Assembly: GCA_002687935.1 (NCBI GenBank)
Contig: NZBN01000007.1
Location: 5,030-69,029, forward strand
Direction of reading: 5' to 3'
DNA from: Methanobacteriota archaeon
GTDB lineage: Archaea; Undinarchaeota; Undinarchaeia; Undinarchaeales; Undinarchaeaceae
DNA length: 64,000 bases
Positions 1 through 64,000 of the stretch are shown here, in pieces; within the stretch, counting starts at the first letter, position 1; each line of letters begins with the position of its first letter. Position numbers and translations under genes: made by a program. The notes under the pieces are model-generated. The model had not been told where the DNA came from. It ran no database searches and saw only the letters and a list, made by a program, of their open reading frames with translations.

Positions 1-1
1 C

Positions 2-730
2 AAAACATTTTTCTTCGATTTCTCTAAAAAAGCGAAGCCAGGCCAGTTTATCATGCTCTGGATTCCTGGAAGGGAAGAAGTTCCGATGAGCGTTTCCTAT
101 TCTGACGGAAAAAGACTCGCCATAAGTGCCTTTGCTGTCGGCGAAAGCACTGAAAAGTTGCATGCTCTCCAAGTTGGTGATTTAGTCGGCATCCGCGGAC
201 CTCTTGGAAATCCCTGGAAACTTTCAGGTAAGAAAATAGCAGTCGTCGCAGGCGGTTATGGAAGCGCCCCCCTTGCCTTTTTTGCAGAAGAGCTCGGAAA
301 TGATATTGAAATAAGCGCCTTCCTTGGCGCAAGGACTAAGGACCTACTACTCTTCGAAGAAAGGTTGAAGAAGGCTTGTAAAAAAGTAATTTGCACCACA
401 GACGACGGTTCTTACGGAGAAAAAGGGCTCGTCACAGAGCCACTGGAAAAACTCCTTCAGAAAAAGGAATTTGATACAGTCTATGTCTGCGGTCCAGAAG
501 GTCTCGAAAAATCTGTTTTTGACCTCTGCGAAAAATACGACATAGCAATGCAGGCGAGCCTTGAAAGAATTTTCAAATGCGGTCTTGGTATTTGCGGAGC
601 ATGTGTCGCAGGAAAATACAGAATATGCACTGACGGTCCTGTTCTGGACAGAGAACAATTAAGAGGAATTGAAGATTTCGGAAAATTCAGCAGAGACAAG
701 GCAGGGAGGAAGAAAAAATATGGCAGTTGA
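2..730 (+). CDS. pyrK: Dihydroorotate dehydrogenase electron-transfer subunit PyrK. The open frame continues to the window start, so the N-terminus is missing.
   Basis: C-terminal CGLGICGACV 2Fe-2S motif and FAD/NAD-binding-like region. The frame is open upstream of the ATG at 53. Confidence 0.8.
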   Translation, partial: KTFFFDFSKKAKPGQFIMLWIPGREEVPMSVSYSDGKRLAISAFAVGESTEKLHALQVGDLVGIRGPLGNPWKLSGKKIAVVAGGYGSAPLAFFAEELGNDIEISAFLGARTKDLLLFEERLKKACKKVICTTDDGSYGEKGLVTEPLEKLLQKKEFDTVYVCGPEGLEKSVFDLCEKYDIAMQASLERIFKCGLGICGACVAGKYRICTDGPVLDREQLRGIEDFGKFSRDKAGRKKKYGS

Positions 731-1997
731 TTTTGTTCTTGAGAATTGTAAGATAGCAAAACCCAATGGAATCATTGAAGCGAGTATTGCAATAAATAAT
801 GGAAGAATACAAAAAATCGCCCTCAGTGATGCAATGCCGAAGGCAGAGAAAACAATTAATCTGTCTGAAAAAATAGTCCTGCCTGGTGCTATTGATCCCC
901 ATGTTCATTTCAGAGAGCCGGGTCTGACTGAAAAAGAAGATTTTGAAACAGGCTCACTCTCAGCCCTTTTTGGAGGAGTCACAACTGTTCTTGACATGCC
1001 GAATACTAAACCATTTACTGGAAGTATGCAGGACTTTGAAAATAAAAAAGCCCTTGCCGAGGAAAAATCCTATATTGATTTCAGCCTCTATTTCGGAGCG
1101 ATGGACGGTAATATCTGGGAGATGAAGAAGGCAAATCCAATAGGCTACAAATTTTATCTTGACCACCCTAATATTGTAGGATATTCTGGTCTCAAAGCAG
1201 CAGCGTCTTCCCTTGAAAACAAAATTTTTGCAGTCCATGCAGAGGACCCGGATATTATGCATGCGAATTTAAAGAAGAATTCTGCTGCGGACCCCAAAAG
1301 CCATGGAAAAATAAGAACTGCAGAGGCTGAAAACGAATCCGTCAAAGCAATATTGAATATAGAGATGGGGAGCAACAAATTATATTTCTGCCATCTTTCG
1401 ACTCCCTCTGCTGTAAAGACAGTCCACGAAGCAGGACATTTCACTGAACTCATAATTCCTCATCTCTTCCTGAGCCGAGAGAATTCAGCCGAGCTCGGAA
1501 ACTTCGCAAGAATTAATCCCAGTCTGAAAACAGAGGAAGACAGACTTGGTCTCTGGAAATCACTTTCCCTCGTCAGCACTCTCGCTACCGATCACGCTCC
1601 TCATCTTATTTCTGAAAAAGAAAGCACAAGCCCTCCTTCAGGAATGCCTGGAGTAGAGACATTCCTTCCACTTCTCATCGATTCAGTAAATAAAGGACTT
1701 CTTGACTGGACTGACATAGCAAGACTCTGCTCGGCAGGAGCTTCAAATATTTTTGGACTTGTAAATAAGGGAATAATTGAAGAAGGAAAGGACGCTGATT
1801 TAGTCATTGTTGACAGAAAAAAATCCTGGGAACTAAAAACCAGCAAATTACACTCAAAGTGCGGCTGGACGCCCTTCGAAGGAAGAAAACTAAATGGTAA
1901 AATTGACTCGGTGTTCTTCGGAGGAAAGCTTGCAATAGATAAAGGGAAACTTCTTACCAAGCCGGGTCAGGGGAAATACATTGTACCCGAAAGATAA
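720..1997 (+). CDS. pyrC: Dihydroorotase (amidohydrolase family).
   Basis: DPHVHFREPG metal-binding motif and an ATDHAPH motif. Start chosen at ATG 720 (MAVDF), overlapping the pyrK stop by 11 nt. Confidence 0.75.
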   Translation: MAVDFVLENCKIAKPNGIIEASIAINNGRIQKIALSDAMPKAEKTINLSEKIVLPGAIDPHVHFREPGLTEKEDFETGSLSALFGGVTTVLDMPNTKPFTGSMQDFENKKALAEEKSYIDFSLYFGAMDGNIWEMKKANPIGYKFYLDHPNIVGYSGLKAAASSLENKIFAVHAEDPDIMHANLKKNSAADPKSHGKIRTAEAENESVKAILNIEMGSNKLYFCHLSTPSAVKTVHEAGHFTELIIPHLFLSRENSAELGNFARINPSLKTEEDRLGLWKSLSLVSTLATDHAPHLISEKESTSPPSGMPGVETFLPLLIDSVNKGLLDWTDIARLCSAGASNIFGLVNKGIIEEGKDADLVIVDRKKSWELKTSKLHSKCGWTPFEGRKLNGKIDSVFFGGKLAIDKGKLLTKPGQGKYIVPER

Positions 1998-2021
1998 AAA
2001 GGGAGAAGTACAAGGGATATT

Positions 2022-2918
2022 ATGGATGTAGTCATTGCATGCTCAAAGGCTCAGGTTCTCGGGCAGAGAATAGCCAAGCAGTTTGGTGCGGAACTTGTTG
2101 AGTACGAGACACGAAAGTTCTCAGACGGAGAAGTTTACGCCAGAGTCCTGGGAAATGTCAACAATAAAGAGGTACTAATAGTTCAGGCGGGCTATCCTGA
2201 GCCAAACGATGCTATTATTGAACTCTTTCTCGTTATAGATTCCTGCAGAAGCCTTAATTCTCGCAGAATTCGCGTAGTGATGCCTTACTTCCCATATGCT
2301 CGCCAAGATAAACGTTTCAACAGAGGGGAATCTCTTAGTCTTCACGTTATAGCAGAGCTTTTGAAGTCTATGGGCGTTTCTCTCGTTGTAACTGCGGATG
2401 CACATTTCAAAGAAGAATATGGTCCCTACGACTTTTTTGGGATAAAGGCTTACAATATCAGCGGAGGAACAGTGCTTGCAGAACATATTAAAGAAAAGTT
2501 CAAACTGAAGGACTTCGTCGTCGTATCTCCTGACCTTGGTTCACGCGGAATGATTGCTGAAGCCGCAAAAAATGTTGGTGCTGATACAATGAAGATAAAC
2601 AAGAAGAGGAAAAGTGAGACAGAAGTTGAAATGACTGCAAAAGACCTCGATGTAAAAGGAAAAGATGTTCTGATTATAGATGATATAATAAGCACGGGCG
2701 GAACTATGCTGAAGGCAATTGAGCTTATGAAAAAAGCCGGCGCAAACAGGGTTTTCGCAGGAGCAACACACGGCATATTCTCAAAAGATTCTTTCAAAAA
2801 ACTTGAAAAAGCAACAACTTGCCTTGTCACCACTGATTCAATTCAGACAGGAGTTATGGAAGTTACTCTCGCCGGCGAGATTATGAAGGTAATTGAAGAC
2901 AGTAAGGTATATTTCTGA
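2022..2918 (+). CDS. prs: Ribose-phosphate pyrophosphokinase (PRPP synthetase).
   Basis: PRPP-binding loop VLIIDDIISTGGTM. Length and layout match archaeal class III Prs. Confidence 0.85.
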   Translation: MDVVIACSKAQVLGQRIAKQFGAELVEYETRKFSDGEVYARVLGNVNNKEVLIVQAGYPEPNDAIIELFLVIDSCRSLNSRRIRVVMPYFPYARQDKRFNRGESLSLHVIAELLKSMGVSLVVTADAHFKEEYGPYDFFGIKAYNISGGTVLAEHIKEKFKLKDFVVVSPDLGSRGMIAEAAKNVGADTMKINKKRKSETEVEMTAKDLDVKGKDVLIIDDIISTGGTMLKAIELMKKAGANRVFAGATHGIFSKDSFKKLEKATTCLVTTDSIQTGVMEVTLAGEIMKVIEDSKVYF

Positions 2919-3571
2919 TGGATTCCGAGGAAAAGAAAAAACTTGTTGCTGAGGAAGCTTCAAAACTTGTCGAGAACGGACAAACAATCGGTCTCGGAAC
3001 TGGAAGTACATCCTCTTATTTTATCAAAGCTCTTGCCACGAGAAATTTGGACATAAAATGTGTTTCAAGCTCAAAAAGAAGCACTGAACTGGCAGAAAGT
3101 CTCGGTCTTAAAACTCTTGAACCTGAGAATGCTGGAAAAATAGACCTTTATGTTGACGGAGCTGATGAGGTCTCAAAAGATTTAGATTTGATAAAGGGTG
3201 GAGGAGGTGCTCACACTCTTGAAAAGAGGCTGGCGTACCGAGCAGAGAGATTTATTGTTATTGTAGATGAGGGCAAACTTACTCATCTTCTGGGGGACTT
3301 CCCGCTTCCGGTTGAACTTAGAGAAGAATCTTTAAATGAAGGAAAAAAAGCACTCGAGGCACTGGGAGCAAAGGTTACACTACGAGAAAATTTCAAGACT
3401 GATCTTGGAAATCTTATTCTGGATTGCAAATTCAGCGCAATTCTCAAACCAGCCGAGCTCGAGAGAATTATAAACAATATTGACGGCGTTGTTGATAATG
3501 GAATATTTTCAAAGGAGAAGGTAAGTGAAGTCCTCGTCGGAACTGACGAAGGAATCAGGCATCTTTCTTAG
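2918..3571 (+). CDS. rpiA: Ribose-5-phosphate isomerase A.
   Basis: GLGTGST, DGADEV and KGGGGAH motifs. Start overlaps the prs stop. Confidence 0.85.
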   Translation: MDSEEKKKLVAEEASKLVENGQTIGLGTGSTSSYFIKALATRNLDIKCVSSSKRSTELAESLGLKTLEPENAGKIDLYVDGADEVSKDLDLIKGGGGAHTLEKRLAYRAERFIVIVDEGKLTHLLGDFPLPVELREESLNEGKKALEALGAKVTLRENFKTDLGNLILDCKFSAILKPAELERIINNIDGVVDNGIFSKEKVSEVLVGTDEGIRHLS

Positions 3572-5636
3572 TTTTCTTCTTATCCTTCCCCCACTCTTCC
3601 TTTGATTTGCAGGCTGGGTCTATACACATAGAGAATTTTCTTTTCCCACTTCTGACAACTTCTATCATCGGAAGTCCGTCGTGTTCGCATTCCTTCTTCA
3701 TAGGAACAATAAGTGCTCCTTGGGGAAGTGGATAGGAGTTAGTACAGTCAGGATAACCACTGCAGCCAATAAATTGCTTTCCAGTAGCTCGTGAACGCCT
3801 GATTATAAGGTCATTTTTGCACAACTTACAGACACTGATAGTTCTCTCCTCTTTTAGAGTTTTAACATATTTTTCCGCAAGTTCTTCTCCGATTTCCTTT
3901 ATGTGCTCTTTAAAGCGGAGAATTACAGTCTTCAGAGTTCCTCGTGCCTCTTCCAGAACTTCTTCACTATTTCCCTCCCCTGCCTTTATCGATTCAACAT
4001 AGGCTTCGAACTTTCTTGTAAGCTCCTCAGATGTAAGCTCCGGTGCATGCTCGGAAAGAACGCTGACAACCGTTAAGCCAAGCTCAGTAACCTCTATTTT
4101 CTGATTGTGGATGTATTTTCTGTCATAAAGCGTCTGAAGTATAGATGCGCGAGTCGCCTTTGTTCCTATTCCAATAGTCTCCATTTTCTTGACTATTGTC
4201 GCCTGTGAATATCTGGCAGGAGGCTTAGTTTTTTTCGCAGTCTTACTTAGTTTCTCCACTTCTTCTTCAGAAGCTTCTTCAAACGGTGGAAGTTCCTCTT
4301 CCTTCTTCGAATAATATTTTCCGTAAATTCCTATCCATTGCTTGTCAAGAGTTATTGCACCGCGAGCAAAGAAAGGCTCACCTGCTATTGAAAAAGATAC
4401 TGTCTGGCTCTGCCTTGTTGCAGTTTCTCCAAATGATGCAAGGAAACGCCTTGCAATCAAATCAAAGATTCTTGCCTCCTCATCATTGAGCTTTTTCGGA
4501 ACTTCTCCAGTCGGATATATACAGGGGTGAGCTGGGTCAGTTTTCTTTCCCTCATTTGCTTTTAGCTCCGGTTTTTTCAGGAGTTCCTCTGCTATTTTTT
4601 TATATGCTGTTATTTTTGTCAGAGCCTTTACCATTTCCTTCGCTTCAATTCCAGCCGGAAGCTTCTGTGAGCCTGTTCTTGGATAAGAGATAAGTCCTTG
4701 GTCATAAAGACTCTGCGAAAATCTCTGTGTCTTTTTTGGAGAATATTTGAAAGCCCTGTAAGATTCACTCTGCAGGGTACTGAGGTTAAAAGGCGCAGGA
4801 GCTTCCTCCTTAATAGTGCGTTTCTCAATTTTTTCCACTATTGCAGACTTTTCATTACACTTCTCATAAGTCTCAGAGGCTTTCTCTTTACCAAAGAAGC
4901 GTTCCTCTCTGTGCATTATTTTTAATCCATTTTCAAGAAGGGCGCTTATTTCCCAGTAAGGTTCTGGGACAAAGTCCGCAATTTCCTTCTCTCTGTCACT
5001 AAGAACTTTTAAAGTAGGACTCTGCACTCGTCCTGCAGATATTGGGCGGTATCCCCCCACTGCCTTGCTGTAAGCAGCTGAAAGTGCCCGAGAAGTATTA
5101 ATTCCCCAGTACCAGTCCAGGAAGTGACGAGTTATACCAGCTTCCACCATTTCAGTATCTAACTCATGCTGATTCTTGTAGGCCTTTTCTATTTCAGTTT
5201 CAGTAAGGGCAGAAAATTTCATTCTGTGAGTATTTTCAAGAGCTTTTTTCTTCCCAAGTTCGTGAATTATATTGTATCCGATAAGAGAGCCCTCTATATC
5301 GTAGTCGCATGCATTTATGAATTCATTTGCATTTTTTGCAAGTTTTTTGAGGCTTGTAAGATATGGTTTAGAAAAAGCTGAAGATTTTGAAACTCCGTGG
5401 GAGGGAACCCATTCAATTTCAAATATTGGGTAACCTCTTTGTCCTTCCTTCGGTCTGAGTGTATAAAGATGACCGACAGCAGGCGCGACAATTATATCCT
5501 TTCCGTCTTTTGTGAAAACATAGTATTTAGCCTTCCCGGCTTTTTCCTCTACTGCAGTTCCACCTGAAAGAAATTCAGCTATCCGCTGGCTAACCTTCGG
5601 CTTCTCCGTAACTACAAGTGTATATCCTTTTTCCAT
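3555..5636 (-). CDS. topA: DNA topoisomerase I (type IA) with C-terminal zinc-ribbon repeats.
   Basis: Toprim N-terminus, a catalytic Tyr region (SYPRTGS-like), and a C-terminal CxxC...CxxC array. Confidence 0.85.
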   Translation of the reverse strand: MEKGYTLVVTEKPKVSQRIAEFLSGGTAVEEKAGKAKYYVFTKDGKDIIVAPAVGHLYTLRPKEGQRGYPIFEIEWVPSHGVSKSSAFSKPYLTSLKKLAKNANEFINACDYDIEGSLIGYNIIHELGKKKALENTHRMKFSALTETEIEKAYKNQHELDTEMVEAGITRHFLDWYWGINTSRALSAAYSKAVGGYRPISAGRVQSPTLKVLSDREKEIADFVPEPYWEISALLENGLKIMHREERFFGKEKASETYEKCNEKSAIVEKIEKRTIKEEAPAPFNLSTLQSESYRAFKYSPKKTQRFSQSLYDQGLISYPRTGSQKLPAGIEAKEMVKALTKITAYKKIAEELLKKPELKANEGKKTDPAHPCIYPTGEVPKKLNDEEARIFDLIARRFLASFGETATRQSQTVSFSIAGEPFFARGAITLDKQWIGIYGKYYSKKEEELPPFEEASEEEVEKLSKTAKKTKPPARYSQATIVKKMETIGIGTKATRASILQTLYDRKYIHNQKIEVTELGLTVVSVLSEHAPELTSEELTRKFEAYVESIKAGEGNSEEVLEEARGTLKTVILRFKEHIKEIGEELAEKYVKTLKEERTISVCKLCKNDLIIRRSRATGKQFIGCSGYPDCTNSYPLPQGALIVPMKKECEHDGLPMIEVVRSGKRKFSMCIDPACKSKEEWGKDKKKTKKDA

Positions 5637-5653
5637 GTTTCCAATGCTCCTAT

Positions 5654-6556
5654 CTAAACTAGGTCTTTTACTCTCTCAACGAGAAGTTTTCCTATTCTTT
5701 CCTTTGCTTCTACTGTACTGCTTCCCAAGTGAGGTGTAAAAAGAATTCTGTCTCTATAGGAGAGAAGCTTTTCAGAAGCCTTCTTTCCCCAATATACATC
5801 AAGAGCTGCTCTTCCAATCTTACCACTTTCAATAGCAGAGTAGAATGCCTCTTCATCGAGAAGTTCCGCTCTTGCCGCGTTTACTATTAGGACTCCGTCC
5901 TTCATTTGTGAAAATTCATTTTCCCCAAGAAGTTCTTGCGTTTCCTTAGTAAGTGGCGCGTGCAGACTTATTATATCAGAGCTTGAAAGAAGCTCACTAA
6001 GTTCTGAACGCTTTACGGAAGCTTTCTGCATTTCTTCTTCTGGAGAATATGGGTCATAGGCTAAAACCTCCATTCCAAATGCCGAAGCAAGTTCGCTCAC
6101 TATTCTACCAACTCTGCCAAATCCTATTATTCCAAGTGTCTTTCCGGACAGCTCTATTCCGCTAAGACTGCCTTTCTCCCACTTTCCAGCCTTCGTAGAG
6201 GCATTTGCAGAGCAAATATTTCTGGAAAGATTTAACATAAGTCCCATTGTCAGCTCTGCAACACTCTGTGTCGGAGCTTCAGGAGTATTAAGAACCTTAA
6301 TTCCATTTTCCTTTGCAGCTTCCATGTCGATATTGTCCAGACCGACACCTGCACGAATAACTGCCTTAAGATTTTTTGCGGATGAAATAAGTTCTGATGT
6401 AACCTTTGTCCGGCTTCTCACTACAAGGATTTCAACATCAGCAATTTTTTCAAGAAGTTCTTCCGGACTAATAGCCGGAGCAAGTTCCAGCTCTCCCATT
6501 TCCCCAATTTCCTTTGCGGCTTCTTTGCTTATTGGATCTGTTATAAGTATTTTCAA
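5654..6556 (-). CDS. D-isomer-specific 2-hydroxyacid dehydrogenase (phosphoglycerate dehydrogenase-like, no ACT domain).
   Basis: GxGxxG Rossmann motif (GIIGFGRVG) and a catalytic His region (FTPHLGSST). Its start overlaps the stop of the adjacent class V aminotransferase. Confidence 0.75.
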   Translation of the reverse strand: MKILITDPISKEAAKEIGEMGELELAPAISPEELLEKIADVEILVVRSRTKVTSELISSAKNLKAVIRAGVGLDNIDMEAAKENGIKVLNTPEAPTQSVAELTMGLMLNLSRNICSANASTKAGKWEKGSLSGIELSGKTLGIIGFGRVGRIVSELASAFGMEVLAYDPYSPEEEMQKASVKRSELSELLSSSDIISLHAPLTKETQELLGENEFSQMKDGVLIVNAARAELLDEEAFYSAIESGKIGRAALDVYWGKKASEKLLSYRDRILFTPHLGSSTVEAKERIGKLLVERVKDLV

Positions 6557-7605
6557 GCCTCAACTACCTCCTTAAGTGCTTCAAGCGTTTGCTCAATTTC
6601 TGGTCTTCCTACTGAGCCCATATGACCTATTCTAAACATCTTTCCCTTTTCCGGAGCCTGTGCTCCAGCAACTAAAATTCCCTTTTCTTTCAGAGCAGAA
6701 CGAATATCTTCGGCTCTGTCACTTTTTATTGCTGTAAGAGTTGCTGAGCAGATGTCCTCTGATGCCGGATAGAGCTCAAGTTCCATCTCCTTTACAGCAG
6801 TTCTGGTAAATTCTGCATTTTCTCTGTGCCTCTGAATTCTTTTGTCAAGTCCCTCTTCCTCAATTATGAAAAGAGCTTCCTGAAGACCGAATATTAGAGA
6901 TATTGGTGCTGTGAATGGCGTTTGCGGATATTTTGAGCGGTATTTATTGAGGTCAGTAAGATAATTCTGTTCCTTACTCTCTATTACAGGCCAGGCTTTG
7001 TCAGATACTGAAAGAAAACCAATCCCTGGTGGCATTGAAAAACATTTTTGAGAGCCGGCTATACAGAGGTCAATGTTCCAATTATCTGTTTCCACATTGT
7101 CGCCTGCCATACTTGAAATTGTGTCGCAAATAAAAAGAGCATTTGTTTCCTTTACAAGTTTTCCAAGAGCTTCCACGTCTGCTCTGACTCCTGTCGATGT
7201 TTCATTATGGACCATAGTCACGGCTTTTACATCATCACTAAGGGCTTCTTCTATCTTCCCAATATCAGGAGCTTTCCCCCAGTCAAATTGAAGAGTTTCA
7301 ACATCTGCGCCTACTGAGACTGCTATATCTCGTAGTCTTTCCGAGAACTTTCCGAAAACAATAGAGAGGACTTTATCTCCCTTTGATACAGTATTTCCAA
7401 GAGCTGCGCACATTGCTGTCGTTCCTGAACCTGACATAGTATAAACTGTATCGTCTGTTTTGAAAACTTTCTTCAACCTGCTTCCGCAGTCATCAAGTAT
7501 TTCAGTAAATTCTGGCGTCCTATGGTGAACAATGGGGTGTGCTAATGCAGTTCGTATACGCTCTGGAACCTCAGTTGGTCCTGGTGTCATAAGTAGTTGA
7601 ACCAT
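6553..7605 (-). CDS. Class V aminotransferase (serine-pyruvate / phosphoserine aminotransferase-like).
   Basis: PLP-fold class V signature with the Lys in SQKCFSMPPG. Confidence 0.75.
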   Translation of the reverse strand: MVQLLMTPGPTEVPERIRTALAHPIVHHRTPEFTEILDDCGSRLKKVFKTDDTVYTMSGSGTTAMCAALGNTVSKGDKVLSIVFGKFSERLRDIAVSVGADVETLQFDWGKAPDIGKIEEALSDDVKAVTMVHNETSTGVRADVEALGKLVKETNALFICDTISSMAGDNVETDNWNIDLCIAGSQKCFSMPPGIGFLSVSDKAWPVIESKEQNYLTDLNKYRSKYPQTPFTAPISLIFGLQEALFIIEEEGLDKRIQRHRENAEFTRTAVKEMELELYPASEDICSATLTAIKSDRAEDIRSALKEKGILVAGAQAPEKGKMFRIGHMGSVGRPEIEQTLEALKEVVEA

Positions 7606-7667
7606 AGTGCCTTAAGAAGCTATTCAGAACCCTTTATGTAGTTTTCGATAGTCTCAAAAATATTTCA

Positions 7668-8408
7668 TCAATGCGCAAGAATGAGCATGATGCCTATTCC
7701 TGCCAAAAAGGCCAGGAACTGAAGAATAGATTTTCTCAATTTAGTTTCTTTGTGCATTTCAGGTATCAAATCTGCTGCTGCTATATAGATAAAATTTCCG
7801 ACTGCGAATGGTATCAATATTCCCTCAAGTGACGGGGTAGTGCTCCCAATAACCAGTACTATTACCGTTCCCAGAAGGGCTGTAAGAGCTGAAGCAAAGT
7901 TGTAGAAAAGAGCTCTTGCTCTCGAAAGCCCGCTGTGGATAAGTATAGAAAAGTCCCCAATCTCCTGTGGTATTTCGTGGAATATTATTGATATTGTAGT
8001 TGCTATTCCTACAGGAATGCTTGTAAGATATACAGCTCCAATAACCATACCATCTATAAAATTATGTACTCCGTCTCCAATCAGAATCAAATAAGATATT
8101 GGGTGTATGTGACTTTCACCTGTTTTGTGCATATGCTTCCAGTGGACAATTTTTTCTATTACAAATGCAGTCAAAAGTCCTGCAAGGATGTAAAGGGATA
8201 TTTCAAGTCCGAATCCACTTGTCTGGACAATCTCAGGAATTAGATGCAGGAAAACATTCCCCAGTATCGCACCTGTTGCAAAACTTACCAAATACAGAAG
8301 ATTATTTTCAAGAAGATTTTTTCTTGATGAAAGTATGAACACTCCTACAAGGGAAACGAGGCTAACTATTAGAACGCTAATAATTGCGTAAATCCATGAA
8401 ATTTCCAT
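7668..8408 (-). CDS. zupT: ZIP family metal (Zn/Fe) transporter.
   Basis: Multi-TM protein with the HEIPQEIGDF ZIP signature. Start trimmed to ATG 8408 (MEISWIY) because the longer Cys-rich N-terminal extension overlaps the upstream gene in another frame. Confidence 0.7.
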   Translation of the reverse strand: MEISWIYAIISVLIVSLVSLVGVFILSSRKNLLENNLLYLVSFATGAILGNVFLHLIPEIVQTSGFGLEISLYILAGLLTAFVIEKIVHWKHMHKTGESHIHPISYLILIGDGVHNFIDGMVIGAVYLTSIPVGIATTISIIFHEIPQEIGDFSILIHSGLSRARALFYNFASALTALLGTVIVLVIGSTTPSLEGILIPFAVGNFIYIAAADLIPEMHKETKLRKSILQFLAFLAGIGIMLILAH

Positions 8409-8443
8409 AGTAATTAAATGACAAAATCCCCTTTTATATATTT

Positions 8444-9307
8444 CTAATTGAGGATTATTATTATTGCTCCTGCAAGCATTATGAGAGTCCCTAACAATCT
8501 CCTTCCAATATTCTTTTCTCGGAATACGACCCCTCCAAATATTACCGCAAAGAGAACTGCGAGTCTCTTCATAGATACTACATAAGGAACTATTTCTAAG
8601 GTCATCGCAGCATTTATGAAAACAGCAGTAAGTGAAAGCACAATTCCTGTGGTCAATATCCACTTCCAAAGCTTTTTGTAACTTCCCACAAGCTTCCTTC
8701 TCCCTGTCTTTGAATAAATTAGAAAGGGTACTGCAGTTATTAGGAATATACCTGCTGAAGAAAGCATAGGGTCTGAATTAAGAACTGCAATTTTATTATA
8801 ATTCGCTGCGATACTGAAGATAAATGCAACTCCCAACATATCCAATACTCCTTTATTACTCAGAATTTGTTGTATGGGATAAAGAAGTCCCTTGTGGTCT
8901 GTAGACATATTAATCACATAAGAGCCTGATACAATCAGAACTATTCCTCCCATTCCGACATAACTTGGAAACTCTCCCAATATCAGGAAGGAAGTAGCTA
9001 TCAGAAAGAGGGGGCTGAATGACAGCATCGGCAAAGAGAGCGATATATCTGTCGTTTTCAGAGTCCTGAAATAGAGGGCAACTGCAAACGTATTGAGAAT
9101 CCCTGTTACAATAATTGAGGAATAGAATTGCCCTCCAATCACGGGAAGTCCGCTGACAAATGAAGAGATAAAGAGTATTACAGAACCTGAGAGAAAAATT
9201 CCGCCTGCCAAAACTTGAAGGTCCTCCTTTTTTACAAGCTTTTTTATTAGAGTATAGTAAATCGCTTCAAAAAATGCTGAAAATATCGCCAGTAGGTACC
9301 AGTACAT
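8444..9307 (-). CDS. EamA/DMT-superfamily permease (10 predicted TM segments).
   Basis: Duplicated 5-TM EamA-like hydrophobic pattern. Confidence 0.6.
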   Translation of the reverse strand: MYWYLLAIFSAFFEAIYYTLIKKLVKKEDLQVLAGGIFLSGSVILFISSFVSGLPVIGGQFYSSIIVTGILNTFAVALYFRTLKTTDISLSLPMLSFSPLFLIATSFLILGEFPSYVGMGGIVLIVSGSYVINMSTDHKGLLYPIQQILSNKGVLDMLGVAFIFSIAANYNKIAVLNSDPMLSSAGIFLITAVPFLIYSKTGRRKLVGSYKKLWKWILTTGIVLSLTAVFINAAMTLEIVPYVVSMKRLAVLFAVIFGGVVFREKNIGRRLLGTLIMLAGAIIIILN

Positions 9308-9311
9308 TCAA

Positions 9312-11204
9312 TTATAACCTTTCTTCTATTTCCTTTCCAATTTTCTTAATAAAACTCTCAGCCTTTACACCAAACTTGACCTTTCCATCTCTCGTTCTGA
9401 TGGCAAGCGTTCCCTTTTCAACTTCCTTGTCTCCAATAGTTATTATATAGGGGACTTTCTCAAGTGTGGCATCTCTGACTTTCGCCTCAACACGCTCAGC
9501 TCGTGAATCCATCTCAAATCGGATTCCATTTTCCATCATCATTCCGGAAATCATCTCTGCATATTTATTGTGCCTGTCTGCAACCGTTATTATTTTAGCC
9601 TGAACTGGGGAAAGCCACACAGGGAATGCCCCTCCAAAGTGCTCTATCAATACAGCCATAAAACGTTCCATACTTCCAAGTATTGCAAGATGTATCATCA
9701 CCGGTCTGTGCGGACTGTTATCTTCTCCAATATACTCAAGCCCGAAGCGTTCCGGCATCTGGAAGTCAAGCTGTATAGTTCCTGTTTGCCACTCTCTTCC
9801 AAGAGAATCTCTCATCACAAAATCAATCTTTGGTCCATAGAATGCACCGTCACCTGGATTAAGAGAGAAAGGAACTTTGGTTTTCTTAAGAACATTAGTC
9901 AAGGCCTTTTCAGCCCTTTCCCAAAGCTCGTCTGAACCCATAGACTTCTCAGGTTTTGTCGATAGACGTATTGTGTATTCAAATCCAAATGTTTTGTATA
10001 CAGTTTCCACAAGCTCGAGAATTCCCTTTATTTCTGACTCAATTTGTTCAGGTGTTACATATGTATGATTATCGTCCTGTGTAAATGCGCGGACCCGCAT
10101 AAGTCCGTGAAGAACGCCAGAAAGTTCGTGTCTGTGAACATGTCCGAATTCAGAAAGTCTCAAAGGAAGTTCACGGTAACTCCTCGGTCGCGAAGCATAT
10201 ATCTTCGTATTTCCTGGGCAGTTCATCGGCTTTACAGCGTACTCGTTTTCATCAACTTCTGTCAGATACATATTTTCCTTATAGTGGTCCCAGTGACCTG
10301 ACTGGTGCCACAATTTATTATCCAGTATTTGCGGAGTCCTTACTTCATGGTACCTCTGCTTCAATTTTTCCTCAAGAAGGAATTTCTCAAGCTCTCTGTA
10401 TATTACCATCCCCTTTGGATGGAAGAATGGAAATCCAGGACCTTCTTCGTGGAAGGAAAACAAGTCCAGACTCTGCCCAAGTTTTCTATGGTCTCTTTTC
10501 TCAGCCTCTTCCTGCAGTTTTAGATACGTTTTCAACTGTTTTGTCTCTGGAAAACTGATTCCATAGAGTCTCTGCAACATGGCATTCTTGGAATCTCCCC
10601 TCCAATATGCCCCTGCCACCTTTGTCAGTTTAAATGCTTTCAACATCCCTGTTCTCGGAACATGACCGCCCCTGCAGAGGTCCATAAATTCTCCTTGTTT
10701 GTAAAATTGTATCTTATTCCCTGAAATTTCCTTCAAAATTTCCAATTTGTAGTTATTTCCCTTGAAAAATTCCTCAGCCTTCTTTCTTGTGAGAATTACA
10801 CGCTCGACTTCAAGGTCTTCCTTTACAATTTTCTGCATTTCCTGCTCTATAGCTTCGAAATCGCCTTCCGAAAAAGCGTATTTTGAATCAAAATCGTAGT
10901 AAAAGCCGTTTTCAACTGCAGGTCCTATTGTATTCCTAACATTTTTATGCAATCTTTGTATTGCCTGCATCATGAGGTGAGCTGTCGAATGCCAGAAAGC
11001 TTCCCTTCCTTCCGGTGAATCAAAAGTGAAAAAAACAACTGAAGCGGATTTCTCTATTGGCTCAAAAAGGTCCCCCATTTCTCCGTCAAGTGAACCAACA
11101 ATAGCAGCCTTCCCAAGCCTCGGTCCTATTGAGTAGGCAAGCTCTCCAAGTGTAGTTCCTTTCTTTGTTTCTTTCTTCGAGCCGTCGGGCAGGCGTATCT
11201 TCAT
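9312..11204 (-). CDS. thrS: Threonyl-tRNA synthetase of bacterial architecture (TGS + N2 editing + class II core + anticodon-binding).
   Basis: N-terminal TGS domain, HSTAHLM editing-domain motif, and class II motifs. Confidence 0.85.
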   Translation of the reverse strand: MKIRLPDGSKKETKKGTTLGELAYSIGPRLGKAAIVGSLDGEMGDLFEPIEKSASVVFFTFDSPEGREAFWHSTAHLMMQAIQRLHKNVRNTIGPAVENGFYYDFDSKYAFSEGDFEAIEQEMQKIVKEDLEVERVILTRKKAEEFFKGNNYKLEILKEISGNKIQFYKQGEFMDLCRGGHVPRTGMLKAFKLTKVAGAYWRGDSKNAMLQRLYGISFPETKQLKTYLKLQEEAEKRDHRKLGQSLDLFSFHEEGPGFPFFHPKGMVIYRELEKFLLEEKLKQRYHEVRTPQILDNKLWHQSGHWDHYKENMYLTEVDENEYAVKPMNCPGNTKIYASRPRSYRELPLRLSEFGHVHRHELSGVLHGLMRVRAFTQDDNHTYVTPEQIESEIKGILELVETVYKTFGFEYTIRLSTKPEKSMGSDELWERAEKALTNVLKKTKVPFSLNPGDGAFYGPKIDFVMRDSLGREWQTGTIQLDFQMPERFGLEYIGEDNSPHRPVMIHLAILGSMERFMAVLIEHFGGAFPVWLSPVQAKIITVADRHNKYAEMISGMMMENGIRFEMDSRAERVEAKVRDATLEKVPYIITIGDKEVEKGTLAIRTRDGKVKFGVKAESFIKKIGKEIEERL

Positions 11205-11255
11205 ATTTCTATTTCAGTATCTATTGGTTTTTAAGACTTGCTAAACTCCTATCAT

Positions 11256-11756
11256 TTACAGACCCATAAAAGTCCTTCTAATATGGATTAATTCTTCAAA
11301 GTGAACTGGCACTATTTGTTTTCTCAATTTAAAAACAAAACTATCCTTTACCAGCTCAGGTCCTGTGTATTTCCCCTTGAAATTTACCAATTTCCTCCCT
11401 TTAAACCCATACACAAGCACATTTTTGTCAAGATATTCTTCAATATAGTTTATCTGCGGCCATCCCACTACAATATATTCACTTCCTATTGGAAGTTTCT
11501 CTCCGCCTGCATACATCTCCCATCTGGTACCTTTCCATAATTTAGCCATATCTCCTTCCGGCTTTTCTATAAAATTTTCCAATCGCTCTCCCTTCATTTT
11601 ACGCCAAATCCACATCTTGGAAAGCTGTATAAACTCCTCTCCACACATTTTCACGACACCTTTGTGCAGTGATTTTCCTCTCTTAAAAAGTATAAAATCT
11701 CCTTCTTTTGGAAGCCTTTCAGACGAATCTACCCACTTTAGATATTTTTTAGTCAT
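11256..11756 (-). CDS. Hypothetical protein (basic, possibly an ASCH/PUA-like fold).
   Basis: Clean ORF immediately upstream of thrS on the same strand. No recognisable signature. Confidence 0.45.
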   Translation of the reverse strand: MTKKYLKWVDSSERLPKEGDFILFKRGKSLHKGVVKMCGEEFIQLSKMWIWRKMKGERLENFIEKPEGDMAKLWKGTRWEMYAGGEKLPIGSEYIVVGWPQINYIEEYLDKNVLVYGFKGRKLVNFKGKYTGPELVKDSFVFKLRKQIVPVHFEELIHIRRTFMGL

Positions 11757-11845
11757 ATCAACACCTATCTTGTACTTATACAGATTAGTAGATAAGTCAG
11801 TTTAAATTTATTTTTATTCAGTTTTTCTAAAAAGTTCTCTAAGCC

Positions 11846-12679
11846 TTATTTCTTAATCTGCTCTACAAGCTTCTCGAGTCCGCTTTCCTTCCCACCAAGT
11901 CCGCTAGACAGATTTTGTGCCATCTTAGTGAATTCCATCGGGAAGATTAGCTTGCTTGACCTTCCGTCAGCAACTTCCTTGAGTGTCTGCAAATAAAGGT
12001 AGTTAAGGGCTGGTTCGGAAAGTTTTCCTGCAGCTGCTTCAATTGCATTGATTCTTATCTTGGTAGTTTCAGCTTCCTCGGCAGCAGCTTCCTTGTATCT
12101 CTGTGCTATCTGCTGTGCCTCCATAGCTTCAAGGACTGCTTCAGGAGGAATAACGCTGATAAGTTCAACCTCAATTATCTCAATTCCCCAGCCATCTGTC
12201 AGCTCCTGAATTTCATGTTTTAGCTGAGAGTTTATTTTATCTATATTTCCGTAGACGTCTTCGAGATGGTTGTTTCCAACAACGTTTCTTATTCTACCTT
12301 TCAGATGCTCTTCTATAGCCTTTCTATAATCTTCCTCAACTTCGAGCTCGGCCTTTGCCGGATCTGAAACTCTAAGGTACATTATTGCATCTATCAGAAC
12401 CTTTATTCTGTCTTTTGTGATTACTTGCTGAGGAGGTATGTCGATAGATTCCGTCCTCATATCATATTTTACAAAACTCTCTATAATTGGAAGAATAAAG
12501 TTCCAGCCAGGTTTTGCAATTCTGTGATATTTTCCAAATCTGAATACAACAGCCCTTTCATATTCCCTAAACTCAAACAATACATTGTTAAGCACGGAAC
12601 CTCCTGGTGCTGCCATTACAATCAATAATAGTAGAAGTACAATTCCAATTGGTATTCCTATTAACATCCAAGCTGCCAT
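11846..12679 (-). CDS. SPFH/band-7 (stomatin/prohibitin-like) membrane protein.
   Basis: N-terminal TM followed by an SPFH core (PGWNFILPIIE ... coiled coil). Confidence 0.75.
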   Translation of the reverse strand: MAAWMLIGIPIGIVLLLLLIVMAAPGGSVLNNVLFEFREYERAVVFRFGKYHRIAKPGWNFILPIIESFVKYDMRTESIDIPPQQVITKDRIKVLIDAIMYLRVSDPAKAELEVEEDYRKAIEEHLKGRIRNVVGNNHLEDVYGNIDKINSQLKHEIQELTDGWGIEIIEVELISVIPPEAVLEAMEAQQIAQRYKEAAAEEAETTKIRINAIEAAAGKLSEPALNYLYLQTLKEVADGRSSKLIFPMEFTKMAQNLSSGLGGKESGLEKLVEQIKK

Positions 12680-12738
12680 ATTACTCCCTTTTCACTACTC
12701 TCCAGTGAGTAATGTTGTATATAAGTCTTATTCCCCTC

Positions 12739-13566
12739 TCACAACCAGTCAAAAAGACCACTGAGTTTATCTTTCATTTTCTCAAGAAAACCCTTTGCCT
12801 GAGCTTTAGTCTCTTCTTCAGCAGCCTTCTTGGCAAGTTCCTCTACTTTTGTTGAAACCTTATCAGCAATTTCAGTAAGTTTGCTGTTGTCCTGTGTTAC
12901 TTCCTCTGACTGCTTCCATTCTATTGAAAGATTTGAAAATGATTCTTCATCAAGACCGTTGCACACTACGGTTTCTCCTGATACAAGACAGCTATTAGGC
13001 TGGGCATCTGTTATTACTGTTCCTTTTGGAATTGTAAGTGAATAAGATATTGCTCCTATCTTAAGTTCCGAACTTTCTATTACAGTTCTTACTCCGGTTC
13101 CTGTAATATTCCCTATAATGTCTGAGGGCTGTACCCGCAGTTTTCCATCCCCTGCCTTGGAAACTGTTGCACCAGTCTCAAAGGAGACATTCAAAATATA
13201 ATTTGTTTCATAACTTGTCATCTCAAGCCCTTTTCTAAAAATAATTCCTAGCTCAGCAGAGCTAAGTCCTTTATCAAGCTCATAATCACTTGGCATCATA
13301 TTCATTGCCAGTTCTCCATACTGGTCTTTCAGAACAAGATTTCCTATATCTCTCGTTCCGTATTGCATACTGGCTCTTGTAAGCTGTCCTTCGTCGGAAG
13401 CTCCGGCAGAGCATTTAAAATTATATACAATATCTACAAAAAGCCTGTTAGTGTATTCGCTATTTATCCCAATACTCTCTACAGAACAGCGTTCATCAAG
13501 AGCGGCATAAGCCTGTCCTGACAAGACAATTGTGCAAATTAAAATTCCAAAAAAGATTCGCTTCAT
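12739..13566 (-). CDS. Secreted hypothetical protein (signal peptide, C-terminal amphipathic helix).
   Basis: MKRIFFGILICTIVLSGQAYA signal peptide. No known domain. Confidence 0.5.
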   Translation of the reverse strand: MKRIFFGILICTIVLSGQAYAALDERCSVESIGINSEYTNRLFVDIVYNFKCSAGASDEGQLTRASMQYGTRDIGNLVLKDQYGELAMNMMPSDYELDKGLSSAELGIIFRKGLEMTSYETNYILNVSFETGATVSKAGDGKLRVQPSDIIGNITGTGVRTVIESSELKIGAISYSLTIPKGTVITDAQPNSCLVSGETVVCNGLDEESFSNLSIEWKQSEEVTQDNSKLTEIADKVSTKVEELAKKAAEEETKAQAKGFLEKMKDKLSGLFDWL

Positions 13567-13590
13567 AGTTGATTTGTCTCCTTTCTACTA

Positions 13591-13598
13591 TATATAAA
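13591..13598 (-). promoter_or_regulatory. TATA-box candidate for the leaderless secreted-protein gene ending at 13566.
   Basis: TATATAAA lies about 25-32 nt upstream of the start codon. Confidence 0.3.
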
Positions 13599-13616
13599 TT
13601 GACTGCAAGGCAAAAT

Positions 13617-13644
13617 TTAAGACATATTTAGACATTTGTCTTAA
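13617..13644. promoter_or_regulatory. Inverted repeat TTAAGACA-N12-TGTCTTAA in the divergent intergenic region upstream of lrp. It is flanked by AAATTTAAGA(C/T)A direct repeats.
   Basis: Perfect 8-bp arms read directly from the sequence. Candidate Lrp operator. Confidence 0.4.
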
Positions 13645-13697
13645 AATTTAAGATATCTATCTTAAATTTTCTACTTTTGCCTTAATATTTCCAAAGA

Positions 13698-13705
13698 TTT
13701 ATATA
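13698..13705 (+). promoter_or_regulatory. TATA box (TTTATATA) about 27 nt upstream of the lrp ATG, implying a leaderless transcript.
   Basis: Archaeal BRE/TATA spacing relative to the ATG at 13729. Confidence 0.45.
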
Positions 13706-13728
13706 CTATCATAGAGTTTTTAAGAGAT

Positions 13729-14220
13729 ATGACTAAGCTTGACGAGAAGGATTGTATAATCCTCAATATGCTACAGGAAAACTGCAGAGTCTCTCTTACA
13801 GATATGGCAAAGCGAGTAGGTCTTTCTGTTGATTCTGTAAAAAAGAGAGTTAAAAAAATGGAGAACTCCAAAATATTCTATCCTCGCGTTCAAATAAGAC
13901 CGCGTCATCTTGGTTTCGAGAACATTGTAGATGTCAAAATAAAACTTCATAATTACACTTCTGACGAACTAAGCGCTTTCGTAAAGTTCCTGAAAGATAA
14001 TCAACAAGTCCCTGAAGTCTTCCTCGTTTCAGGGGAGTGGGATTTGTCTCTAGTTATTATGGCAAAAAACTCTGAAGACCTTGGGGAGCTTACTGCCTCT
14101 ATCAGAAAGCGCTTCGGAAACATAATTAGGGAATGGTCAGAGTCTCTTACGACAATTGCTCATAAGTTCGAGACCTATGACATGCTCGAGCTGATGGGAC
14201 ACAGGAGTGGAAAAGAATAA
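13729..14220 (+). CDS. lrp: Lrp/AsnC family transcriptional regulator, first gene of the nonulosonic-acid operon.
   Basis: N-terminal HTH (ILNMLQENCRVSLTDMAKRVGLS) plus a RAM domain. Its stop overlaps the next ATG by 1 nt (TAATG). Confidence 0.8.
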   Translation: MTKLDEKDCIILNMLQENCRVSLTDMAKRVGLSVDSVKKRVKKMENSKIFYPRVQIRPRHLGFENIVDVKIKLHNYTSDELSAFVKFLKDNQQVPEVFLVSGEWDLSLVIMAKNSEDLGELTASIRKRFGNIIREWSESLTTIAHKFETYDMLELMGHRSGKE

Positions 14221-15155
14221 TGAAATTAATATTTTTCGGACTTGGTTCAATAGGGGAGAGGCAGGCCAGACTTCTTCAGGATAATTTTGAGCACGAGCTC
14301 TATGCTTTCAGGTCAGGAAAAAATTCTGAGAAAAACAAACTCGGTATTAAAGAAGTTCACACTCTAGAGGAAATTGAAAAAATCAATCCTGATGTCGCCT
14401 TTATCACAAATCCGACTAAGCTTCATATCTCAACAGCTCTTCAGTGTGCAGACCAAGGAATGAGCCTTTTCATAGAGAAACCACTTTCGTCAAGCAAAGA
14501 AGATGTTCAGAAGTTAATGGACACAGCAAATTCAAAGAAACTTTCTCTTTATGTCGCATATTGCATGCGCTTTCATCCTGTAATAAAGTGGCTCAAAGAG
14601 CATCTGAAAAACAACAAGCCTCTACATACAAGCGTTATGGTATCTTCCTATCTTCCAAATTGGAGAGAAGGGATTGACCATCTGACTCACTACAGCGCAA
14701 TAAAAGAGTCTGGTGGTGGAGTTCTCTTAGAGCTTTCACACGAGCTGGACTATCTTTACTATCTCTTCGGAACTCCAACTCTGATTGAAGCAGTTTCATC
14801 AAAAGCTGGAAGTGTAACTACTGACGTTGAAGACTTTGCAGATATACTTCTCAGTTTCAGCGGAAATCTTAATTGCAATTTGCATATGAACTTCCTCAGC
14901 AGGCTGGACAGGCGTGAGATGATTCTTGATTTTGAGGATCACACTGTTGTAGCCAACCTTGCAGAAAGTAAAGTAACAATTCTGTCTGACGGGGAAGCTG
15001 AATTAAAGAAATTCGCCTTTGAAAGAGACGACATGTATCTTGAACAGCTCAATTATTTCTTTGACAATCTCAATAATCCTGAAATTATGAACGGTCCTGA
15101 CGAATCTTCCAAGTTTCTGAACACTTTAATGGAAATAAAGGAGGCTGTAAAATGA
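14220..15155 (+). CDS. Gfo/Idh/MocA-family NAD(P) oxidoreductase (PtmF-like).
   Basis: N-terminal Rossmann fold. Sits in the ptmF-ptmB-ptmA-like order. Confidence 0.7.
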   Translation: MKLIFFGLGSIGERQARLLQDNFEHELYAFRSGKNSEKNKLGIKEVHTLEEIEKINPDVAFITNPTKLHISTALQCADQGMSLFIEKPLSSSKEDVQKLMDTANSKKLSLYVAYCMRFHPVIKWLKEHLKNNKPLHTSVMVSSYLPNWREGIDHLTHYSAIKESGGGVLLELSHELDYLYYLFGTPTLIEAVSSKAGSVTTDVEDFADILLSFSGNLNCNLHMNFLSRLDRREMILDFEDHTVVANLAESKVTILSDGEAELKKFAFERDDMYLEQLNYFFDNLNNPEIMNGPDESSKFLNTLMEIKEAVK

Positions 15156-15859
15156 TACTGCTAACAGTCTGTGCTCGAGGCGGTTCAAAAGGAGTAAAAA
15201 ACAAAAATATCCGTGAGATAGCAGGAAAACCGCTTATTGCCCATACTATAGAAGTCGCAAAAAAATGGGGAAAGGCTGACAGAATTGTCTGCTCTACAGA
15301 TTCTGAAGAAATCGCAAAAGCAGCCAGAGATGCCGGAGCTGAAACGCCTTTTATGAGACCTTCTGAGCTTGCAACAGATGAGGTAAGTAAAATGGATGTC
15401 ATAAGGCACGCTGTGGGGGAGGCTGAAAAACAATACGGGGAACGCTATGACCTAATTGTTGATCTTGATGTAACAAGTCCCGTGAGGACTAGCAAAGATT
15501 TGGATTCATGTCTCAAAATATTCCAGGAAAACGAAGTGGACTCGGTTTTCTCTGTTACAAATGCAAGAAAAAGTCCTTATTTCAATATGGTTGAACTAAA
15601 TTCTGATGGCTACGCACACCTTTCCAAAGAGCCTGTATCTCCAATAGTCAGAAGACAGGATGCACCCGAAGTTTATGATATGAATGCATCAATCTACTTT
15701 TACAAAAGGGAATTTCTGATGAATCCGGAAACAGAATCTCCGATGTCAGAAAAGTCAGCAATTTATGTTATGGATGACATTTCCTCTGCGGAAATAGATT
15801 CCGAACTTGACCTGGCATTTCTCGAATTCCTGATTGAAAAAGGAGAGGTATCATTATGA
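15152..15859 (+). CDS. Acylneuraminate cytidylyltransferase family (CMP-nonulosonic acid synthetase, NeuA/LegF/PtmB-like).
   Basis: GGSKGV P-loop-like motif and the CMP-NeuAc synthetase fold. Confidence 0.8.
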   Translation: MILLTVCARGGSKGVKNKNIREIAGKPLIAHTIEVAKKWGKADRIVCSTDSEEIAKAARDAGAETPFMRPSELATDEVSKMDVIRHAVGEAEKQYGERYDLIVDLDVTSPVRTSKDLDSCLKIFQENEVDSVFSVTNARKSPYFNMVELNSDGYAHLSKEPVSPIVRRQDAPEVYDMNASIYFYKREFLMNPETESPMSEKSAIYVMDDISSAEIDSELDLAFLEFLIEKGEVSL

Positions 15860-16635
15860 CGGATTATATGAAAAAATTCAGCCTTGACGGAAAAACTGCC
15901 GCAGTTTTCGGAGGTCTCGGTCTAATTGGAAGGGAAATAGTAAATTCCCTAAGTCAAGCAGGAGCTAAAGTTCTCTTAATAGATATTGATGAGGAACAAG
16001 GACACAAAACTGCTGAAGAACTTGGTGCAGAGTTCATTGAGCTGGATATAACTGATATAGAAAGCTACGATGAAAAAATTTCTTCTATCTGGAAAAAGCA
16101 GGGACAGGTCGATATTGTTGTCAATACTGCATACCCAAGAACTGAAGACTGGGGCGACAAGTTCGAAGATGTAAAGTCAGAATCATGGCGAAAAAATGTT
16201 GATATGCAGATGAATTCCTACTGTCTTCTCACAATAAAATTTGCCGAGTTAATGAAAGAAAATGAAGTCAAAGGAAGTATAATCAATTTAGGTTCAACTT
16301 ATGGAGTTCTTGGAGCAGACTTTGATGTATACAAAGGAACAGATATGACTTGCCCTCCTGCCTATGCAGCGATAAAAGGGGGAATTATAAATTTCTCGAG
16401 GCACGCAGCTTCCTATTACGGAAAACACGGAATCCGTGTTAATGCTCTCTGCCCTGGAGGAATTTTTGACAATCAAAATCCAGAGTTCGTAAAAGCTTAT
16501 GAAAACAAAACTTCCCTTAAAAGAATGGGAAATCCCGAGGAAATCGCATCAGCCGCAGTTTTCCTTGCATCTGACGCTTCTTCATACATAACAGGAACTG
16601 CCTTCATGGTAGACGGCGGGTGGACTAGCATATGA
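15856..16635 (+). CDS. Short-chain dehydrogenase/reductase (PtmA-like).
   Basis: TGxxxGxG cofactor site and a YxxxK active site (YAAIK). Confidence 0.75.
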   Translation: MTDYMKKFSLDGKTAAVFGGLGLIGREIVNSLSQAGAKVLLIDIDEEQGHKTAEELGAEFIELDITDIESYDEKISSIWKKQGQVDIVVNTAYPRTEDWGDKFEDVKSESWRKNVDMQMNSYCLLTIKFAELMKENEVKGSIINLGSTYGVLGADFDVYKGTDMTCPPAYAAIKGGIINFSRHAASYYGKHGIRVNALCPGGIFDNQNPEFVKAYENKTSLKRMGNPEEIASAAVFLASDASSYITGTAFMVDGGWTSI

Positions 16636-17399
16636 GCAAGAAGGCAAGAGTAATCGCAAGACTTGATGTAAAGGGACCTAATGTAATAAAAGGCGTTCAG
16701 CTTGAGTGCCTCCGAATCGTCGGGAAGCCCGGAGAGATGGCGGAGAAATACTATCTACAGGGAGCAGACGAACTCATTTACGTCGATATAGTTGCCAGCC
16801 TCTACGGTCGTGACAATCTTCTCGATATAGTTAACAAGGCATCTGATAAAATTTTCATTCCCTTCACCGTCGGAGGAGGCGTCAGAACTCTTGAGGATAT
16901 CTGTGAGTTTCTAAAAGCGGGTGCAGATAAAGTTGCAATTAATACAGCAATAACAAAAGATCCCGAACTAGTAAAAAAAGGAGCACGAATGTTTGGTTCT
17001 CAGTGCATAGTCGCTTCAATAGAGGCAAGGAAAATCGGCGAAGGTAAGTGGGAAGCGCTTACTGACAATGGTAGAGAAACAACAAGTCTTGATGTTGTAG
17101 AGTGGGCAAAAAAACTTGAATCCCTCGGAGCCGGCGAAATTCTCCTCACTTCCGTAGATATGGAAGGGACTCAGAAAGGTCTCGATACAGAACTTATCCG
17201 CAGTGTTACTGATGTAGTATCAATCCCAGTAATAGCCTGCGGCGGAGCGGGAAATTCTGATGATGTTCTTGACTGTATCAAAAAAGGAAAAACAGACTCA
17301 ATTGCCGTCTCTTCAATATTACACTTTGACAAAGAAACAATCCCTAAAATAAAATCCACACTGAATAATGGCGGAATTGAGGTGAGGACTCTTGACTGA
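16632..17399 (+). CDS. HisF-like cyclase subunit (WbuZ-like), acetamidino-sugar module.
   Basis: HisF (beta/alpha)8 signatures. Lies within a sugar operon, not a his operon. Confidence 0.75.
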   Translation: MSKKARVIARLDVKGPNVIKGVQLECLRIVGKPGEMAEKYYLQGADELIYVDIVASLYGRDNLLDIVNKASDKIFIPFTVGGGVRTLEDICEFLKAGADKVAINTAITKDPELVKKGARMFGSQCIVASIEARKIGEGKWEALTDNGRETTSLDVVEWAKKLESLGAGEILLTSVDMEGTQKGLDTELIRSVTDVVSIPVIACGGAGNSDDVLDCIKKGKTDSIAVSSILHFDKETIPKIKSTLNNGGIEVRTLD

Positions 17400-18069
17400 A
17401 ACTGATGTAAGTATAATTGACTATGGTCTCAACAATCTGAAAAGTGTTTCCAAAGGTTTTGAAAAGATAGGACGAAGTTCTAAAGTCGTTGATACTCCTG
17501 AAGAAGTCCTTTCTGCAAAATGTTTGGTTCTTCCGGGAATTGGCGCATTCGAAGACGGAATGAATGGTCTGAAGAAGAGAGCTCTCATCAATCCAATCAA
17601 GCAAAAAGTCTCTGAAGGAACTCCGTTGTTTGGTATTTGCCTTGGAATGCAGATGCTCTTCACTGAAAGCGAGGAATTCGGGCTTCACAAAGGTCTGGAC
17701 TTGATAAAAGGCAGAGTTATAGCATTCAAGCCTCCGGGAGAGTTGAATCTTGACTGGTATAAAGTTCCCCACATGGGCTGGAATGAGATAATTACTCCGG
17801 AAGCTTCCGACTGGAAGGGAACTTTCCTTGAAGAAACAAAAGAAGAGACAAATGTATACTTCGTTCACTCATTCTACCCAATCCCTGAGGATAAAGGGCT
17901 GATTCTCGCTAATACTGAACACGGGAAGCAGGTTTTTGCTTCTGTTGTAAAAAAAGGAAGCATTATCGGAACACAGTTTCATCCTGAAAAAAGCGGCGAA
18001 GTCGGTTTGGCAATGCTGAAATCTTTCTGTGATATAAACAATATAGGTAAAGGAGGAACAGAAAAATGA
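17392..18069 (+). CDS. HisH-like class I glutamine amidotransferase (WbuY-like).
   Basis: GICLGMQ catalytic Cys and HPEKS motifs. Confidence 0.8.
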   Translation: MTETDVSIIDYGLNNLKSVSKGFEKIGRSSKVVDTPEEVLSAKCLVLPGIGAFEDGMNGLKKRALINPIKQKVSEGTPLFGICLGMQMLFTESEEFGLHKGLDLIKGRVIAFKPPGELNLDWYKVPHMGWNEIITPEASDWKGTFLEETKEETNVYFVHSFYPIPEDKGLILANTEHGKQVFASVVKKGSIIGTQFHPEKSGEVGLAMLKSFCDINNIGKGGTEK

Positions 18070-19295
18070 GTGAAAAACTGGAGGCATATTTCGGTCTTCC
18101 AAATGAGGTTAAATTCTGTACAAGATGCGTAATTTCTAACCAGCGACCCAATTCTTCAATTGAGTTCAAACATACAAGGGAATCAAAGAAAAAAACAATA
18201 AATTTTGACAGCGAGGGTGTCTGCGATGCCTGCAGACATGCAGAAAACAAATACAACAAAATAGACTGGACGAAACGCGAAGAAGAGCTTTACACACTTC
18301 TTGACAAATACAGAAAAAATGACGGCTCCTATGATGTACTTGTTCCGGGGAGTGGTGGCAAGGACAGTGTCTTCGCATCCCATGTCCTCAAGTACAAATA
18401 CGACATGCATCCACTCACTATAACTTGGGCTCCGCATCTCTACACAAACTATGGCTGGGATAATTTCCAGGGATGGATTCACGAAGGAGGTCTAGACAAT
18501 ATGCTATTCACTCCAAATGGAAAAATCCACAGGCTTCTTACAAGACAGGCTTTCAAAAACTTACTCCACCCTTTCCAGCCTTTTATATTCGGTCAAAAGA
18601 ATCTAGCTCCAAAAATTGCTGAAAAGTTTGACATTCCTCTCATTTTCTACGGTGAGAATGAGGCTGAATACGGAAATCCAATACAGGACACATCAACAGC
18701 GGAAAGAGACTGGAAGTATTTTGCTTCCAATGAGCTCGAAAGCACCTATCTCGGCGGAACAAGTATTCAGGACCTTGTTGAAAAACACGGTGTAACGATG
18801 AATGATTTGGATATCTATATGCCTGCGGATCCTAAGATGGTCGAAAAGAAGCAAATAAAAGTCCACTATCTTGGATACTATCTAAAGTGGATTCCTCAGG
18901 ATAACTACTATTATTCTGTTGAACACACAGGCTTCAAACCGAATGACCAGAGAACTGAAGGTACTTATTCGAAATACAATAGTATAGATGATAAAACTGA
19001 TCCCTACCATTACTGGACTACTCTAATAAAATTCGGAATCGGCAGAACAACGTATGATGCGGCTCAGGAAATAAGAAACAATCATATAAACCGTGATGAG
19101 GGCGTCGCATTGGTCAAGAGATTTGATCAGGAATTTCCAACTCGTTATCTCAAGGACTTCCTAGATTACATCAGCATGACTGAGGAAGAGTTCTGGGAGA
19201 CAGCTGACAAATTCCGGTCTCCTCACATTTGGAAGAAGGAAAACGGTGACTGGAAGCTCAGGCACACAGTTTGGAAGGGAGGTACTGACGACTAG
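18066..19295 (+). CDS. N-acetyl sugar amidotransferase (PseA/WbuX/PtmG family PP-loop enzyme).
   Basis: SGGKDS PP-loop and an N-terminal CxxC...CxxC zinc ribbon. Confidence 0.75.
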   Translation: MSEKLEAYFGLPNEVKFCTRCVISNQRPNSSIEFKHTRESKKKTINFDSEGVCDACRHAENKYNKIDWTKREEELYTLLDKYRKNDGSYDVLVPGSGGKDSVFASHVLKYKYDMHPLTITWAPHLYTNYGWDNFQGWIHEGGLDNMLFTPNGKIHRLLTRQAFKNLLHPFQPFIFGQKNLAPKIAEKFDIPLIFYGENEAEYGNPIQDTSTAERDWKYFASNELESTYLGGTSIQDLVEKHGVTMNDLDIYMPADPKMVEKKQIKVHYLGYYLKWIPQDNYYYSVEHTGFKPNDQRTEGTYSKYNSIDDKTDPYHYWTTLIKFGIGRTTYDAAQEIRNNHINRDEGVALVKRFDQEFPTRYLKDFLDYISMTEEEFWETADKFRSPHIWKKENGDWKLRHTVWKGGTDD

Positions 19296-20416
19296 TGATA
19301 AAAATAAGAGATCGCGAACTTGGAACTGAAAAACCTGTCTATATAATTGCAGAAGCAGGTGTTAATCATAATGGAAGTATTGAACTCGCAAAGAAACTAG
19401 TTGATGCAGCTGCAGAAGCAGGTGCGGATGCTGTAAAATTCCAGACCTTCAGAGCCGAGCTTATTGTGACTGAAGATGCAGACAAGGCAGAGTATCAGAA
19501 AAAAGATTCAGATGAAAGCCAGTTCAACATGCTCAGGAATCTGGAACTTTCAGATGAAGATTTCATGGAGCTGAAAGAGTACTGCAATACTAAGAAGGTA
19601 GAATTTCTCTCAACACCACATTCAGGTGAGTGGAGTGTTAATCTTCTGGAAGAGCTCGGAATCTCTGCATATAAAATTGGTTCAGGGGACCTCACAAATA
19701 TACCTCTACTCAAATATATCGCAAAACTTGGTAAGCCTGTTATAATTTCCACTGGAATGGCGACTCTGGACGAGATAGAGGAAGCAAAGGAGTCAATAAA
19801 TTCAGAGGGAAATGATAATTTAATTGTACTTCACTGTACCACAATGTACCCCTGCCCTGAAGGAAAGGTCAACCTGAGGGCGATGCAGACAATTCTGGAA
19901 AAGACAGAAAATCTTGTAGGTTATTCGGATCATACAAATTCAATAGAGGCCTCAATAATTGCAACCTGCCTTGGTGCTTCTCTCATAGAAAAACACTTTA
20001 CACTTGACCAGGATATGCCTGGTCCTGACCATGCGTCTTCAATTGAACCTGACGAGCTTGAAGAGCTCATAAGAGCTATTCGCTTTGTCCGTAAAAATAA
20101 CATACAAAATCCCTCAGAGGCTTTTGACGCTCTCAACAGCCAGGGCTACTCATTGAATTCCAGTCTAATCGAAACAATATTAGGAAGTCCTGAAAAAGTT
20201 CCTGACGAAAAAGAGCTAGAAATATCAAAAGTAGCAAGAAAGAGCATAGTCGCAAGGAAATACATAAAATCTGGAGAGGAACTTACAAGCAAAAATATTG
20301 GAATTCTTCGACCAGGCGAGGGTCTTCATCCTCGGCACTTCCCAGAGCTTCTTGGAAAACAAGTAGTTCGTGATATAAAGAAAAACGAATATCTTCTCCT
20401 GGAGGATGTAAAATGA
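19295..20416 (+). CDS. Nonulosonic acid synthase (NeuB/LegI/PseI family) with C-terminal SAF domain.
   Basis: N-terminal TIM-barrel NeuB motifs (IIAEAGVNHNGS). Confidence 0.85.
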   Translation: MIKIRDRELGTEKPVYIIAEAGVNHNGSIELAKKLVDAAAEAGADAVKFQTFRAELIVTEDADKAEYQKKDSDESQFNMLRNLELSDEDFMELKEYCNTKKVEFLSTPHSGEWSVNLLEELGISAYKIGSGDLTNIPLLKYIAKLGKPVIISTGMATLDEIEEAKESINSEGNDNLIVLHCTTMYPCPEGKVNLRAMQTILEKTENLVGYSDHTNSIEASIIATCLGASLIEKHFTLDQDMPGPDHASSIEPDELEELIRAIRFVRKNNIQNPSEAFDALNSQGYSLNSSLIETILGSPEKVPDEKELEISKVARKSIVARKYIKSGEELTSKNIGILRPGEGLHPRHFPELLGKQVVRDIKKNEYLLLEDVK

Positions 20417-21546
20417 GAAAAATACTTTATGTCACTGGGAGTCGGGCAGAATATGGTCTTATGCAGTCAAGTCTTAAACTAATTGACAGCGATTCCGAAC
20501 TTGACCTACATATCGTGGCAACTGGAATGCACCTTATGCCAGAATTCGGAAACACAATCACTGATGTGGAGCACGACGGATTCAAACTTCATACAATTGA
20601 TTCAATTTATTCAGATGACAGCAAGGAAGCAATGGCACACTTTGCCGGAGAATTCCTCTCAAAATTTGTAGATGCTCTTAAAAAAATAAATCCGGATATA
20701 ATTCTTCTTCTTGGGGACCGTGCTGAGATGCTCTCAGCTGCAGTTGCAGGTGCTTATATGTCAATTCCTGTAGCACATATTCACGGAGGAGATGTAAGTT
20801 CAACAGTGGATGAAATGGCAAGGCACGCTATAACAAAACTCTCTGAAATTCATTTCGCTGCAACAGAATCAAGCGCTGAGAGAATAAGGAAGATGGGGGA
20901 ACTCCCGTTTAATATACATCTTGTCGGTGCTCCTGGTTTGGATTCAATACTTAATGATATTCTTCCTTCAAAAGAAGAAGTTTTCAAAAGCCTCGGACTG
21001 AATTCTTCTGAAAAAACAGTCCTAATTGTCCAGCACCCAATTACTCTTGAGGATGGAAAATCTGAAGAGCATATGAGGGCAACTCTTGAAGCTGTAAAAG
21101 AGGAAGGGTTTCAGGTTATTGTTGTTTATCCTAACGCAGATGCCGGAGGTCGGGAAATGATAAGTGTCATCGAAGAGTATGAAGGAACTTTCAATATTTT
21201 TAAAAGCATGGAACGGTCACTTTTCCTCAGCCTTATGAAGAACTCAGATTTAATTATTGGAAACTCAAGCTCGGCTCTGATAGAGGCGCCTTCCTTTGGA
21301 ACTCCTGCTGTCAATATAGGTTCTCGGCAGAGTGGAAGAGAGCAGTCTGACAATATAATTGATTCAGGGTATAAGAAAGATGAAATAATCTCTGCAATCA
21401 AAAAAGCACTTTCTCCTGAGTTCATTAAAAAAGCAGAAAAGTGCGAAAATCCATATGGCGACGGAAAGTCAGGAGAGCGCATAGTAAAAATACTAAAAGA
21501 GGTGGAGCTTGGTAGGGAACTTCTTGACAAGAAAATAGCATACTAA
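20413..21546 (+). CDS. UDP/GDP-N-acetylglucosamine 2-epimerase, hydrolysing (NeuC/LegG-like).
   Basis: Epimerase_2 fold with the typical N-terminus (YVTGSRAEYG). Confidence 0.8.
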   Translation: MRKILYVTGSRAEYGLMQSSLKLIDSDSELDLHIVATGMHLMPEFGNTITDVEHDGFKLHTIDSIYSDDSKEAMAHFAGEFLSKFVDALKKINPDIILLLGDRAEMLSAAVAGAYMSIPVAHIHGGDVSSTVDEMARHAITKLSEIHFAATESSAERIRKMGELPFNIHLVGAPGLDSILNDILPSKEEVFKSLGLNSSEKTVLIVQHPITLEDGKSEEHMRATLEAVKEEGFQVIVVYPNADAGGREMISVIEEYEGTFNIFKSMERSLFLSLMKNSDLIIGNSSSALIEAPSFGTPAVNIGSRQSGREQSDNIIDSGYKKDEIISAIKKALSPEFIKKAEKCENPYGDGKSGERIVKILKEVELGRELLDKKIAY

Positions 21547-21944
21547 TGGAAAAAGACGACAGATTTGATGAATGGAAGCCTCCTAAGATAAAGGACGGAG
21601 AACTCACTAAGTGGAATTGGATGGTTCAGAATGTGGAAGGTCTAAAACTCGGGAAGAAGACAGATATTGGAGTCTTCACTTACATAAATGCAAAACACGG
21701 CGTTGAAATACAGGACAATGTACAGATTGGCTCACACTGTTCAATTTATTCAGAATCTACAATTGACGAAAAATCCGGAAAAGTGATAATCGGAGAAAAT
21801 GCCAGAATAGGTTCTCACAGTCTGATAATGCCAGGAGTTATAATTGGAAAAAATGCAGTCATCGGGGCATTTTCCTTTGTTACAACTGATGTGCCTGACA
21901 ATTCTCTTGCATACGGAATTCCTGCAAAGGTGGTTAAAAAATAA
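21546..21944 (+). CDS. Hexapeptide-repeat (LbH) sugar N-acetyltransferase (LegH/PglD-like, short form).
   Basis: Isoleucine-patch hexapeptide repeats. Confidence 0.65.
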   Translation: MEKDDRFDEWKPPKIKDGELTKWNWMVQNVEGLKLGKKTDIGVFTYINAKHGVEIQDNVQIGSHCSIYSESTIDEKSGKVIIGENARIGSHSLIMPGVIIGKNAVIGAFSFVTTDVPDNSLAYGIPAKVVKK

Positions 21945-23081
21945 ATGAAAGTCCCTCTCTTCAAGACTTATTGGAATCAGGAAGACATAGAGTCAGTGAA
22001 AGCGGTAATCGAGCGAGGTACTTATTGGGCAACCGGTCCTGAAATAGAAGAATTTGAGAAGGAAATTGCCGAGTTCGTTGGAGCAAAATACTGCCTGGCT
22101 TTTAATTCCGGAACGTCGGCTCTCCATACACTCTTACTGGCTCATGATGTAAAGGAAAAAGAAGTCATAATTCCGTCTTTCACATTCATTGCAACAGCAA
22201 ACGCTGTCGTACTCGCCGGAGGAATTCCGGTTTTTGCAGAAACAGAAGCAGAAACCTACGGTCTCGACGCAGAAGATGTAGAATCACGCATTACAGAGAA
22301 GACTGCCGCAATATTAAATCTGGATTTTGGAGGATTCCCTGCAAGAGACCACGAAAAACTCAGAGAAATTGCAGACCGTCATAATATCCTTTACATAGGA
22401 GATTCAGCCGAGTCCCTCGGTTCAAAAACGAAGGGAAAATTACTCGGTTCAATTGCGGATTCTACAATTTTCAGTTTCTGTCAAAATAAAGTTGTCAGCA
22501 CAGGAGAAGGCGGTGTTCTTATCACTAATGATGAATCAGTTTATGAAAAATCAAAACTCATTCGTTCCCACGGACGTGTAGAGTTAGCTGAGGATTATTT
22601 CTCAAGTACAGAAGACAATGACTACATTCAAATCGGCTACAATTACAGAATGCCGACAATGTGCGCAGCTCTCGGACTTTCTCAAATGAAGAAAATTTCT
22701 GAAAACATTAAAATGCGAAGGTCTAATGCAGACTTTCTGAATGAAGGTCTTGGAAAAATCGAGCAGGTAAAAACCCCGACACTCATCGAAGGCGATTTCC
22801 AGGTTTATCAGATGTATACAATTCAACTTCCGAACCAGGAAACCAGAGATGCTCTTCAGAGTCATCTTACTGAGCAGGGAATTAGTACAAAAGTTTATTT
22901 CAATCCAGTTCATCTCAAAACAGTTTACAAAAATATGGGTTGTTCAGAAGGGGACCTACCCAAAACCGAGACACTCTCTGGAAAGGTTCTAACACTTCCA
23001 ATGCATCCATCACTTACTGAGGCTGAAATGGAGTATATAATAAATTCAGTGGAGGATTTTTTCAAAAATGTCGAAGCTTGA
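21945..23081 (+). CDS. DegT/DnrJ/EryC1-family PLP-dependent sugar aminotransferase (LegC/PseC-like).
   Basis: Class IV-fold aminotransferase motifs. Confidence 0.8.
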   Translation: MKVPLFKTYWNQEDIESVKAVIERGTYWATGPEIEEFEKEIAEFVGAKYCLAFNSGTSALHTLLLAHDVKEKEVIIPSFTFIATANAVVLAGGIPVFAETEAETYGLDAEDVESRITEKTAAILNLDFGGFPARDHEKLREIADRHNILYIGDSAESLGSKTKGKLLGSIADSTIFSFCQNKVVSTGEGGVLITNDESVYEKSKLIRSHGRVELAEDYFSSTEDNDYIQIGYNYRMPTMCAALGLSQMKKISENIKMRRSNADFLNEGLGKIEQVKTPTLIEGDFQVYQMYTIQLPNQETRDALQSHLTEQGISTKVYFNPVHLKTVYKNMGCSEGDLPKTETLSGKVLTLPMHPSLTEAEMEYIINSVEDFFKNVEA

Positions 23082-24468
23082 GGATATGTTAATAGACCAG
23101 TCAACTTCCATAAAGGAGGCAATGCGGATTATAGACAGAGCCGGAGTAAGAATGGCTCTTATTGTCGATGACAATCAAAAATTAAAGGGGATAGTTACTG
23201 ACGGAGATATACGGAGAGGAATAATTAAAGGAGCCGGAAACGAGGACGAAGTTTCAACTGTCATGAATAAAGCTCCATTAACTACAAAAGAGAATGTTCC
23301 TCACCAAGATGTTTTGGATTTACTCAAGACTAATAAGGTTCTAGGAATCCCAGTTCTTTCAGAAAGCGGAGAAATTATTGATATGCTTCTTCTGGAAGGA
23401 AATGAGGTTCTCTCATACACAAAACACGAAATAGAAAAGAAGCACCTAAGAAAAATACTCGTCATCGGTGGAGCCGGATATATCGGCTCCGTTCTTGTCA
23501 GAAAGCTTCTTGACAAAGGATACAAAGTAAAAATTCTCGACAATTTCCTCTATGGGGATGAGTCTTTATCCTCAATAGAATCTGACGAGCTCACACTTCT
23601 CGAAGGGGACACCAGACATATAGAAGATGTTACAGAAGCCGTCCAGGATGTTGATGCTGTTGTTCACCTTGCTGAGCTTGTAGGTGATCCTGCTTCAAAT
23701 CTAAATCCAAAATTTACCCAGGATATAAACTACCTTGCAACACGTAATGTTGCCTCTGTCTGCAAACACTTCCACCTCAATAGGCTGGTATATGCTTCAT
23801 CTTGCAGCGTTTACGGAGCATCAGAAGAAGGAAAGCTCCTTACAGAGGAATCCTCTCTCAATCCTGTTTCTCTTTATGCTAAAATGAAGATAAGCTCTGA
23901 GAAAGCCCTTGTTGAAATGAAGGATGACAGTTTCAGACCGACAATTCTGAGACTGGGAACTGTTTTCGGTCCTTCACCACGCCCAAGATTTGACCTTGTC
24001 GTTAATCTTCTCACTGCAAAGGCTGTAAGAGACGGAAAAATAACAATTTTCGGTGGAGATCAGTGGCGTCCGAATGTTCACGTTGAGGACGTTGCCGAAT
24101 CTATTATTTCTGTATTGGAAGCCCCTCTTGATAAAGTAGGTGGAGAGGTTTTCAATGTCGGGTCAGAGAAAAATAACCATACTATAAATGAGCTTGGAAA
24201 TTTTGTCAAAGGAAAGGTTCCTTCTGCAGAACTAATAATAGAAGAAAAAGATGTTGACAAAAGGGATTACAAAGTAGATTTCACAAAACTCCGCGAAGGT
24301 CTTGAACTGAGCCTGGAAAGAACTGTGGATGAAGGAATATCAGGAATAATTTCCTTCCTGGAAGACAACAAAGATATCAATTACGAAGATTCAAAATACA
24401 GTAATGTCAAATTCCTCGAACAGGGAAAGCTAACAGAATTCTTTTCCAACGGGGATACAAAAACATAA
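23068..24468 (+). CDS. Tandem CBS domains fused to an NAD-dependent sugar-nucleotide 4,6-dehydratase/epimerase (LegB/PseB-like).
   Basis: N-terminal ~120 aa CBS pair, then a GGAGYIGS Rossmann motif and YAKMK catalytic dyad. Confidence 0.75.
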   Translation: MSKLEDMLIDQSTSIKEAMRIIDRAGVRMALIVDDNQKLKGIVTDGDIRRGIIKGAGNEDEVSTVMNKAPLTTKENVPHQDVLDLLKTNKVLGIPVLSESGEIIDMLLLEGNEVLSYTKHEIEKKHLRKILVIGGAGYIGSVLVRKLLDKGYKVKILDNFLYGDESLSSIESDELTLLEGDTRHIEDVTEAVQDVDAVVHLAELVGDPASNLNPKFTQDINYLATRNVASVCKHFHLNRLVYASSCSVYGASEEGKLLTEESSLNPVSLYAKMKISSEKALVEMKDDSFRPTILRLGTVFGPSPRPRFDLVVNLLTAKAVRDGKITIFGGDQWRPNVHVEDVAESIISVLEAPLDKVGGEVFNVGSEKNNHTINELGNFVKGKVPSAELIIEEKDVDKRDYKVDFTKLREGLELSLERTVDEGISGIISFLEDNKDINYEDSKYSNVKFLEQGKLTEFFSNGDTKT

Positions 24469-24490
24469 ACTATTTAATAGGACAGTCTTT

Positions 24491-24730
24491 ATGCCAGTTA
24501 TGGCACGAAAGTCCAAAAAATCTAAAGAAGAGCAAAGAGTAATGTTCGCAGTGGAAGAGATTGTTCTCAGTTTTGTAGGCTCTCTTGTGCTCGCTTTCGG
24601 TTTTGTCGTTATCTCGACAGCTGAAGGAAGCACTTTCTGGGCTAACTTTGTACTGGGTCTCTTTGTGGTCTGGCTAGGATTACTCCTCTTTACTGTACCT
24701 TTAATCAGAAAGATTGAAGAGCTCATGTAA
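24491..24730 (+). CDS. Small hypothetical membrane protein (2 TM).
   Basis: ORF with two hydrophobic helices. No homology recognised. Confidence 0.35.
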   Translation: MPVMARKSKKSKEEQRVMFAVEEIVLSFVGSLVLAFGFVVISTAEGSTFWANFVLGLFVVWLGLLLFTVPLIRKIEELM

Positions 24731-24828
24731 TCCTTTGTTATGCATTTCAGCTCCAGCGCGAGCTTGAATTAAATTATTATTCACCTACCATCATAAGCTA
24801 TTAATACGCGCCACAATTAACATTTTTT

Positions 24829-25479
24829 ATGAGAGTTCTAACGGAGATACAGTCTAAAAAACTCCTGAAAAAACATGGTATAAAGACTACTACGCAGATT
24901 TTTGCAGCATCTCCTCAGGAAGCTGCCACAGCTGCATCAAAGCTTGGGTTTCCTCTTGTATTGAAAATAGTGTCTCCTGACATAACACATAAGACGGAAG
25001 TTAATGGAGTCAGAGTCGGAATAAAAACTGTGCCTGAAACTATAGAAGCATACCGTTCTCTAATTTCTTCAGCAAGAAAGGCGAGACCTAAAGCCGTCAT
25101 TGAAGGAGTTTCAATCCAGGAAATGGCGGATGGCGTCGAAATAATAATCGGCGTTTCAAGAGACTCACAATTCGGACCTGTTATTATGCTAGGAACTGGC
25201 GGAATTTTTGTAGAAGTTTTGAAAGATATATCATTCAGAGTTGCTCCGATAAGCGAGAATGATGCTCTTGAAATGATTTCAGAAATAAAAGGAAATACAC
25301 TTCTAAAAGGTGTTCGCGGAAAAAAACCCAGCGATATAAAATCTCTTGTTTCAATGCTATTGAAAACATCAAAACTTGCAATGTCTGATGAAAGTATAAT
25401 GGAGATAGATATGAATCCTGTTTTTGTAAGTTCCTCTGGAGCAATGGCAGCTGATGCTAGGGTGGTGCTTGACAAATGA
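24829..25479 (+). CDS. acdB: Acetate--CoA ligase (ADP-forming) beta subunit, ATP-grasp domain.
   Basis: ATP-grasp_5-like sequence, typical ~215 aa size. Confidence 0.7.
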   Translation: MRVLTEIQSKKLLKKHGIKTTTQIFAASPQEAATAASKLGFPLVLKIVSPDITHKTEVNGVRVGIKTVPETIEAYRSLISSARKARPKAVIEGVSIQEMADGVEIIIGVSRDSQFGPVIMLGTGGIFVEVLKDISFRVAPISENDALEMISEIKGNTLLKGVRGKKPSDIKSLVSMLLKTSKLAMSDESIMEIDMNPVFVSSSGAMAADARVVLDK

Positions 25480-26150
25480 AGACTGTAAAGGAAAAAATAC
25501 ACATAAAATTTTTCAGAACATCGGGAGTTCTGATAGCGGGCCTTATAATTTTCTTTGGCTTGCTGGCTTCCGTTCAGGGATATAACATAGAAAAAGTTAC
25601 TCAAAAAGATATACTTCTTGACGCACTTCAGCCTATATTTTCAGATCTGCTTGAAGAAGAATGCTCTGAAGCAGGAGAATTCAAAGATTCCTGCTTTGAG
25701 CAGGCTGGAGCTTCCATAAATCTCTCTGAAAAGATGGACGGTCTGTACACAGCTTCGGTTAAAATTCCAATAATCGGTGCCATAAGCATGTATTCCCTTA
25801 ATTCAATGGCATCTGCTTCTCAGGGAAGTGGTATTATGGTGGCAATCGCCGGAATAGCTATTGCCTTCTTTCTTCTCAAAGATAAACTAAGAATACTTAA
25901 AATTCTAGGGGGCATTTTTGTCTCACTCTCTGTAGCGACTTTTGGGGGGGCCTTCCTTATAGAAAAAGCAATTCTTCCACGACTTCTTTCCGGACAACTC
26001 TCTGCAGTCGTCTCATTGGCAGATTTCTTCAGCTCCCAGCTCCTCAACTTCCAATTTTTTGTCGGAAAGCTCTTCTTTATTGCAGGTCTTTCTCTCTATG
26101 CCTCATACTTCCTCATCAAAAAATATCTATTTTCGGAGGTCGGTAAATGA
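25476..26150 (+). CDS. Hypothetical integral membrane protein.
   Basis: 4-5 hydrophobic segments. Start overlaps the acdB stop. Confidence 0.45.
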   Translation: MKTVKEKIHIKFFRTSGVLIAGLIIFFGLLASVQGYNIEKVTQKDILLDALQPIFSDLLEEECSEAGEFKDSCFEQAGASINLSEKMDGLYTASVKIPIIGAISMYSLNSMASASQGSGIMVAIAGIAIAFFLLKDKLRILKILGGIFVSLSVATFGGAFLIEKAILPRLLSGQLSAVVSLADFFSSQLLNFQFFVGKLFFIAGLSLYASYFLIKKYLFSEVGK

Positions 26151-27322
26151 GCCCTATACTGTCGTCTGCTGAAAGCTCAATAATAGAATCTCCAATAAGG
26201 AGAATAGCCCAGCTTCTTGAAAAAGCAGGAGCTGACCCTGATATAATAAGTTTCGGTGGCGGAGCTCCGAGCCTTGCTCCCCCAAAAGAAGTTGTTAATG
26301 CAATGATATCTTCTCTGAAAAAAGATGCCTTTAAAGCAGTATCTTACACATCAACAAAGGGTCTTCCAAGCTTGCGCGAAAAGATAGCAGGAGATCTTAC
26401 TCGGAGTGGTGATGCTGTTGAGCCGAGCCAAATTGCTCTTACAACTGGAGCAACTGGGGGACTTTTTACGGCACTTGAGGACATAATTAACCCAGGAGAA
26501 GAAATAGTAGTTTCTGACCCAACTTATGTCGGTTACGAAGGTCCAGCTCTTATTGACCGGGCAAAAATTCGTCGTGTTCCTGTCAAAAAAGAAAATGATT
26601 TCCAACTTACTCCAGATTTAGTAAATGAAGCCATTACAAAGAAAACGAAGGCCATTATCATACTCTCCCCTGACAATCCAACAGGAAGAATTCAGAAAAA
26701 GAAAAATGTCAAAGGGATAGCTGACATAGCTAAGGATAATAATCTCTGGATTGTATCTGATGATACTTACAAAGACATAATCTATGAAGGAAGCCACACA
26801 TACGTTCACAAATATGCCCCTGAAAATACAATAACTGCATGCGCCTTTTCAAAATCTTCTTCACTCCCTGGTCTCCGTCTTGGCTATGTATACGGTCCAA
26901 AAGAGGCGATAAATGGTATAACGAAATTAAGTCAGTATATTATGCTCTGTCCAAACAAACTCAGCCAGACTGCAGCTGAGAGTTTCTACTCTGTCAAAGA
27001 TTCGTATTTAAAAGAAAGTGTTATTCCTGTTTACAAGAAAAAGCGCGAGGTAATGGGTGAAATGATAAAAAAACACCTTCCTATCTGCAATTACGTAAAG
27101 CCACACGGAGCATTTTATTATTTTATTGATTTGTGTGATTCAAAACTTGATGATGAAGAATTCTGCAATCGCCTTCTTGAGGAACGGAAAGTCGTGGCAA
27201 TTCCCGGGAAATATTTTGGAAATGAAGGTAAAGGTCATATAAGGCTGACCTTCGTTTCAGAAAGCGAAAAACGCATAGAAGAGGGAGTTCTTAAAATAAA
27301 AGATTTCATGGAGGAACTATGA
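26147..27322 (+). CDS. Class I/II aminotransferase (aspartate aminotransferase family).
   Basis: PLP-Lys motif FSKSSSLPGLRLGY. Confidence 0.75.
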   Translation: MSPILSSAESSIIESPIRRIAQLLEKAGADPDIISFGGGAPSLAPPKEVVNAMISSLKKDAFKAVSYTSTKGLPSLREKIAGDLTRSGDAVEPSQIALTTGATGGLFTALEDIINPGEEIVVSDPTYVGYEGPALIDRAKIRRVPVKKENDFQLTPDLVNEAITKKTKAIIILSPDNPTGRIQKKKNVKGIADIAKDNNLWIVSDDTYKDIIYEGSHTYVHKYAPENTITACAFSKSSSLPGLRLGYVYGPKEAINGITKLSQYIMLCPNKLSQTAAESFYSVKDSYLKESVIPVYKKKREVMGEMIKKHLPICNYVKPHGAFYYFIDLCDSKLDDEEFCNRLLEERKVVAIPGKYFGNEGKGHIRLTFVSESEKRIEEGVLKIKDFMEEL

Positions 27323-28701
27323 GCTCAAAAAATGGAATAAAACAACTATTCAATCCTGAAAGCATAGCAGTAATTGGGGCTTCTCACAATCCACACAAGG
27401 TCGGCAGTATAATTTTGAAGAATCTGAAAGAAGGCGGTTTCACAGGCAACCTATATCCCATAAATCCTGACACCTCTCCTATATTGGAGCTTAAGACCTA
27501 TAGTTCAATCAATAGAGTGAGAGGAACGGTTGACCTGGCAATAATATCAACTCCTGCAAATACTGTTCCGAAAATACTCGAGGACTGCGGTCGCTCAGGT
27601 GTCAAGGCGGCAGTTATAATTTCAAGCGGCTTTAAGGAAATCGGAGAAAAAGGAGAGAAACTTGAAGAAGAATTACGAAAAACAATTGAGCGCCATGAAA
27701 TTACAGTAGTCGGTCCAAACTGTCTCGGAGTTTATGATGTAGATTCTGGAATTGACAGTATTTTTCTTCCAAGTTACAGAATGGGACGTCCAAAACACGG
27801 CAATATTTCATTTATTTCCCAGTCTGGCGCTTTCGGCTCCGCTCTTCTTGACTGGAGTGCTGAAGAGGGTTTCGGAATCAGTAAGTTCGTATCTTATGGA
27901 AACGCTATTGATGTTGATGAGGTCGCTCTTCTTGAATACCTTGGAAATGACAAGGACACAAAAGTAATTTCAATGTATCTTGAGGGAGCCAATAGAGCAA
28001 GAGACTTAATAGAAGTTGGAAAAAAAGTGACACAGAAGAAGCCTGTAGTATGCCTCAAAGTTGGCAGAACGGAAGCCGGCGTCAAAGCAGCCGCTTCACA
28101 CACGGGGTCTCTCGCCGGTTCTGATGAAATATATTCTGCGGCCTTTAAACAGGCTGGAATTATCCGAGCAGAAACTATAGAAGAAATGTTTGATTATTCC
28201 CGAGCCTTTGCAACTCAGCCGCAGCTCAAAGGGAAGAAAATTGCAATAATAACTGACGGAGGAGGATTTGGAGTTATGGCAGCAGATTCTGCTGAAAAAC
28301 ACGGTCTACAACTTGCAGAACTTTCCAAAAAAACCAAAAAATTTCTCAAAAAAGAATTAGTCCCTTACGCCTCCTTAAACAATCCAATAGATTTGACCGG
28401 GGTTGCAAATGAGGAGCATTACTCTGCAGCCATAGATGCTTGCATGGCAGACCCAAAGGTAGACTGTGTTTTGGTTATTCTCCTCTTACAACCTCCAAAT
28501 GTCAGTTCAGATGTTATTGAGACTCTCATCGAAATCAATTCACAGCACAGAAAGCCAATGCTTGTCTGCAGTGCAGGCGGTCGCTATACAAAAACACATA
28601 CTGACATTCTCGAGGATTCAGGAATTCCTGTTTTCCCGACTCCTGACCGCGCCGCAAAGGCAATGGCCACTCTTTACAAATATTCAAAAATCAAAAATTA
28701 A
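27319..28701 (+). CDS. acdA: Acetate--CoA ligase (ADP-forming) alpha subunit (CoA-binding + succinyl-CoA synthetase-like).
   Basis: IAVIGAS CoA-binding N-terminus and a ligase-CoA domain. ~460 aa. Confidence 0.75.
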   Translation: MSSKNGIKQLFNPESIAVIGASHNPHKVGSIILKNLKEGGFTGNLYPINPDTSPILELKTYSSINRVRGTVDLAIISTPANTVPKILEDCGRSGVKAAVIISSGFKEIGEKGEKLEEELRKTIERHEITVVGPNCLGVYDVDSGIDSIFLPSYRMGRPKHGNISFISQSGAFGSALLDWSAEEGFGISKFVSYGNAIDVDEVALLEYLGNDKDTKVISMYLEGANRARDLIEVGKKVTQKKPVVCLKVGRTEAGVKAAASHTGSLAGSDEIYSAAFKQAGIIRAETIEEMFDYSRAFATQPQLKGKKIAIITDGGGFGVMAADSAEKHGLQLAELSKKTKKFLKKELVPYASLNNPIDLTGVANEEHYSAAIDACMADPKVDCVLVILLLQPPNVSSDVIETLIEINSQHRKPMLVCSAGGRYTKTHTDILEDSGIPVFPTPDRAAKAMATLYKYSKIKN

Positions 28702-28728
28702 AACTTAAATACACGGAGCCCATATACG

Positions 28729-30216
28729 TTGTGTGGGAGAATGAAGTTAAAGATAATACTTGCAACATTTGTAATATTCCTTATAGTTACTACTCCAGTT
28801 CTTGCTGAAAGCAGTCTTCAAACACCAAGAACCGGCGACGTTTTTAATCCTGGTGATTCCATTCTGATTACAGGAACTATGACTACGTCGTCAAGTGTTG
28901 CAGGAGCAAATGTTGATGTTTATGCATACAGTAGTGAACTTAACCTGCGAGTTTCTATTCTGTCCAAATTCTACAGTTTCACATCCGACGTTCCTGTTAC
29001 AATATCACAAATAAATCAGGGTGTTGTGAGCTGGACAATTCCACAGGATTCCCGTTCTTCTAGTGACTGGGTAATCTACACAAATGTTTCAAAAGGAGTT
29101 CAGGTATATTCTCTCGCTTCTTCTGGGGAATTTGAAATTTCCAGAGAACTTTCACTTTCATATGGTGCAAATGCTTACAAATTCAATCTTGGTGAATCTC
29201 TTACAATAACTGGGACAGTTCTCGGGGCAGGTGGAAATCCTGTTGACGGAACTGCAAAAGTGAGCTTTTTGGAGACAGTTCTCGGAACATCGTCTACAGA
29301 CTTTTCTTCTATCTCTGGTGGATATTTTGTATATTCAAAAGAGTTTACTTCTTCATCTGATGAAGGAAGTTTCGTTATTACTATTTCTGCAGAAGACAAT
29401 AACAATAACAGTGCACTTTCTGGAACTTTCCCTTTGACAGTTACAAATGATTTGTCTCTGTCTTGCACCATCCCTACTACTGATATAAAACCCGGCAGTT
29501 CTGTCGCAGTAACTGGGGAATTGAAAGATATACACGGAAATCTACTTTCAGATGTGAGTGTAACTGCTCTGATAACAGATCCAGCATCTGCTGAGACTTT
29601 AAGACAGGAAGGAGTAACAGACGGAAACGGGAAATATGGTCTTGATTTCACTCTTCCAAAACTCGGAATGGCGGGTCTCTACAGCGTTCGTGTTGATGCC
29701 AGCGATTCAAACGGCAATGAAGGCCAGTGTGAGATGAGCTTTGATTTAGAGGGTGCCCGTTCTCTGAAAGCAGAACAACTCAGTTTGAATGGAAGTAGTC
29801 ATTATTCTGGTGATGAGCTTATTCTTGGTGTCAAAATTGAAAATGACGGAAATGTCGATATAGGTGGAGTTGTTAAAGTCTACTTCGGCGACGAAGAAGT
29901 TCATTCTTTTGATATATCAATAGAGCGTGCAGAAACCAAAGAAATTTCTGAGACATTTTCACTTGATGCAAACCTTGGAACACATATTGTAAAGCTTTCT
30001 ATTGTGGCACAGGGTCAGATCCTTCTTGAAAAGTCGCTTGACAACACAGTCGATGTTCTTGAAAGAAAAGAACCAGAAAAATTCAAACTAAAAACTACTC
30101 ATATAATATCTGGCTTGGTTATTTTTCTCATAGCATATGTACTAATTTTTTACTGGAAAGATGCCCGTGATTATCTCTGGCACAGACAGCACAAAAGGCA
30201 CTTGAAAAAACACTGA
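28729..30216 (+). CDS. S/T-rich cell-surface protein with signal peptide, CARDB-like beta domain and C-terminal TM anchor.
   Basis: Signal peptide, Ser/Thr-rich repeats, a C-terminal hydrophobic helix and a basic tail. Confidence 0.55.
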   Translation: MCGRMKLKIILATFVIFLIVTTPVLAESSLQTPRTGDVFNPGDSILITGTMTTSSSVAGANVDVYAYSSELNLRVSILSKFYSFTSDVPVTISQINQGVVSWTIPQDSRSSSDWVIYTNVSKGVQVYSLASSGEFEISRELSLSYGANAYKFNLGESLTITGTVLGAGGNPVDGTAKVSFLETVLGTSSTDFSSISGGYFVYSKEFTSSSDEGSFVITISAEDNNNNSALSGTFPLTVTNDLSLSCTIPTTDIKPGSSVAVTGELKDIHGNLLSDVSVTALITDPASAETLRQEGVTDGNGKYGLDFTLPKLGMAGLYSVRVDASDSNGNEGQCEMSFDLEGARSLKAEQLSLNGSSHYSGDELILGVKIENDGNVDIGGVVKVYFGDEEVHSFDISIERAETKEISETFSLDANLGTHIVKLSIVAQGQILLEKSLDNTVDVLERKEPEKFKLKTTHIISGLVIFLIAYVLIFYWKDARDYLWHRQHKRHLKKH

Positions 30217-30396
30217 TTATTCTGCGCCTTTTATTTTGGTTACCAGCTTTACAAGTCCAACTAATATCAAGTAGCTAGCTACAAGAAAGTTGAGAGAATT
30301 CGGATACAGAAATATAAGGACACCGAAAAAAACCATAAGAAGTGGTGAAATAAGTTCCCCAATTCCTACCTTTCTCAAGAGTCTGTGGATATTCAT
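30217..30396 (-). CDS. Possible 59-aa small membrane protein, below the ORF-track size cut-off.
   Basis: ATG at 30396, two hydrophobic helices, and a stop abutting the convergent surface-protein gene. Confidence 0.25.
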   Translation of the reverse strand: MNIHRLLRKVGIGELISPLLMVFFGVLIFLYPNSLNFLVASYLILVGLVKLVTKIKGAE

Positions 30397-30450
30397 TCCT
30401 AATCTCTTGAAACTTCTGTGTTTATATAATGCTTTCGATTTTTTTATTAA

Positions 30451-30524
30451 CAGGCCCGCCGAGATTTGAACTCGGGTTACAAGCTCCGCAAGCTTATGTG
30501 ATATCCAGGCTACACTACGGGCCT
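30451..30524 (-). tRNA. tRNA-Arg(GCG).
   Basis: Hand-folded cloverleaf: acceptor AGGCCCG/CGGGCCU, anticodon stem UAAGC/GCUUG with loop UUGCGGA, T-arm CCGAG-UUCAAAU-CUCGG. No CCA encoded. Confidence 0.75.
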
Positions 30525-30568
30525 ATGAACTAAAAACTGTTTCTCCGCTGTTATATATCTTTCAGCTA

Positions 30569-30937
30569 TCAATAGCCACTGTCAGTAGCAACTGGAGCTG
30601 AGCACACACACTTCGGTTTCATAATATCATTAAGCTCCTCACAAGTATAATCTGTCACATTCTTAGGACATACCTGACAGTCTTCAACAGGAGGGCATTC
30701 CTTGACTTCCGGACATACTACTATTTCAGGACAGATAATCTCAGGACAGCTGATATCCTGGCATTCTGGCGTTGCAGCCAGTCCATACTGGTATCCAAAA
30801 TAACCTCCTCCAACTACTCCGAGAACAAGCATCAGAGTCGCCGCTTTTCCTGGAATAAGTTCCAAAATGAGATCTATAACATCAAGTATTCCGAAAAAAT
30901 CTACCTTCTCTTCTTTGTTCTTTCTTCGCTTTGCCAT
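30569..30937 (-). CDS. Small membrane-anchored Cys-rich protein with CPE repeats.
   Basis: One TM followed by CPEIICPEIVVCPEVKECPPVEDCQVCP. Confidence 0.45.
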   Translation of the reverse strand: MAKRRKNKEEKVDFFGILDVIDLILELIPGKAATLMLVLGVVGGGYFGYQYGLAATPECQDISCPEIICPEIVVCPEVKECPPVEDCQVCPKNVTDYTCEELNDIMKPKCVCSAPVATDSGY

Positions 30938-31050
30938 ATTATCACTATGTATGGTCTCTCTTTAAATCCTTCTTTTATCAAACTCAAGAATTTAATTCAT
31001 TTAATTGCCTAAGGCAAAGTATTTTTAAAAGAGCGCTTTACCGTGATAGT

Positions 31051-32232
31051 ATGAAGTGGGATTTGAACTTTGAAAGGCTGGAAGAAGACTTATTTTCTCT
31101 AATAGAAATTCCAAGTGTTTCCGGAAATGAACAGGCAATTTCAAATTTTATTCTAAGTACATTAAAAAAATCGGGTTTAAAACCAGAGCAGGATGAAATG
31201 GGGAATATTATTGTTCAGATTGATGGAAAGCACAAAGGAAAGCATGTTATTCTAAATGGTCATCTGGATACAGTTCCTCCTGGGAAGGGCTGGAAAGGAG
31301 ATCCCTATAAAGCAAGAAAGGCCAATGGCAGAATCTATGGTCTTGGTTCTGCGGATATGAAGGCAGGGCTTGCCATAATGATGGAGCTTTCCCGTATTTT
31401 TCATTCACTCAAAAGAAACTTTTGCGGAAAAGTTACTTTTACATTTACTGTCGGAGAGGAAGTTGAAGATCACAAGAGGCACGGTGCATATCATATAACT
31501 AAAAATTTGAAAGGTGATTTTGCCCTGGTTCTTGAGCCGTCCCAGCAGGACGATTCCAAGAAAATATGTGTAAAAGTTGGTAATGGCGGTCGCTGTATCT
31601 TGAAGGCTAAGATACACGGAAAAGCAGCCCATTCCAGCAGACCCTTTCTTGGAGTAAATGCGTTGGAACTTGGCTCTCTAGTAGTCAACAAAATTAGAAA
31701 AGAAGCTCCCAAAATTAAAGAATTCAAAATTAAAGAATTGGGTGTGAGTTTCAGGCCTGGTTTTTCTGTTACACAAATGAGTGTTGATGACAGTCCTTCT
31801 AATGTTATACCTGATTACTGCGAGTTAATAATAGACCGCAGAACAGTTCCAGGGGAAAAACGGACAGACATTATTAAGTATGTTCGTTCCATTTTGGAGT
31901 CCGTCAAAAAAGAAAGTGGTATTAAATTTAAGTATGAACTCAAATTACTTGGCTACAGGAGACCGATTTTAATGCCCCTGAATTCGAAATTATTGAAAAC
32001 TCTTATAGAAAAAGTAGAGAAGAGATATTCTTACACGCCACGTTTACTATTTTCACTGGGAACTTCCGATGCGGGATATTTCGAAAAAAGTGGTACACCT
32101 ACACTATCATTCGGACCTGGAGATTTATACCATATCCATAAAGCTAATGAGCACGTCTCTAGGGCGGGGCTTCGCGCATATGCACTGATTTGCATGGATA
32201 TAATTTCAGATGTATGTGAGACAGGAAAATAA
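31051..32232 (+). CDS. M20-family metallopeptidase / deacylase (ArgE/DapE/LysK-like).
   Basis: HLDTVP and GSADMKAG metal-binding motifs. Start chosen at ATG 31051. Confidence 0.75.
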   Translation: MKWDLNFERLEEDLFSLIEIPSVSGNEQAISNFILSTLKKSGLKPEQDEMGNIIVQIDGKHKGKHVILNGHLDTVPPGKGWKGDPYKARKANGRIYGLGSADMKAGLAIMMELSRIFHSLKRNFCGKVTFTFTVGEEVEDHKRHGAYHITKNLKGDFALVLEPSQQDDSKKICVKVGNGGRCILKAKIHGKAAHSSRPFLGVNALELGSLVVNKIRKEAPKIKEFKIKELGVSFRPGFSVTQMSVDDSPSNVIPDYCELIIDRRTVPGEKRTDIIKYVRSILESVKKESGIKFKYELKLLGYRRPILMPLNSKLLKTLIEKVEKRYSYTPRLLFSLGTSDAGYFEKSGTPTLSFGPGDLYHIHKANEHVSRAGLRAYALICMDIISDVCETGK

Positions 32233-32233
32233 C

Positions 32234-33577
32234 ATGAGAAAGTATCTAAAAAGACCAAAAGTAGGTATGGAAGTCGAGTTGTTTACTCTAGACAATAATG
32301 GAATTCCAGTTCCTGCTGTAGATAAATTGATTAAGAATTGTTCTGTGCAGAAGCGGCAATACGCAATACAAAGAGAATATGCAAAACACCTGCTCGAGAT
32401 TGGTGCCTTCCCAACAATACAGGTTAGAAATCTTGCCTTAAGTTTCCTTGAAAATTTAGAGGCAGTTACAGAGACTGCTGAAGAACAGGATTTATTTCTA
32501 TATCCTTTGGGAACCTATCCTGGAAAATTTACAGCAGAAGTCAGAAGAGAGTATTCTCATGTCGTACAAGAGAAAGTTATTGGTGAAGAAGTTAAAAATA
32601 TAGCTCCAAAGGTCGCAGGTTTCCACTTCCATTACGGTCTTCCAAGAGGAATTCTCAATCGCTCGACATATGAGCTTAGAATGACAAAAAATCCAAAGGA
32701 GAGGGAGGCATTTTTGAGTGAATATAATTTTTTGATAGCGGCCGACCCGGCTCTGACTACCTTTATGCAATCTTCACCTTTCTTTGAAGGGAAGCTCTTA
32801 GGAAAGGACAGCAGAACTTTGCTGTATCGTGATATGAAAAGCAAAGTTAATGATGAAATTATAAGAGGAATTTACAGAGAAGAGAGAACTTTTGGAAGAA
32901 TTCCGCGTTATGCTAATACGATTGCAGACTTAAACTTCCTTGTTGAGAAGCGCAGAAGTAGCTGGGAAGCCTTGATGAAGGATGCTGGTATGTCCTATAA
33001 GAAAATTTCACACAGGAAAAAACCACTTGACTTGTATTGGGGTCCTGTAAGGATTAACAAGCTCGGAACTTTAGAACAGCGTGGAATGGATATTAATGAG
33101 CCGAAATACGTTGTTGGAATTTCAATTCTCTTGAGGCATATACTCAGACAGATTAATAGGATGGATCTCAAAGTTAAGGCAAGCGATTTTGGTGCATACA
33201 AGCCCTTCAAACTGGAAGGCGATACTATTCATATAGCTCCCTTTTCAAAAGTTAAAAATGACTTGCAGTATAAGTCTGCGCTGGATGGTCTAGAGGACAA
33301 GGAAATTTTGCATTATTGCCAAAGCTTCTATCGTCTGGCAAAGAAATTTATAGAACATGACAGAGGTCTTGCTCTCAAATCAATCAAAAATATGCTAAAG
33401 ACAAAAAGAACCAAATCTGATATGGTAATCAGAGCTGCAAAGCGAAAGGGCTACTCTGGTGATTCTGAACTGCCTCAGGAAGTTGCTGCAGAAATAGCCA
33501 TAAAATACTCTAAAAAATTCATCACAGAAATAGAAAAAACCAAATCAGATATCAAAAATATCAGCTTAGATGATTAA
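32234..33577 (+). CDS. Carboxylate-amine ligase of the GCS2/YbdK family (glutamate-cysteine-ligase-like).
   Basis: GMEVELF, LGTYPG and FHFHYG motifs resemble YbdK LGIELE/GGTHPF/HVHVG. Start is 2 nt after the M20 stop. Confidence 0.6.
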   Translation: MRKYLKRPKVGMEVELFTLDNNGIPVPAVDKLIKNCSVQKRQYAIQREYAKHLLEIGAFPTIQVRNLALSFLENLEAVTETAEEQDLFLYPLGTYPGKFTAEVRREYSHVVQEKVIGEEVKNIAPKVAGFHFHYGLPRGILNRSTYELRMTKNPKEREAFLSEYNFLIAADPALTTFMQSSPFFEGKLLGKDSRTLLYRDMKSKVNDEIIRGIYREERTFGRIPRYANTIADLNFLVEKRRSSWEALMKDAGMSYKKISHRKKPLDLYWGPVRINKLGTLEQRGMDINEPKYVVGISILLRHILRQINRMDLKVKASDFGAYKPFKLEGDTIHIAPFSKVKNDLQYKSALDGLEDKEILHYCQSFYRLAKKFIEHDRGLALKSIKNMLKTKRTKSDMVIRAAKRKGYSGDSELPQEVAAEIAIKYSKKFITEIEKTKSDIKNISLDD

Positions 33578-33586
33578 ATTATATAG

Positions 33587-33661
33587 TGCACCCGGAGGGA
33601 TTTGAACCCCCGACTTCTGACTTAGGAGGTCAGCGCCTTATCCAGACTAGGCTACGGGTGC
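33587..33661 (-). tRNA. tRNA-Arg(CCU).
   Basis: Acceptor GCACCCG/CGGGUGC, anticodon loop CUCCUAA, T-arm GGGGG-UUCAAAU-CCCUC. Confidence 0.8.
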
Positions 33662-33701
33662 AGACACTCCAATCCATCTGTATATTCGTATTTATCTCTT
33701 A

Positions 33702-35435
33702 CTACATACGTTCAGGAATCCGTATTCCGAGCAAGTAGAGGCATCTTCCGAGTGTATTGTAAACAGACTGTACGAGAAGTATCCTCGCCTTCCTCACGTC
33801 CTTATCCGTTTCCTTCAGTACAGGATGCTGAGCATAGAATGCGTTAAATTTTTCCGCCAAGTGTATAGAATAGTTTGCGATTATATCTGGCCTGTAATTC
33901 TTTGAAGCTTCCCTTACAGCCATTGGAAATTTACTAAGGTGCTTTATTATTTCATATTCCTCATCGTTTGGAACCTTCATGTCAACTTTAGCGGGGTCAG
34001 GGAATTTTTTAACATCTTCAAGTATATGCATTGATCTTACCGTGGCATACTGTAGATAAGGTCCCGTTTCTCCTTCAAATTCAAGTGAGCGTTCCCAGTC
34101 AAAGAATATAGTTTTATTATTTCCAATGTTCAGCATCTGGAATTTCATTGCCCCTAAAGATATATCCAATGCTATCTTCCTCTGCATTCTCGGATCTATG
34201 TCAGGATTCCTCAGCATAACTTCCTCAAGCGCCTTTTCGAACATGCGGTTTTTCATTTCCGAGTAAAGTATTGAAGTTCCTTCTCTGGATGACATCTTCC
34301 CGGAAGCAAGTGTAACAAGGTCGTATGGTATGTGTTTGCATTTATCCGCGTTCTTGAATTTCATCTTCTTAAGCACATTAAAGAGCTGCTGGAAGTGAAG
34401 CCTCTGCTCTGAGCCGGTTATGTATATTGACTTGTCAATTCCATAATCTTCAAATTTAGTTTTTGCCAGAGCAAGGTCCTTTGTCGAATACAAAGCAGTT
34501 CCGTCTGAACGAAGAATCAGGAAAATACCGAGCTTCTCCGGTTTTTCCATATTTATGATAATAGCACCGTCACTTTTCTTTGCTATTTTTTCCTTAAGGA
34601 GCTCCTGTACTATCTCCTTCCCTGGCTTTTCCATCTGGCTTTCAAAGAACCACACATCAAAATGAGCGTCCAAATCTTCGTATATCTTATTGAAATCATT
34701 TATAGACCACTGCTTGGTTTCATTCCAGAGTTGCATTAGGTCTCCATCACTTTCGTCCTCGAGATTTCTGAGAACTTCTTCAACTTCTTTCTTATAGTCT
34801 GGATATTGTTCTATTTTTTCACAGGCTTCAGTGTAGAGCTTGCCCAGCCATTCTCCCTTGCTTTCCCGTGGAACTTCCCCTTCGTGGAATTTTCTATAAC
34901 ACCATAGGACCTTTGCTACATGCGCTCCGACATCTCCAGGGTAGTTCGCCTGAACAACTTCATATCCGGACTGCCTTAGTATCCTTGAAAGGCTCTCTCC
35001 TAGGGAAGTTCCTCTCAAATGTCCTATATGGAAAGCTTTGTGCGTATTCGCCTGACTGTATTCAACCATCACTTTCTCTTCCTGCGGAAGGTTTTGTCCA
35101 TAATCAGTTTTTACAGCTTCTTTCAGAACACTTCCCATAAACAAATCTTTCTTGAAGAAGAAATTAACATAGGCTCCTGCAAGCTTAACCTTTGAGCAGG
35201 ACTTCGGTTTTTTGATATTAGCAAGTATCTTTTCCGCAAATTCTCTCGGACTTTTTCTCTTCAGTTTTCCCAGCGGGAAAGAAACACTGCATGCAAGGTC
35301 TCCCATTTTATAACTTGGAGGTTCTTCAATAGTTCTTTCAATTTCCACTTGTGGCTTTAGTTTTAGCTTTTTCAGAACTTCTTTTACTGCTTCTACAACT
35401 TCTTCCCGTGCTTCCATCCAAGGGTCTGGTATCAA
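33702..35435 (-). CDS. argS: Arginyl-tRNA synthetase.
   Basis: Class I HIGH-like HIGHLRG motif, KMSS-like MSSR motif, and a C-terminal DALR anticodon-binding domain. Confidence 0.85.
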   Translation of the reverse strand: MIPDPWMEAREEVVEAVKEVLKKLKLKPQVEIERTIEEPPSYKMGDLACSVSFPLGKLKRKSPREFAEKILANIKKPKSCSKVKLAGAYVNFFFKKDLFMGSVLKEAVKTDYGQNLPQEEKVMVEYSQANTHKAFHIGHLRGTSLGESLSRILRQSGYEVVQANYPGDVGAHVAKVLWCYRKFHEGEVPRESKGEWLGKLYTEACEKIEQYPDYKKEVEEVLRNLEDESDGDLMQLWNETKQWSINDFNKIYEDLDAHFDVWFFESQMEKPGKEIVQELLKEKIAKKSDGAIIINMEKPEKLGIFLILRSDGTALYSTKDLALAKTKFEDYGIDKSIYITGSEQRLHFQQLFNVLKKMKFKNADKCKHIPYDLVTLASGKMSSREGTSILYSEMKNRMFEKALEEVMLRNPDIDPRMQRKIALDISLGAMKFQMLNIGNNKTIFFDWERSLEFEGETGPYLQYATVRSMHILEDVKKFPDPAKVDMKVPNDEEYEIIKHLSKFPMAVREASKNYRPDIIANYSIHLAEKFNAFYAQHPVLKETDKDVRKARILLVQSVYNTLGRCLYLLGIRIPERM

Positions 35436-35740
35436 TATTTCTTCTTTCTCAGGCTGTTTGACAGCTTTCTTGGGCGCCTTTTAGTTGTTTTTTTCTTTCC
35501 CTTAACAGCTTTCTTAACCAGCCTTTTCTTAGAAACTTTAGCTTTCTTCACTGCCTTTTTCTTAACAACTTTCTTCTTCACAGTCTTCCTGTTAACCTTA
35601 GCAACTTTCTTAGAAACTTTAAATTTCTTAACAGCTTTCCGCTTGTCCTTAACAGCCTTTTTAGAAGTCTTTTTCACAGTTTTAGTCTTTTTCACCATTT
35701 TCTTCTTCTTAATGGGGTTTTTCTTGTTTTTTACAGCCAT
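35432..35740 (-). CDS. Lysine-rich (~45 percent K) low-complexity basic protein, translationally coupled to argS.
   Basis: ATG at 35740 sits 8 nt after the tRNA-Arg(UCG) 3' end. KKAVKK-type repeats. Its stop overlaps the argS start (ATGA). Confidence 0.55.
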   Translation of the reverse strand: MAVKNKKNPIKKKKMVKKTKTVKKTSKKAVKDKRKAVKKFKVSKKVAKVNRKTVKKKVVKKKAVKKAKVSKKRLVKKAVKGKKKTTKRRPRKLSNSLRKKKY

Positions 35741-35748
35741 AATTTTTA

Positions 35749-35824
35749 TGGGCCCAACGGGATTTGAACCCGCAATCTCCTGGTCCGAAGCCAAGTGTCA
35801 TAATCCGGGTTAGACCATGGGCCC
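35749..35824 (-). tRNA. tRNA-Arg(UCG).
   Basis: Acceptor GGGCCCA/UGGGCCC, anticodon stem CUUGG/CCAGG with loop CUUCGGA, T-arm GCGGG-UUCAAAU-CCCGU. Confidence 0.75.
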
Positions 35825-35846
35825 GCTGTGTATATAGTTTTTTTGA

Positions 35847-36389
35847 TTAAATAGTATTCGCTACTATGCTCAATATCCCACTAAAGTAGTATGTTAGCAA
35901 AAAGTAGTTTCCTATTGTATTAAAGAAACCGAAGGCGATTCGCCGGTCAAGTGGGTCAAAAAATACACGGTTTCTGATGATTGAGAAAAGGACATTTGTG
36001 ATTAATATTATGGACCACAGAGCGAATTGATAAAGGAGATGGGGTGGCGCGAAACTGACCGCAATCACAACACAAAACAGGGCAATCATGTCCATAATCA
36101 CCCATGGTATTTTCTGTATATTTCCAAGAATTTTCCCAGCCGGGTTCAGGAAAATCGTACTCATAACTATGGCATACATCGCTTCTGACAGCCCCAGGGT
36201 TGCGACGGCTGCAATAAGAAAAACGTTGTGAAATTCGAGTTTCAGGTTATCATATATAGAGCTCGACCTACTTGCTATTGTGATAAGACTTACAAGAATG
36301 ACACCTTTCCAAGTTTCTGGATAGAGGAGCATAGGAAGAACCATACAAACTATGATGGTCGTTAGCAGAACCTTTGCTCCAGTTTTCAC
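35847..36389 (-). CDS. Hypothetical polytopic membrane protein.
   Basis: 5-6 hydrophobic helices. No signature recognised. Confidence 0.45.
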   Translation of the reverse strand: MKTGAKVLLTTIIVCMVLPMLLYPETWKGVILVSLITIASRSSSIYDNLKLEFHNVFLIAAVATLGLSEAMYAIVMSTIFLNPAGKILGNIQKIPWVIMDMIALFCVVIAVSFAPPHLLYQFALWSIILITNVLFSIIRNRVFFDPLDRRIAFGFFNTIGNYFLLTYYFSGILSIVANTI

Positions 36390-36468
36390 CGTATTTTGAT
36401 AAACAACATGAATTAAATAATCATCGATAGCAGCAAGCTTAAAATAACAGGCTTCAATATCAAAGTCT

Positions 36469-37098
36469 ATGGGAAAACGGGAGCAGTCTTTTACATTTTT
36501 GAAAAAATCAGGTTCTCTTGGCCTTATAACGGCTGTGTTTTTCCTTCTCGCCGTTTATGGACTTATAGCCTCATCTAATATTCTCTTTATTGCAGGACTT
36601 TTTACAATACTGAGTATTTACAGCAGAATATACTCATGCAAAGCGCCGCTTGACATTTCTGTCATCGGCATCGGCTCAATCTGCATCGCTGTAGTTAGTG
36701 ATGTGTGGCTCGCCGCAATCTTCGGATTTTCTATGTGGCTCATCACAATGATGTGGCAGCCTTATATTGAATTCAGCTACCAAATACCTCACGCCATCGC
36801 TTCATTTATTGTGATGCTATTCTTTCCACTTTTTATTTCATATGCAGGAAAAAACCTGGTTCTTATGGCAGTTTCTTATGCCCTTGTAAAGTTCATAATT
36901 GAATCTATACTTTTCACACCACTCCTTAGGCCCGCCACAATAATTCCTGATTTGATATTTAATCTTCAGGAGCTTCCCTTTACAATATTCTATACGGCCA
37001 TTGTAATGCAGTTTTTCGCCGGTCCAATCTTACTTTCTCTTGGAATTTCTGGCTGGGAAACAGGCTCCTTGTGGTTATTTATAAAAATGATTTTCTAA
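36469..37098 (+). CDS. Hypothetical polytopic membrane protein.
   Basis: 6-7 hydrophobic helices. Divergent from the neighbouring membrane gene. Confidence 0.45.
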   Translation: MGKREQSFTFLKKSGSLGLITAVFFLLAVYGLIASSNILFIAGLFTILSIYSRIYSCKAPLDISVIGIGSICIAVVSDVWLAAIFGFSMWLITMMWQPYIEFSYQIPHAIASFIVMLFFPLFISYAGKNLVLMAVSYALVKFIIESILFTPLLRPATIIPDLIFNLQELPFTIFYTAIVMQFFAGPILLSLGISGWETGSLWLFIKMIF

Positions 37099-37107
37099 AT
37101 AAGAAAG

Positions 37108-37182
37108 TGGGCCTGGAGGGATTTGAACCCCCGATCTATTGCTTAGAAGGCAATCGCCTTATCCAGACTAGGCTACAGGCCC
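37108..37182 (-). tRNA. tRNA-Arg(UCU).
   Basis: Acceptor GGGCCUG/CAGGCCC, anticodon loop CUUCUAA. D- and T-arms are near-identical to tRNA-Arg(CCU). Confidence 0.8.
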
Positions 37183-37207
37183 GACAAAACTATGGGCTAG
37201 GGTCTTT

Positions 37208-40200
37208 TTATCGCTTTCTGTGATAATCCTGTAAGGACATTGCCTCGTTGTGGACTCCATTATACTTTCTGAATTTTATTGCCTCAAGAGCGGCACCCGC
37301 CCCTGACATTGTCGTTATACAGGGAATTGCGTGTTTTATACAGGCTCTCCGTATTTTATAACCGGCCCTCTCCCGGCTTCCTGCGGTTGTCGGTGTATTT
37401 ATCACCAAATCAATTCCCTTCTCTTTAATCATAGTGACTATATCTGGTATCCCTTCTCCGGATTTCAAAACCTTCTGTACTTTAATTCCATTAATTCTCA
37501 ACATTTTAGCGGTTCTTCCCGCTCCTGCTATTTTGAATCCCATATTTTCAAATTCCTTCGCAATTTCCACAGTCTCTTCTTTGTCTTTATTCCGTACAGC
37601 GAAGAAAATTTTGCCTTTTTCCGGAAGCTTCAGACCTGCTCCTAATTGAGCTTTATAATAAGCGATTGGAAAGTTATCAGCAATTCCCATAGTTTCTCCT
37701 GTGCTTTTCATCTCGGGTCCAAGTGCCGTATCTGAGCCTGGTATTTTGTTGAAAGGAAAAACAACTGATTTCACAGACACATGTTGGGTTTTTCCTGGCT
37801 CAGTACACCCAAGTTCTTTCAGACTTTTTCCAAGCATAACTCTTGCAGCAATTTTCGCAAGTTGAATTCCAGATGCTTTGCTTATGAAGGGGACAGTTCT
37901 ACTACTTCTTGGATTTACTTCCAGAACATAGACAATAGAATCTCTGACTGCATACTGTATATTCAAAAGACCCTTTATGTTGAGTTCCCTAGCAAGTTCC
38001 TCTGTATATTTCTTAATAGTCTTGATTTCTGCATCTGTCAAAGTTTGCGTCGGCGTTACACAACTTGAGTCCCCTGAATGAATTCCTGCCTGTTCTATAT
38101 GTTCCATTATACCACCTATCAATGTGTCAGTTCCGTCTGAAACCGCGTCTACATCTATTTCTGTTGCACTCCCTAAAAATTCGTCTATCAATACTGGGTG
38201 TTCCTTTGAAACCTTTACAGCCTCGTTAATATATCGTTCAAGATCTAAATCATTAAACACAATTTCCATTGCCCTTCCTCCTATCACATAACTTGGGCGT
38301 ATTAGAACCGGATATACAATTTTTTCTATTACTTCTCGTGCTTCCTCAAGGCTGTGAGCAATACCATTCTCTGCTTGCGGTATTCCCAATTTTTCTATAA
38401 TCTTTGAGAACTTATCCCTGTCCTCAGCTCGGTCCATGTCCTTCGGAGAAGTTCCCAATATATTCACACCCGCCTTTTCCAATAAAAGAGAAAGATTAAC
38501 AGAAGTCTGTCCTCCAAATTGTGTCATCACTCCGTAGGGCTTTTCATTATTAATTATTCTCATCACACTGCTAAATGTCAGTGGCTCGAAATAAAGACGG
38601 TCTGAAGTATCATAGTCTGTTGATACCGTCTCTGGATTATTGTTAATTATTATTGATTCAAAACCTTCTTTTTGTATCGCCCCAAGTGCATGAACAGTGG
38701 AGTAATCAAATTCAATTCCCTGCCCAATTCGTATAGGACCTGAACCAAGTATCATAATCTTCTTTTTATCTTCAGCTACTGCTTCATTCTCTCCTTCTGC
38801 AGAATAAAAGTAAGGTGTCTTTGCTTCAAACTCAGCTGCGCAAGTATCAACCATCTTGAAGCCCTCTATTTCTTCCCTTTCTAAAAACACTCTTTTAACT
38901 CCATTGAGGAACCAAGGGTCTATCTTGGTCAATTTGTGTATTTCTTCCACTGATACTCCTTTTTTCAGAGCGGATGCTATATAGAAAAGTCTTTTGTGCG
39001 TCGGTATTTCAAGCAGATAAAGATTTTCAAAATCCTCAAGACCTTCTTTCAAACTTTCTTTGTCAATATCAAGACTTGCTACAGCCTTTTCCAGACTCTC
39101 TTCAAAGGTTCTGCCTATTGCCATAACTTCACCAGTTGCCCGCATTTCAGTTCCCAATGTTCTGTCAGCAAGATGGAACTTCTCAAAAGGCCACCTTGGT
39201 ATCTTGGTTACAATATAATCAAGAGCAGGCTCAAAACTTGCCTTAGTCTCCTCAGTGATGGGATTGTCTATCTCATCAAGAGTCATTCCTATTGATATTT
39301 TCGCCGCAATAAGTGCTATTGGATACCCCGTCGCCTTTGATGCCAGAGCAGAGCTTCTGGAAACCCTCGGATTTACCTCTATCACAATATATCTGTTACT
39401 TTCTGGGTCAAGTGCAAACTGAATATTACAACCTCCCTCCACATTCAGAGCTCTGATTATTTTCAGAGATGCAGTCCTCAGCATCTGATATTCTTTATCG
39501 GTCAGAGTCTGTGATGGGGCGACAACTATACTGTCTCCAGTATGAATTCCCACTGGATCAAAATTTTCCATATTGCAGACAGTTATACAATTGTCTGCCG
39601 AATCCCGCATTACTTCATATTCTATTTCCTTCCAACCAGTGACACACTCTTCAATCAGAATCTGCCCAATCCTACTGTTCGCTATTCCTCCTGAGGATAT
39701 ACTTTCAAGTTCCCGCATATTTTCAGCTATCCCTCCACCTGTTCCTCCAAGCGTATATGCAGGTCTAACTATTACAGGAAATCCAACTTCTTCTGCTATC
39801 CGTTTTGATTCATCGACACTGGTTGCTATTCCTGATTTTGGTATAGGCTCGCCTATTTTAATCATCATATCTTTGAAAAGTTCCCTGTCTTCACAGTCCT
39901 TTATTGCCTTCAGCGGAGTTCCAAGTATCTCTACATTATTTTTTTCAAGAATTCCGGAATCTGCCAGCTCTGCAGTAAGATTAAGACCTGTTTGTCCCCC
40001 AAAACTGGACAGAACTCCGTCCGGCTTTTCCTTTTCAATTATTCTTTCAAGAGATTCAAGTGTCAGTGGCTCAATATATACAGAGTCCGCCATATCACTG
40101 TCAGTTTGTATAGTCGCAGGATTAGAATTCACTACTACAGTTTTCAGACCTTCTTCGCGCATTGACTTCAGAGCCTGCGACCCTGAATAATCAAATTCTG

Positions 40201-40270
40201 CAGCCTGTCCGATAATAACTGGACCTGCTCCTATCACCAGAACTTTTTTGATATCATTTCTTTTTGGCAT
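37208..40270 (-). CDS. carB: Carbamoyl-phosphate synthase large subunit.
   Basis: Two ATP-grasp halves and a C-terminal MGS-like domain. ~1020 aa. Confidence 0.9.
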   Translation of the reverse strand: MPKRNDIKKVLVIGAGPVIIGQAAEFDYSGSQALKSMREEGLKTVVVNSNPATIQTDSDMADSVYIEPLTLESLERIIEKEKPDGVLSSFGGQTGLNLTAELADSGILEKNNVEILGTPLKAIKDCEDRELFKDMMIKIGEPIPKSGIATSVDESKRIAEEVGFPVIVRPAYTLGGTGGGIAENMRELESISSGGIANSRIGQILIEECVTGWKEIEYEVMRDSADNCITVCNMENFDPVGIHTGDSIVVAPSQTLTDKEYQMLRTASLKIIRALNVEGGCNIQFALDPESNRYIVIEVNPRVSRSSALASKATGYPIALIAAKISIGMTLDEIDNPITEETKASFEPALDYIVTKIPRWPFEKFHLADRTLGTEMRATGEVMAIGRTFEESLEKAVASLDIDKESLKEGLEDFENLYLLEIPTHKRLFYIASALKKGVSVEEIHKLTKIDPWFLNGVKRVFLEREEIEGFKMVDTCAAEFEAKTPYFYSAEGENEAVAEDKKKIMILGSGPIRIGQGIEFDYSTVHALGAIQKEGFESIIINNNPETVSTDYDTSDRLYFEPLTFSSVMRIINNEKPYGVMTQFGGQTSVNLSLLLEKAGVNILGTSPKDMDRAEDRDKFSKIIEKLGIPQAENGIAHSLEEAREVIEKIVYPVLIRPSYVIGGRAMEIVFNDLDLERYINEAVKVSKEHPVLIDEFLGSATEIDVDAVSDGTDTLIGGIMEHIEQAGIHSGDSSCVTPTQTLTDAEIKTIKKYTEELARELNIKGLLNIQYAVRDSIVYVLEVNPRSSRTVPFISKASGIQLAKIAARVMLGKSLKELGCTEPGKTQHVSVKSVVFPFNKIPGSDTALGPEMKSTGETMGIADNFPIAYYKAQLGAGLKLPEKGKIFFAVRNKDKEETVEIAKEFENMGFKIAGAGRTAKMLRINGIKVQKVLKSGEGIPDIVTMIKEKGIDLVINTPTTAGSRERAGYKIRRACIKHAIPCITTMSGAGAALEAIKFRKYNGVHNEAMSLQDYHRKR

Positions 40271-41360
40271 TCATTAACTCCACAAATTTGTCAAATAAAT
40301 ATTCATTATCTTGTGGTCCTGGACATCCTTCTGGATGGTATTGAACTGAAAATATCGGAAGTTCTTTGTGGCGCATTCCTTCAACAGAGCTGTCATTAAG
40401 ATTTATATGACTTACTTCAAATCCACTACCCTCTATGCTTTTTGCATCCAGGGAGTATCCATGGTTTTGTGTTGTTATGTAAATTTTTCCACTTTCCAAA
40501 TCCTTAACTCCGTGATTTACTCCACGGTGTCCGAATTTAAGCTTGTAAGTCTTTGCCCCAGCAGCCAGCCCTATAATCTGATGACCGAGGCAAATCCCAA
40601 AAAGTGGGACTTCACCAAAGAGGTTCTTTACAGTATCAATTAAATAGGGAACCATTTCCGGGTCTCCTGGTCCACTTGAAACTATTACTCCGTCTGCTCC
40701 TTTCAGAATTTCTTCAGCACTTGTCGTCGGTGGAACAACACGGACGCTGACCCCTCGCTTGAGAAGACATCTGACCATATTTTGCTTTGCTCCACAATCT
40801 ACAAGTGTGACATTAAAATTTCCATCAACTTTGTATATTTCATCTTTCTTCCTTGAAACTTCTGGCAAAAGGTCTTCACTGTCAGGATAAGGTGTTTTTC
40901 TGAGTTCTTCTGCCACTTTTTCAGTATCGACCCCTTCCTTGCAAATTTTCCCCCGCATCGTTCCGTGCTCTCTCAACTTTCTGGTCAGAGCTCTGGTGTC
41001 TATTCCACTCACTCCGGGGATTTTATATTCTTTAAGAAACTCTCCAAGAGTTTTTTTTGACCTATGGTTTGAGGGCAGTTCACAGGAACTTGAAACAAGA
41101 AGTCCTCGTACTTGTATTTCCTTGGATTCAAAATCTTCACTAGTTATCCCATAATTTCCTGCAAGCGGATAAGTCATAGTAAGTATTTGCCCTCTGTATG
41201 ATGGGTCAGTAAGAGCTTCCTGATATCCGGTCATTCCAGTGCTAAACACAACTTCTCCAAAAACTTCAGAATCTTCTCCGAAAAACTCCCCTCTAAAAAC
41301 AAGTCCGTCCTCAAGTACAAGTAGTGCCTTTTCTCCCACAGTTTCCACTCTACCTAGCAA
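40254..41360 (-). CDS. carA: Carbamoyl-phosphate synthase small (glutaminase) subunit.
   Basis: CPSase small-chain N-domain plus a GATase (GICLGHQ) domain. Confidence 0.9.
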   Translation of the reverse strand: MLGRVETVGEKALLVLEDGLVFRGEFFGEDSEVFGEVVFSTGMTGYQEALTDPSYRGQILTMTYPLAGNYGITSEDFESKEIQVRGLLVSSSCELPSNHRSKKTLGEFLKEYKIPGVSGIDTRALTRKLREHGTMRGKICKEGVDTEKVAEELRKTPYPDSEDLLPEVSRKKDEIYKVDGNFNVTLVDCGAKQNMVRCLLKRGVSVRVVPPTTSAEEILKGADGVIVSSGPGDPEMVPYLIDTVKNLFGEVPLFGICLGHQIIGLAAGAKTYKLKFGHRGVNHGVKDLESGKIYITTQNHGYSLDAKSIEGSGFEVSHINLNDSSVEGMRHKELPIFSVQYHPEGCPGPQDNEYLFDKFVELMNAKKK

Positions 41361-41459
41361 TTACTAAATCCGCTAATTCTTTGAAGATTAAATAATTATC
41401 TACCTAACATTAAAACTATTTTAGAAAGCTTTATAGCATTTGCAATACGGTAATTAAAG

Positions 41460-42683
41460 ATGAAAGGAGTAATTCTGGCCGCAGGTGTTGGAACACGTCT
41501 TGCCCCAATAACTAACACAAGGTCAAAGCCAGCAGTTCCTGTGGCTAACAAGCCTCTTATAGAGCACATAATCGGCTCACTCAAGGGAGCAGGAATCGTG
41601 GACATAGTAATAATTGTTAATACTTCAGGGGAGCTCGAAAAGCTCCTAGGAGACGGTTCTCGCCTTGGAGTTAAATTACAGTATGCAGTTCAGGAAGAAC
41701 AACTTGGAACGGCTCATGCAATTTCACTCGTCAAAGAGATGGTTACTGAGCCTTTCATACTTGTTAACGGAGATAATCTTGTCCCTCTCTCAGTTGTTAA
41801 TGAACTCGTGGAAAAATTCAACGGAACTGCAACCATAACTCTTCTTAAAGCTGATGACCTTTCAGCTCTCAGTACCTGCGAGCTCGATGGAAATAAGGTT
41901 CTAAAAATTGTAGAGAAGCCAAAACCCGGAGAGGAGCTAAGTCCATACGCATCTATAGGAACCTACGCATTTTCTCCAGAACTCTTTGATTATATAGACA
42001 AAGTTGAAAAATCTCCCCGTGGTGAATATGAGCTTCCAAGCGCGATGGATTTAATGCTTCAGGCTGGCAAGGAAATGACTTGGGTTGAAACAGGCCAGTT
42101 CCAGCACCTTAGCTATCCTTGGGATATGCTCAGCGAAACAGTAGTCTTTCTGGATGAGATGGAAGAGTCAAGAGAAGGAACAGTTGAGGATGGCGCAGTT
42201 CTGAAGGGGAAGGTCTCTATTGGAAAAGGAACAGTAATAAAGTCCGGAGCATACATTGAGGGTCCAGTTCTAATTGGGGAGGATTGTACAATAGGTCCGA
42301 ATTGCTTCATCAGAGCCTACACAACACTTGGAAACAAGTGCAGAGTAGGAAATGCTGTTGAGATAAAAAACTCAGTAATTTTTGATGGTACAAATATTCC
42401 ACATCTTTCTTATATTGGGGATTCAGTAATCGGCGAAAATGTAAACTTCGGTGCAGGCACAGTTCTTGCAAATTTCCGTCTTGACAAACAAAACATAAAG
42501 ATGGAGGTCAAAGGAAAGCTTGTCGATACTGAAAGGAAAAAACTCGGAGCAATAGTCGGAGATAACACAAAATTCGGTTCAAATGTTGTTGTCAATCCTG
42601 GAAGAAAGATAGGAGCAAATTGCAATATCTGGCCCGGAACTGTGGTGATAAAGGACTTAGATGACGGAGAAGAGCATAAGTGA
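41460..42683 (+). CDS. Bifunctional sugar-1-phosphate nucleotidylyltransferase / LbH acetyltransferase (archaeal GlmU-like).
   Basis: N-terminal GxGTRL nucleotidyltransferase motif and a C-terminal hexapeptide-repeat domain. Confidence 0.75.
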   Translation: MKGVILAAGVGTRLAPITNTRSKPAVPVANKPLIEHIIGSLKGAGIVDIVIIVNTSGELEKLLGDGSRLGVKLQYAVQEEQLGTAHAISLVKEMVTEPFILVNGDNLVPLSVVNELVEKFNGTATITLLKADDLSALSTCELDGNKVLKIVEKPKPGEELSPYASIGTYAFSPELFDYIDKVEKSPRGEYELPSAMDLMLQAGKEMTWVETGQFQHLSYPWDMLSETVVFLDEMEESREGTVEDGAVLKGKVSIGKGTVIKSGAYIEGPVLIGEDCTIGPNCFIRAYTTLGNKCRVGNAVEIKNSVIFDGTNIPHLSYIGDSVIGENVNFGAGTVLANFRLDKQNIKMEVKGKLVDTERKKLGAIVGDNTKFGSNVVVNPGRKIGANCNIWPGTVVIKDLDDGEEHK

Positions 42684-42684
42684 A

Positions 42685-43260
42685 ATGACTGGAAAATTCA
42701 TAGTTTTCGAAGGAATTGATGGAAGTGGAAAATCCACACATGCAAAAATTCTTTCAGAGTGGCTAAATTCCAATGGAATCAAAACTCTGCACACAAAAGA
42801 ACCAAGCCAAGGCAAAATAGGAATACTTCTTAGGGACTATCTTAAAGTCAAGACATCAAGTGGACGAGTTGATGCACTTCTTTTTACAGCAGACAGAGCT
42901 GAACATCTTGAACAGGATATACTTCCGGCTATGAAAAGGGGAGAAGTCGTAGTATGTGAACGCTACAAATACTCAACAATAGCCTATCAAACAACCCAAG
43001 GAGAAGATACGGACTGGCTTATCGGTCTTAATGAGTTTGCAAGGGAGCCCGATCTTGTAATTCTTATGGATTTAGAACCGTCTGTCGCATTAAAACGTTC
43101 TGAAGAAGGAGAGAAATTCGAGGCTCTTGGATTCCTCACAAAAACCAGAAAAAATTATATGAAATTTTCAGACCACTTTACAATAGTTGACGCCAGCAAA
43201 AGCAAGGATGAAGTACAGGAAGAGCTTCGTAGAATTGTCGGAGACTTCCTCAATTTATAA
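42685..43260 (+). CDS. tmk: Thymidylate kinase.
   Basis: P-loop FEGIDGSGKST and a DRY-like motif. Start chosen at ATG 42685, 2 nt after the upstream stop. Confidence 0.8.
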   Translation: MTGKFIVFEGIDGSGKSTHAKILSEWLNSNGIKTLHTKEPSQGKIGILLRDYLKVKTSSGRVDALLFTADRAEHLEQDILPAMKRGEVVVCERYKYSTIAYQTTQGEDTDWLIGLNEFAREPDLVILMDLEPSVALKRSEEGEKFEALGFLTKTRKNYMKFSDHFTIVDASKSKDEVQEELRRIVGDFLNL

Positions 43261-43272
43261 TAAAAAATTCAA

Positions 43273-43346
43273 TGGGGTCGAGGAGATTTGAACTCCTGAT
43301 CTCCTGCTCCCAAAGCAGGCATCATACCAAGCTAGACCACGACCCC
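43273..43346 (-). tRNA. tRNA-Pro(UGG).
   Basis: Acceptor GGGGUCG/CGACCCC, anticodon stem CCUGC/GCAGG with loop UUUGGGA. Confidence 0.8.
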
Positions 43347-43411
43347 GTGTCTTAAACAAATAGACCTAGCTTAAGTTATATTTTAAACCTTTCATATAAA
43401 AAATTAAGAGA

Positions 43412-43434
43412 GGCAGCGCAAAAAACACGCCGCC
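43412..43434 (-). terminator. Hairpin (GGCAGCG-loop-CGCCGCC) followed on the minus strand by a T-tract.
   Basis: Lies 10 nt downstream of the stop of the 43445-43672 gene, with a T-rich run after the stem. Confidence 0.3.
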
Positions 43435-43444
43435 TCATGACAAA

Positions 43445-43672
43445 TCAGAGCCCTATCATTGTTGTTGTCACCATTATGTTTGGAATATTTCGGATTCTCC
43501 GCACCAAAAATTCATTCAGGCTATCAAGGCTACACGATTCTGCCTTTATGAAGACATCATAGTCCCCATAGACATTATGTACTTCCTTGATTTCCCCTAT
43601 CTCTCTCAGGTCGTTTAAGACTTCTCTTTCCTTTCCTGTTTTTGTTGTTGCCAGGATAAACGCTGTTACCAT
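43445..43672 (-). CDS. Stand-alone RAM (Lrp/AsnC ligand-binding) domain protein.
   Basis: 75 aa matching only the C-terminal RAM fold of Lrp. No HTH. Confidence 0.6.
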   Translation of the reverse strand: MVTAFILATTKTGKEREVLNDLREIGEIKEVHNVYGDYDVFIKAESCSLDSLNEFLVRRIRNIPNIMVTTTMIGL

Positions 43673-43721
43673 TGGGCATCACCACCAATGTTGGTTAGGC
43701 TGTGTACCTATATATCCCTTG

Positions 43722-43736
43722 CCACAATTTTTGTGG
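43722..43736. promoter_or_regulatory. Perfect palindrome CCACAATTTTTGTGG in the divergent promoter region between the RAM gene and lrp2.
   Basis: Seen directly. A TATA-like CTATATAT at 43708-43715 is adjacent. Confidence 0.35.
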
Positions 43737-43815
43737 ACAAATTGCTAAAAAACGATGAAAAATTAATCAAAAAGCTTATTAATACTCCCTTCATATGGTC
43801 ATTTGTGCAGCTACT

Positions 43816-44289
43816 ATGACTAAGCTTGACGATAAAGATAAAAAAATACTACATGAACTTCAGGAGAACTGCAGGCAGTCCTCTCGTGACCTTTCTAAGA
43901 AATTAGACTTACCTGCTTCTACTATCCATCAGAGAATCAAGAAGCTTGAGAAGGCAGGAATCATTTCCGGTTATACAGCAATTGTAGATCCTGAAAAAGT
44001 CGGCTATAATTCTTCTGCAATAATATTCATAGAATTCAGTTATCATGATGCAAAGAAAAATAACATGTCCCAGGAAACCATTGTGGAAAAAATTTCAAAA
44101 CTTCCTAATGTTCAAGAGGCTCATATGGTCACAGGTTTCGAGGATATTGTAATCAAAGTTGTTGGTAAAACTGACAGGGATATAGGAGCTTTTGTAATAA
44201 AGACACTTAGAGAAATTCCTGGAATACTCAAAACGAAAACCGGAATAATACTTGCAAGCAGTAAGGATTCCAGAAGGATTTCCCTCTAA
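43816..44289 (+). CDS. Lrp/AsnC family transcriptional regulator (paralog of the operon-leading lrp).
   Basis: MTKLDDKDKKILHELQENCRQSSRDLSKKLDL HTH region and a RAM domain. Start taken at MTKLD. Confidence 0.75.
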   Translation: MTKLDDKDKKILHELQENCRQSSRDLSKKLDLPASTIHQRIKKLEKAGIISGYTAIVDPEKVGYNSSAIIFIEFSYHDAKKNNMSQETIVEKISKLPNVQEAHMVTGFEDIVIKVVGKTDRDIGAFVIKTLREIPGILKTKTGIILASSKDSRRISL

Positions 44290-44297
44290 ATTAATTT

Positions 44298-44468
44298 TTA
44301 CAGAAGTGCTCTTCCATAAAGGTGTAGAATAAGTTCCAGAATTACAATTAGCCCTGACGCCACTATTACGTGCTCAGGCTTAAACTTAAGACCAGTTCCT
44401 TCTTCATCGGAAACACGGAAGATTCCGCCTCCGCTTCCTGGCATGTTTACCTTTGTCTTCTTTGCCAT
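44298..44468 (-). CDS. secG: Preprotein translocase subunit Sec61beta (archaeal SecG). 56 aa, so absent from the ORF track.
   Basis: Manual translation gives MAKKTKVNMPGSGGGIFRVSDEEGTGLKFKPEHVIVASGLIVILELILHLYGRALL, with the conserved PEHV...YGR pattern and a single C-terminal TM. Confidence 0.65.
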   Translation of the reverse strand: MAKKTKVNMPGSGGGIFRVSDEEGTGLKFKPEHVIVASGLIVILELILHLYGRALL

Positions 44469-44550
44469 GCGATATCAGTGGTCTGCATTCTTTTTAAAGC
44501 TTTTTAGGAAAGGCTTATATGTTTCCAGAGCTTTCTCATCCTACAAAACA

Positions 44551-45822
44551 ATGGACGCGTCAATAAACCCTTTTGAAAACGCATTAAAACAGCTGGAGAA
44601 TGCACAAAAGACAGAGCCGATTGATGAGGACATCTATCAACTTCTTAGACATCCTCAACGAATCATAGAGCTTTCCATCCCTGTAAAGATGGACTCAGGA
44701 GAATTAAAATTTTTCACAGGCTACAGAGTTCAATATAATGATGCCCCTGGTCCAACAAAAGGTGGTATAAGATATCACCCTCATGTTACTCTCGACGAAG
44801 TAATGGCCCTCGCTGCCTGGATGACCTGGAAATGCTCAGTTGCAGGTCTTCCTTATGGTGGTGCGAAAGGCGGAGTTATTTGCAATCCAAAAGAAATGTC
44901 TGAAGGAGAAATTGAAAGACTCAGCCGGGGTTACGCAAGGGCTCTAGCAAATTGCATAGGTCCTGAAGTTGACATACCTGCTCCTGATGTTTACACAAAT
45001 CCTCAGATAATGGCCTGGATGTCTGATGAATATAACAAAGCTGTTGGAAAGGAACTTCCTGCCACATTCACAGGAAAGCCTATTGAAAACGGTGGTTCAG
45101 AAGGCAGAGGAATCTCAACTGGTGTCGGCGGAACATTCATTGTCAGGGAAGTTGCAAAAAAACTTGGTCTCAAAGCTGAAGAAACAAGCGTTGCTGTTCA
45201 GGGCTATGGAAATGCCGGTTCTATAGTGGCTCAAAAACTTGATGAAATGGGCTACAAAATCGTAGCTGTCAGCGATTCTAAAGGGGGAATATATTCTGAG
45301 CATGGCTTTGACCCACATAAAATTCTGTCCTGCAAAAGCGAGGTCGGTACAGTCGGAGAATGCGGTCATATAGGGGTTCTTGCAGAAGGAGGAGATTTCC
45401 AGAAAATAACTAATGAGGAGCTTCTTGAGCTTGATGTCGACATACTTATTCCTGCCGCACTTGAAAATCAAATAACTGTTGAAAATGCAGACAAGATTAA
45501 AGCAAAGGCAGTTGTTGAACTTGCAAATGGTCCGACAACACCTGCTGCTGATGAGATTTTGTTTGAGAAGGGAATAATTGTAGTTCCTGATATACTTGCG
45601 AATGCAGGCGGAGTTTCCGTAAGCTACTATGAGTGGTATCAGAATATGAATGATGCGCACTGGACTGAGGAAGAAGTATTTGAGAAGCTTGACACCTTAT
45701 TGACTAAGGCATTCGCTGATGTTTCAGAAAAATCAGATAATAATAAAACAGATATGCGAACTGCAGCTTTCATACTCGCAGTTCACAAGGTAGCAGAAAA
45801 AGTAAAAGAAAGAGGCTACTAG
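44551..45822 (+). CDS. gdhA: Glutamate dehydrogenase.
   Basis: KGGIRYHPHV ... GLPYGGAKGG signature. Start at ATG 44551 (MDASINPF). Confidence 0.85.
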   Translation: MDASINPFENALKQLENAQKTEPIDEDIYQLLRHPQRIIELSIPVKMDSGELKFFTGYRVQYNDAPGPTKGGIRYHPHVTLDEVMALAAWMTWKCSVAGLPYGGAKGGVICNPKEMSEGEIERLSRGYARALANCIGPEVDIPAPDVYTNPQIMAWMSDEYNKAVGKELPATFTGKPIENGGSEGRGISTGVGGTFIVREVAKKLGLKAEETSVAVQGYGNAGSIVAQKLDEMGYKIVAVSDSKGGIYSEHGFDPHKILSCKSEVGTVGECGHIGVLAEGGDFQKITNEELLELDVDILIPAALENQITVENADKIKAKAVVELANGPTTPAADEILFEKGIIVVPDILANAGGVSVSYYEWYQNMNDAHWTEEEVFEKLDTLLTKAFADVSEKSDNNKTDMRTAAFILAVHKVAEKVKERGY

Positions 45823-45850
45823 AGCCCCCTCTTTTATTTCAAATTAATTA

Positions 45851-46003
45851 CTAATTTGGTAGGAATCTGCAGACTGTTGTTCCGCATCCGCTTCCACACT
45901 TACCCTTTGCCATTTTTCTGTTGTTTTTTGTGGTTGTAACGTTTGCGTCTGTAATGTCTACTTCCTTTTGGCACTTCATGCACCTTCCTTTGTAGTCAGC
46001 CAT
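45851..46003 (-). CDS. Candidate ~50-aa duplicated zinc-ribbon protein (CxxC...CxxCGT).
   Basis: GGAGG-N5-ATG Shine-Dalgarno context at 46003. The exact frame depends on one nucleotide near 45960 that could not be re-verified by eye. Confidence 0.3.
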   Translation of the reverse strand: MADYKGRCMKCQKEVDITDANVTTTKNNRKMAKGKCGSGCGTTVCRFLPN

Positions 46004-46279
46004 TTTACCCTCCTTTTAAGCGATATGCTTAAAATTCCATACATTCCTCCGTTTAATAGTGTTTCTATTCGTGAAAATCCTTAAATAGTGGGTTTTTCAT
46101 AGCTATGTTGATTAAAATGATTAGAAGTGAGTGTCTTCATAGTTGAGGAAAACAAAGCTTTTAGTCAGGATTCTAAAAAAATTTCATTTAGAGCTTCAGC
46201 TGTTTTCACAGTCAATAAAACTGGTCCGGATCAAACACGCAAGCGTGTAGGTCCGGTCCAATCTATAATCAATAAAAAT

Positions 46280-46352
46280 GGCCCGGATGGGGTAATGGTT
46301 ATCCTTCCAGCTTGTGGAGCTAGAGATCCGAGTTCAATTCTCGGTCCGGGCC
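46280..46352 (+). tRNA. tRNA-His(GUG) with genome-encoded G-1 pairing the C73 discriminator.
   Basis: 8-bp acceptor stem (G-1:C73), U8, A14, anticodon loop UUGUGGA, T-arm CCGAG-UUCAAUU-CUCGG. One C-A mismatch in the anticodon stem. Confidence 0.65.
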
Positions 46353-46373
46353 CTCAGTCTCAAGGTGATTGCT

Positions 46374-47639
46374 ATGGCTTTTGAAAAAGCAAAAGGAACA
46401 CGTGACTTTAGTCCTCAGGAAATGTCTCTGAGAAACTATGTTTTCGACACAATAAGGAGAGTTTACAAGACCTATGGCTATCAGGAACTGGAAACTCCGG
46501 CCTTCGAGCGCTGGGAAACCCTCAATGCAAAGAGTGTCGGCGGAGAGGATGTTTCTAAAGAGATATTCCGCTTTACTGACTACGGTGAGAGGGAGATGGG
46601 TCTCCGCTTTGACTTGACAGTTCCAATGGCACGCTATATTGCCAACAATCCAATGATTCCAAGACCTTTCAAGCGCTTCCAGATAGGGCGCGTATGGCGC
46701 TATGACCAGCCCCAGGCTGGGCGTTACCGAGAGTTCTGGCAGGCAGACGTCGATGTTGTGGGCTCTACGGAGGTTGAGGCAGATCTTGATGCAGTAGGGG
46801 CTGTTGTAGCCTCGCTTAAAGAGCTTGGTTTCAAAGATTTCATAGTTGAAGTAAATAACAGGGCGCTTCTAGAAGAAATTGCAGAGCTTTTCGAAATTCC
46901 ACGAGTTAAGTGCCCTGACTTGTTCAGATGTATAGATAAGCTCGACAAGATAGGGATGGACGCTGTCAAAAAGGAAATAGCGGACAAAGGAATCAAAAAT
47001 GTTGACAAGTTTCTCAACTTTATAGAGACTGCCGGCATGAAGGAGCTTGAAGAAAAACTGCCTGAAAGCGCCGAACTTGCCAAAACAAAGGAGCTTCTGA
47101 AGGCTTCAAAAGCCCTCGGCCTTGGAAAATATCTAAAACTTACTCTGTCTATGGTGCGCGGACTTGCTTACTATACCAGCTTTGTATTCGAGATAAAAGT
47201 TAAAGGGATGGAAAAATACGGAAGCGTTGGTGCTGGAGGTCGCTATGACAACCTCATCGGAGTCTACGGAAAATCTACTATGCCGGCAACAGGCTGTTCC
47301 ATCGGCGTTGAAAGGATAATAGAGATAATGAAAGAGCGAAAAATGGTAGACATCCCGAAAACTGAGACTAAAGTCCTCGTCATTCCAATTGGGAACACTT
47401 TCAAAGATGCCGCAAAAATTGTCCAGCAGCTCAGAGATGCCGGAATTCCATCATCAATAGACTTGATGAAGCGCGGTCCGAGCAAGCTCTTCAATTATGC
47501 AAATTCTCTTGGTATAGCGTTTTCACTTGCGGTAGGTGAGAAAGAAGTAAAATCAAAGAAATACACCTTGAAGAATATGGAAAGTGGTAAGCAGGAAGAG
47601 CTCGGTATTGAGAAAATAATCAATAAATTATCAAACTAA
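46374..47639 (+). CDS. hisS: Histidyl-tRNA synthetase.
   Basis: Class II motifs and a HisRS anticodon-binding domain. ATG 46374 chosen rather than the GTG at 46314, which overlaps the tRNA. Confidence 0.85.
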   Translation: MAFEKAKGTRDFSPQEMSLRNYVFDTIRRVYKTYGYQELETPAFERWETLNAKSVGGEDVSKEIFRFTDYGEREMGLRFDLTVPMARYIANNPMIPRPFKRFQIGRVWRYDQPQAGRYREFWQADVDVVGSTEVEADLDAVGAVVASLKELGFKDFIVEVNNRALLEEIAELFEIPRVKCPDLFRCIDKLDKIGMDAVKKEIADKGIKNVDKFLNFIETAGMKELEEKLPESAELAKTKELLKASKALGLGKYLKLTLSMVRGLAYYTSFVFEIKVKGMEKYGSVGAGGRYDNLIGVYGKSTMPATGCSIGVERIIEIMKERKMVDIPKTETKVLVIPIGNTFKDAAKIVQQLRDAGIPSSIDLMKRGPSKLFNYANSLGIAFSLAVGEKEVKSKKYTLKNMESGKQEELGIEKIINKLSN

Positions 47640-47684
47640 TCCTTTTTCCAACAAGCTTAATAATATCTAAACAGTACTCTTTGT

Positions 47685-48164
47685 ATGACTAATAGAAAAG
47701 CCTATGACGAACTAAGTCAGGATAATAAGGAAAAGCTAGTTTGCGCACTTTTCGCGGCAAAATATCCGGGACTCAGTTCTGACTGCGGAGTCAATGTAGA
47801 CGCTGCAGCCTACTCTTTAAGAGCTGCCTGCGTTCTCATCGCAGAAGAAGAAGATGAACTTGTGAAAAAAATAATTGTTCTCTTAGAAGAGCACAACGAC
47901 TTCATAGAGTCTCTTGCTTCTGAAATCCTCACTCAATATGTTTCCGACCTAAACAAAAGTGATGAATTTGATGAAGACAGAGATGAACTAGTTTTGATAA
48001 CCGGTAGAAAATGGGAGTCCTCCTCATTTTCAGATGAGGGCAAGAAAGTTCTCACCGTTCTTGATGTGGATTCACTTCTAGCTGGTATTGAAAAACACTC
48101 ATCAAAAGACACAAAACAAGCAAAGCATTTGAGAAACCTCGCAAAAACCTTCAACATAATTTAA
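47685..48164 (+). CDS. Hypothetical acidic protein.
   Basis: ORF only. Confidence 0.4.
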   Translation: MTNRKAYDELSQDNKEKLVCALFAAKYPGLSSDCGVNVDAAAYSLRAACVLIAEEEDELVKKIIVLLEEHNDFIESLASEILTQYVSDLNKSDEFDEDRDELVLITGRKWESSSFSDEGKKVLTVLDVDSLLAGIEKHSSKDTKQAKHLRNLAKTFNII

Positions 48165-48166
48165 TT

Positions 48167-48529
48167 TTACTCGAAAAGACTTAATCCTAGTTTATTTCCC
48201 ATTTTCTTAGCGGTCGCGTCATCTGGTCTTAGTTTCCCATTCTCTATCATTTTCAGCTCTGAAAGCTTAACTCCGAGAAAAACTCCGAATTCTTTTTGAG
48301 TCATCTCAAGTTTCTGCCTTTGCTGTGAAATTATTTTTCCAAAATCATCAACAAGAAGTGTCTCATCTGGCATTTTATAATTAGATTGTCCGATTTTGGA
48401 AGCTGCTACATTTTTCGTAAAAATTTCTTTTCCGTAGCGTGTGCAGTGTTCGCAGACAGAAACAGTTGAGCCTCCGACATTTACTTTTCTTTCTGAGTCC
48501 AGCACCAGTCCGCACAGCTCGCACTCCAT
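48167..48529 (-). CDS. mbf1: Archaeal multiprotein-bridging-factor-1 homolog (zinc ribbon + HTH XRE).
   Basis: N-terminal CxxC...CxxC ribbon and a C-terminal XRE-type HTH. Confidence 0.7.
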   Translation of the reverse strand: MECELCGLVLDSERKVNVGGSTVSVCEHCTRYGKEIFTKNVAASKIGQSNYKMPDETLLVDDFGKIISQQRQKLEMTQKEFGVFLGVKLSELKMIENGKLRPDDATAKKMGNKLGLSLFE

Positions 48530-48570
48530 ATATAGTAACTATATTAAGCAAGATTTAATACTTTCTTTTT

Positions 48571-48852
48571 ATGGCAGAAGTTCATTTTCTAAATGACAAG
48601 AAAAAAGTGAAAGCAAAAGACGGAGATTCTTTGAAAGCTCTTGCCAGAGAGATAGATAGTTCTCTCCCATTCGGATGCAGAAATGGTCTTTGCGGAACTT
48701 GTCTTGTTACTGTTGAAGAAGGCGAAGAAAACCTTAGTCCGATAGCTCCACACGAGAGCCGGACTCTCGCCACATGTGGTTCAAAAGAGAAGCAAAGGCT
48801 TGCCTGCCAGTGTAGAATTCAAAAAGGCAAGGTAAAAATTAAATGGGAATGA
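48571..48852 (+). CDS. 2Fe-2S ferredoxin.
   Basis: CRNGLCGTC ... C motif. Confidence 0.75.
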   Translation: MAEVHFLNDKKKVKAKDGDSLKALAREIDSSLPFGCRNGLCGTCLVTVEEGEENLSPIAPHESRTLATCGSKEKQRLACQCRIQKGKVKIKWE

Positions 48853-49145
48853 TTCAGGAACTTAATGAAGAACGAGTTATTGAACTCCTCAAAGAATGCA
48901 AGGACCCTGAGCTCGGAATTGATGTATGGACACTCGGTCTCATCTACGAAATCAAGGTTACTTCTTCTGCTGTTAAAATAAAAATGACTTTGACTTCTCC
49001 TACATGTCCCTTCGGTCAAATGATGATTTCTGAAATAAAAGACCGTCTAAAACTTTCAGGCGGAGCCTCCGAGGTCGACGTTGAGCTGACCTTCAATCCT
49101 CCATGGGAGCCTCCCACAAAAGTTCGAACAATGCTGGGAATTTAA
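48843..49145 (+). CDS. MIP18/DUF59-family Fe-S cluster assembly protein (SufT-like).
   Basis: Conserved TxTxPxCP motif (TLTSPTCPF). Confidence 0.7.
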   Translation: MGMIQELNEERVIELLKECKDPELGIDVWTLGLIYEIKVTSSAVKIKMTLTSPTCPFGQMMISEIKDRLKLSGGASEVDVELTFNPPWEPPTKVRTMLGI

Positions 49146-49180
49146 GCAAAGCATAAAAACTCCCCTTCCTTAATCGAGTT

Positions 49181-50836
49181 ATGATTCCAAAGACATTGCG
49201 TAACAGCTGGAGTTCTTTCGTAGTTCTTCTGCTTGCAGGATATCTTTCTTGGTGGCTAACTCTTGATGTCCGTGTCGTCTACATTTTTGTTTTTCTGGCA
49301 ATTCCAATTTTCCTTTACCTTCGTCTTGCCGCACCTTTTCTTTTCAGACCCAGGGCAAGGATAGGTTTCATTCAGGTTGGTGCCGGAGCTGTCAAAGATT
49401 TGGCAAGCCGGAGACTCATTTATATTCTTACTGCCTACTTTGTTCTATTTTTCCTAGCTGGATTGGCATGGAAAGTAGTATGGGTTGGCTTATCTCCGGG
49501 TTTTTATGATATGGAAGATGGAACTGATTTCCAATCAGAGCAGTTAGTTCTTAGCGATTTAGAATCAAGAACTCTTTTCACCACTGATGTTTACAGAAGA
49601 GTTCCTCACAATACAGGAGAAATAAGATTGAGAGCAAATCGCTTTGGTTGGACTACAATTTTAGAAGCTGAACCTGTATACGAAAACGGTGAGTTGTTGT
49701 GGCGCGCAGCGCTGGAGCCAAACGGACTTGTCAACCAGCTTGTAAGGACTTCACCTGGTTTTTCACAGACTTCTGGAATAACAGAGCTTAGTCCGGAAGT
49801 TTCAGAGATGGACCTCAAATACACAGAAAATCGTATGTTCAATCAAAAATCCAAAAGACGGGCTTGGTATGCAAACAGATTCTGGATTGTTGGTAACGGC
49901 TATCTCACAACAGATACAGATGGAGCTATATGGTGGCTCTATCCAAGAATGTCCATTAAATGGTTTTCGTTTACATATTCTCAAAATTTTGAAGGTGTAA
50001 CTTTAGTCAGTGCACAGACTGCAGACATCCGTCATTACTCCCCAGACGAGCTTGGCGCTCTCAAGGAATTTATAGGCCAGGACCATCTCCGCGTTTATCC
50101 GGAATCACTGGCGCTTGCTCAGTCCTATATTTATGGAGCCAACCGCTTTGGGTTCATTGCCCGTGAAATAACAAAAAGGTCTTCCGACGGTGAATCTCTA
50201 TATGAAATTCCTGGCGGTCAGATATCAACTGGAGCCGCAGAGACATTCCAAAAATACCCAATTCTCTCAGTTTACAATGATGAACTCTATTGGGCTACAC
50301 TATACGAGCCTGTAGGTGGAGAATCCCGTGGTGCCAGAACAGCAGCCATTGCCTTAATTGGAGCGGATTACAACAATGCCGGAGAAGTAAAGATGTATAA
50401 ATTTGATGATTTGGAAAAGAACATTCCGGGAGTAAACAAAGTTCTTCGGCTTGCAAGGACAGAAGTCCAGAATTTCGAAGGCTGGGTTCCTCAGCAAGTT
50501 CAGATATATCAGGACGACCAGAATCGGCTTTATGCCCTGTCTTCAATTGTCAGCGGTTATGGCTCAGGTCAGAAAGTTGCCGCACTTGCAGGAGTAAATC
50601 TGCTGGAGGGCTCAGAAAGAGCCTACATCGTTAAAACAAGCGACTATTCTGATTTGGAAACAGCTCACACAGCTCTTCTCAATAATATGTTTTCTGGGGT
50701 AGCGTCTGCTCCTGCTACAGAAACTGTAACTATACAGGAAGAAGCTCAGACAGAACAGGGAGCTGAATCTGGTGTAGATGAGCGTCTCAGAATAATTGAA
50801 CAGAAAGTTGATCAGATTCTAGAAAGGCTTGAATAG
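49181..50836 (+). CDS. Hypothetical membrane protein (N-terminal TM helices, large soluble domain, C-terminal coiled coil).
   Basis: ORF of 551 aa. Family not confidently recognised. Confidence 0.5.
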   Translation: MIPKTLRNSWSSFVVLLLAGYLSWWLTLDVRVVYIFVFLAIPIFLYLRLAAPFLFRPRARIGFIQVGAGAVKDLASRRLIYILTAYFVLFFLAGLAWKVVWVGLSPGFYDMEDGTDFQSEQLVLSDLESRTLFTTDVYRRVPHNTGEIRLRANRFGWTTILEAEPVYENGELLWRAALEPNGLVNQLVRTSPGFSQTSGITELSPEVSEMDLKYTENRMFNQKSKRRAWYANRFWIVGNGYLTTDTDGAIWWLYPRMSIKWFSFTYSQNFEGVTLVSAQTADIRHYSPDELGALKEFIGQDHLRVYPESLALAQSYIYGANRFGFIAREITKRSSDGESLYEIPGGQISTGAAETFQKYPILSVYNDELYWATLYEPVGGESRGARTAAIALIGADYNNAGEVKMYKFDDLEKNIPGVNKVLRLARTEVQNFEGWVPQQVQIYQDDQNRLYALSSIVSGYGSGQKVAALAGVNLLEGSERAYIVKTSDYSDLETAHTALLNNMFSGVASAPATETVTIQEEAQTEQGAESGVDERLRIIEQKVDQILERLE

Positions 50837-51583
50837 CTATTTCTGATTTAGCCACTCATTTGTTGCATACTTATTTTCTCGTAACTCCTTTGCCATTTCA
50901 AGTTCTTCTGCTGTAAGTTTTCCTTCTTCAAGCTCTCCGAAAACTCGTCTGTAGCCCTCGATCATGGCACTCTCAACTTCCTTGCGTGAGATTTCACCAA
51001 TTTCCTTCTTCACAGTTGTTACTCGGTCTTTTATTGAATCAAGAATTTTATCTGCTATTTTTGCTTTTGATACATTAAGTACTGAAAATAGCTCATCAAT
51101 ATTAGTGCTGTACATCAAAGTTCCGTGCTGAAGTACTGCTCCCCATTTTCTTGTCTGGGCACTTCCTGATATCTTCTTCCCATTAGCCAGTATATCATTA
51201 ATCGGCTTGAATTCAGATTTTATTCCTAGAATATCAAGAGCTTCTATTATAGGCTGGCAGAGGAATCCATAAGATTCTGGTATTTTCTTATTCAGAGTAT
51301 CCTCTCCCATTACAACAGAGTAGGTTATTTCTCCTTGCTGGTCGTGGTAAACGGCGCCGCCACCCGTTATCCTTCGAACCGCGTCTATTCCGACCTTTCG
51401 ACGGTTTTCATCATATATTTCTTCTGCATAGCTTTGAAAGTAGCCAATCGTAACTGTCGAAGGATTAAAAACAAAAAGCCTGCAGGTATCAGGAACAATT
51501 CCCTTTGAACGCGCTTTCAATATGGCTTCATCAACCGCCATTGCCATGGCACCGTCTTCTTCTCTTAATTTAATCAGTCTCAT
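50837..51583 (-). CDS. lplA: Lipoate-protein ligase A, catalytic N-terminal domain (split LplA).
   Basis: BPL/LPL catalytic domain motifs (RRITGGGAVYHD, KISGSAQ). Confidence 0.8.
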   Translation of the reverse strand: MRLIKLREEDGAMAMAVDEAILKARSKGIVPDTCRLFVFNPSTVTIGYFQSYAEEIYDENRRKVGIDAVRRITGGGAVYHDQQGEITYSVVMGEDTLNKKIPESYGFLCQPIIEALDILGIKSEFKPINDILANGKKISGSAQTRKWGAVLQHGTLMYSTNIDELFSVLNVSKAKIADKILDSIKDRVTTVKKEIGEISRKEVESAMIEGYRRVFGELEEGKLTAEELEMAKELRENKYATNEWLNQK

Positions 51584-52113
51584 TATCCCGAATACACACA
51601 GGTATGGTTTTCTCCAAATATATATGCGTTTACTTCCCCTCCTCCTGTACTACTCACTAGTATTTCATTTACTTGTATGGTGATGCTATTAACACCTTCT
51701 GTGGTTCCAGAAACTATGTATTTTGTTTCAGTACTGTTATCTTTGAAAACCTCAAACTTTGCTTTGTATGCTCCACTTTCAGCTTCGTAAATCCCTTTAA
51801 GATATACTAAACTTGTCCCACTCGTTGTGCAGGGACTTTCCTCTGCTCCAGAAATAATCTCTTCTGTAATATTTTCAAGCGTTTCTGAAGTCCCGTTTAG
51901 AATTTCCTGAATTTCACTTAAATTATCGGGCAACATGCCCCCAATATCTTCTGGAATCATTGCACTTACATTATCCGGAATCATATCACCAATATTTTCT
52001 ATTCCTTCTACAATATCCCCAATTTCTGTAGACAATTCTGATGTATCTATTTCTCCGGTGCATCCTGTGATAAGCACAGACAGAACAAGTGTCGCCAACA
52101 CAAACCTTCCCAT
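51583..52113 (-). CDS. Acidic lipoprotein (lipobox LITGC) with short MIPDN/MIPED/MLPDN repeats.
   Basis: Signal peptide plus a Cys lipobox. Confidence 0.5.
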   Translation of the reverse strand: MGRFVLATLVLSVLITGCTGEIDTSELSTEIGDIVEGIENIGDMIPDNVSAMIPEDIGGMLPDNLSEIQEILNGTSETLENITEEIISGAEESPCTTSGTSLVYLKGIYEAESGAYKAKFEVFKDNSTETKYIVSGTTEGVNSITIQVNEILVSSTGGGEVNAYIFGENHTCVYSG

Positions 52114-52169
52114 ATTTAAAATTATGTAGATATGTTTATATATTTTCCAACGTTAGCCTGTTTGGGAAG

Positions 52170-52463
52170 ATGGATTCGATTGTGAAAAAACAATTCAAAG
52201 TGGCAGGAGGCAAGCTCTTGAAAGCATCATTTTCTGTTGATGAGGGAAAACTGAAAGACGTAAAAATAACTGGTGATTTTTTTCTCTATCCTGAAGAAGC
52301 AATTGAAGGTCTTATTTTATCTCTCAATGACATTGAATTTGAAGAAAGTATAATTGAGAAAGCAGTTTCAGTATATCTAAAAGATAATAATGCTGAGTTT
52401 GTCGGTGCTTCTCCAAATGATGTGGCAAAACTCTTCACACAGGAAGTGGAGGATTCCAAATGA
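52170..52463 (+). CDS. lplB: Lipoate-protein ligase C-terminal accessory domain (LplB-like).
   Basis: ~97 aa matching the LplA C-terminal domain. Start at ATG 52170. Confidence 0.55.
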   Translation: MDSIVKKQFKVAGGKLLKASFSVDEGKLKDVKITGDFFLYPEEAIEGLILSLNDIEFEESIIEKAVSVYLKDNNAEFVGASPNDVAKLFTQEVEDSK

Positions 52464-53446
52464 TAATTTCAAAGACTCCTCTCCGAGTAACCTTTGGAGG
52501 GGGTTGCACGGATTTCCCTTCATATTATGCAGACCATGGCGGTTTCCTAGTCAATGCCGCTATAGACAAATACACTTTTATTATTCTTCATCAAAAATTT
52601 GACAAGAAGATAAGGGCAAAATATTCTCTTTGTGAAGTTGTCGACAGCGTTGAAGAACTTAAGAATCCAATAATAAAAGAGGCTCTAAAATCTGTCGATT
52701 CTCCAACTGGAATAGAAATTGTCAGTCTTTCTGACATTCCAAAAGAAACTCAACTTGGACAGACTGGAAGTTATACAGTTGGGCTTCTCGAGGCTCTCAA
52801 TCAATGGAAGAACGAGCATATTCCTACAGAAGAGCTTGCGACAAAGTCCTGCAAAATACTAATTGATATTCTAAACAAACCTGTCGGAAAACAGGACCCA
52901 TATATCGCTGCCTATGGAGGTATAACTTGCTTTGATATTTCAAAAGATGGTGAAGTAAAAGCCTCTCCTTTGCAAATATCCAGCGAAACTACGGAAGAAT
53001 TGGAGAAGAACCTCCTTTTCTTCTTCACGGATTTTACCAAGGCATCTGCCGATATACTGGGTGAACAACTAAGTAAAGGGGGTAAACTCAGCAAAGAAGT
53101 TGAAGAAAATCTTCACAAGGTAAAGGATGTCAGCTACAGAATAAAGGAAGCTTTGGAAAAAGGGGATACTTCTGAATTTGGAAAGCTGTTAAGTGAGCAC
53201 TGGGGGCTGAAAAAGGCGCGTTCTCCAAGTTCTACAACTCCTCAAGTTGACAAGCTATATTCCTCTGCTTTGGAGAACGGAGCCATCGGAGGAAAATTAG
53301 TCGGTGCCGGAGGCGGAGGCTTCCTGATGTTTTATGCAGAAGATGCCGAAAAACTCAGAGAAACAATGGCTAAGGCTGGCGCAAGAGAAATGAAATTTGG
53401 TTTTGATTTTGAAGGCTCAAGAGTTATGCTCAACACTGAAGCTTGA
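52460..53446 (+). CDS. GHMP-family sugar kinase (HddA/heptose-7-phosphate-kinase-like).
   Basis: N-terminal PLRVTFGGGCTDFPSYYADHGGFLVNAAIDKY resembles the HddA N-terminus. GHMP ATP-binding loop GLGSS-like. Confidence 0.6.
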   Translation: MIISKTPLRVTFGGGCTDFPSYYADHGGFLVNAAIDKYTFIILHQKFDKKIRAKYSLCEVVDSVEELKNPIIKEALKSVDSPTGIEIVSLSDIPKETQLGQTGSYTVGLLEALNQWKNEHIPTEELATKSCKILIDILNKPVGKQDPYIAAYGGITCFDISKDGEVKASPLQISSETTEELEKNLLFFFTDFTKASADILGEQLSKGGKLSKEVEENLHKVKDVSYRIKEALEKGDTSEFGKLLSEHWGLKKARSPSSTTPQVDKLYSSALENGAIGGKLVGAGGGGFLMFYAEDAEKLRETMAKAGAREMKFGFDFEGSRVMLNTEA

Positions 53447-53455
53447 AAGGGTTTA

Positions 53456-53518
53456 GTGTCTCAGACCGCCCATCATTCATCATCTGGTATCAGATCGATG
53501 TCGGATCTTCATCGACTA
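53456..53518 (-). ncRNA. Candidate C/D box sRNA. On the minus strand the layout is C(UCGAUGA)-15nt-D'(CUGA)-6nt-C'(AUGAUGA)-12nt-D(CUGA).
   Basis: Box elements and spacings read by eye. Fibrillarin and Nop5 are encoded in the same window. Confidence 0.3.
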
Positions 53519-53588
53519 CTTTTAGGTTCTTTTTATCACTTATAAATGTGCTGGAAAGTCTTAAGTAGAATCAAACTAAATTTCCTAT

Positions 53589-53888
53589 ATGGGGAAACGA
53601 AGAACACAGAAAGAAATAGAGGAGTATTGCAATTTTCTTTCTGCTCACATAGCTTCAAAGGAGTTTGGTGTGGCAATTAATTATTTTGAATCTTTAAATT
53701 CCTCATTAAAAGAAGCTGAAAAGTACATAAGCGGAAAAGATATCGAAGAAATAAATGAGCTTAAACTTCCACTCGTCAATGCTCTCCACCACACTTATAA
53801 TAGTTCCGAGGAAAAACAACAGAGCTGCGGGGAGTGTTTCGAAGACATCTTCAGCAAAATAAAGGAAGTGTTCAATATAGATAAATGA
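53589..53888 (+). CDS. Hypothetical helical protein.
   Basis: ORF with a TATA-like CTTATAAAT upstream. Confidence 0.4.
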   Translation: MGKRRTQKEIEEYCNFLSAHIASKEFGVAINYFESLNSSLKEAEKYISGKDIEEINELKLPLVNALHHTYNSSEEKQQSCGECFEDIFSKIKEVFNIDK

Positions 53889-54229
53889 AAAAACTGAATT
53901 TGGTATTCATAATCTTGCTTGTTATATTTATTTCAGGTTGTCTGACCTACTCAAAGTCGGAGAAAGTTAAATTCCTCGGAGAGGGTGATGAAATTTCTCT
54001 TACAGGCTATATCTTCTCTGAAGGGACTAAATTCTGCTTCGACAGCGAGGCTACTGACTGTTTTCCAACTTCTTCCAACATTCTGAGCGAGGATATGCTC
54101 AGTACAGCCGATTGCATAGTTGTTGTTGGTGTTGATGCTACTATGTCGGTCTCAGAGGAAGAAAAAATTCTCCTCCTTAATTCAGTGTCAATTATTGACG
54201 AAACAAGCTTCTGCAACGAAAGAACTTAA
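53885..54229 (+). CDS. Hypothetical lipoprotein-like secreted protein.
   Basis: Signal peptide with an ISGC lipobox-like motif. Confidence 0.4.
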   Translation: MKKLNLVFIILLVIFISGCLTYSKSEKVKFLGEGDEISLTGYIFSEGTKFCFDSEATDCFPTSSNILSEDMLSTADCIVVVGVDATMSVSEEEKILLLNSVSIIDETSFCNERT

Positions 54230-54267
54230 ATATTTCCAGTGACACTGTATAAGAATTCTGAAATACG

Positions 54268-55191
54268 ATGATTAGAGCTTCTGCACCGGGAAAATTAATT
54301 TTGTTCGGAGACCATGCTGTGGTCTATGGAGAACCGGGAATAGCCACTGCGATAAACAAGAGAGCATACTCTACTGCATGCGAATTGGATGGAAAAAAAA
54401 TTGTTGTTGAGTCCAAAGATACTGGAGAAACAACAGAATGTGGAATCAGGGAGAAGTCCAAGAATCCAATAATTGCCGCAGTTCAGGAAGCACAAAAATT
54501 CTCAAAAAGTCGGTCAGGTATTGGTATTGAAATAAATTCCCAAATTCCTATCGGTGCCGGACTTGGTTCATCTGCTGCCGTAGCAACAGCCACGATTGCT
54601 TCCGTCGCAACACTTCTCACTGGAAAGGAGCCGTCCACTATGGAGATTGCAGAGATGGCTTACAAAGCTGACAAACTGGCTCACGAAAGTCCAAGTGGCA
54701 TAGATACTGCTGTAACAAGTCTTGGTGGAACTATTTTTTTCAAAAAAGGAAACATAAGTCAGCTGGATTCTGAGCCTCTCACTTTAGTTGTAGCAAACAG
54801 TGGTGTCAGAAGGAACACCAGCGACATGGTTTTGAGAGTTAAAAACAGTATAAGGGATCCAAGAGTTGCCCTAAGTATGTTCAGCATAGGTTCCTTGTCA
54901 AAGGAAGCTCGAACAATTCTTCTTGGTAAGCGTCAGGGAGATCTTGGCCCTCTTATGGATCGTGGACAGTCCCTCTTGAAAGATTTGGGTGTCAGCTCTA
55001 CATCCCTCGAGGACCTGGTTCAGCTTGCAAAAGATTCTGGAGCAGTCGGCTCAAAAATAACTGGAGCTGGGGGTGGAGGTTGTATTATTTCACTATCAGA
55101 TAACCCTGAGACATTAATCCAGGCTTTCAAAGAAAGTGGTGCTTCTGCATATTCCGTAAGGACAAATCAGCCCGGTGTTAGAATTGACTGA
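54268..55191 (+). CDS. mvk: Mevalonate kinase.
   Basis: APGKLILFGDHAVVYG N-terminus and a GHMP ATP loop GAGLGSSAA. Confidence 0.85.
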   Translation: MIRASAPGKLILFGDHAVVYGEPGIATAINKRAYSTACELDGKKIVVESKDTGETTECGIREKSKNPIIAAVQEAQKFSKSRSGIGIEINSQIPIGAGLGSSAAVATATIASVATLLTGKEPSTMEIAEMAYKADKLAHESPSGIDTAVTSLGGTIFFKKGNISQLDSEPLTLVVANSGVRRNTSDMVLRVKNSIRDPRVALSMFSIGSLSKEARTILLGKRQGDLGPLMDRGQSLLKDLGVSSTSLEDLVQLAKDSGAVGSKITGAGGGGCIISLSDNPETLIQAFKESGASAYSVRTNQPGVRID

Positions 55192-55990
55192 AAATAGTAA
55201 AGAAACAATATTCGTCAAGCTCGGCGGATCTGCAATAACGCATAAGGAAAAAGAATTTCAGGAAAATCTTTCTGTTATAGATTTATCCTCTTCTCAGATT
55301 TCAGAACTTTACGAGGATTTCAAATTAATTCTTGCTCACGGTGGCGGTGGTTTTGCCCATCCAGTTGCAGAAAAACATAATGTAAGTAAGGGAATAGAAA
55401 AGTGCAAGCCTATTGGTCTTGCAAAGACAAGAAGTGCTCTGCAGAATTTGAATTCGATAGTTGTCAAATCTCTTATATCTCATAAAGTTCCGGCTATTAC
55501 CATTTCTCCTTATTCCTGTTCAAAGATGGAAAATGGGAGATTCACAGAATTTAACCTTTCTCCAATTCATAAAAGTCATAAGATTGGGGCAGTTCCACTC
55601 CTTCATGGTGATATTGTTTATGATTCTGTCAAGGGATGCTCAATAGCCTCTACAGAAATGATATTTTCCCATCTCTCTACTAGGATTACTCCTAAGCGCA
55701 TAGTAATTGGAACTAATGTGGATGGTGTTTTCTGGAATAATCCAGATAGTGGCAAGAGGGAGCTTGTTGAGGAAATAAATAGCGGAAACCTTGCCGAGGT
55801 TCTTTCAGCAGTTGAAGAGTCAAAAACCAGCGATGTTACAGGCGGAATGAGGCACAAAATAGAGGAGCTCTACAATATCAGCAAGCACAATATAGAAATA
55901 TTCATAGTTAATCTTTCCAAGAAAAACTACTTAAGCGGAGCCATACTCGGGAAACCAGAACTAAGCACTAGAATAAAGGCGGGAGAATAG
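55175..55990 (+). CDS. ipk: Isopentenyl phosphate kinase.
   Basis: Amino-acid-kinase fold with KLGGS and HGGGGF motifs. Confidence 0.8.
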   Translation: MLELTENSKETIFVKLGGSAITHKEKEFQENLSVIDLSSSQISELYEDFKLILAHGGGGFAHPVAEKHNVSKGIEKCKPIGLAKTRSALQNLNSIVVKSLISHKVPAITISPYSCSKMENGRFTEFNLSPIHKSHKIGAVPLLHGDIVYDSVKGCSIASTEMIFSHLSTRITPKRIVIGTNVDGVFWNNPDSGKRELVEEINSGNLAEVLSAVEESKTSDVTGGMRHKIEELYNISKHNIEIFIVNLSKKNYLSGAILGKPELSTRIKAGE

Positions 55991-56016
55991 AACCATTAAT
56001 TTTGGTTCATTGGCAT

Positions 56017-57057
56017 ATGAGCACAACTGGGAGAAAACTCGACCATATCAAAATTGTCTCGAATGAGAAAGTCGAGGCAAAAGAAAAAACGACACTTCTT
56101 GAAGAAGTTGAACTTATTCATAATTCTCTTCCTGGTCTTGATAGAGATTCCATAGATGTTAACATAGAGTTGTTCGGAAAGAAATTAAAAATACCTTTTT
56201 TAATAAGCGGAATGACTGGAGGTCATCCGGATGCGGAAAAATTTAATCTGGCTCTTGCAGAAGCCGCAGAACAGTCCGGTTCCGCCTTCGGTCTAGGTTC
56301 TCAAAGAGCAATGCTGGAGGACAAATCTCTTTCAAGTACTTACAAAGTCAGGTCAGTAGCACCCACTGCTCTTATTTTCGGAAATATTGGAATTCCGCAA
56401 ATCTCAGAGTATTCCCCTTCTGATATTTCATCAATGCTTGATGATGTCGGTGCCGATGCTCTTGCAGTTCATCTAAATCCTCTTCAGGAATCTGTCCAGC
56501 CTGAAGGCGATGTTGATATGGTGGGACTCGCCGCTTCACTAAAGGATTTAGTCAAAGAACTAGGATTTCCTGTTATAGTAAAGGAAACTGGAGCCGGAAT
56601 ATCAAAGGACGTTGCAAAAATTCTAATTGACTGTGGTGTTTCAGCTATAGATACAGGTGGGGCTGGAGGAACATCATTCGCCGCGGTCGAACTTTTCAGA
56701 AAAGAGGGCAATGAACTCTCTGAGTTCTGGGATTGGGGAATTCCAACTGCTGCGAGCATTCTTGAAATAAGAGCTGTTTCAAAGGAAATTCCTCTCATAG
56801 CAACAGGTGGTATACGAAGCGGATTGGATGTAGCAAAGGCAATCGCTCTGGGGGCAAATGTAGTTGGTATGGCCGGTCCAATGATAAAGGCGGCGACAAA
56901 AGGAAGCGCTGAAGTTCTTCTTGAAATTGAAAAACTCAGGAAAAGTCTAGGAACGGCAATGTTTCTTTGCGGGGCTTCCAAACTTTCTGAATTAGTCAGA
57001 GACAAAACAATTTTAAATGGTGCTCTCAGAAGCTGGCAGGATCAAAGGGGACTCTAA
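56017..57057 (+). CDS. fni: Type 2 (FMN-dependent) isopentenyl-diphosphate isomerase.
   Basis: TIM-barrel FMN-binding motifs. The ORF-track start at 56002 is also possible. Confidence 0.8.
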   Translation: MSTTGRKLDHIKIVSNEKVEAKEKTTLLEEVELIHNSLPGLDRDSIDVNIELFGKKLKIPFLISGMTGGHPDAEKFNLALAEAAEQSGSAFGLGSQRAMLEDKSLSSTYKVRSVAPTALIFGNIGIPQISEYSPSDISSMLDDVGADALAVHLNPLQESVQPEGDVDMVGLAASLKDLVKELGFPVIVKETGAGISKDVAKILIDCGVSAIDTGGAGGTSFAAVELFRKEGNELSEFWDWGIPTAASILEIRAVSKEIPLIATGGIRSGLDVAKAIALGANVVGMAGPMIKAATKGSAEVLLEIEKLRKSLGTAMFLCGASKLSELVRDKTILNGALRSWQDQRGL

Positions 57058-57058
57058 T

Positions 57059-57919
57059 ATGGGAAAAAGAAGCGCACTTCCAAAACATATACACACTTTG
57101 GATTCAGTTCTCAAAATGACAAGACCTTCTGCAATAATTACATATATTATTCTTATTTTTGTAGCATTTCTTTCAACAGGCGATCTTCCGTCTACTGGTA
57201 TTCTGTCCGCAACCTTGATTGCAGTTCTCTCAGCTGCTGCAGGCGGTTTTCTTTTAAATGATTACTACGATTTGTATATAGATAAAATAAATCGTCCAGA
57301 CAGACCACTTCCTGCTGGAAAAATAACTCCTGCAGCAGTCTGGGTTTTCTCACTATTTTTCTATGCTGTTAGTATCTGGGCGGCATCAAGTCTTCCTCTC
57401 GTCACCTTCATATTCATTTCAGGAAACCTCTTTCTTCTTTTCCTCTATGCAACTACTCTGAAGAAAGTAGGATTTATTGGAAACATTGCAGTTGCCTATC
57501 TGACGGCGTCTGTTTTCATTCTCACAACATCCGTCGTCGGAGACATCGCGGCCGGAGCAGTTCCAGCTGCTTTGATATTTCTTTATATGGGGGCGCTTGA
57601 AGTTCTCAAGGATATGGAGGATGTCAAAGGGGATTTTAAATTCGGAGTAAGAACCCTTCCGCTGACACATAAAGACCTTGGAAAATATGTTGCACTGGCA
57701 TTTATGGCTCTTACAATAGCTCTGAGTCCAATTCCGTATTATCTTGAAATATTCTCAATAAATTATCTCATTTTGATTCTTATCGTAGATGTATTACTTG
57801 CCTTGTTAATGCGTTCTCTCTGGCGAGATTCTTCACTATCTTCTGTAATCTTCTATGTAAGAAGGATAAAGGCTTCAATAGTGCTTAGTATGGCTGCCTT
57901 TATACTCGGAGTTCTGTAG
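57059..57919 (+). CDS. UbiA-family prenyltransferase, likely digeranylgeranylglyceryl phosphate synthase.
   Basis: 8-9 TM helices and Asp-rich NDxxDxxxD motifs. Start is 2 nt after the fni stop. Confidence 0.75.
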   Translation: MGKRSALPKHIHTLDSVLKMTRPSAIITYIILIFVAFLSTGDLPSTGILSATLIAVLSAAAGGFLLNDYYDLYIDKINRPDRPLPAGKITPAAVWVFSLFFYAVSIWAASSLPLVTFIFISGNLFLLFLYATTLKKVGFIGNIAVAYLTASVFILTTSVVGDIAAGAVPAALIFLYMGALEVLKDMEDVKGDFKFGVRTLPLTHKDLGKYVALAFMALTIALSPIPYYLEIFSINYLILILIVDVLLALLMRSLWRDSSLSSVIFYVRRIKASIVLSMAAFILGVL

Positions 57920-57961
57920 CGGAAGGCATAAAAACAAGAAATCAGACAGAAAAATTCTAAA

Positions 57962-58645
57962 ATGAAACTTGCAGCACTTTTCAGTGGAGGAAAGGATTCA
58001 ACAGCATCTCTCTACAAGGCGATGCAGGACGGCCATGAAATAACTCATCTAGTTACTGCTCTTGCCTCAAATCCTGACAGCTATCTTTTCCATACGTCTG
58101 CAATAAATATGGCAGAACTTGCGTCAGAAGCCATGGGAATACCTTTGGTAAAAGTTCCCATCGAGAGCACTTTCGACACTGGGGAGGCTGAGGAGCTCGA
58201 AGAAGCTCTGTCAAAACTCGACATAGATGGAATTACTCTCGGCGGAGTAAGCTCAAATTACCAGGGAAATATTTTCACAGGAATCGCAAGCAAGCTCGGT
58301 CTTGAAGTTGTCGCCCCTTTTTGGGAAAAGCCACATGAAGAGCTTATAGATTACGCACTTGACGAAGGCTTTAAAATAATTTTCGTCTCTGTTTCTGCAG
58401 ATGGCCTCGATCAATCTTGGCTCGGACGGGAGCTGAACAGGGAAACTTACGAAGAGCTCAAAAAAATAAGAGAAAAGTACCGTATAGATATAGGCGGCGA
58501 AGGTGGAGAATATTGTACTCTTGTTATTGACGGACCAATTTTCAAGAAGAGAATAAAGATAGAGAATTCAGAAGTTTCATGGAAGGGAATGGCTGGAAAA
58601 CTTATAATAAAGAAGGCAAACCTCTCTGAAAAAGTTACACAGTAA
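57962..58645 (+). CDS. PP-loop ATPase of the MJ0570/diphthine-ammonia-ligase (Dph6-like) family.
   Basis: SGGKDS PP-loop at the N-terminus. Confidence 0.65.
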   Translation: MKLAALFSGGKDSTASLYKAMQDGHEITHLVTALASNPDSYLFHTSAINMAELASEAMGIPLVKVPIESTFDTGEAEELEEALSKLDIDGITLGGVSSNYQGNIFTGIASKLGLEVVAPFWEKPHEELIDYALDEGFKIIFVSVSADGLDQSWLGRELNRETYEELKKIREKYRIDIGGEGGEYCTLVIDGPIFKKRIKIENSEVSWKGMAGKLIIKKANLSEKVTQ

Positions 58646-58676
58646 GTTATTTAATTGCCCTGATAATAGTTCTTGT

Positions 58677-59462
58677 ATGAATATTTTAAAGAAATTCTCA
58701 AGGTCTCTAAAAGCTCTAAGAGATATGTACTTTATCTGGAAAGAAAGACCTTTCAGTACAGTTCGTGAGATATCTGATATTTATCATAAGCGCCCGCTTC
58801 TCGATTCTGCATATACTTCTGCAGTAGAAATGCTAAAGCGCGATTCCTATATGTTCAGCGAAGCCTGCGCAGCAGTTCTTGATGATGTCAGCATAAGGAC
58901 TCCAAAAACCAAAGGTTCAATCATCACGACTCTGGAGTCAGAAGATGAAAGAATAAACCTTTATGAACGTGATATAAGAAAGAGAATTTTGAAATATCTC
59001 GCAGAAAACTCAGCTCCTGATGTAAAACGTTCTTTGGTTCTCACAAGTCTTGTTATCGATCTTGAACAGCTTGGGGACTACACAGTTGAAATGGCAAGAC
59101 TGACTCTTTTAAATCCCCATAAAGTTGACAATAGTCTTCATATGAAGACTATGCGAAATTATCGTGATAGACTGAATATGATGTTCTCACTTTCTGCAGA
59201 GGCTCTTGCTGAAAAATCAAAGAAAAAGGCCACTCAGGTCAGCAAGCTAAACCAGGGACTTCTTACAGACTCTGAAAAATTCCTCAGAAAACTAGAACGT
59301 GGAAAGAATCTGCGCATGGCGGATGTGATGTTCTATATGCTTCTAACGAGATACTTCAGAAGAGTCGGAGGTCATCTGGAAAACATATCAATGGGAATTT
59401 TCCAGCCCTTCCAATATGTCGGTTTTAAGAGACATACAAAACACAAGCCAAAAAAGAGCTAA
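58677..59462 (+). CDS. PhoU-domain protein (phosphate-uptake-regulator-like).
   Basis: Two repeats resembling the PhoU ExxGDxxxNIA motif (EQLGDYTVEMA, RRVGGHLENIS). Confidence 0.5.
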   Translation: MNILKKFSRSLKALRDMYFIWKERPFSTVREISDIYHKRPLLDSAYTSAVEMLKRDSYMFSEACAAVLDDVSIRTPKTKGSIITTLESEDERINLYERDIRKRILKYLAENSAPDVKRSLVLTSLVIDLEQLGDYTVEMARLTLLNPHKVDNSLHMKTMRNYRDRLNMMFSLSAEALAEKSKKKATQVSKLNQGLLTDSEKFLRKLERGKNLRMADVMFYMLLTRYFRRVGGHLENISMGIFQPFQYVGFKRHTKHKPKKS

Positions 59463-59463
59463 A

Positions 59464-60150
59464 TTAAAAACCGACTCTGGTTCCTGTAAATTCCTTTTTG
59501 TCTAGAATATTTCCAATATTTTCAAGATCCTTTCCATTAACCACTGCGGCGTGTATCTTATTTTCTGAGAGTATTTTGGCTGCCACAGGATCCATAATTG
59601 TTGAAATATTTGCCTTGTGCTCTCCACTGCCTGCAAGGTCTTTCAGTTCATCAAAACTTACTGACTCAAGTTTTTTTGCATCCTTAAATTTATTCGGGTC
59701 TTTGTCATAAACATAATCAACATCAGTGCACTTTATGACCATTTCAGCGCCCCAGACTTCTGCTATCTCCGCTGAGACTGCATCTGTTCTCTGTCCTGGT
59801 CTAAATCCTCCTGCAACAATAACCTTTCCTGGACTTTCTTCAGAAATTTTAAGAAAATCTTCTTCTGACTTTGCTATCTCATCAGCCGCCAAATCTCCAA
59901 GAGCTGTTACAAGTAGTGAAGCATTTACTCTGGATGCCATTATTCCAACTGTATCAAGAAGGTCTTCATCGCTGGTGAATTTTCTTCCCAGCTCTCCATA
60001 CTCTCTAGAGAGTTTGCCCCCCCCTACAACCACAGCAATCTGGTGGGTTTTTGCCCATTCACTTATTTTTGAAGAAAATTTCTCTAAAAAATCCTTATCT
60101 ACGCCTTCGGCTGAGAATACAGATCCTCCCAGTTTCAAAACGGTTTTCAT
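59464..60150 (-). CDS. pyrH: Uridylate (UMP) kinase.
   Basis: Amino-acid-kinase fold with KLGGS and VVVGGG motifs. Confidence 0.85.
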   Translation of the reverse strand: MKTVLKLGGSVFSAEGVDKDFLEKFSSKISEWAKTHQIAVVVGGGKLSREYGELGRKFTSDEDLLDTVGIMASRVNASLLVTALGDLAADEIAKSEEDFLKISEESPGKVIVAGGFRPGQRTDAVSAEIAEVWGAEMVIKCTDVDYVYDKDPNKFKDAKKLESVSFDELKDLAGSGEHKANISTIMDPVAAKILSENKIHAAVVNGKDLENIGNILDKKEFTGTRVGF

Positions 60151-60151
60151 C

Positions 60152-60358
60152 TTATTTGCTTCTAAGAACTACAGCTCTTGATATATATCCGGCAAGTCTG
60201 TTCCTTATTCTCTTGCTAGGACACTTCAGGCTACCGTTTTCTATAATTTCATTAAGAGCAAGCTTATTCTTGTCAAAATCCACACTATAGTTGTCTGGAC
60301 TCCTTTCCAAGAGTTCGTCTCCTACTCTCTTAACGAATGTTTGTATTATTCTTCCCAT
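60152..60358 (-). CDS. rps17e: Ribosomal protein S17e.
   Basis: MGRIIQTFVKR and SKRIRNRLAGYISR match the S17e consensus. Start trimmed to ATG 60358. Confidence 0.65.
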   Translation of the reverse strand: MGRIIQTFVKRVGDELLERSPDNYSVDFDKNKLALNEIIENGSLKCPSKRIRNRLAGYISRAVVLRSK

Positions 60359-60412
60359 ACCTCGTTTACTTGATTCAAAAAGATTAAAAAGCTTTCCATA
60401 CAGGTTCAATGC

Positions 60413-61378
60413 ATGTCAAAGCAAATAGTAGTCACTCCCTTTGGTATTTATTCCTCTGAAGGAGGTAAACTTAGCCTGGAGTCTGAGTTTTCAACCAGTC
60501 CAGCTGAGGCGGCAAAAACTCTGAGGAACTATGAAAAAACAGAAACTTTGCCTGAATTAGACGTCCTTCTTGAGTCTGGAGCTGAATTTTCAGCAGACAG
60601 CGAAGCTTCAATAGATGCCAGATTGCGTCTCGATGAACTCGCAAAGGAGAGAGGGATTGATTTAGATAAATATATTCACGCTCTTAACCAGGAACTTACA
60701 AAACTGAGGATGCATGAAGAGCTGGCTTCCCCTGACAGAAGAATTATCCAGGCTGTCAACTCCCTTGAAGAGATGGACCCCCTTGTAAATGTTCTTTCTG
60801 AGAGACTCAGAGAATGGTCTTCTTTATATTCTCCAGAGCTCAGTCGCTCTGTACAGAAACATGATGATTTTTTGATAAAACTTTCCCAGCAAAAGGAAAT
60901 ATCCAGCGAACTTGGGGCAGTTTTCGAAAGGTCTGATACAGAAGTTCCCAAAGGTATAGCACATTCTCTCTCAGATATGTATGAAACACGAACCAGACTC
61001 CGCGAATACCTTGAGAAAATGATGAGGGAACACTATCCAAATCTCGAAGCTGTCGCTGGAAGTCACATTGGGGCTCAGCTTATGGCTCTTGTCGGAGGTG
61101 CCAAGCGTCTGGCAACAAAGCCTTCGAGCACAGTCCAGGTTCTTGGAGCTGAGAAGGCACTATTCAGGCACGTCACAACTGGGGCAAAGCCTCCAAAATA
61201 TGGAGTTCTTCTGCACCATCCTGTGATAAATGACCTTCCGAAACATCTTCGGGGGAAGGGAGCTCGGATTCTTGCAGGAAAAATATCCCTTGCAATAAGG
61301 GCTGATGTCTACGGCTCAGGCTTTTCAGCTGACAAACTCAATGAAAGCCTGGACAAGAGGATAAAAAATCTAAAATGA
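60413..61378 (+). CDS. nop5: Nop5 (Nop56/58) C/D box snoRNP protein.
   Basis: NOP domain (GAKPPKYGVLLHHPVI). Confidence 0.8.
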   Translation: MSKQIVVTPFGIYSSEGGKLSLESEFSTSPAEAAKTLRNYEKTETLPELDVLLESGAEFSADSEASIDARLRLDELAKERGIDLDKYIHALNQELTKLRMHEELASPDRRIIQAVNSLEEMDPLVNVLSERLREWSSLYSPELSRSVQKHDDFLIKLSQQKEISSELGAVFERSDTEVPKGIAHSLSDMYETRTRLREYLEKMMREHYPNLEAVAGSHIGAQLMALVGGAKRLATKPSSTVQVLGAEKALFRHVTTGAKPPKYGVLLHHPVINDLPKHLRGKGARILAGKISLAIRADVYGSGFSADKLNESLDKRIKNLK

Positions 61379-62028
61379 AACTTCTAAAAAAACTCGGAAA
61401 AGAGTATGCAACTCTTAGCTTAGTTTCGGGCAGAAAGGTCTACGGAGAACGACTCAAAAAGATAGACGGAAAAGAATACAGATTCTGGGATTCTTACAGG
61501 TCAAAACTTTCAGCGGCGCTTACACTTGGTCTCAAGAATATGCACTTTGAAGAGGATTCAAGTGTTCTCTATCTTGGAGCCGCAAACGGAACAACTGCCA
61601 GTCACATATCTGACTTAGTTCCAAAGGGAACTGTATATTGTGTTGAGTTTTCCCCAAGAGCAATGGCGGACCTTTATCCACTTTGCAAAAAGAGGAAGAA
61701 TATGGTTCCTATACTCGCTGATGCAAATCGCCCAATCCAATACGCTCACCGCATCGGCCAAGTCGATATAGTTTACCAAGATGTTGCACAGCGCCATCAG
61801 GCTGACATTCTTATCAAAAATGCAAAAATGTTCCTCAAACCACGAGGCTGGACATATCTTATGGTAAAAGCCCGAAGTATAGACGTTTCTGAAAATCCAA
61901 ATAAGTTATTTAACATTCTCACAAATCAGCTTAGGTCAACATTCGACACTGAGGAAAAACTTAAGCTCGATCCCTACGAAAAAGACCATATGTGCATAGT
62001 TTCGAGGCTGAGAAAAACAATACGATGA
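61375..62028 (+). CDS. flpA: Fibrillarin (rRNA/tRNA 2'-O-methyltransferase).
   Basis: SAM-MTase motif VLYLGAANGTTASHISD. Confidence 0.85.
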   Translation: MKLLKKLGKEYATLSLVSGRKVYGERLKKIDGKEYRFWDSYRSKLSAALTLGLKNMHFEEDSSVLYLGAANGTTASHISDLVPKGTVYCVEFSPRAMADLYPLCKKRKNMVPILADANRPIQYAHRIGQVDIVYQDVAQRHQADILIKNAKMFLKPRGWTYLMVKARSIDVSENPNKLFNILTNQLRSTFDTEEKLKLDPYEKDHMCIVSRLRKTIR

Positions 62029-62963
62029 TTCCTGAGAGTTCCCAAAGAGAGAATCTTCTGGAAAGAGCCGCCGGACTTTTGGAAGCCCTCGGATTTTCAG
62101 TAGCACGTCAGCTTACTCCAAGCTGTTTCGACCTTCTTGCTCGTGACGGAGATACAATATTCTTGCTTAAAATTCTTTCAAACGTAGATTCTCTTACAGA
62201 GGAGCAGTCCATAGATCTCCGGCGCGTTTCCAATGTTATTGGAGCAAGTCCAATGCTAATTGGTGAGTCCGCGCGTGGCGAGACAATGATGGAGCACACA
62301 GTCTACGAACGCTACAATATTGCCTGCGTCAGTTTCAAAACATTTGAAAATGCCCTGTCGGAACATCACTTTCCCTTTGTTTACTCAAAGAAAGGCGGAT
62401 TCTATTCTCATCTGAATACGGACTATCTCCGGAAGTTGATGCAGAAGAACAATATCTCTGCCGGAGCCTTGGCGCGCGAAGCTGGTATCTCAAAAAGCTC
62501 GCTCCTGAATTATGAGCGCGGGCAGGGGGCTAGCATCGAAAACATTGAAAGGCTCCAGGAAGCTCTTGGAGATTTGGTTCTTGATCCTATAGATGTTTTC
62601 CGATTTGAAGAGGAAAGTCCAGAGCTTTCCGGTGGAATAAGTAAAATTGAAAAGGTAGTAGAATCTCACTTCGGAGATATTGGCTTCAGAACAGCGGCCG
62701 TTACCAAAGCTTCCTTCAGCCTCGTTGGCAGGAGCAAGAAGGATATAATCTTCACTGGACTCAAGTCAAAATCCCTGGAAAAGCGTGCAAAGGATATAAG
62801 GGAGTCTTCAAAGGTGCTCGGACAGCACGGAATGTTTGTTCTCAAGAAAACAGAGGAGAGACAAGTCAGTGGTGTGCCAGTACTCGGAGAGCAGGAATTC
62901 CAGGAAACAGTAACTTCAAAACAGCTTCTAAAGCTTCTGAGAGAGCTTGAGGAAGTTGATTAG
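62025..62963 (+). CDS. Putative archaeal transcriptional regulator with a central XRE-type HTH (COG1395-like).
   Basis: ISAGALAREAGISKSSLLNYERGQ HTH region. ATGA overlap with the fibrillarin stop. Confidence 0.5.
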   Translation: MIPESSQRENLLERAAGLLEALGFSVARQLTPSCFDLLARDGDTIFLLKILSNVDSLTEEQSIDLRRVSNVIGASPMLIGESARGETMMEHTVYERYNIACVSFKTFENALSEHHFPFVYSKKGGFYSHLNTDYLRKLMQKNNISAGALAREAGISKSSLLNYERGQGASIENIERLQEALGDLVLDPIDVFRFEEESPELSGGISKIEKVVESHFGDIGFRTAAVTKASFSLVGRSKKDIIFTGLKSKSLEKRAKDIRESSKVLGQHGMFVLKKTEERQVSGVPVLGEQEFQETVTSKQLLKLLRELEEVD

Positions 62964-64000
62964 TTTCCATTTTGTTCTGGGTTCCGTCCTACAACGTTAG
63001 CAACTTCCAAAGAGGTCCAGCGTTTTTCTGGAAGCCCTATCCAGGCCCAAGGTAGTGTATTTATAATGCTAGTGTGGCTTGTAAAAGCCGTAGCTTCGGC
63101 CGAAGTCAAAGACAAGGCATCTATTTCTGCTATGTAAATATGACTTGGCTCTGCTAAGAGTGCTATTTCTGCCTTACCGTCATTATCCAAATCTCCACAG
63201 GCTATATCAAGCCAGTCCTGTTTCCAGTGAGTTGGACAAGAAGTTAGGTGGTAAGCTCTTGACATAGATGATATTGTTGGACACCCATTATTATCAGAAC
63301 TTGTTATATTTACTGCAATTTTTGGTATATTTCTAATTGTCTTACTTGATATTGAATTATTTATGTAAATTTCAACACTATCCCTTCTTTGGGAATTCAT
63401 ATCAAAAGAGGATACTGTTTCCATTGCTGGTATGCCTATGTACCCTTCAGAATATTCCCAATCTCCGCAGTCAATCGGCCAGTCCTCATGACTTATAGTA
63501 TATGTATCTAGATTGGAATCTAGCCAATTAAAATTATTACTAAAAGTTCTGTCATCTTCCAGGTCTACTAAGGAAAAGATGCAATTTCCGGAAGTTGTAC
63601 AGACTTTCATTACAGGTTTCAAGGTAGCTAAGTTAAAAGTGTCAGTTACTCTACAAGAATCATCAGATGCAAAACAACCAGAACTGCATTCCGCCTGCCA
63701 TCCAAAGGCTCCCCACAAATCTTGTCGCAGAGTAATTAAGTCGTTTTTAATCCCATCACCATCAAAATCGCAAATTGATGCCCCTGTATAATATCTGCTG
63801 AATCCTGAACTAATTGAGCCCAAATCTTCTGCACTACTAACTACAGCTCCTGTAGCGTATACACCTGCAAGCCATCCTGACTCAAGTTGGAAGAACTCAA
63901 TCTCAAGTGTTCTCATCTTTCGAGGAGATTTCTCCTCATTTGTGGTGCTCCTATAAATAAGGACTATATTATTTTCACGCCCATCCAAATCGCTATCTGA
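62960..64000 (-). CDS. Secreted FG-GAP/VCBS-repeat surface protein, partial (N-terminus lies beyond the window end).
   Basis: DxDGDGxxD repeats (CDFDGDGIKND, CGDLDNDGKAE). The frame is open to position 64000. Confidence 0.55.
   Translation of the reverse strand, partial: SDSDLDGRENNIVLIYRSTTNEEKSPRKMRTLEIEFFQLESGWLAGVYATGAVVSSAEDLGSISSGFSRYYTGASICDFDGDGIKNDLITLRQDLWGAFGWQAECSSGCFASDDSCRVTDTFNLATLKPVMKVCTTSGNCIFSLVDLEDDRTFSNNFNWLDSNLDTYTISHEDWPIDCGDWEYSEGYIGIPAMETVSSFDMNSQRRDSVEIYINNSISSKTIRNIPKIAVNITSSDNNGCPTISSMSRAYHLTSCPTHWKQDWLDIACGDLDNDGKAEIALLAEPSHIYIAEIDALSLTSAEATAFTSHTSIINTLPWAWIGLPEKRWTSLEVANVVGRNPEQNGN

Follow-up and report, generated by a model that had tools for sequence, protein, structure and literature searches.

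An Lrp-headed gene cluster of an undinarchaeal archaeon with a predicted pathway to a CMP-activated, legionaminic-type nonulosonic acid

The gene cluster and its surroundings

The window analysed here is a stretch of DNA of 64,000 nt, and its ORF list contains twelve co-directional genes on the + strand at positions 13729-24468. From gene 1 to gene 12, the successive junctions overlap by 1, 4, 4, 4, 8, 4, 1, 4, 1, 0 and 14 nt, which bears out the overlapping or abutting arrangement described in the initial annotation. The family assignments given there were likewise reproduced for all twelve proteins by Pfam and NCBIfam profile searches, the last gene encoding a CBS domain joined to an extended SDR. 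Identical genes in identical order, with identical flanking genes, are present on an independent contig (L081) with a NeuB protein of 87% identity, and the arrangement is therefore not due to chance.

An ORF for a putative small membrane protein of 79 aa (24491-24730, + strand) starts 22 nt past the stop codon of the last gene. Since it is also kept in L081 (14339-14578), the transcription unit may comprise 13 genes. On the opposite side, a divergent gene (12739-13566, - strand) encodes a secreted protein whose N-terminus resembles a signal peptide and which contains three N-X-S/T sequons. This gene is conserved in L081, has its own TATA-like box at 13591-13599, shares the operator-containing intergenic region with the cluster, and may be co-regulated with it. 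The 64-kb window yielded no gene for a nonulosonate transferase, AglB or an acceptor. A gene for a GlmU-like protein with NTP-transferase and LbH domains (41460-42683) could supply UDP-GlcNAc.

The archaeal origin proposed earlier is confirmed by genes for Nop56/58, fibrillarin, diphthamide synthase and mevalonate/UbiA lipid synthesis in the window, as well as by the named relatives of the NeuB protein, which are assigned to 'Euryarchaeota archaeon', 'archaeon' and Candidatus Undinarchaeum marinum. The host is a marine archaeon of the Undinarchaeota (DPANN) with a tiny genome and is close to Candidatus Undinarchaeum.

The Lrp-type regulator and its operator

The first gene (13729-14220) encodes a transcription factor of the Lrp/AsnC family with a length of 163 aa, and its stop codon and the next start share 1 nt. 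The protein matches the Pfam domains HTH_AsnC-type (49.6 bits) and AsnC_trans_reg (32.5 bits) and scores far under the equivalog cutoffs of LrpA (63.5 bits, cutoff 250) and LysM (49.3 bits, cutoff 180). Judged by its relatives, it is a member of a DPANN-wide subfamily and not a one-off: the subfamily includes at least 120 clusters with identities of 52-65%, the majority from Woese- and Nanoarchaeota, and every member examined (11/11) either heads a ulosonic-acid cluster or lies right next to one. The transcription factor heading the operon is thus real, but the view that such an arrangement is unusual needs qualification, since it recurs in DPANN archaea together with a conserved operator.

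A putative operator array (13612-13670) is located between the two divergent TATA boxes and consists of two adjacent palindromes with the half-site AATTTAAGAYA. Its core, GTCTTAAAATTTAAGAT, lies at 13637-13653, and the array includes the inverted repeats I3 and I5, the latter being a perfect palindrome of 13+13 nt. Exact copies of the half-site occur in the 64 kb only at 13614, 13645 and 13658. In about 1.65 Mb of sequence (94 loci and the window), the palindrome CTTAAA-N1-2-TTTAAG was detected eight times; seven copies are positioned just upstream of a gene of the Lrp subfamily and one between such a gene and its ulosonic-acid genes. The palindromic operator TCTTAAA-N-TTTAAGA is common to the Lrp-subfamily loci and was found nowhere else in the 1.65 Mb.

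The core promoter of the operon (13675-13728, + strand) comprises a CTTAA half-site (13678-13682), the TATA box TTTATATA (13697-13704) and the element TTTTTAAGA (13716-13724), which ends 4 nt 5' of the Lrp ATG. An alignment (A2) of the sequences preceding eight Lrp genes of Undinarchaeota, Woesearchaeota and further DPANN archaea revealed an invariant CTTAA, a conserved TATA region and TTTTTAAGA 2-4 nt before the ATG in 8/8 sequences. The distance between TATA box and ATG implies that the mRNA would be leaderless or nearly so. The regulator is predicted to bind the TCTTAAA-N-TTTAAGA palindromes and the half-sites flanking the TATA box and the start site, and through such binding it would regulate its own operon and perhaps also the divergent secreted-protein gene. 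Known archaeal regulators of the LrpA, LysM and Ss-LrpB type share the HTH_AsnC and RAM domains and likewise combine sites in their own promoters with an operator palindrome about 15 bp long. In contrast to these, the subfamily described here is associated with operons for sugars (ulosonic acids) and not with amino-acid metabolism.

The nonulosonic acid synthase and its accompanying enzymes

The synthase gene (19295-20416) has a GTG start and encodes a protein of the NeuB/LegI type with an insertion of about 35 aa before the SAF domain. Besides Pfam NeuB (299.6 bits) and SAF, the protein reaches 424.1 bits on TIGR03569 (NeuB_NnaB, cutoff 399.65) and 277.4 bits on the PseI model (cutoff 340.25); its PDB matches are SpsE (246.6 bits), N. 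meningitidis NeuB (195) and PseI (172.9). LegI-context synthases also pass TIGR03569, and NeuB and LegI are not told apart by this model. Identity in the barrel amounts to 53% with LegI-context synthases and to 36-41% with PseI and N. meningitidis NeuB. In a neighbour-joining tree, the backbone bootstrap values of which are low, the protein groups with synthases neighboured by LegB/LegC/PtmE/PtmF/PtmA-type genes, apart from PseI, the SpsE group and N. meningitidis NeuB. An assignment as KDO8P/DAHP synthase was rejected, as DAHP models gave at most 27 bits. By these sequence criteria, the NeuB homologue is a genuine nonulosonic acid synthase. The initial annotation, an operon-like set of archaeal genes for a CMP-activated sugar of this class, is supported. 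The accompanying statement that nonulosonic acids are rarely described in archaea is valid for experimental reports, which concern Halorubrum sp. PV6 and M. smithii (PMC6137143); NeuB homologues, however, are common in MAGs of DPANN and other archaea.

Three genes downstream of the synthase encode further enzymes of sugar synthesis. The hydrolysing NDP-sugar 2-epimerase of the NeuC/LegG type (20413-21546) scores 440.6 bits on TIGR03568 (cutoff 235.9) and 115.9 bits on the non-hydrolysing WecB model (cutoff 210). It is followed by an LbH N-acetyltransferase of 132 aa (21546-21944; Hexapep 55 bits), which lacks the PglD-type N-terminal domain and matches only the C-terminal part of the NeuD/PglB/VioB profile (68.7 bits, cutoff 160.8); its counterparts encoded between NeuC and DegT in numerous archaeal and CPR loci are 57-71% identical to it. 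The DegT-family PLP aminotransferase (21945-23081; DegT_DnrJ_EryC1 346 bits), which probably acts on C4 of the sugar, yields 282.5 bits with PseC (cutoff 423.5) and 228.7 bits with LegC (cutoff 420).

Upstream of the synthase, a Gfo/Idh/MocA oxidoreductase (14220-15155), a CMP-nonulosonate synthetase of the NeuA/LegF/PseF family (15152-15859) and a classical, PtmA-like SDR (15856-16635) form a triad. The oxidoreductase, in PtmF-like position, matches GFO_IDH_MocA (50 bits) plus a C3 domain, reaches no NCBIfam equivalog in the profile search, and is 27-34% identical to the PtmF-position gene products of Campylobacterales and other loci. The synthetase (CTP_transf_3 84 bits; PseF model 136 bits, cutoff 205.7) is 48-54% identical to NeuA homologues of Campylobacterales and Thorarchaeota loci, and the SDR (adh_short_C2 162 bits) scores 231.7 bits on PRK09186 (cutoff 255) and 153.5 on FlagModPtmA (cutoff 350). 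As noted previously, the order of the triad is that of legionaminic acid loci; it is the same in Campylobacterales (L026, L039, L043 and L067) and reversed in the published table of the Plesiomonas Leg locus (PMC4481668). The two oxidoreductases accompany the cytidylyltransferase as in bacterial Leg loci.

The remaining trio consists of a HisF-like cyclase subunit of the WbuZ/AglZ type (16632-17399; His_biosynth 214 bits), predicted to belong to an acetamidino-forming amidotransferase, a HisH-like glutaminase subunit with a TTG start and an 8-nt overlap (17392-18069; GATase 77 bits), and an N-acetyl-sugar amidotransferase of the WbuX/PseA family (18066-19295), for which no Pfam match was found. 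The latter scores 388.5 bits on TIGR03573 (cutoff 203.2), the HisH-like protein 197.3 bits on TIGR01855 (cutoff 105.4), and the HisF-like protein 278.6, 268.7 and 192 bits on hisF, WbuZ and AglZ/HisF2 (cutoffs 294.6, 299.7 and 310). The same trio adjoins NeuB in 12/81 loci. Side-by-side genes of these three types are also known as WbuX/WbuY/WbuZ and as AglX/AglY/AglZ of Methanococcus maripaludis. Those systems modify hexosamines (FucNAc, ManNAc3NAcA), whereas the trio described here is embedded in a nonulosonic acid operon. Altogether, the curated NCBIfam cutoffs are passed by NeuB, NeuC, WbuX and HisH, and the DegT, NeuA, LbH, PtmA-like and PtmF-like proteins remain under the equivalog cutoffs. 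The gene set fits a CMP-activated, 5,7-diamino, acetamidino-bearing sugar of the legionaminic type, the stereochemistry of which cannot be read from sequence.

The CBS-SDR and the nature of the product

The last gene (23068-24468) encodes the presumed first committed, 4-keto-forming enzyme, which is non-canonical. It combines a CBS pair (residues 1 to ~120; 52 bits) with an extended SDR (128 to ~440; Epimerase 166 bits). Model scores decrease from GalE (117 bits) over RmlB (95) and LegB (89.5, cutoff 475) to PseB (39.5), and true LegB orthologues from the comparison loci reach 507-520 bits on the LegB model. In place of the T-S-E, T-D-E or T-D-K of dehydratases, this protein carries S-C-S; among 120 homologues C246 is present in 119 and S247 in all, and the catalytic Glu/Asp of dehydratases is absent from all 120. 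Both the best sequence match (E 3.8e-46) and the best fold match (TM 0.90-0.93, 34-35% identity) are Cj1427 (PDB 6VO6/6VO8), a GDP-D-glycero-D-manno-heptose C4-dehydrogenase. Cj1427 oxidises C4 without dehydration, and alpha-ketoglutarate recycles its bound NADH (PMC10680097). Both proteins have Ser at the dehydratase Glu position; unlike the family described here, with its invariant Cys, Cj1427 has Asn and no CBS domain, and it acts on a heptose in capsule synthesis, not beside an aminotransferase. The initial annotation as a CBS-fused 4,6-dehydratase is thus not upheld. Because the enzyme fails every dehydratase test applied, by HMM scores, catalytic residues and nearest structures alike, the 9-deoxy nature of the product is not established, and the claim of a complete Leg-type pathway is unproven in this respect. 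In comparison loci, the PtmE position is occupied by CBS+nucleotidyltransferase proteins, and residues 1-137 share 27-34% identity with their N-termini; on this similarity, the CBS part is homologous to the PtmE N-terminus.

The cluster is probably a single Lrp-controlled transcription unit for a CMP-activated 5,7-diamino legionaminic-type nonulosonic acid with an acetamidino group. In support of this, the NeuC-LbH-DegT-[4-keto-forming SDR] block is conserved in sister DPANN clusters, DegT is always near the CBS-SDR gene in the clusters examined, and the CBS-SDR is the only extended SDR in six NeuB clusters and accompanies a LegB-type gene in only one. With the order of steps taken from known Leg pathways, the CBS-SDR would oxidise C4 of NDP-GlcNAc, with or without removal of the 6-OH, under a possible allosteric, nucleotide-type control of pathway entry through its CBS pair. 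DegT would then aminate C4, and the short LbH enzyme would N-acetylate the new amine. The NeuC-type enzyme would remove the nucleotide and epimerise C2, the NeuB-type synthase would condense the hexose with PEP, WbuX/HisH/HisF would convert one N-acetyl into an acetamidino group with glutamine, and the NeuA-type enzyme would form the CMP-sugar.

If the CBS-SDR were a C4-dehydrogenase only, the product would instead be a 5,7-diamino-3,5,7-trideoxy nonulosonic acid with the 9-OH retained, a 7-amino neuraminic-type sugar and not legionaminic acid. The closeness to the non-dehydrating Cj1427 (PMC10680097) and the missing Glu/Asp speak for this, as does locus L093, in which a CBS-SDR gene is followed by an RmlC/FdtA-type cupin gene, just as Cj1427 partners the epimerase Cj1430. 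We nevertheless regard it as unlikely. The CBS-SDR fills exactly the slot that PglF/PseB-type dehydratases have in sister clusters, in nearly mutually exclusive fashion, which suggests the same overall reaction. In addition, the invariant Cys246, which aligns with the acid residue of RmlB, could serve the elimination, and we know of no natural 9-hydroxy 5,7-diamino nonulosonic acid.

The genes could also serve two products of the same glycan, CMP-Neu5Ac from NeuC/NeuB/NeuA and a separate acetamidino diamino-hexose from SDR/DegT/LbH and WbuX/HisH/HisF. In E. coli O145, nna genes are located beside wbuXYZ. Three proteins of the cluster, NeuB, NeuC and the WbuX-family member, pass models that take their names from O145-type genes, and TIGR03569 leaves the choice between NeuB and LegI open. 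This appears improbable, however, given a NeuB nearest to synthases of loci with LegB/LegC-type genes, a NeuC-LbH-DegT-SDR block that is contiguous, translationally coupled and conserved, and an operon lacking a glycosyltransferase or second nucleotide-sugar branch. A pseudaminic acid pathway, to which the highest, though sub-cutoff, scores of aminotransferase and cytidylyltransferase on PseC and PseF might point, is largely refuted: the operon contains neither a PseG hydrolase nor a GNAT PseH, unlike the reference Pse clusters L089 and L090, and has a NeuC-type hydrolysing 2-epimerase instead, NeuB falls outside the PseI clade and under its cutoff (277 against 340), and the CBS-SDR hardly matches PseB (39.5 bits).

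The favoured legionaminic-type pathway resembles the CMP-legionaminic acid locus of Campylobacter jejuni (legB, legC, legI, legG, ptmE, ptmF, legF/ptmB and ptmA, with ptmG/H for the acetamidino form) in its synthase, epimerase, aminotransferase and acetyltransferase, in the equally ordered Gfo-cytidylyltransferase-SDR triad and in the PtmE-related CBS domain. It differs in that the cluster lacks LegB and the PtmE nucleotidyltransferase domain, the CBS part being fused to a Cj1427-like SDR, in the predicted origin of the amidino group from the WbuX/HisH/HisF trio, in the Lrp at its head and in the archaeal host. The Legionella pathway, with NeuA/B/C-type enzymes and acetamidino legionaminic acid as the end product predicted here as well, uses a PglF-type membrane-associated dehydratase and is not known to have a CBS-SDR or an Lrp-led operon. 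Leg5Am7Ac of the Legionella pneumophila serogroup 1 O-antigen is reported to derive from UDP-diNAcBac (Glaze et al. 2008, cited in PMC6137143). Among archaeal Leg pathways, experimental support exists only for that of Halorubrum sp. PV6, in which LegB, C, H, G, I and F feed an N-glycan; unlike those of the cluster described here, its genes are spread over HrrPV6_1014-1053, it yields 5-N-formyl-Leg, and neither an amidotransferase trio nor an Lrp or a CBS-SDR is reported (PMC6137143). The operon thus extends a known kind of pathway to a new lineage; its first enzyme is non-canonical, and the regulator-operator pair of the Lrp subfamily is new.

Organization, host and conservation of the operon

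The twelve genes (13729-24468, + strand) form an intact operon of 10.7 kb in which stop and start codons overlap or abut, as the initial annotation had claimed; along the operon, the overlaps amount to 1, 4, 4, 4, 8, 4, 1, 4, 1, 0 and 14 nt. All gene families named at that stage were reproduced by Pfam and NCBIfam profile searches. An intrinsic-terminator scan revealed no hairpin-type terminators above background inside the operon (7 versus 9.6 expected), and a sigma-70 promoter scan likewise returned background (27 versus 22 expected), both models being not applicable to archaea. Recent horizontal acquisition was rejected, as no compositional signal was found (GC content of 0.40-0.42 in the operon versus 0.38-0.43 in the window).

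The window is archaeal and harbors the markers Nop56/58, fibrillarin, diphthamide synthase, mevalonate-pathway kinases, IDI2 and a UbiA prenyltransferase. A protein identical to its NeuB is deposited as MAF89348.1 (“Euryarchaeota archaeon”) and MDP7260357.1 (“archaeon”) and is also present in the Tara collection, and the 87%-identity cluster of this protein takes in sequences of Candidatus Undinarchaeum marinum and Undinarchaeales. A contig whose NeuB is 87% identical (L081) carries the same twelve genes with the same neighbours on either side, so the arrangement is real and conserved. A small membrane ORF of 79 aa with two hydrophobic stretches (24491-24730) lies 22 nt 3′ of the last gene and may be the thirteenth gene of the operon; its counterpart is kept in L081, where it shows a weak DUF1761 match.

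Several arrangements in the surroundings deserve mention. Four genes with 4-nt overlaps follow on the + strand (24829-28701), encoding the beta subunit of an ADP-forming acyl-CoA synthetase (ATP-grasp_5), a 224-aa protein of unknown function, a class I/II aminotransferase and the alpha subunit of the synthetase, so that the two subunit genes are split by the aminotransferase gene; this order is also kept in L081. Genes for tRNAs adjoin their cognate synthetases: four tRNA-Arg genes (anticodons GCG, CCT, TCG and TCT; 30450-37182) surround the arginyl-tRNA synthetase gene (33702-35435, - strand), and a tRNA-His gene (46281-46353) is found at the listed start of the ORF for histidyl-tRNA synthetase (46314-47639), with which it overlaps. 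An isoprenoid and lipid run (52460-57919) comprises two GHMP kinases, an amino-acid-kinase-fold gene of the isopentenyl phosphate kinase type, an FMN-dependent IDI2-like gene and the UbiA prenyltransferase.

The synthase and its accompanying enzymes

The synthase (NeuB, 19295-20416) passes the NeuB_NnaB model TIGR03569 with 424.1 bits (cutoff 399.65) and fails the PseI model (277.4 versus 340.25). An affiliation with KDO8P or DAHP synthases, named beforehand as the outcome that would overturn the initial reading, is ruled out, since the DAHP models give at most 27 bits versus 424. When the TIM-barrel domains are compared in a neighbour-joining tree, two sequences from Woesearchaeota are the partners of the query (bootstrap 74), within a large group containing the synthases of Campylobacterales loci with the gene order of the C. 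jejuni leg/ptm locus; the query is 53% identical to the Campylobacter concisus synthase. The PseI pair, the SpsE group and NeuB of N. meningitidis fall outside this group (36-42% identity), and SpsE of B. subtilis groups not with the query but with the synthases of two loci that have a related Lrp gene (L086 and L087). The phylogeny proposed in the initial annotation sets the query apart from these reference enzymes; the backbone of the tree is weakly supported, and it serves only to place the query outside PseI, the SpsE group and the meningococcal NeuB and beside the sequences from Woesearchaeota. Model scores, tree and identities together put the protein within the NeuB/LegI group and outside the PseI clade. 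Synthases from legionaminic acid (Leg) loci likewise pass TIGR03569, so that this model cannot split Neu from Leg and gene context must decide.

Some structural variation was observed among the synthases. An insertion of about 35 residues (approximately 268-305) separates the TIM barrel from the SAF domain in the window protein, splitting its HMM match into two stretches, and recurs in the NeuB of a further locus (L001). Fusions of NeuB with an SDR (660 aa), with CTP_transf_3 or with Epimerase_2 occur in uncultured archaea and bacteria (L088 8205-10187; proteins P0006, P0039, P0067, P0099 and P0107). A Woesearchaeota cluster with a normal NeuB (L029) harbors in addition a second, very divergent NeuB-like gene (8245-9285; 23% identity to the query) directly 3′ of its Lrp gene.

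The gene context points to a diamino sugar, namely through the coupled NeuC-LbH-DegT-SDR block, the Gfo-NeuA-SDR order and the HisF/HisH/WbuX trio. The 2-epimerase is of the hydrolysing LegG/NeuC type and not PseG (TIGR03568, 440.6 bits versus cutoff 235.9). The amidotransferase of the WbuX/PseA family (388.5 bits, cutoff 203.2) is preceded by a HisF-like and a HisH-like gene, whose products reach 268.7 bits on the WbuZ model, just below its cutoff of 299.7, and 197.3 bits on the HisH model (cutoff 105.4), respectively. These adjacent genes correspond to the WbuX/Y/Z-AglX/Y/Z acetamidino system, and the trio adjoins NeuB in 12 of 81 loci. A role of HisF and HisH in histidine biosynthesis was rejected, as the score stays below the hisF cutoff, translational coupling links the genes to WbuX, and the three are repeatedly found next to NeuB.

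The remaining enzymes are clear family members which all stay under the curated subfamily cutoffs. The cytidylyltransferase qualifies as a CMP-nonulosonic acid synthetase (CTP_transf_3, 84 bits versus 22.6; PseF subfamily model, 136 versus 205.7). The aminotransferase belongs to the DegT family (346 bits; LegC model 228.7 versus 420, PseC model 282.5 versus 423.5), and the LbH acetyltransferase scores 55 bits on Hexapep and 68.7 on the NeuD/PglB/VioB model (cutoff 160.8), being just 132 aa long and without a PglD_N domain. The classical SDR does not reach the PtmA equivalog cutoff (153.5 versus 350). It completes a PtmF-LegF-PtmA triad (14220-16635) in which the Gfo/Idh/MocA oxidoreductase, the cytidylyltransferase and the SDR follow each other in this order. 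For C. jejuni, the PtmF-like and PtmA-like enzymes have been placed in the precursor branch. The previously noted likeness of the triad order to the C. jejuni locus was borne out by four Campylobacterales loci (L026, L039, L043 and L067). For the Leg locus of Plesiomonas the triad is tabulated in reverse order (PMC4481668).

A pseudaminic acid (Pse) pathway, for which two reference clusters (L089 and L090) served as comparison, was rejected: the PseB model gives 39.5 bits, PseI 277 versus a cutoff of 340, and the operon contains neither PseG nor a GNAT-type PseH.

The Lrp-type regulator and its predicted operator

The first gene (13729-14220) shares 1 nt with the first enzyme gene and encodes an Lrp/AsnC regulator with an N-terminal AsnC-type HTH (49.6 bits, cutoff 27) and a C-terminal RAM/AsnC_trans_reg domain (32.5 bits, cutoff 25). 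A database search yielded a subfamily of at least 120 clusters with 52-65% identity, mostly from Woesearchaeota and Nanoarchaeota and only distantly similar to LrpA and LysM, which are characterised. The dedicated Lrp at the operon head, initially viewed as unusual, is real but no isolated case: the subfamily recurs in DPANN archaea, and in all eleven neighbourhoods read, its gene heads, or is divergent from, an ulosonic-acid cluster. It heads the same twelve-gene operon in the window and in L081, stands at the cluster head in L004 and L029 and is divergent from the cluster in L005, and the other members accompany Sps/Pse-like sets (L086 and L087), a Leg-like set with the NeuB-SDR fusion (L088), a KDO-like set (L092), a directly following CBS-SDR gene (L093) and a further ulosonic-acid cluster (L094). 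The KDO-like cluster (L092 7147-10816) comprises CTP_transf_3, DHDPS, DAHP_synth_1, Hydrolase_3 and DUF386 genes, and the regulator is thus tied to ulosonic acids generally and not to nonulosonic acids (NulO) alone.

The 162-nt region 5′ of the window Lrp gene contains two adjacent palindromes of AATTTAAGAYA half-sites, of which exact copies exist nowhere else in the 64 kb. The stricter palindrome CTTAAA-N1-2-TTTAAG is found eight times in approximately 1.65 Mb (94 fetched loci and the window), at an expectation of about 0.02 copies per shuffled 64-kb window. Seven of these copies lie just 5′ of an Lrp-subfamily gene (window 13640, L081, L004, L029, L088, L092 and L094), and the eighth is situated between the Lrp gene and the target genes of L092; in that locus the palindromes are at 5926, before the Lrp gene, and at 7048, before the target genes. 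Alignment of eight promoters revealed a shared TATA box, preceded at a distance of about 12 nt by an invariant CTTAA, and TTTTTAAGA situated 2-4 nt 5′ of the ATG. Judged by this spacing, the transcript may be leaderless, with half-sites on both sides of the core promoter. From the comparative evidence, we infer that Lrp autoregulates its operon through a predicted operator.

On the other side of the operator-containing intergenic region, a divergent gene (12739-13566, - strand) encodes a secreted 275-aa protein with a signal-peptide-like N-terminus and three N-X-S/T sequons, for which no Pfam or NCBIfam match was obtained. A link of the secreted protein to the NulO sugar is possible.

The CBS-SDR and the proposed pathway

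In the product of the last gene (23068-24468), a CBS pair is joined to an extended SDR. Its residues 1-137 share 27-34% identity with the N-terminal parts of proteins of about 350 aa encoded between the NeuC and Gfo genes of bacterial Leg loci; in those proteins a nucleotidyltransferase domain spans residues 122-342, which is the PtmE architecture. The fusion thus combines the regulatory head of PtmE with an SDR instead of its catalytic body, and a CBS pair placed on the enzyme of pathway entry makes allosteric control of the nucleotide type plausible.

The claim that this protein is a CBS-fused 4,6-dehydratase could not be upheld in its original form. The SDR part shares just 24-29% identity with the LegB-type proteins encoded in these loci, which score 507-520 bits on the LegB model (cutoff 475); the CBS-SDR reaches 89.5 bits on this model, behind GalE (117) and RmlB (95), and 39.5 bits on PseB. 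The catalytic strand reads T-S-E in LegB-type proteins and T-D-K in PseB/PglF/Pen-type proteins, and the window protein has S245-C246-S247, so that neither the Thr/Ser-x-Glu nor the Thr-Asp-Lys strand of NDP-GlcNAc 4,6-dehydratases is present; the strand is T-N-S in Cj1427 and T-C-M in Pal of B. thuringiensis. In homologues with at least 45% identity, Cys246 is found in 119 of 120 and Ser247 in all 120, as is the Y270/K274 pair. This Cys-containing family comprises at least 120 sequence clusters from DPANN archaea, Omnitrophota, Parcubacteria and others. Cj1427 is the best PDB sequence match (E 3.8e-46) and the best fold match of the structural model (pLDDT 92; TM 0.90-0.93), the identity of PDB 6VO6 as Cj1427 being taken from the Foldseek description; a UDP-GlcNAc 4-epimerase is next, and RmlB-type dehydratases rank well below. 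Cj1427 is the GDP-heptose C4-dehydrogenase of C. jejuni; it performs the C4 oxidation with no dehydration step and uses alpha-ketoglutarate to recycle its NADH (PMC10680097).

Evidence the other way comes from gene context. The sister Lrp-led DPANN clusters L004, L005 and L029 have a PglF/PseB-type dehydratase gene directly 3′ of DegT, and among NeuB loci the CBS-SDR occurs alone in six and is accompanied by a LegB-type gene in just one, always near a DegT gene; both the slot in the sister clusters and the near-absence beside LegB speak against a non-dehydratase reading. A second extended SDR was not found among the window proteins scanned, and these likewise include no canonical dehydratase, glycosyltransferase or AglB outside the operon. 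Going by sequence, the CBS-SDR is the predicted occupant of the 4-keto-forming slot and may or may not deoxygenate C6 as well, which is the main gap in the proposed complete Leg pathway. That the CBS-SDR only oxidises C4, which would lead to a 9-hydroxy 5,7-diamino class of NulO in place of the 5,7-diamino-3,5,7,9-tetradeoxy-D-glycero-D-galacto-nonulosonic acid of a Leg pathway, appears unlikely to us.

Modelled on established Leg pathways (PMC6137143, PMC4481668), synthesis would start with the CBS-SDR oxidising NDP-GlcNAc at C4, with or without 6-deoxygenation, followed by putative amination by DegT and acetylation by the LbH enzyme. NeuC would release and 2-epimerise the sugar, NeuB would condense the hexose with PEP, WbuX/HisH/HisF would amidate the NulO and NeuA would activate it. 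A GlmU-like gene (41460-42683) could supply the precursor UDP-GlcNAc. The gene content, order, conservation and family membership of the operon are direct observations. In other clusters from Woesearchaeota and Omnitrophota (L082/L083 609-5940 and L084 1-3681), CBS-SDR genes have AMP-binding, LuxE, LuxC and ACP-related genes in their vicinity in addition to DegT, a hint that the amino sugars of these clusters may be N-acylated as well as N-acetylated.

Leg-type pathways are known from bacteria such as Campylobacter and Legionella and from one archaeon, Halorubrum PV6 (PMC6137143). NeuB homologues are common in DPANN MAGs, and a NulO cluster in an archaeal MAG is therefore unsurprising in itself. 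A prior description of an Undinarchaeota NulO or Leg cluster or of an archaeal Lrp-NulO link was not found in the literature searched, which is no proof of absence. As far as this literature goes, three aspects are new: an intact NulO operon in Undinarchaeota, an Lrp subfamily and operator tied to ulosonic-acid operons across DPANN, and the CBS-SDR replacing the dehydratase without its catalytic residues.

Undinarchaeota, an uncultured DPANN lineage whose genomes are very small, presumably rely on partner cells. An intact 10.7-kb operon in such a genome argues that the NulO sugar is important for the cell surface, and it names a concrete molecule to seek in host-symbiont or virus recognition. 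The regulator-operator pair represents a rare sequence-predictable cis/trans system for uncultured DPANN archaea. The CBS-SDR family, routinely annotated as “epimerase/dehydratase”, sits where the committed step is expected and lacks the dehydratase residues; once its chemistry is settled, the annotation of many MAGs would be corrected and a new sugar class could emerge. If the reading as a C4-oxidising enzyme were true, the CBS-SDR would be a regulated enzyme in place of the 4,6-dehydratase across the family, and organisms possessing it would make a so far undescribed 5,7-diamino, 9-hydroxy, acetamidino-bearing NulO class. Its synthesis would be governed throughout DPANN archaea by an Lrp regulon dedicated to ulosonic acids, with TCTTAAA-N-TTTAAGA as the operator. 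For a symbiont whose genome is so small, the 9-hydroxy NulO would then be a leading candidate for the surface feature that determines host contact.

What the first reader, a model, noticed from the sequence alone, without database searches (positions are those of the whole stretch)
16632..19295. HisF-like/HisH-like/PseA-like amidotransferase trio predicts an acetamidino-modified sugar
An imidazole-glycerol-phosphate-synthase-like pair (cyclase + glutaminase) is embedded in a sugar operon next to a PP-loop N-acetyl sugar amidotransferase. This is the WbuX/WbuY/WbuZ-type arrangement used in bacteria to convert an N-acetyl group to an N-acetimidoyl group (as in FucNAm or the Am-modified pseudaminic/legionaminic acids such as Pse5Ac7Am and Leg5Am7Ac). 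It predicts that the archaeal product is an acetamidino nonulosonic acid.
Basis: inference. Interest (0 to 1): 0.55.

Follow-up and report, generated by a model that had tools for sequence, protein, structure and literature searches.

The report
Acetamidino sugar enzyme trio in archaeon
Three overlapping genes in a tiny marine DPANN archaeon (Undinarchaeales) encode sugar-pathway copies of the histidine enzymes HisF and HisH plus an ATP-dependent amidotransferase; together they most likely turn an N-acetyl group of a legionaminic-acid-type (sialic-acid-like) sugar into an acetamidino group, which is a well-known bacterial arrangement, so the finding is correct but ordinary.

Summary
Windows 16632-17399, 17392-18069 and 18066-19295 (+) are three translationally coupled ORFs:
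- a HisF-like barrel;
- a HisH-like glutaminase;
- an N-acetyl sugar amidotransferase (NASAT/WbuX), 62% identical to the crystallised Legionella pneumophila enzyme 8WEX, with its PP-loop, Zn-Cys4 motif and 'lid' insert.

They sit inside a complete legionaminic-acid-type operon (ptmF-legF-ptmA-[trio]-legI-legG-legH-legC-legB equivalents, 14220-24468).

The HisF-like protein is not a histidine enzyme.
- It falls in a separate clade from canonical HisF (Arg9, Glu130, Glu176 in place of Cys9, Asp130, Asp176). The ammonia-gate residues are intact.
- All 7 sampled relatives lie beside a NASAT, a glutaminase, NeuB and a CMP-transferase.
- No other his gene lies in the 64 kb.
- The host lineage, Ca. 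Undinarchaeota (about 0.62 Mb genomes), is reported to lack amino-acid biosynthesis.

The backbone stereochemistry and the N5 position are inferred, not shown.

This is a new member of a known kind (WbuXYZ, WbpG/HisH2/HisF2, AglXYZ, PtmG). Interest is modest: a DPANN symbiont with about 700 genes keeps a 12-gene zwitterionic-sugar operon that the phylum's description paper does not mention in its main text.

The parts
13729..14220 (+). Lrp/AsnC-family regulator at the head of the operon (possible regulator of the cluster)
   Evidence: PF13404, PF13412 and PF01037 hits. A 58%-identical Lrp gene also lies next to the HisF-like gene in the Woesearchaeote locus L005. Conserved at 91-93% in sister species.
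14220..15155 (+). GFO/IDH/MocA oxidoreductase, PtmF-like
   Evidence: PF01408 and PF22725. A GFO gene occupies the same position in L006 and lies beside the HisF-like gene in L009. PtmF is described as an oxidoreductase adjacent to LegF and PtmA in the proven P. shigelloides Leg cluster.
15152..15859 (+). CMP-nonulosonate synthetase (LegF/NeuA-like cytidylyltransferase)
   Evidence: PF02348 CTP_transf_3, E=1.7e-23. TIGR03584 PseF scores 136 bits, below its cut-off of 205.7. A CTP_transf_3 gene is present in all 7 sampled loci.
15856..16635 (+). Short-chain dehydrogenase, PtmA-like
   Evidence: PF13561, E=2e-47. NF050062 FlagModPtmA scores 153.5 bits, below its cut-off of 350. 60% identical to the gene at the same position in L006.
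16632..17399 (+). HisF-like (beta/alpha)8 barrel of the sugar-associated paralog clade (HisF2/WbuZ/AglZ-like); proposed ammonia conduit and docking partner of the amidotransferase
   Evidence: PF00977, E=1.9e-63. It scores below the curated cut-offs of hisF (278.6<294.55), WbuZ (268.7<299.7) and AglZ_HisF2 (192<310). In T. maritima numbering it has R9, E130, E176, S128 and N144; the gate residues R5/E46/K99/E167 and D98 are intact. It falls in the paralog clade of the tree.
17392..18069 (+). HisH-like class-I glutamine amidotransferase (glutaminase subunit)
   Evidence: PF00117, E=2e-21. TIGR01855, 197 bits > 105. The Cys in GICLGMQ and the His/Glu in QFHPEKS align with the corresponding motifs of T. 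maritima HisH. Its 8 nearest sequences (43-60% identity) are all sugar-locus or HisF->HisH-fusion types; canonical HisH reaches at most 38%.
18066..19295 (+). N-acetyl sugar amidotransferase (NASAT; WbuX/WbpG/PtmG/PseA family), Legionella 'long-lid' subtype
   Evidence: TIGR03573, 388.5 bits > 203.2. 8WEX, E=8e-178, 61.6% identity. PP-loop 96-SGGKDS-101 and Cys18/21/53/56. 31-residue spacer between the CxxC pairs, as in LpNASAT. NCBI records name the identical protein 'N-acetyl sugar amidotransferase' or 'LPS biosynthesis protein PseA'.
19295..20416 (+). Nonulosonate synthase (NeuB/LegI-like)
   Evidence: PF03102, E=2e-89, plus a SAF domain. TIGR03569 NeuB_NnaB, 424 > 399.65; PseI, 277 < 340.
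20413..21546 (+). Hydrolysing NDP-sugar 2-epimerase (NeuC/LegG-like)
   Evidence: PF02350, E=1.4e-88. TIGR03568 NeuC_NnaA, 440.6 > 235.9.
21546..21944 (+). Short hexapeptide-repeat N-acetyltransferase (LegH/NeuD-like)
   Evidence: PF00132 Hexapep. TIGR03570 NeuD, 68.7 bits, below its cut-off. 69% identical to the gene in L005.
21945..23081 (+). DegT-type sugar aminotransferase (LegC/PseC-like)
   Evidence: TIGR03588 PseC, 282.5 bits, and TIGR04181 LegC family, 228.7 bits; both below their cut-offs. PF01041.
23068..24468 (+). CBS-pair fused to an NDP-sugar 4,6-dehydratase/epimerase (LegB-like)
   Evidence: GalE, dTDP-glucose dehydratase and LegB family hits over residues 128-436; a KpsF C-terminal (CBS) hit over residues 9-106. 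PF00571 CBS, PF01370 and PF02719.

Best explanation
The three genes encode a three-part, glutamine- and ATP-dependent amidotransferase. It converts an acetamido group (CH3-C(=O)-NH-) of a legionaminic-acid-type nonulosonic acid into an acetamidino group (CH3-C(=NH)-NH-). The rest of the operon makes and CMP-activates that sugar.

Proposed mechanism:
1. The HisH-like subunit hydrolyses glutamine with its Cys-His-Glu triad.
2. The ammonia enters the HisF-like barrel through the conserved Arg5/Glu46/Lys99/Glu167 gate and leaves at the remodelled 'catalytic' face. The cyclase residues there have been replaced: Arg9, Glu130 and Glu176.
3. The PP-loop/Zn-Cys4 amidotransferase docks on the HisF-like protein. 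It activates the acetamido carbonyl with ATP (to AMP + PPi), and ammonia displaces the activated oxygen to give the amidine.

The most likely substrate and product are CMP-Leg5Ac7Ac and CMP-Leg5Am7Ac, or an epimer. The product is a net-neutral (zwitterionic) sugar destined for a surface glycan of this DPANN archaeon.

Shown by the sequence: the motifs, the clade placement, the operon and the conserved neighbourhood.
Shown experimentally in homologous systems: NASAT is needed for the acetamidino group, and HisF2 binds WbpG.
Inferred: the order of steps, the adenylation chemistry, the CMP-level substrate, the N5 position and the Leg stereochemistry.
For: Amidotransferase identity:
- TIGR03573, 388.5 bits > 203.2.
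- 61.6% identity to L. pneumophila NASAT 8WEX, including the PP-loop, the four Zn-binding Cys and the 31-residue lid. All 120 top homologs share the lid.
- Legionella's O-antigen is 5-acetamidino-7-acetamido legionaminic acid. Its ORF28, homologous to ptmG, is held to convert CMP-Leg5Ac7Ac to CMP-Leg5Am7Ac.
- PtmG generates the Am form, which predominates among the CMP-NulOs detected in the nucleotide-sugar pool.

HisF-like protein as a sugar paralog:
- 120/120 closest homologs have E130 and E176, and 119/120 have R9; the gate residues and D98 are intact.
- Among 150 diverse representatives, 25/25 his-pathway fusions have C9+D130, and 20/20 HisF->HisH fusions have R/K9 and no Asp130.
- One tree branch separates the two types, with 39/50 bootstraps.

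HisH-like protein:
- The HisH motifs carrying the catalytic Cys, His and Glu are present. Its nearest sequences are sugar-type.

Conserved module:
- 7/7 sampled loci from Woesearchaeota, Helarchaeota, Leptospira and other bacteria carry HisF-like + GATase + NASAT + NeuB + CTP_transf_3.
- The operon is conserved at 80-95% identity in two sister Undinarchaeales species.

Coupling:
- Overlapping stop and start codons.
- HisF->HisH fusions exist in this clade.
- A physical HisF2-WbpG interaction was shown by pull-down in P. aeruginosa.
- Deleting the archaeal homolog MMP1081 removes the acetamidino group of ManNAc3NAmA.

Not histidine synthesis:
- No hisA/B/C/D/G/I gene in the 64 kb.
- Undinarchaeota lack amino-acid biosynthesis genes.

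Leg-type backbone:
- NeuC and NeuB reach their equivalog cut-offs, and a dehydratase, aminotransferase and acetyltransferase are present.
- The PtmF-LegF-PtmA adjacency matches the proven P. shigelloides Leg cluster.
Against: - Nothing biochemical exists for this organism, and no glycan structure is known for any Undinarchaeote.
- The HisF-like protein scores below the curated cut-offs of both sugar-type models (WbuZ, AglZ/HisF2), so it is not an equivalog of either.
- The LegB-, LegC-, LegF-, LegH- and PtmA-like genes all score below their equivalog cut-offs. The Leg assignment therefore rests on pathway logic and synteny.
- NASAT family members act on different sugars: FucNAc, ManNAc3NAcA, Pse and Leg. 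Am-modified UDP-HexNAc has also been seen, so the substrate is not proven.
- No nonulosonate transferase or oligosaccharyltransferase was found among the window ORFs scanned, so the acceptor is unknown.
- In M. maripaludis, deleting the HisH homolog MMP1082 gave no visible flagellin shift. The glutaminase may therefore be dispensable when ammonia is plentiful.
Confidence: 0.8

Rival explanations
1. Ordinary histidine biosynthesis: the HisF/HisH pair is the imidazole glycerol phosphate synthase of the cell and only happens to lie in a sugar operon.
For: - The hisF model TIGR00735 gives the top NCBIfam score, 278.6 bits.
- The protein is about 50% identical to canonical HisF structures.
- NCBI records name it 'imidazole glycerol phosphate synthase subunit HisF'.
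- D11, K19 and most phosphate-site residues are retained.
Against: - The score is below the hisF curated cut-off of 294.55.
- Catalytic Asp130 is Glu, and Asp176 is Glu, in all 120 close homologs.
- The protein sits in a separate clade from every his-pathway fusion and every crystallised HisF.
- No other his gene lies in the 64 kb.
- Undinarchaeota lack amino-acid biosynthesis.
- 7/7 relatives lie in NeuB/NASAT clusters.
Confidence: 0.02
2. The trio amidinates a different N-acetyl sugar, not the nonulosonic acid. Candidates are a UDP-hexosamine derivative, as for WbuX (FucNAm) or WbpG/AglX (ManNAc3NAmA), or a pathway intermediate such as the 2,4-diacetamido-trideoxyhexose.
For: - Characterised NASATs act on several sugar types.
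- The only archaeal precedent, MMP1081, modifies a mannuronic acid derivative.
- Am-modified UDP-HexNAc has been observed.
- Gene adjacency does not fix the substrate.
Against: - 61.6% identity, plus the shared lid insert, to the Legionella enzyme of a Leg5Am7Ac pathway. LpNASAT's authors say this lid is missing from WbuX, WbpG and the M. maripaludis homolog.
- All long-lid enzymes sampled (L007-L011) lie next to NeuB and a CMP-transferase.
- No second sugar pathway is present in the window.
Confidence: 0.1
3. Same chemistry but a different product in detail: the amidine is on N7 rather than N5, or the backbone is a Leg epimer (4-epi or 8-epi) or carries further changes made by the GFO and SDR oxidoreductases.
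For: - Stereochemistry and regiochemistry cannot be read from sequence.
- Two extra oxidoreductases lie in the operon.
- The LegB- and LegC-like genes score well below their equivalog cut-offs.
- Campylobacter has both Pse and Leg Am forms.
Against: - The closest characterised relative works in a 5-acetamidino Leg pathway.
- The GFO-LegF-SDR triple is a standard part of proven Leg clusters, where PtmA and PtmF are assigned to precursor supply rather than epimerisation.
- NeuC is present, and no ORF matched a PseG or PseH model, which argues against Pse.
Confidence: 0.2
4. The amidotransferase works alone with free ammonia, and the HisH/HisF-like pair is an accessory needed only under ammonia limitation, or a relic.
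For: - Deleting the HisH homolog MMP1082 gave no visible flagellin shift in M. maripaludis.
- LpNASAT was crystallised on its own as a stable dimer.
Against: - The trio is kept intact in a roughly 0.62 Mb, 700-gene genome and in sister species at 87-95% identity.
- The catalytic triad and gate residues are conserved.
- Deleting the HisF homolog MMP1083 did give smaller flagellins.
- HisF2 binds WbpG.
- The trio is present in 7/7 loci.
Confidence: 0.08

Closest known systems
Legionella pneumophila N-acetyl sugar amidotransferase (LpNASAT, PDB 8WEX; LPS-locus ORF28, homologous to ptmG)
   Same: - 61.6% identical over 385 residues.
- Same PP-loop (SGGKDS), the same four Zn-binding cysteines and the same 31-residue lid between the CxxC pairs.
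- Lies beside NeuA/B/C-type genes of a legionaminic acid pathway.
   Different: - Bacterial O-antigen homopolymer versus an unknown archaeal glycan.
- LpNASAT has a longer N-terminus.
- I did not verify whether Legionella's locus carries hisH/hisF-like partners; neither term occurs in the main text of PMC3766260.
Pseudomonas aeruginosa O5 WbpG with HisH2/HisF2
   Same: - Same three-protein logic.
- HisF2 and HisH2 are proposed to deliver ammonia to WbpG, and HisF2-WbpG binding was shown by pull-down.
- WbpG is a NASAT family member.
   Different: - The substrate is a UDP-mannuronic acid derivative (ManNAc3NAmA), not a nonulosonic acid.
- WbpG belongs to the NASATs that LpNASAT's authors describe as lacking the lid.
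Escherichia coli O145 WbuX/WbuY/WbuZ
   Same: - The name-giving trio of amidotransferase, HisH-like and HisF-like proteins.
- The window NASAT passes the WbuX model TIGR03573.
   Different: - It makes L-FucNAm.
- The window HisF-like protein scores 268.7 bits, below the WbuZ equivalog cut-off of 299.7.
Methanococcus maripaludis MMP1081-1083 (AglX/AglY/AglZ)
   Same: - The archaeal precedent: deleting MMP1081 (a WbpG homolog) removes the acetamidino group from the archaellin N-glycan, and deleting MMP1083 also gives smaller flagellins.
- NCBIfam has an 'AglZ/HisF2 family acetamidino modification protein' model.
   Different: - The sugar is ManNAc3NAmA6Thr, not a nonulosonic acid.
- The window HisF-like protein scores only 192 bits against the 310 cut-off of the AglZ model.
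- By LpNASAT's authors' account, the M. maripaludis NASAT lacks the lid.
Campylobacter jejuni PtmG (Cj1324) / PseA and the ptm/leg locus
   Same: - PtmG converts the acetamido form of the CMP-linked sugar into the acetimidoyl form.
- The ptmF-legF-ptmA, legI, legG, legH, legC and legB gene set corresponds to the window operon.
   Different: - Flagellin O-glycosylation in a bacterium.
- Sequence identity to PtmG and PseA was not measured here.
- In bacteria the CBS pair is fused to the nucleotidyltransferase PtmE; here it is fused to the dehydratase.
Canonical imidazole glycerol phosphate synthase HisH/HisF
   Same: - Same folds, at about 50% identity to the HisF-LUCA reconstruction.
- Same ammonia-gate residues, and the same HisH motifs carrying the catalytic Cys, His and Glu.
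   Different: - Arg9, Glu130, Glu176, Val53, Leu56 and Tyr57 replace Cys9, Asp130, Asp176, Thr53, Val56 and Glu57 on the catalytic face.
- Separate clade.
- No his-operon context.

Membership tests
N-acetyl sugar amidotransferase (NASAT; TIGR03573 WbuX subfamily) | Profile score above the curated cut-off | tested here: met
   388.5 bits against a cut-off of 203.2, covering residues 15-380 of 409.
N-acetyl sugar amidotransferase (NASAT; TIGR03573 WbuX subfamily) | PP-loop SGGxDS (ATP pyrophosphatase signature) | tested here: met
   96-SGGKDS-101, identical to LpNASAT 122-SGGKDS-127. Present in 120/120 top homologs.
N-acetyl sugar amidotransferase (NASAT; TIGR03573 WbuX subfamily) | Tetracysteine motif CxxC...CxxC (Zn site) | tested here: met
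   Cys18, 21, 53 and 56 align with Zn-binding Cys44, 47, 79 and 82 of LpNASAT.
N-acetyl sugar amidotransferase (NASAT; TIGR03573 WbuX subfamily) | ATP-dependent replacement of the acetamido oxygen by NH | not testable with these tools
   An enzymatic property. Even for LpNASAT it is inferred from structure only.
Legionella-type 'long-lid' NASAT subtype | Insert of about 15 residues between the two CxxC pairs (LpNASAT residues 55-69) | tested here: met
   The spacer is 31 residues in the window, LpNASAT, L007, L008 and 120/120 top hits, against 16 in L005 and L006.
WbuZ equivalog (TIGR03572) / AglZ-HisF2 equivalog (NF038364) | Profile score above the curated cut-off | tested here: not met
   WbuZ 268.7 < 299.7; AglZ_HisF2 192.1 < 310. 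I therefore file it in the broader sugar-associated HisF paralog clade, not as an equivalog of either model.
Sugar-associated HisF paralog clade (HisF2/WbuZ/AglZ-like, as delimited here) | Branches apart from canonical HisF; Arg/Lys at position 9 (T. maritima numbering) | tested here: met
   One NJ branch holds all 63 canonical sequences, and the window lies on the other side; 39/50 bootstraps. R9 in the window and in 119/120 close homologs.
Sugar-associated HisF paralog clade (HisF2/WbuZ/AglZ-like, as delimited here) | Encoded next to a glutaminase and a NASAT | tested here: met
   True in the window, in 7/7 sampled loci and in L015.
Sugar-associated HisF paralog clade (HisF2/WbuZ/AglZ-like, as delimited here) | Ammonia gate (R5, E46, K99, E167) and HisH-contact Asp98 retained | tested here: met
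   Conserved in the window and in 119-120 of 120 homologs.
Sugar-associated HisF paralog clade (HisF2/WbuZ/AglZ-like, as delimited here) | Physical complex with the NASAT and channelling of ammonia | not testable with these tools
   Shown only for P. aeruginosa HisF2-WbpG by pull-down. No multimer prediction is available here.
Canonical HisF (TIGR00735, imidazole glycerol phosphate synthase cyclase subunit) | Profile score above the curated cut-off | tested here: not met
   278.6 < 294.55.
Canonical HisF (TIGR00735, imidazole glycerol phosphate synthase cyclase subunit) | Catalytic Asp11 and Asp130 | tested here: not met
   Asp11 is kept, but position 130 is Glu ('SIEARK' against 'AIDAKR'). 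All 63 canonical sequences have Asp130.
Canonical HisF (TIGR00735, imidazole glycerol phosphate synthase cyclase subunit) | Other histidine-pathway genes in the genome or neighbourhood | tested here: not met
   None in the 64 kb window. The phylum is reported to lack amino-acid biosynthesis genes.
HisH-type class-I glutaminase (TIGR01855) | Profile score above the cut-off, and a Cys-His-Glu triad | tested here: met
   197.3 > 105.4. GICLGMQ and QFHPEKS align with the corresponding T. maritima HisH motifs. The model does not separate histidine-type from sugar-type copies. Nearest neighbours are sugar-type.
Legionaminic acid biosynthesis cluster | NeuB/LegI-type synthase and NeuC/LegG-type hydrolysing 2-epimerase | tested here: met
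   TIGR03569, 424.1 > 399.65; TIGR03568, 440.6 > 235.9; the PseI model is below its cut-off (277 < 340).
Legionaminic acid biosynthesis cluster | LegB, LegC, LegH, LegF and PtmA equivalog-level matches | tested here: not met
   LegB family 89.5 < 475; LegC family 228.7 < 420; NeuD 68.7 < 160.8; PseF 136 < 205.7; PtmA 153.5 < 350. The enzyme classes are present, but not at equivalog level.
Legionaminic acid biosynthesis cluster | PtmF-LegF-PtmA (oxidoreductase, cytidylyltransferase, SDR) adjacency | tested here: met
   GFO-CTP_transf_3-SDR at 14220-16635. The same three gene types are adjacent in the experimentally proven P. shigelloides Leg cluster.
Legionaminic acid biosynthesis cluster | D-glycero-D-galacto configuration of the product | not testable with these tools
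   Needs NMR or chromatographic standards.

The most novel reading that the evidence does not exclude
The HisF-like barrel is not just an ammonia pipe. Its former cyclase face has been rebuilt with near-invariant residues across the close homologs: Arg9, Glu130, Glu176 and Asn144, with Val53, Leu56 and Tyr57 across the wider clade. It still keeps Asp11, Lys19 and one phosphate-binding site.

This face could form a composite active site with the amidotransferase, for example by holding the phosphate of the CMP-sugar or helping deprotonate ammonium. Two points fit this reading. In M. maripaludis the HisF homolog appears to be needed while the glutaminase is not. And a genome of about 700 genes with no histidine pathway keeps the pair.

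The resulting zwitterionic Leg5Am sugar would then be a surface determinant used by Undinarchaeota to attach to their hosts.
Probability: 0.15. Interest if true: 0.55.

Novelty: new member of a known kind. Interest (0 to 1): 0.3.

Why it matters
For annotation:
- Public records label this HisF-like gene 'imidazole glycerol phosphate synthase subunit HisF'. That could wrongly credit DPANN, CPR and other reduced genomes with part of a histidine pathway.
- A simple residue test separates the two types: Cys9/Asp130 in histidine enzymes, Arg or Lys at 9 and usually Glu or Gln at 130 in sugar enzymes.

For biology:
- Marine Undinarchaeales have about 0.62 Mb and 700 genes and lack amino-acid and vitamin synthesis.
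- They nevertheless keep a 12-gene operon for an acetamidino nonulosonic acid, conserved at 80-95% identity between species.
- The amidine makes an otherwise acidic sugar net neutral. This predicts a distinctive surface glycan that could matter for host contact.
- So far only an N-formyl legionaminic acid has been demonstrated in Archaea.

The value lies in annotation and in a testable glycan prediction, not in a new principle.

Tried and rejected
1. The genome-contig scan with the HisF-like protein returned only 7 loci, all close relatives. It could not be used to look for a second, canonical hisF in an Undinarchaeales genome, so 'no other his genes' rests on the 64 kb window and on PMC7414124.
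2. The literature search for AglX/AglY/AglZ did not reach the primary 2012 paper. I relied on a 2010 review that cites unpublished data. From memory only, and unverified, the aglY phenotype appears only under ammonia limitation.
3. The HisH subunit gives a weaker phylogenetic signal. Only the 8 nearest sequences are cleanly sugar-type; below about 38% identity the two types interleave. I therefore did not claim a HisH clade.
4. I considered the downstream genes 24829-28701 as part of the sugar pathway (an alternative N-acyl donor). These are the ATP-grasp beta subunit, a 224-aa unknown, a class-I aminotransferase and the acyl-CoA synthetase alpha subunit. I set them aside as more likely amino-acid fermentation genes. 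They lie after a 360-bp gap, but they stay adjacent in sister species, so this is not settled.
5. NCBIfam scans of ten unannotated ORFs found nothing useful: no glycosyltransferase and no NulO transferase.
6. Recent horizontal transfer was considered. GC of the trio (0.41-0.43) matches the window (0.407), so there is no compositional sign of it. The mixed bacterial and archaeal neighbours do suggest older transfers, which I did not resolve.
7. Structure prediction and fold search were not used. A 62%-identical crystal structure and canonical HisF/HisH structures already fix the folds, and no multimer prediction is offered.

Full report
**What is there.** The coordinates of the finding correspond exactly to three ORFs on the + strand: 16632-17399 (255 aa), 17392-18069 (225 aa, TTG start) and 18066-19295 (409 aa).
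- The first ORF is a His_biosynth (beta/alpha)8 barrel (PF00977, E=1.9e-63).
- The second is a class-I glutamine amidotransferase (PF00117, E=2e-21; TIGR01855 HisH, 197 bits against a cut-off of 105).
- The third has no Pfam domain but matches the NCBIfam WbuX 'N-acetyl sugar amidotransferase' model at 388.5 bits against a cut-off of 203.
- The junctions overlap and have GGAGG-like motifs upstream: ATGA at SDR/hisF and at hisH/NASAT; the hisH TTG lies 8 nt before the hisF stop; TAGTG at NASAT/neuB. The genes are therefore translationally coupled. Independent gene calls on metagenome contigs give the same boundaries.

**The surrounding operon.** From 13729 to 24468 the + strand carries, in order:
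- an Lrp/AsnC regulator;
- a GFO/IDH/MocA oxidoreductase;
- a CMP-sugar cytidylyltransferase;
- a PtmA-like SDR;
- the trio;
- NeuB (TIGR03569, 424>399.65);
- NeuC (TIGR03568, 440>235.9);
- a short hexapeptide acetyltransferase;
- a DegT aminotransferase;
- a CBS-fused 4,6-dehydratase.

This is the full enzyme set of the legionaminic acid route: dehydratase, aminotransferase, N-acetyltransferase, hydrolysing 2-epimerase, synthase and CMP-activation. The PseI model is below its cut-off, and no ORF matched a PseG or PseH model. The oxidoreductase-cytidylyltransferase-SDR triple matches the PtmF-LegF-PtmA adjacency of the experimentally proven Plesiomonas shigelloides Leg cluster. The LegB-, LegC-, LegH-, LegF- and PtmA-like genes are all below equivalog cut-offs, so the 'Leg' label rests on pathway logic and synteny, not on one-to-one orthology.

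**The amidotransferase.** The 409-aa protein matches one solved structure, 8WEX, at E=8e-178 and 61.6% identity over 385 positions. 8WEX is the L. pneumophila N-acetyl sugar amidotransferase (LpNASAT).
- The paper describing it defines the family by a PP-loop SGGxDS and a Zn-binding tetracysteine motif, and infers ATP-to-AMP+PPi chemistry.
- The window protein has 96-SGGKDS-101 and Cys18/21/53/56, which align with the Zn ligands.
- The paper also notes a disordered lid (residues 55-69) that it says is missing from the other family members it aligned (WbuX, WbpG, the M. maripaludis and Campylobacter homologs).
- The window enzyme has this insert: a 31-residue spacer between the CxxC pairs. So do 120/120 of its best homologs and the enzymes of loci L007 and L008, whereas L005 and L006 have a 16-residue spacer.
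- Legionella's O-antigen is 5-acetamidino-7-acetamido legionaminic acid. Its ORF28, homologous to ptmG, is held to convert CMP-Leg5Ac7Ac to CMP-Leg5Am7Ac.
- PtmG produces the Am form that predominates among the CMP-NulOs of the Campylobacter nucleotide-sugar pool.

**Is the HisF-like gene a histidine gene?** NCBIfam alone is ambiguous: hisF 278.6 (cut-off 294.55), WbuZ 268.7 (299.7) and AglZ/HisF2 192 (310) are all below cut-off. I therefore tested it in four ways.

1. Residues. I aligned it with T. maritima, P. aerophilum and T. thermophilus HisF (sequences).
   - The window protein and its 120 closest homologs (57-100% identity) keep the ammonia gate (R5, E46, K99, E167), the HisH-contact Asp98, and Asp11 and Lys19.
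   - They have Glu for catalytic Asp130 (120/120), Glu for Asp176 (120/120), Arg for Cys9 (119/120), Ser128 (117/120) and Asn144 (120/120).

2. Architecture as an independent label. I used the 150 diverse representatives from the exhaustive search.
   - All 25 proteins fused to HisA or fused as HisH-HisF have Cys9+Asp130. These must be histidine enzymes.
   - All 20 HisF->HisH fusions have Arg/Lys9 and no Asp130. Their domain order is the gene order of the sugar module.

3. Tree. A neighbour-joining tree of 133 sequences and 250 columns puts all 63 canonical sequences on one side of a single branch and the window on the other, with 39/50 bootstraps.
   - The positions that best separate the clades are C9, T53, V56, E57, L222, D28, D130, G15, R16, N25 and G144.
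   - From my knowledge of the T. maritima structure, these lie in beta-1, loop 1, the beta2-alpha2 loop and beta-5, that is, on the catalytic face. This placement is my inference and was not measured here.

4. Context. Seven relatives were sampled across 57-71% HisF identity or 64-68% NASAT identity: a Woesearchaeote, a Helarchaeote, Leptospira adleri and four other contigs.
   - All carry HisF-like + GATase + NASAT + NeuB + CTP_transf_3. None carries his genes.
   - L006 repeats the window's GFO-cytidylyltransferase-SDR-HisF-HisH-NASAT order.

The HisH-like protein aligns at the HisH motifs that carry the catalytic Cys, His and Glu. Its eight nearest sequences are sugar-type (43-60% identity) and canonical HisH reaches at most 38%, but the signal fades at lower identity.

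- The window is archaeal: it has Nop5, fibrillarin, diphthamide synthase and mevalonate-pathway genes.
- Its proteins fall in clusters of at least 90% identity with Candidatus Undinarchaeum marinum and other Undinarchaeales MAGs.
- Two sister species carry the whole operon at 80-95% identity, and the NASAT is the most conserved gene.
- Undinarchaeota are DPANN archaea. [quoted passage not shown]
- None of hisA/B/C/D/G/I is in the 64 kb; only histidyl-tRNA synthetase is present.
- These are therefore probably the only hisH/hisF-like genes of the genome, yet histidine synthesis is excluded.
- I could not search a whole genome (one search returned only close relatives).

**How it most likely works.**
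1. The HisH-like subunit hydrolyses glutamine.
2. Ammonia passes through the conserved gate and barrel of the HisF-like subunit.
3. The NASAT, docked on that subunit, activates the acetamido carbonyl with ATP, and ammonia displaces the oxygen to give the amidine.

Support from homologous systems:
- HisF2 binds WbpG in a pull-down, and the ammonia-delivery idea is stated explicitly.
- Deleting M. maripaludis MMP1081 removes the acetamidino group. Deleting the HisF homolog MMP1083, but not the HisH homolog MMP1082, gives smaller flagellins.
- HisF->HisH fusions and the overlapping genes fit a complex.

The adenylation chemistry, the CMP-level substrate, the N5 position and the Leg configuration are inferences from the closest characterised relatives.

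**Comparison and novelty.**
- The arrangement is the known WbuX/Y/Z, WbpG/HisH2/HisF2, AglX/Y/Z and PtmG/PseA type. NCBI records already name the third gene 'N-acetyl sugar amidotransferase'.
- An archaeal acetamidino precedent exists for a hexuronic acid. An archaeal legionaminic acid precedent exists for the N-formyl form.
- New here is the combination in a DPANN lineage. The main text of the phylum's description paper contains none of the terms sialic, legionaminic, pseudaminic, glycosyl, surface, polysaccharide, S-layer or nucleotide sugar, and its supplement only lists a NeuD-like hit.
- A clear residue rule also separates sugar-type from histidine-type HisF.
- I rate it a new member of a known kind, with modest interest.

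**Open points.**
- No nonulosonate transferase, oligosaccharyltransferase or acceptor was found in the window.
- The roles of the GFO and SDR enzymes are taken from the Campylobacter and Plesiomonas literature only.
- It is unsettled whether the downstream acyl-CoA synthetase and aminotransferase genes belong to the pathway.
- It is unknown whether the rebuilt face of the HisF-like barrel does more than dock the NASAT.

Noticed in passing
window 24829-28701 (+): An ADP-forming acyl-CoA synthetase is split into a beta (ATP-grasp_5, 216 aa) gene and an alpha (460 aa) gene. Between them lie a 224-aa ORF with no family match and a class-I aminotransferase. The block follows the sugar operon after a 360-bp gap that holds a 79-aa DUF1761-like ORF. 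It stays adjacent in sister species L012 and L013. It is probably amino-acid fermentation, but an alternative N-acyl donor role is not excluded.
   Followed up: partly
window 23068-24468 (+): The LegB-like 4,6-dehydratase carries an N-terminal CBS pair (residues about 9-106). In the bacterial loci L007-L010 the CBS pair is fused to the PtmE-like nucleotidyltransferase instead. The window has no PtmE-like gene in the operon; a GlmU-like NTP-transferase/hexapeptide gene lies far away at 41460-42683.
   Followed up: no
loci L005, L006 versus L007, L008 and the window: Two NASAT subtypes (16-residue versus 31-residue spacer between the CxxC pairs) both pair with the same E130-type HisF-like protein in NeuB clusters. 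The subunits do not co-vary: window HisF is 69-71% identical to L005/L006 but its NASAT only 48-49%, whereas for L007/L008 the values are 57-61% (HisF) and 60-62% (NASAT). This suggests module shuffling.
   Followed up: partly
representative proteins P0172-P0321: Many sugar-type HisF-like proteins are fused to the glutaminase in the order HisF->HisH (20 of 150), the reverse of the canonical HisH->HisF fusion (10 of the 25 his-pathway fusions). In the wider paralog clade, position 130 is Glu (43), Gln (9) or still Asp (7) of 67, so Glu130 marks the window's subclade while Arg/Lys9 marks the whole clade.
   Followed up: partly
window 28729-30216 (+): A 495-aa protein with a single MG2 (alpha-2-macroglobulin) domain and no other match lies directly after the acyl-CoA synthetase gene. 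It could be a surface protein and a glycan acceptor candidate.
   Followed up: no
window 52460-57919 (+): A run of isoprenoid genes: two GHMP kinases, an amino-acid-kinase-fold gene (isopentenyl phosphate kinase-like), an FMN-dependent dehydrogenase-fold gene (IDI2-like) and a UbiA prenyltransferase. This is notable in a lineage described as metabolically reduced. I did not check it against the phylum paper.
   Followed up: no
window 30931-33577 (+): An M20 peptidase is followed by a 455-aa ORF whose only match is a weak N-terminal hit to YbdK/GshA-like carboxylate-amine ligases (27.5 bits, far below the cut-off).
   Followed up: no
window 11256-11756, 12739-13566, 35847-36389, 36469-37098, 47685-48164, 49181-50836, 51583-52113, 53885-54229, 62960-63988: Nine ORFs of 114-551 aa have no Pfam match. 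The seven of them that were also scanned against NCBIfam have no match there either; 47685-48164 and 53885-54229 were scanned against Pfam only. They include a 551-aa ORF at 49181-50836.
   Followed up: no
public annotations of the window's HisF-like protein (P0121 and relatives): NCBI and JGI records name this sugar-type protein 'imidazole glycerol phosphate synthase subunit HisF' or 'cyclase', including in Woesearchaeota, Parcubacteria and Omnitrophica MAGs. Automated metabolic reconstructions may therefore score a partial histidine pathway where there is none.
   Followed up: partly
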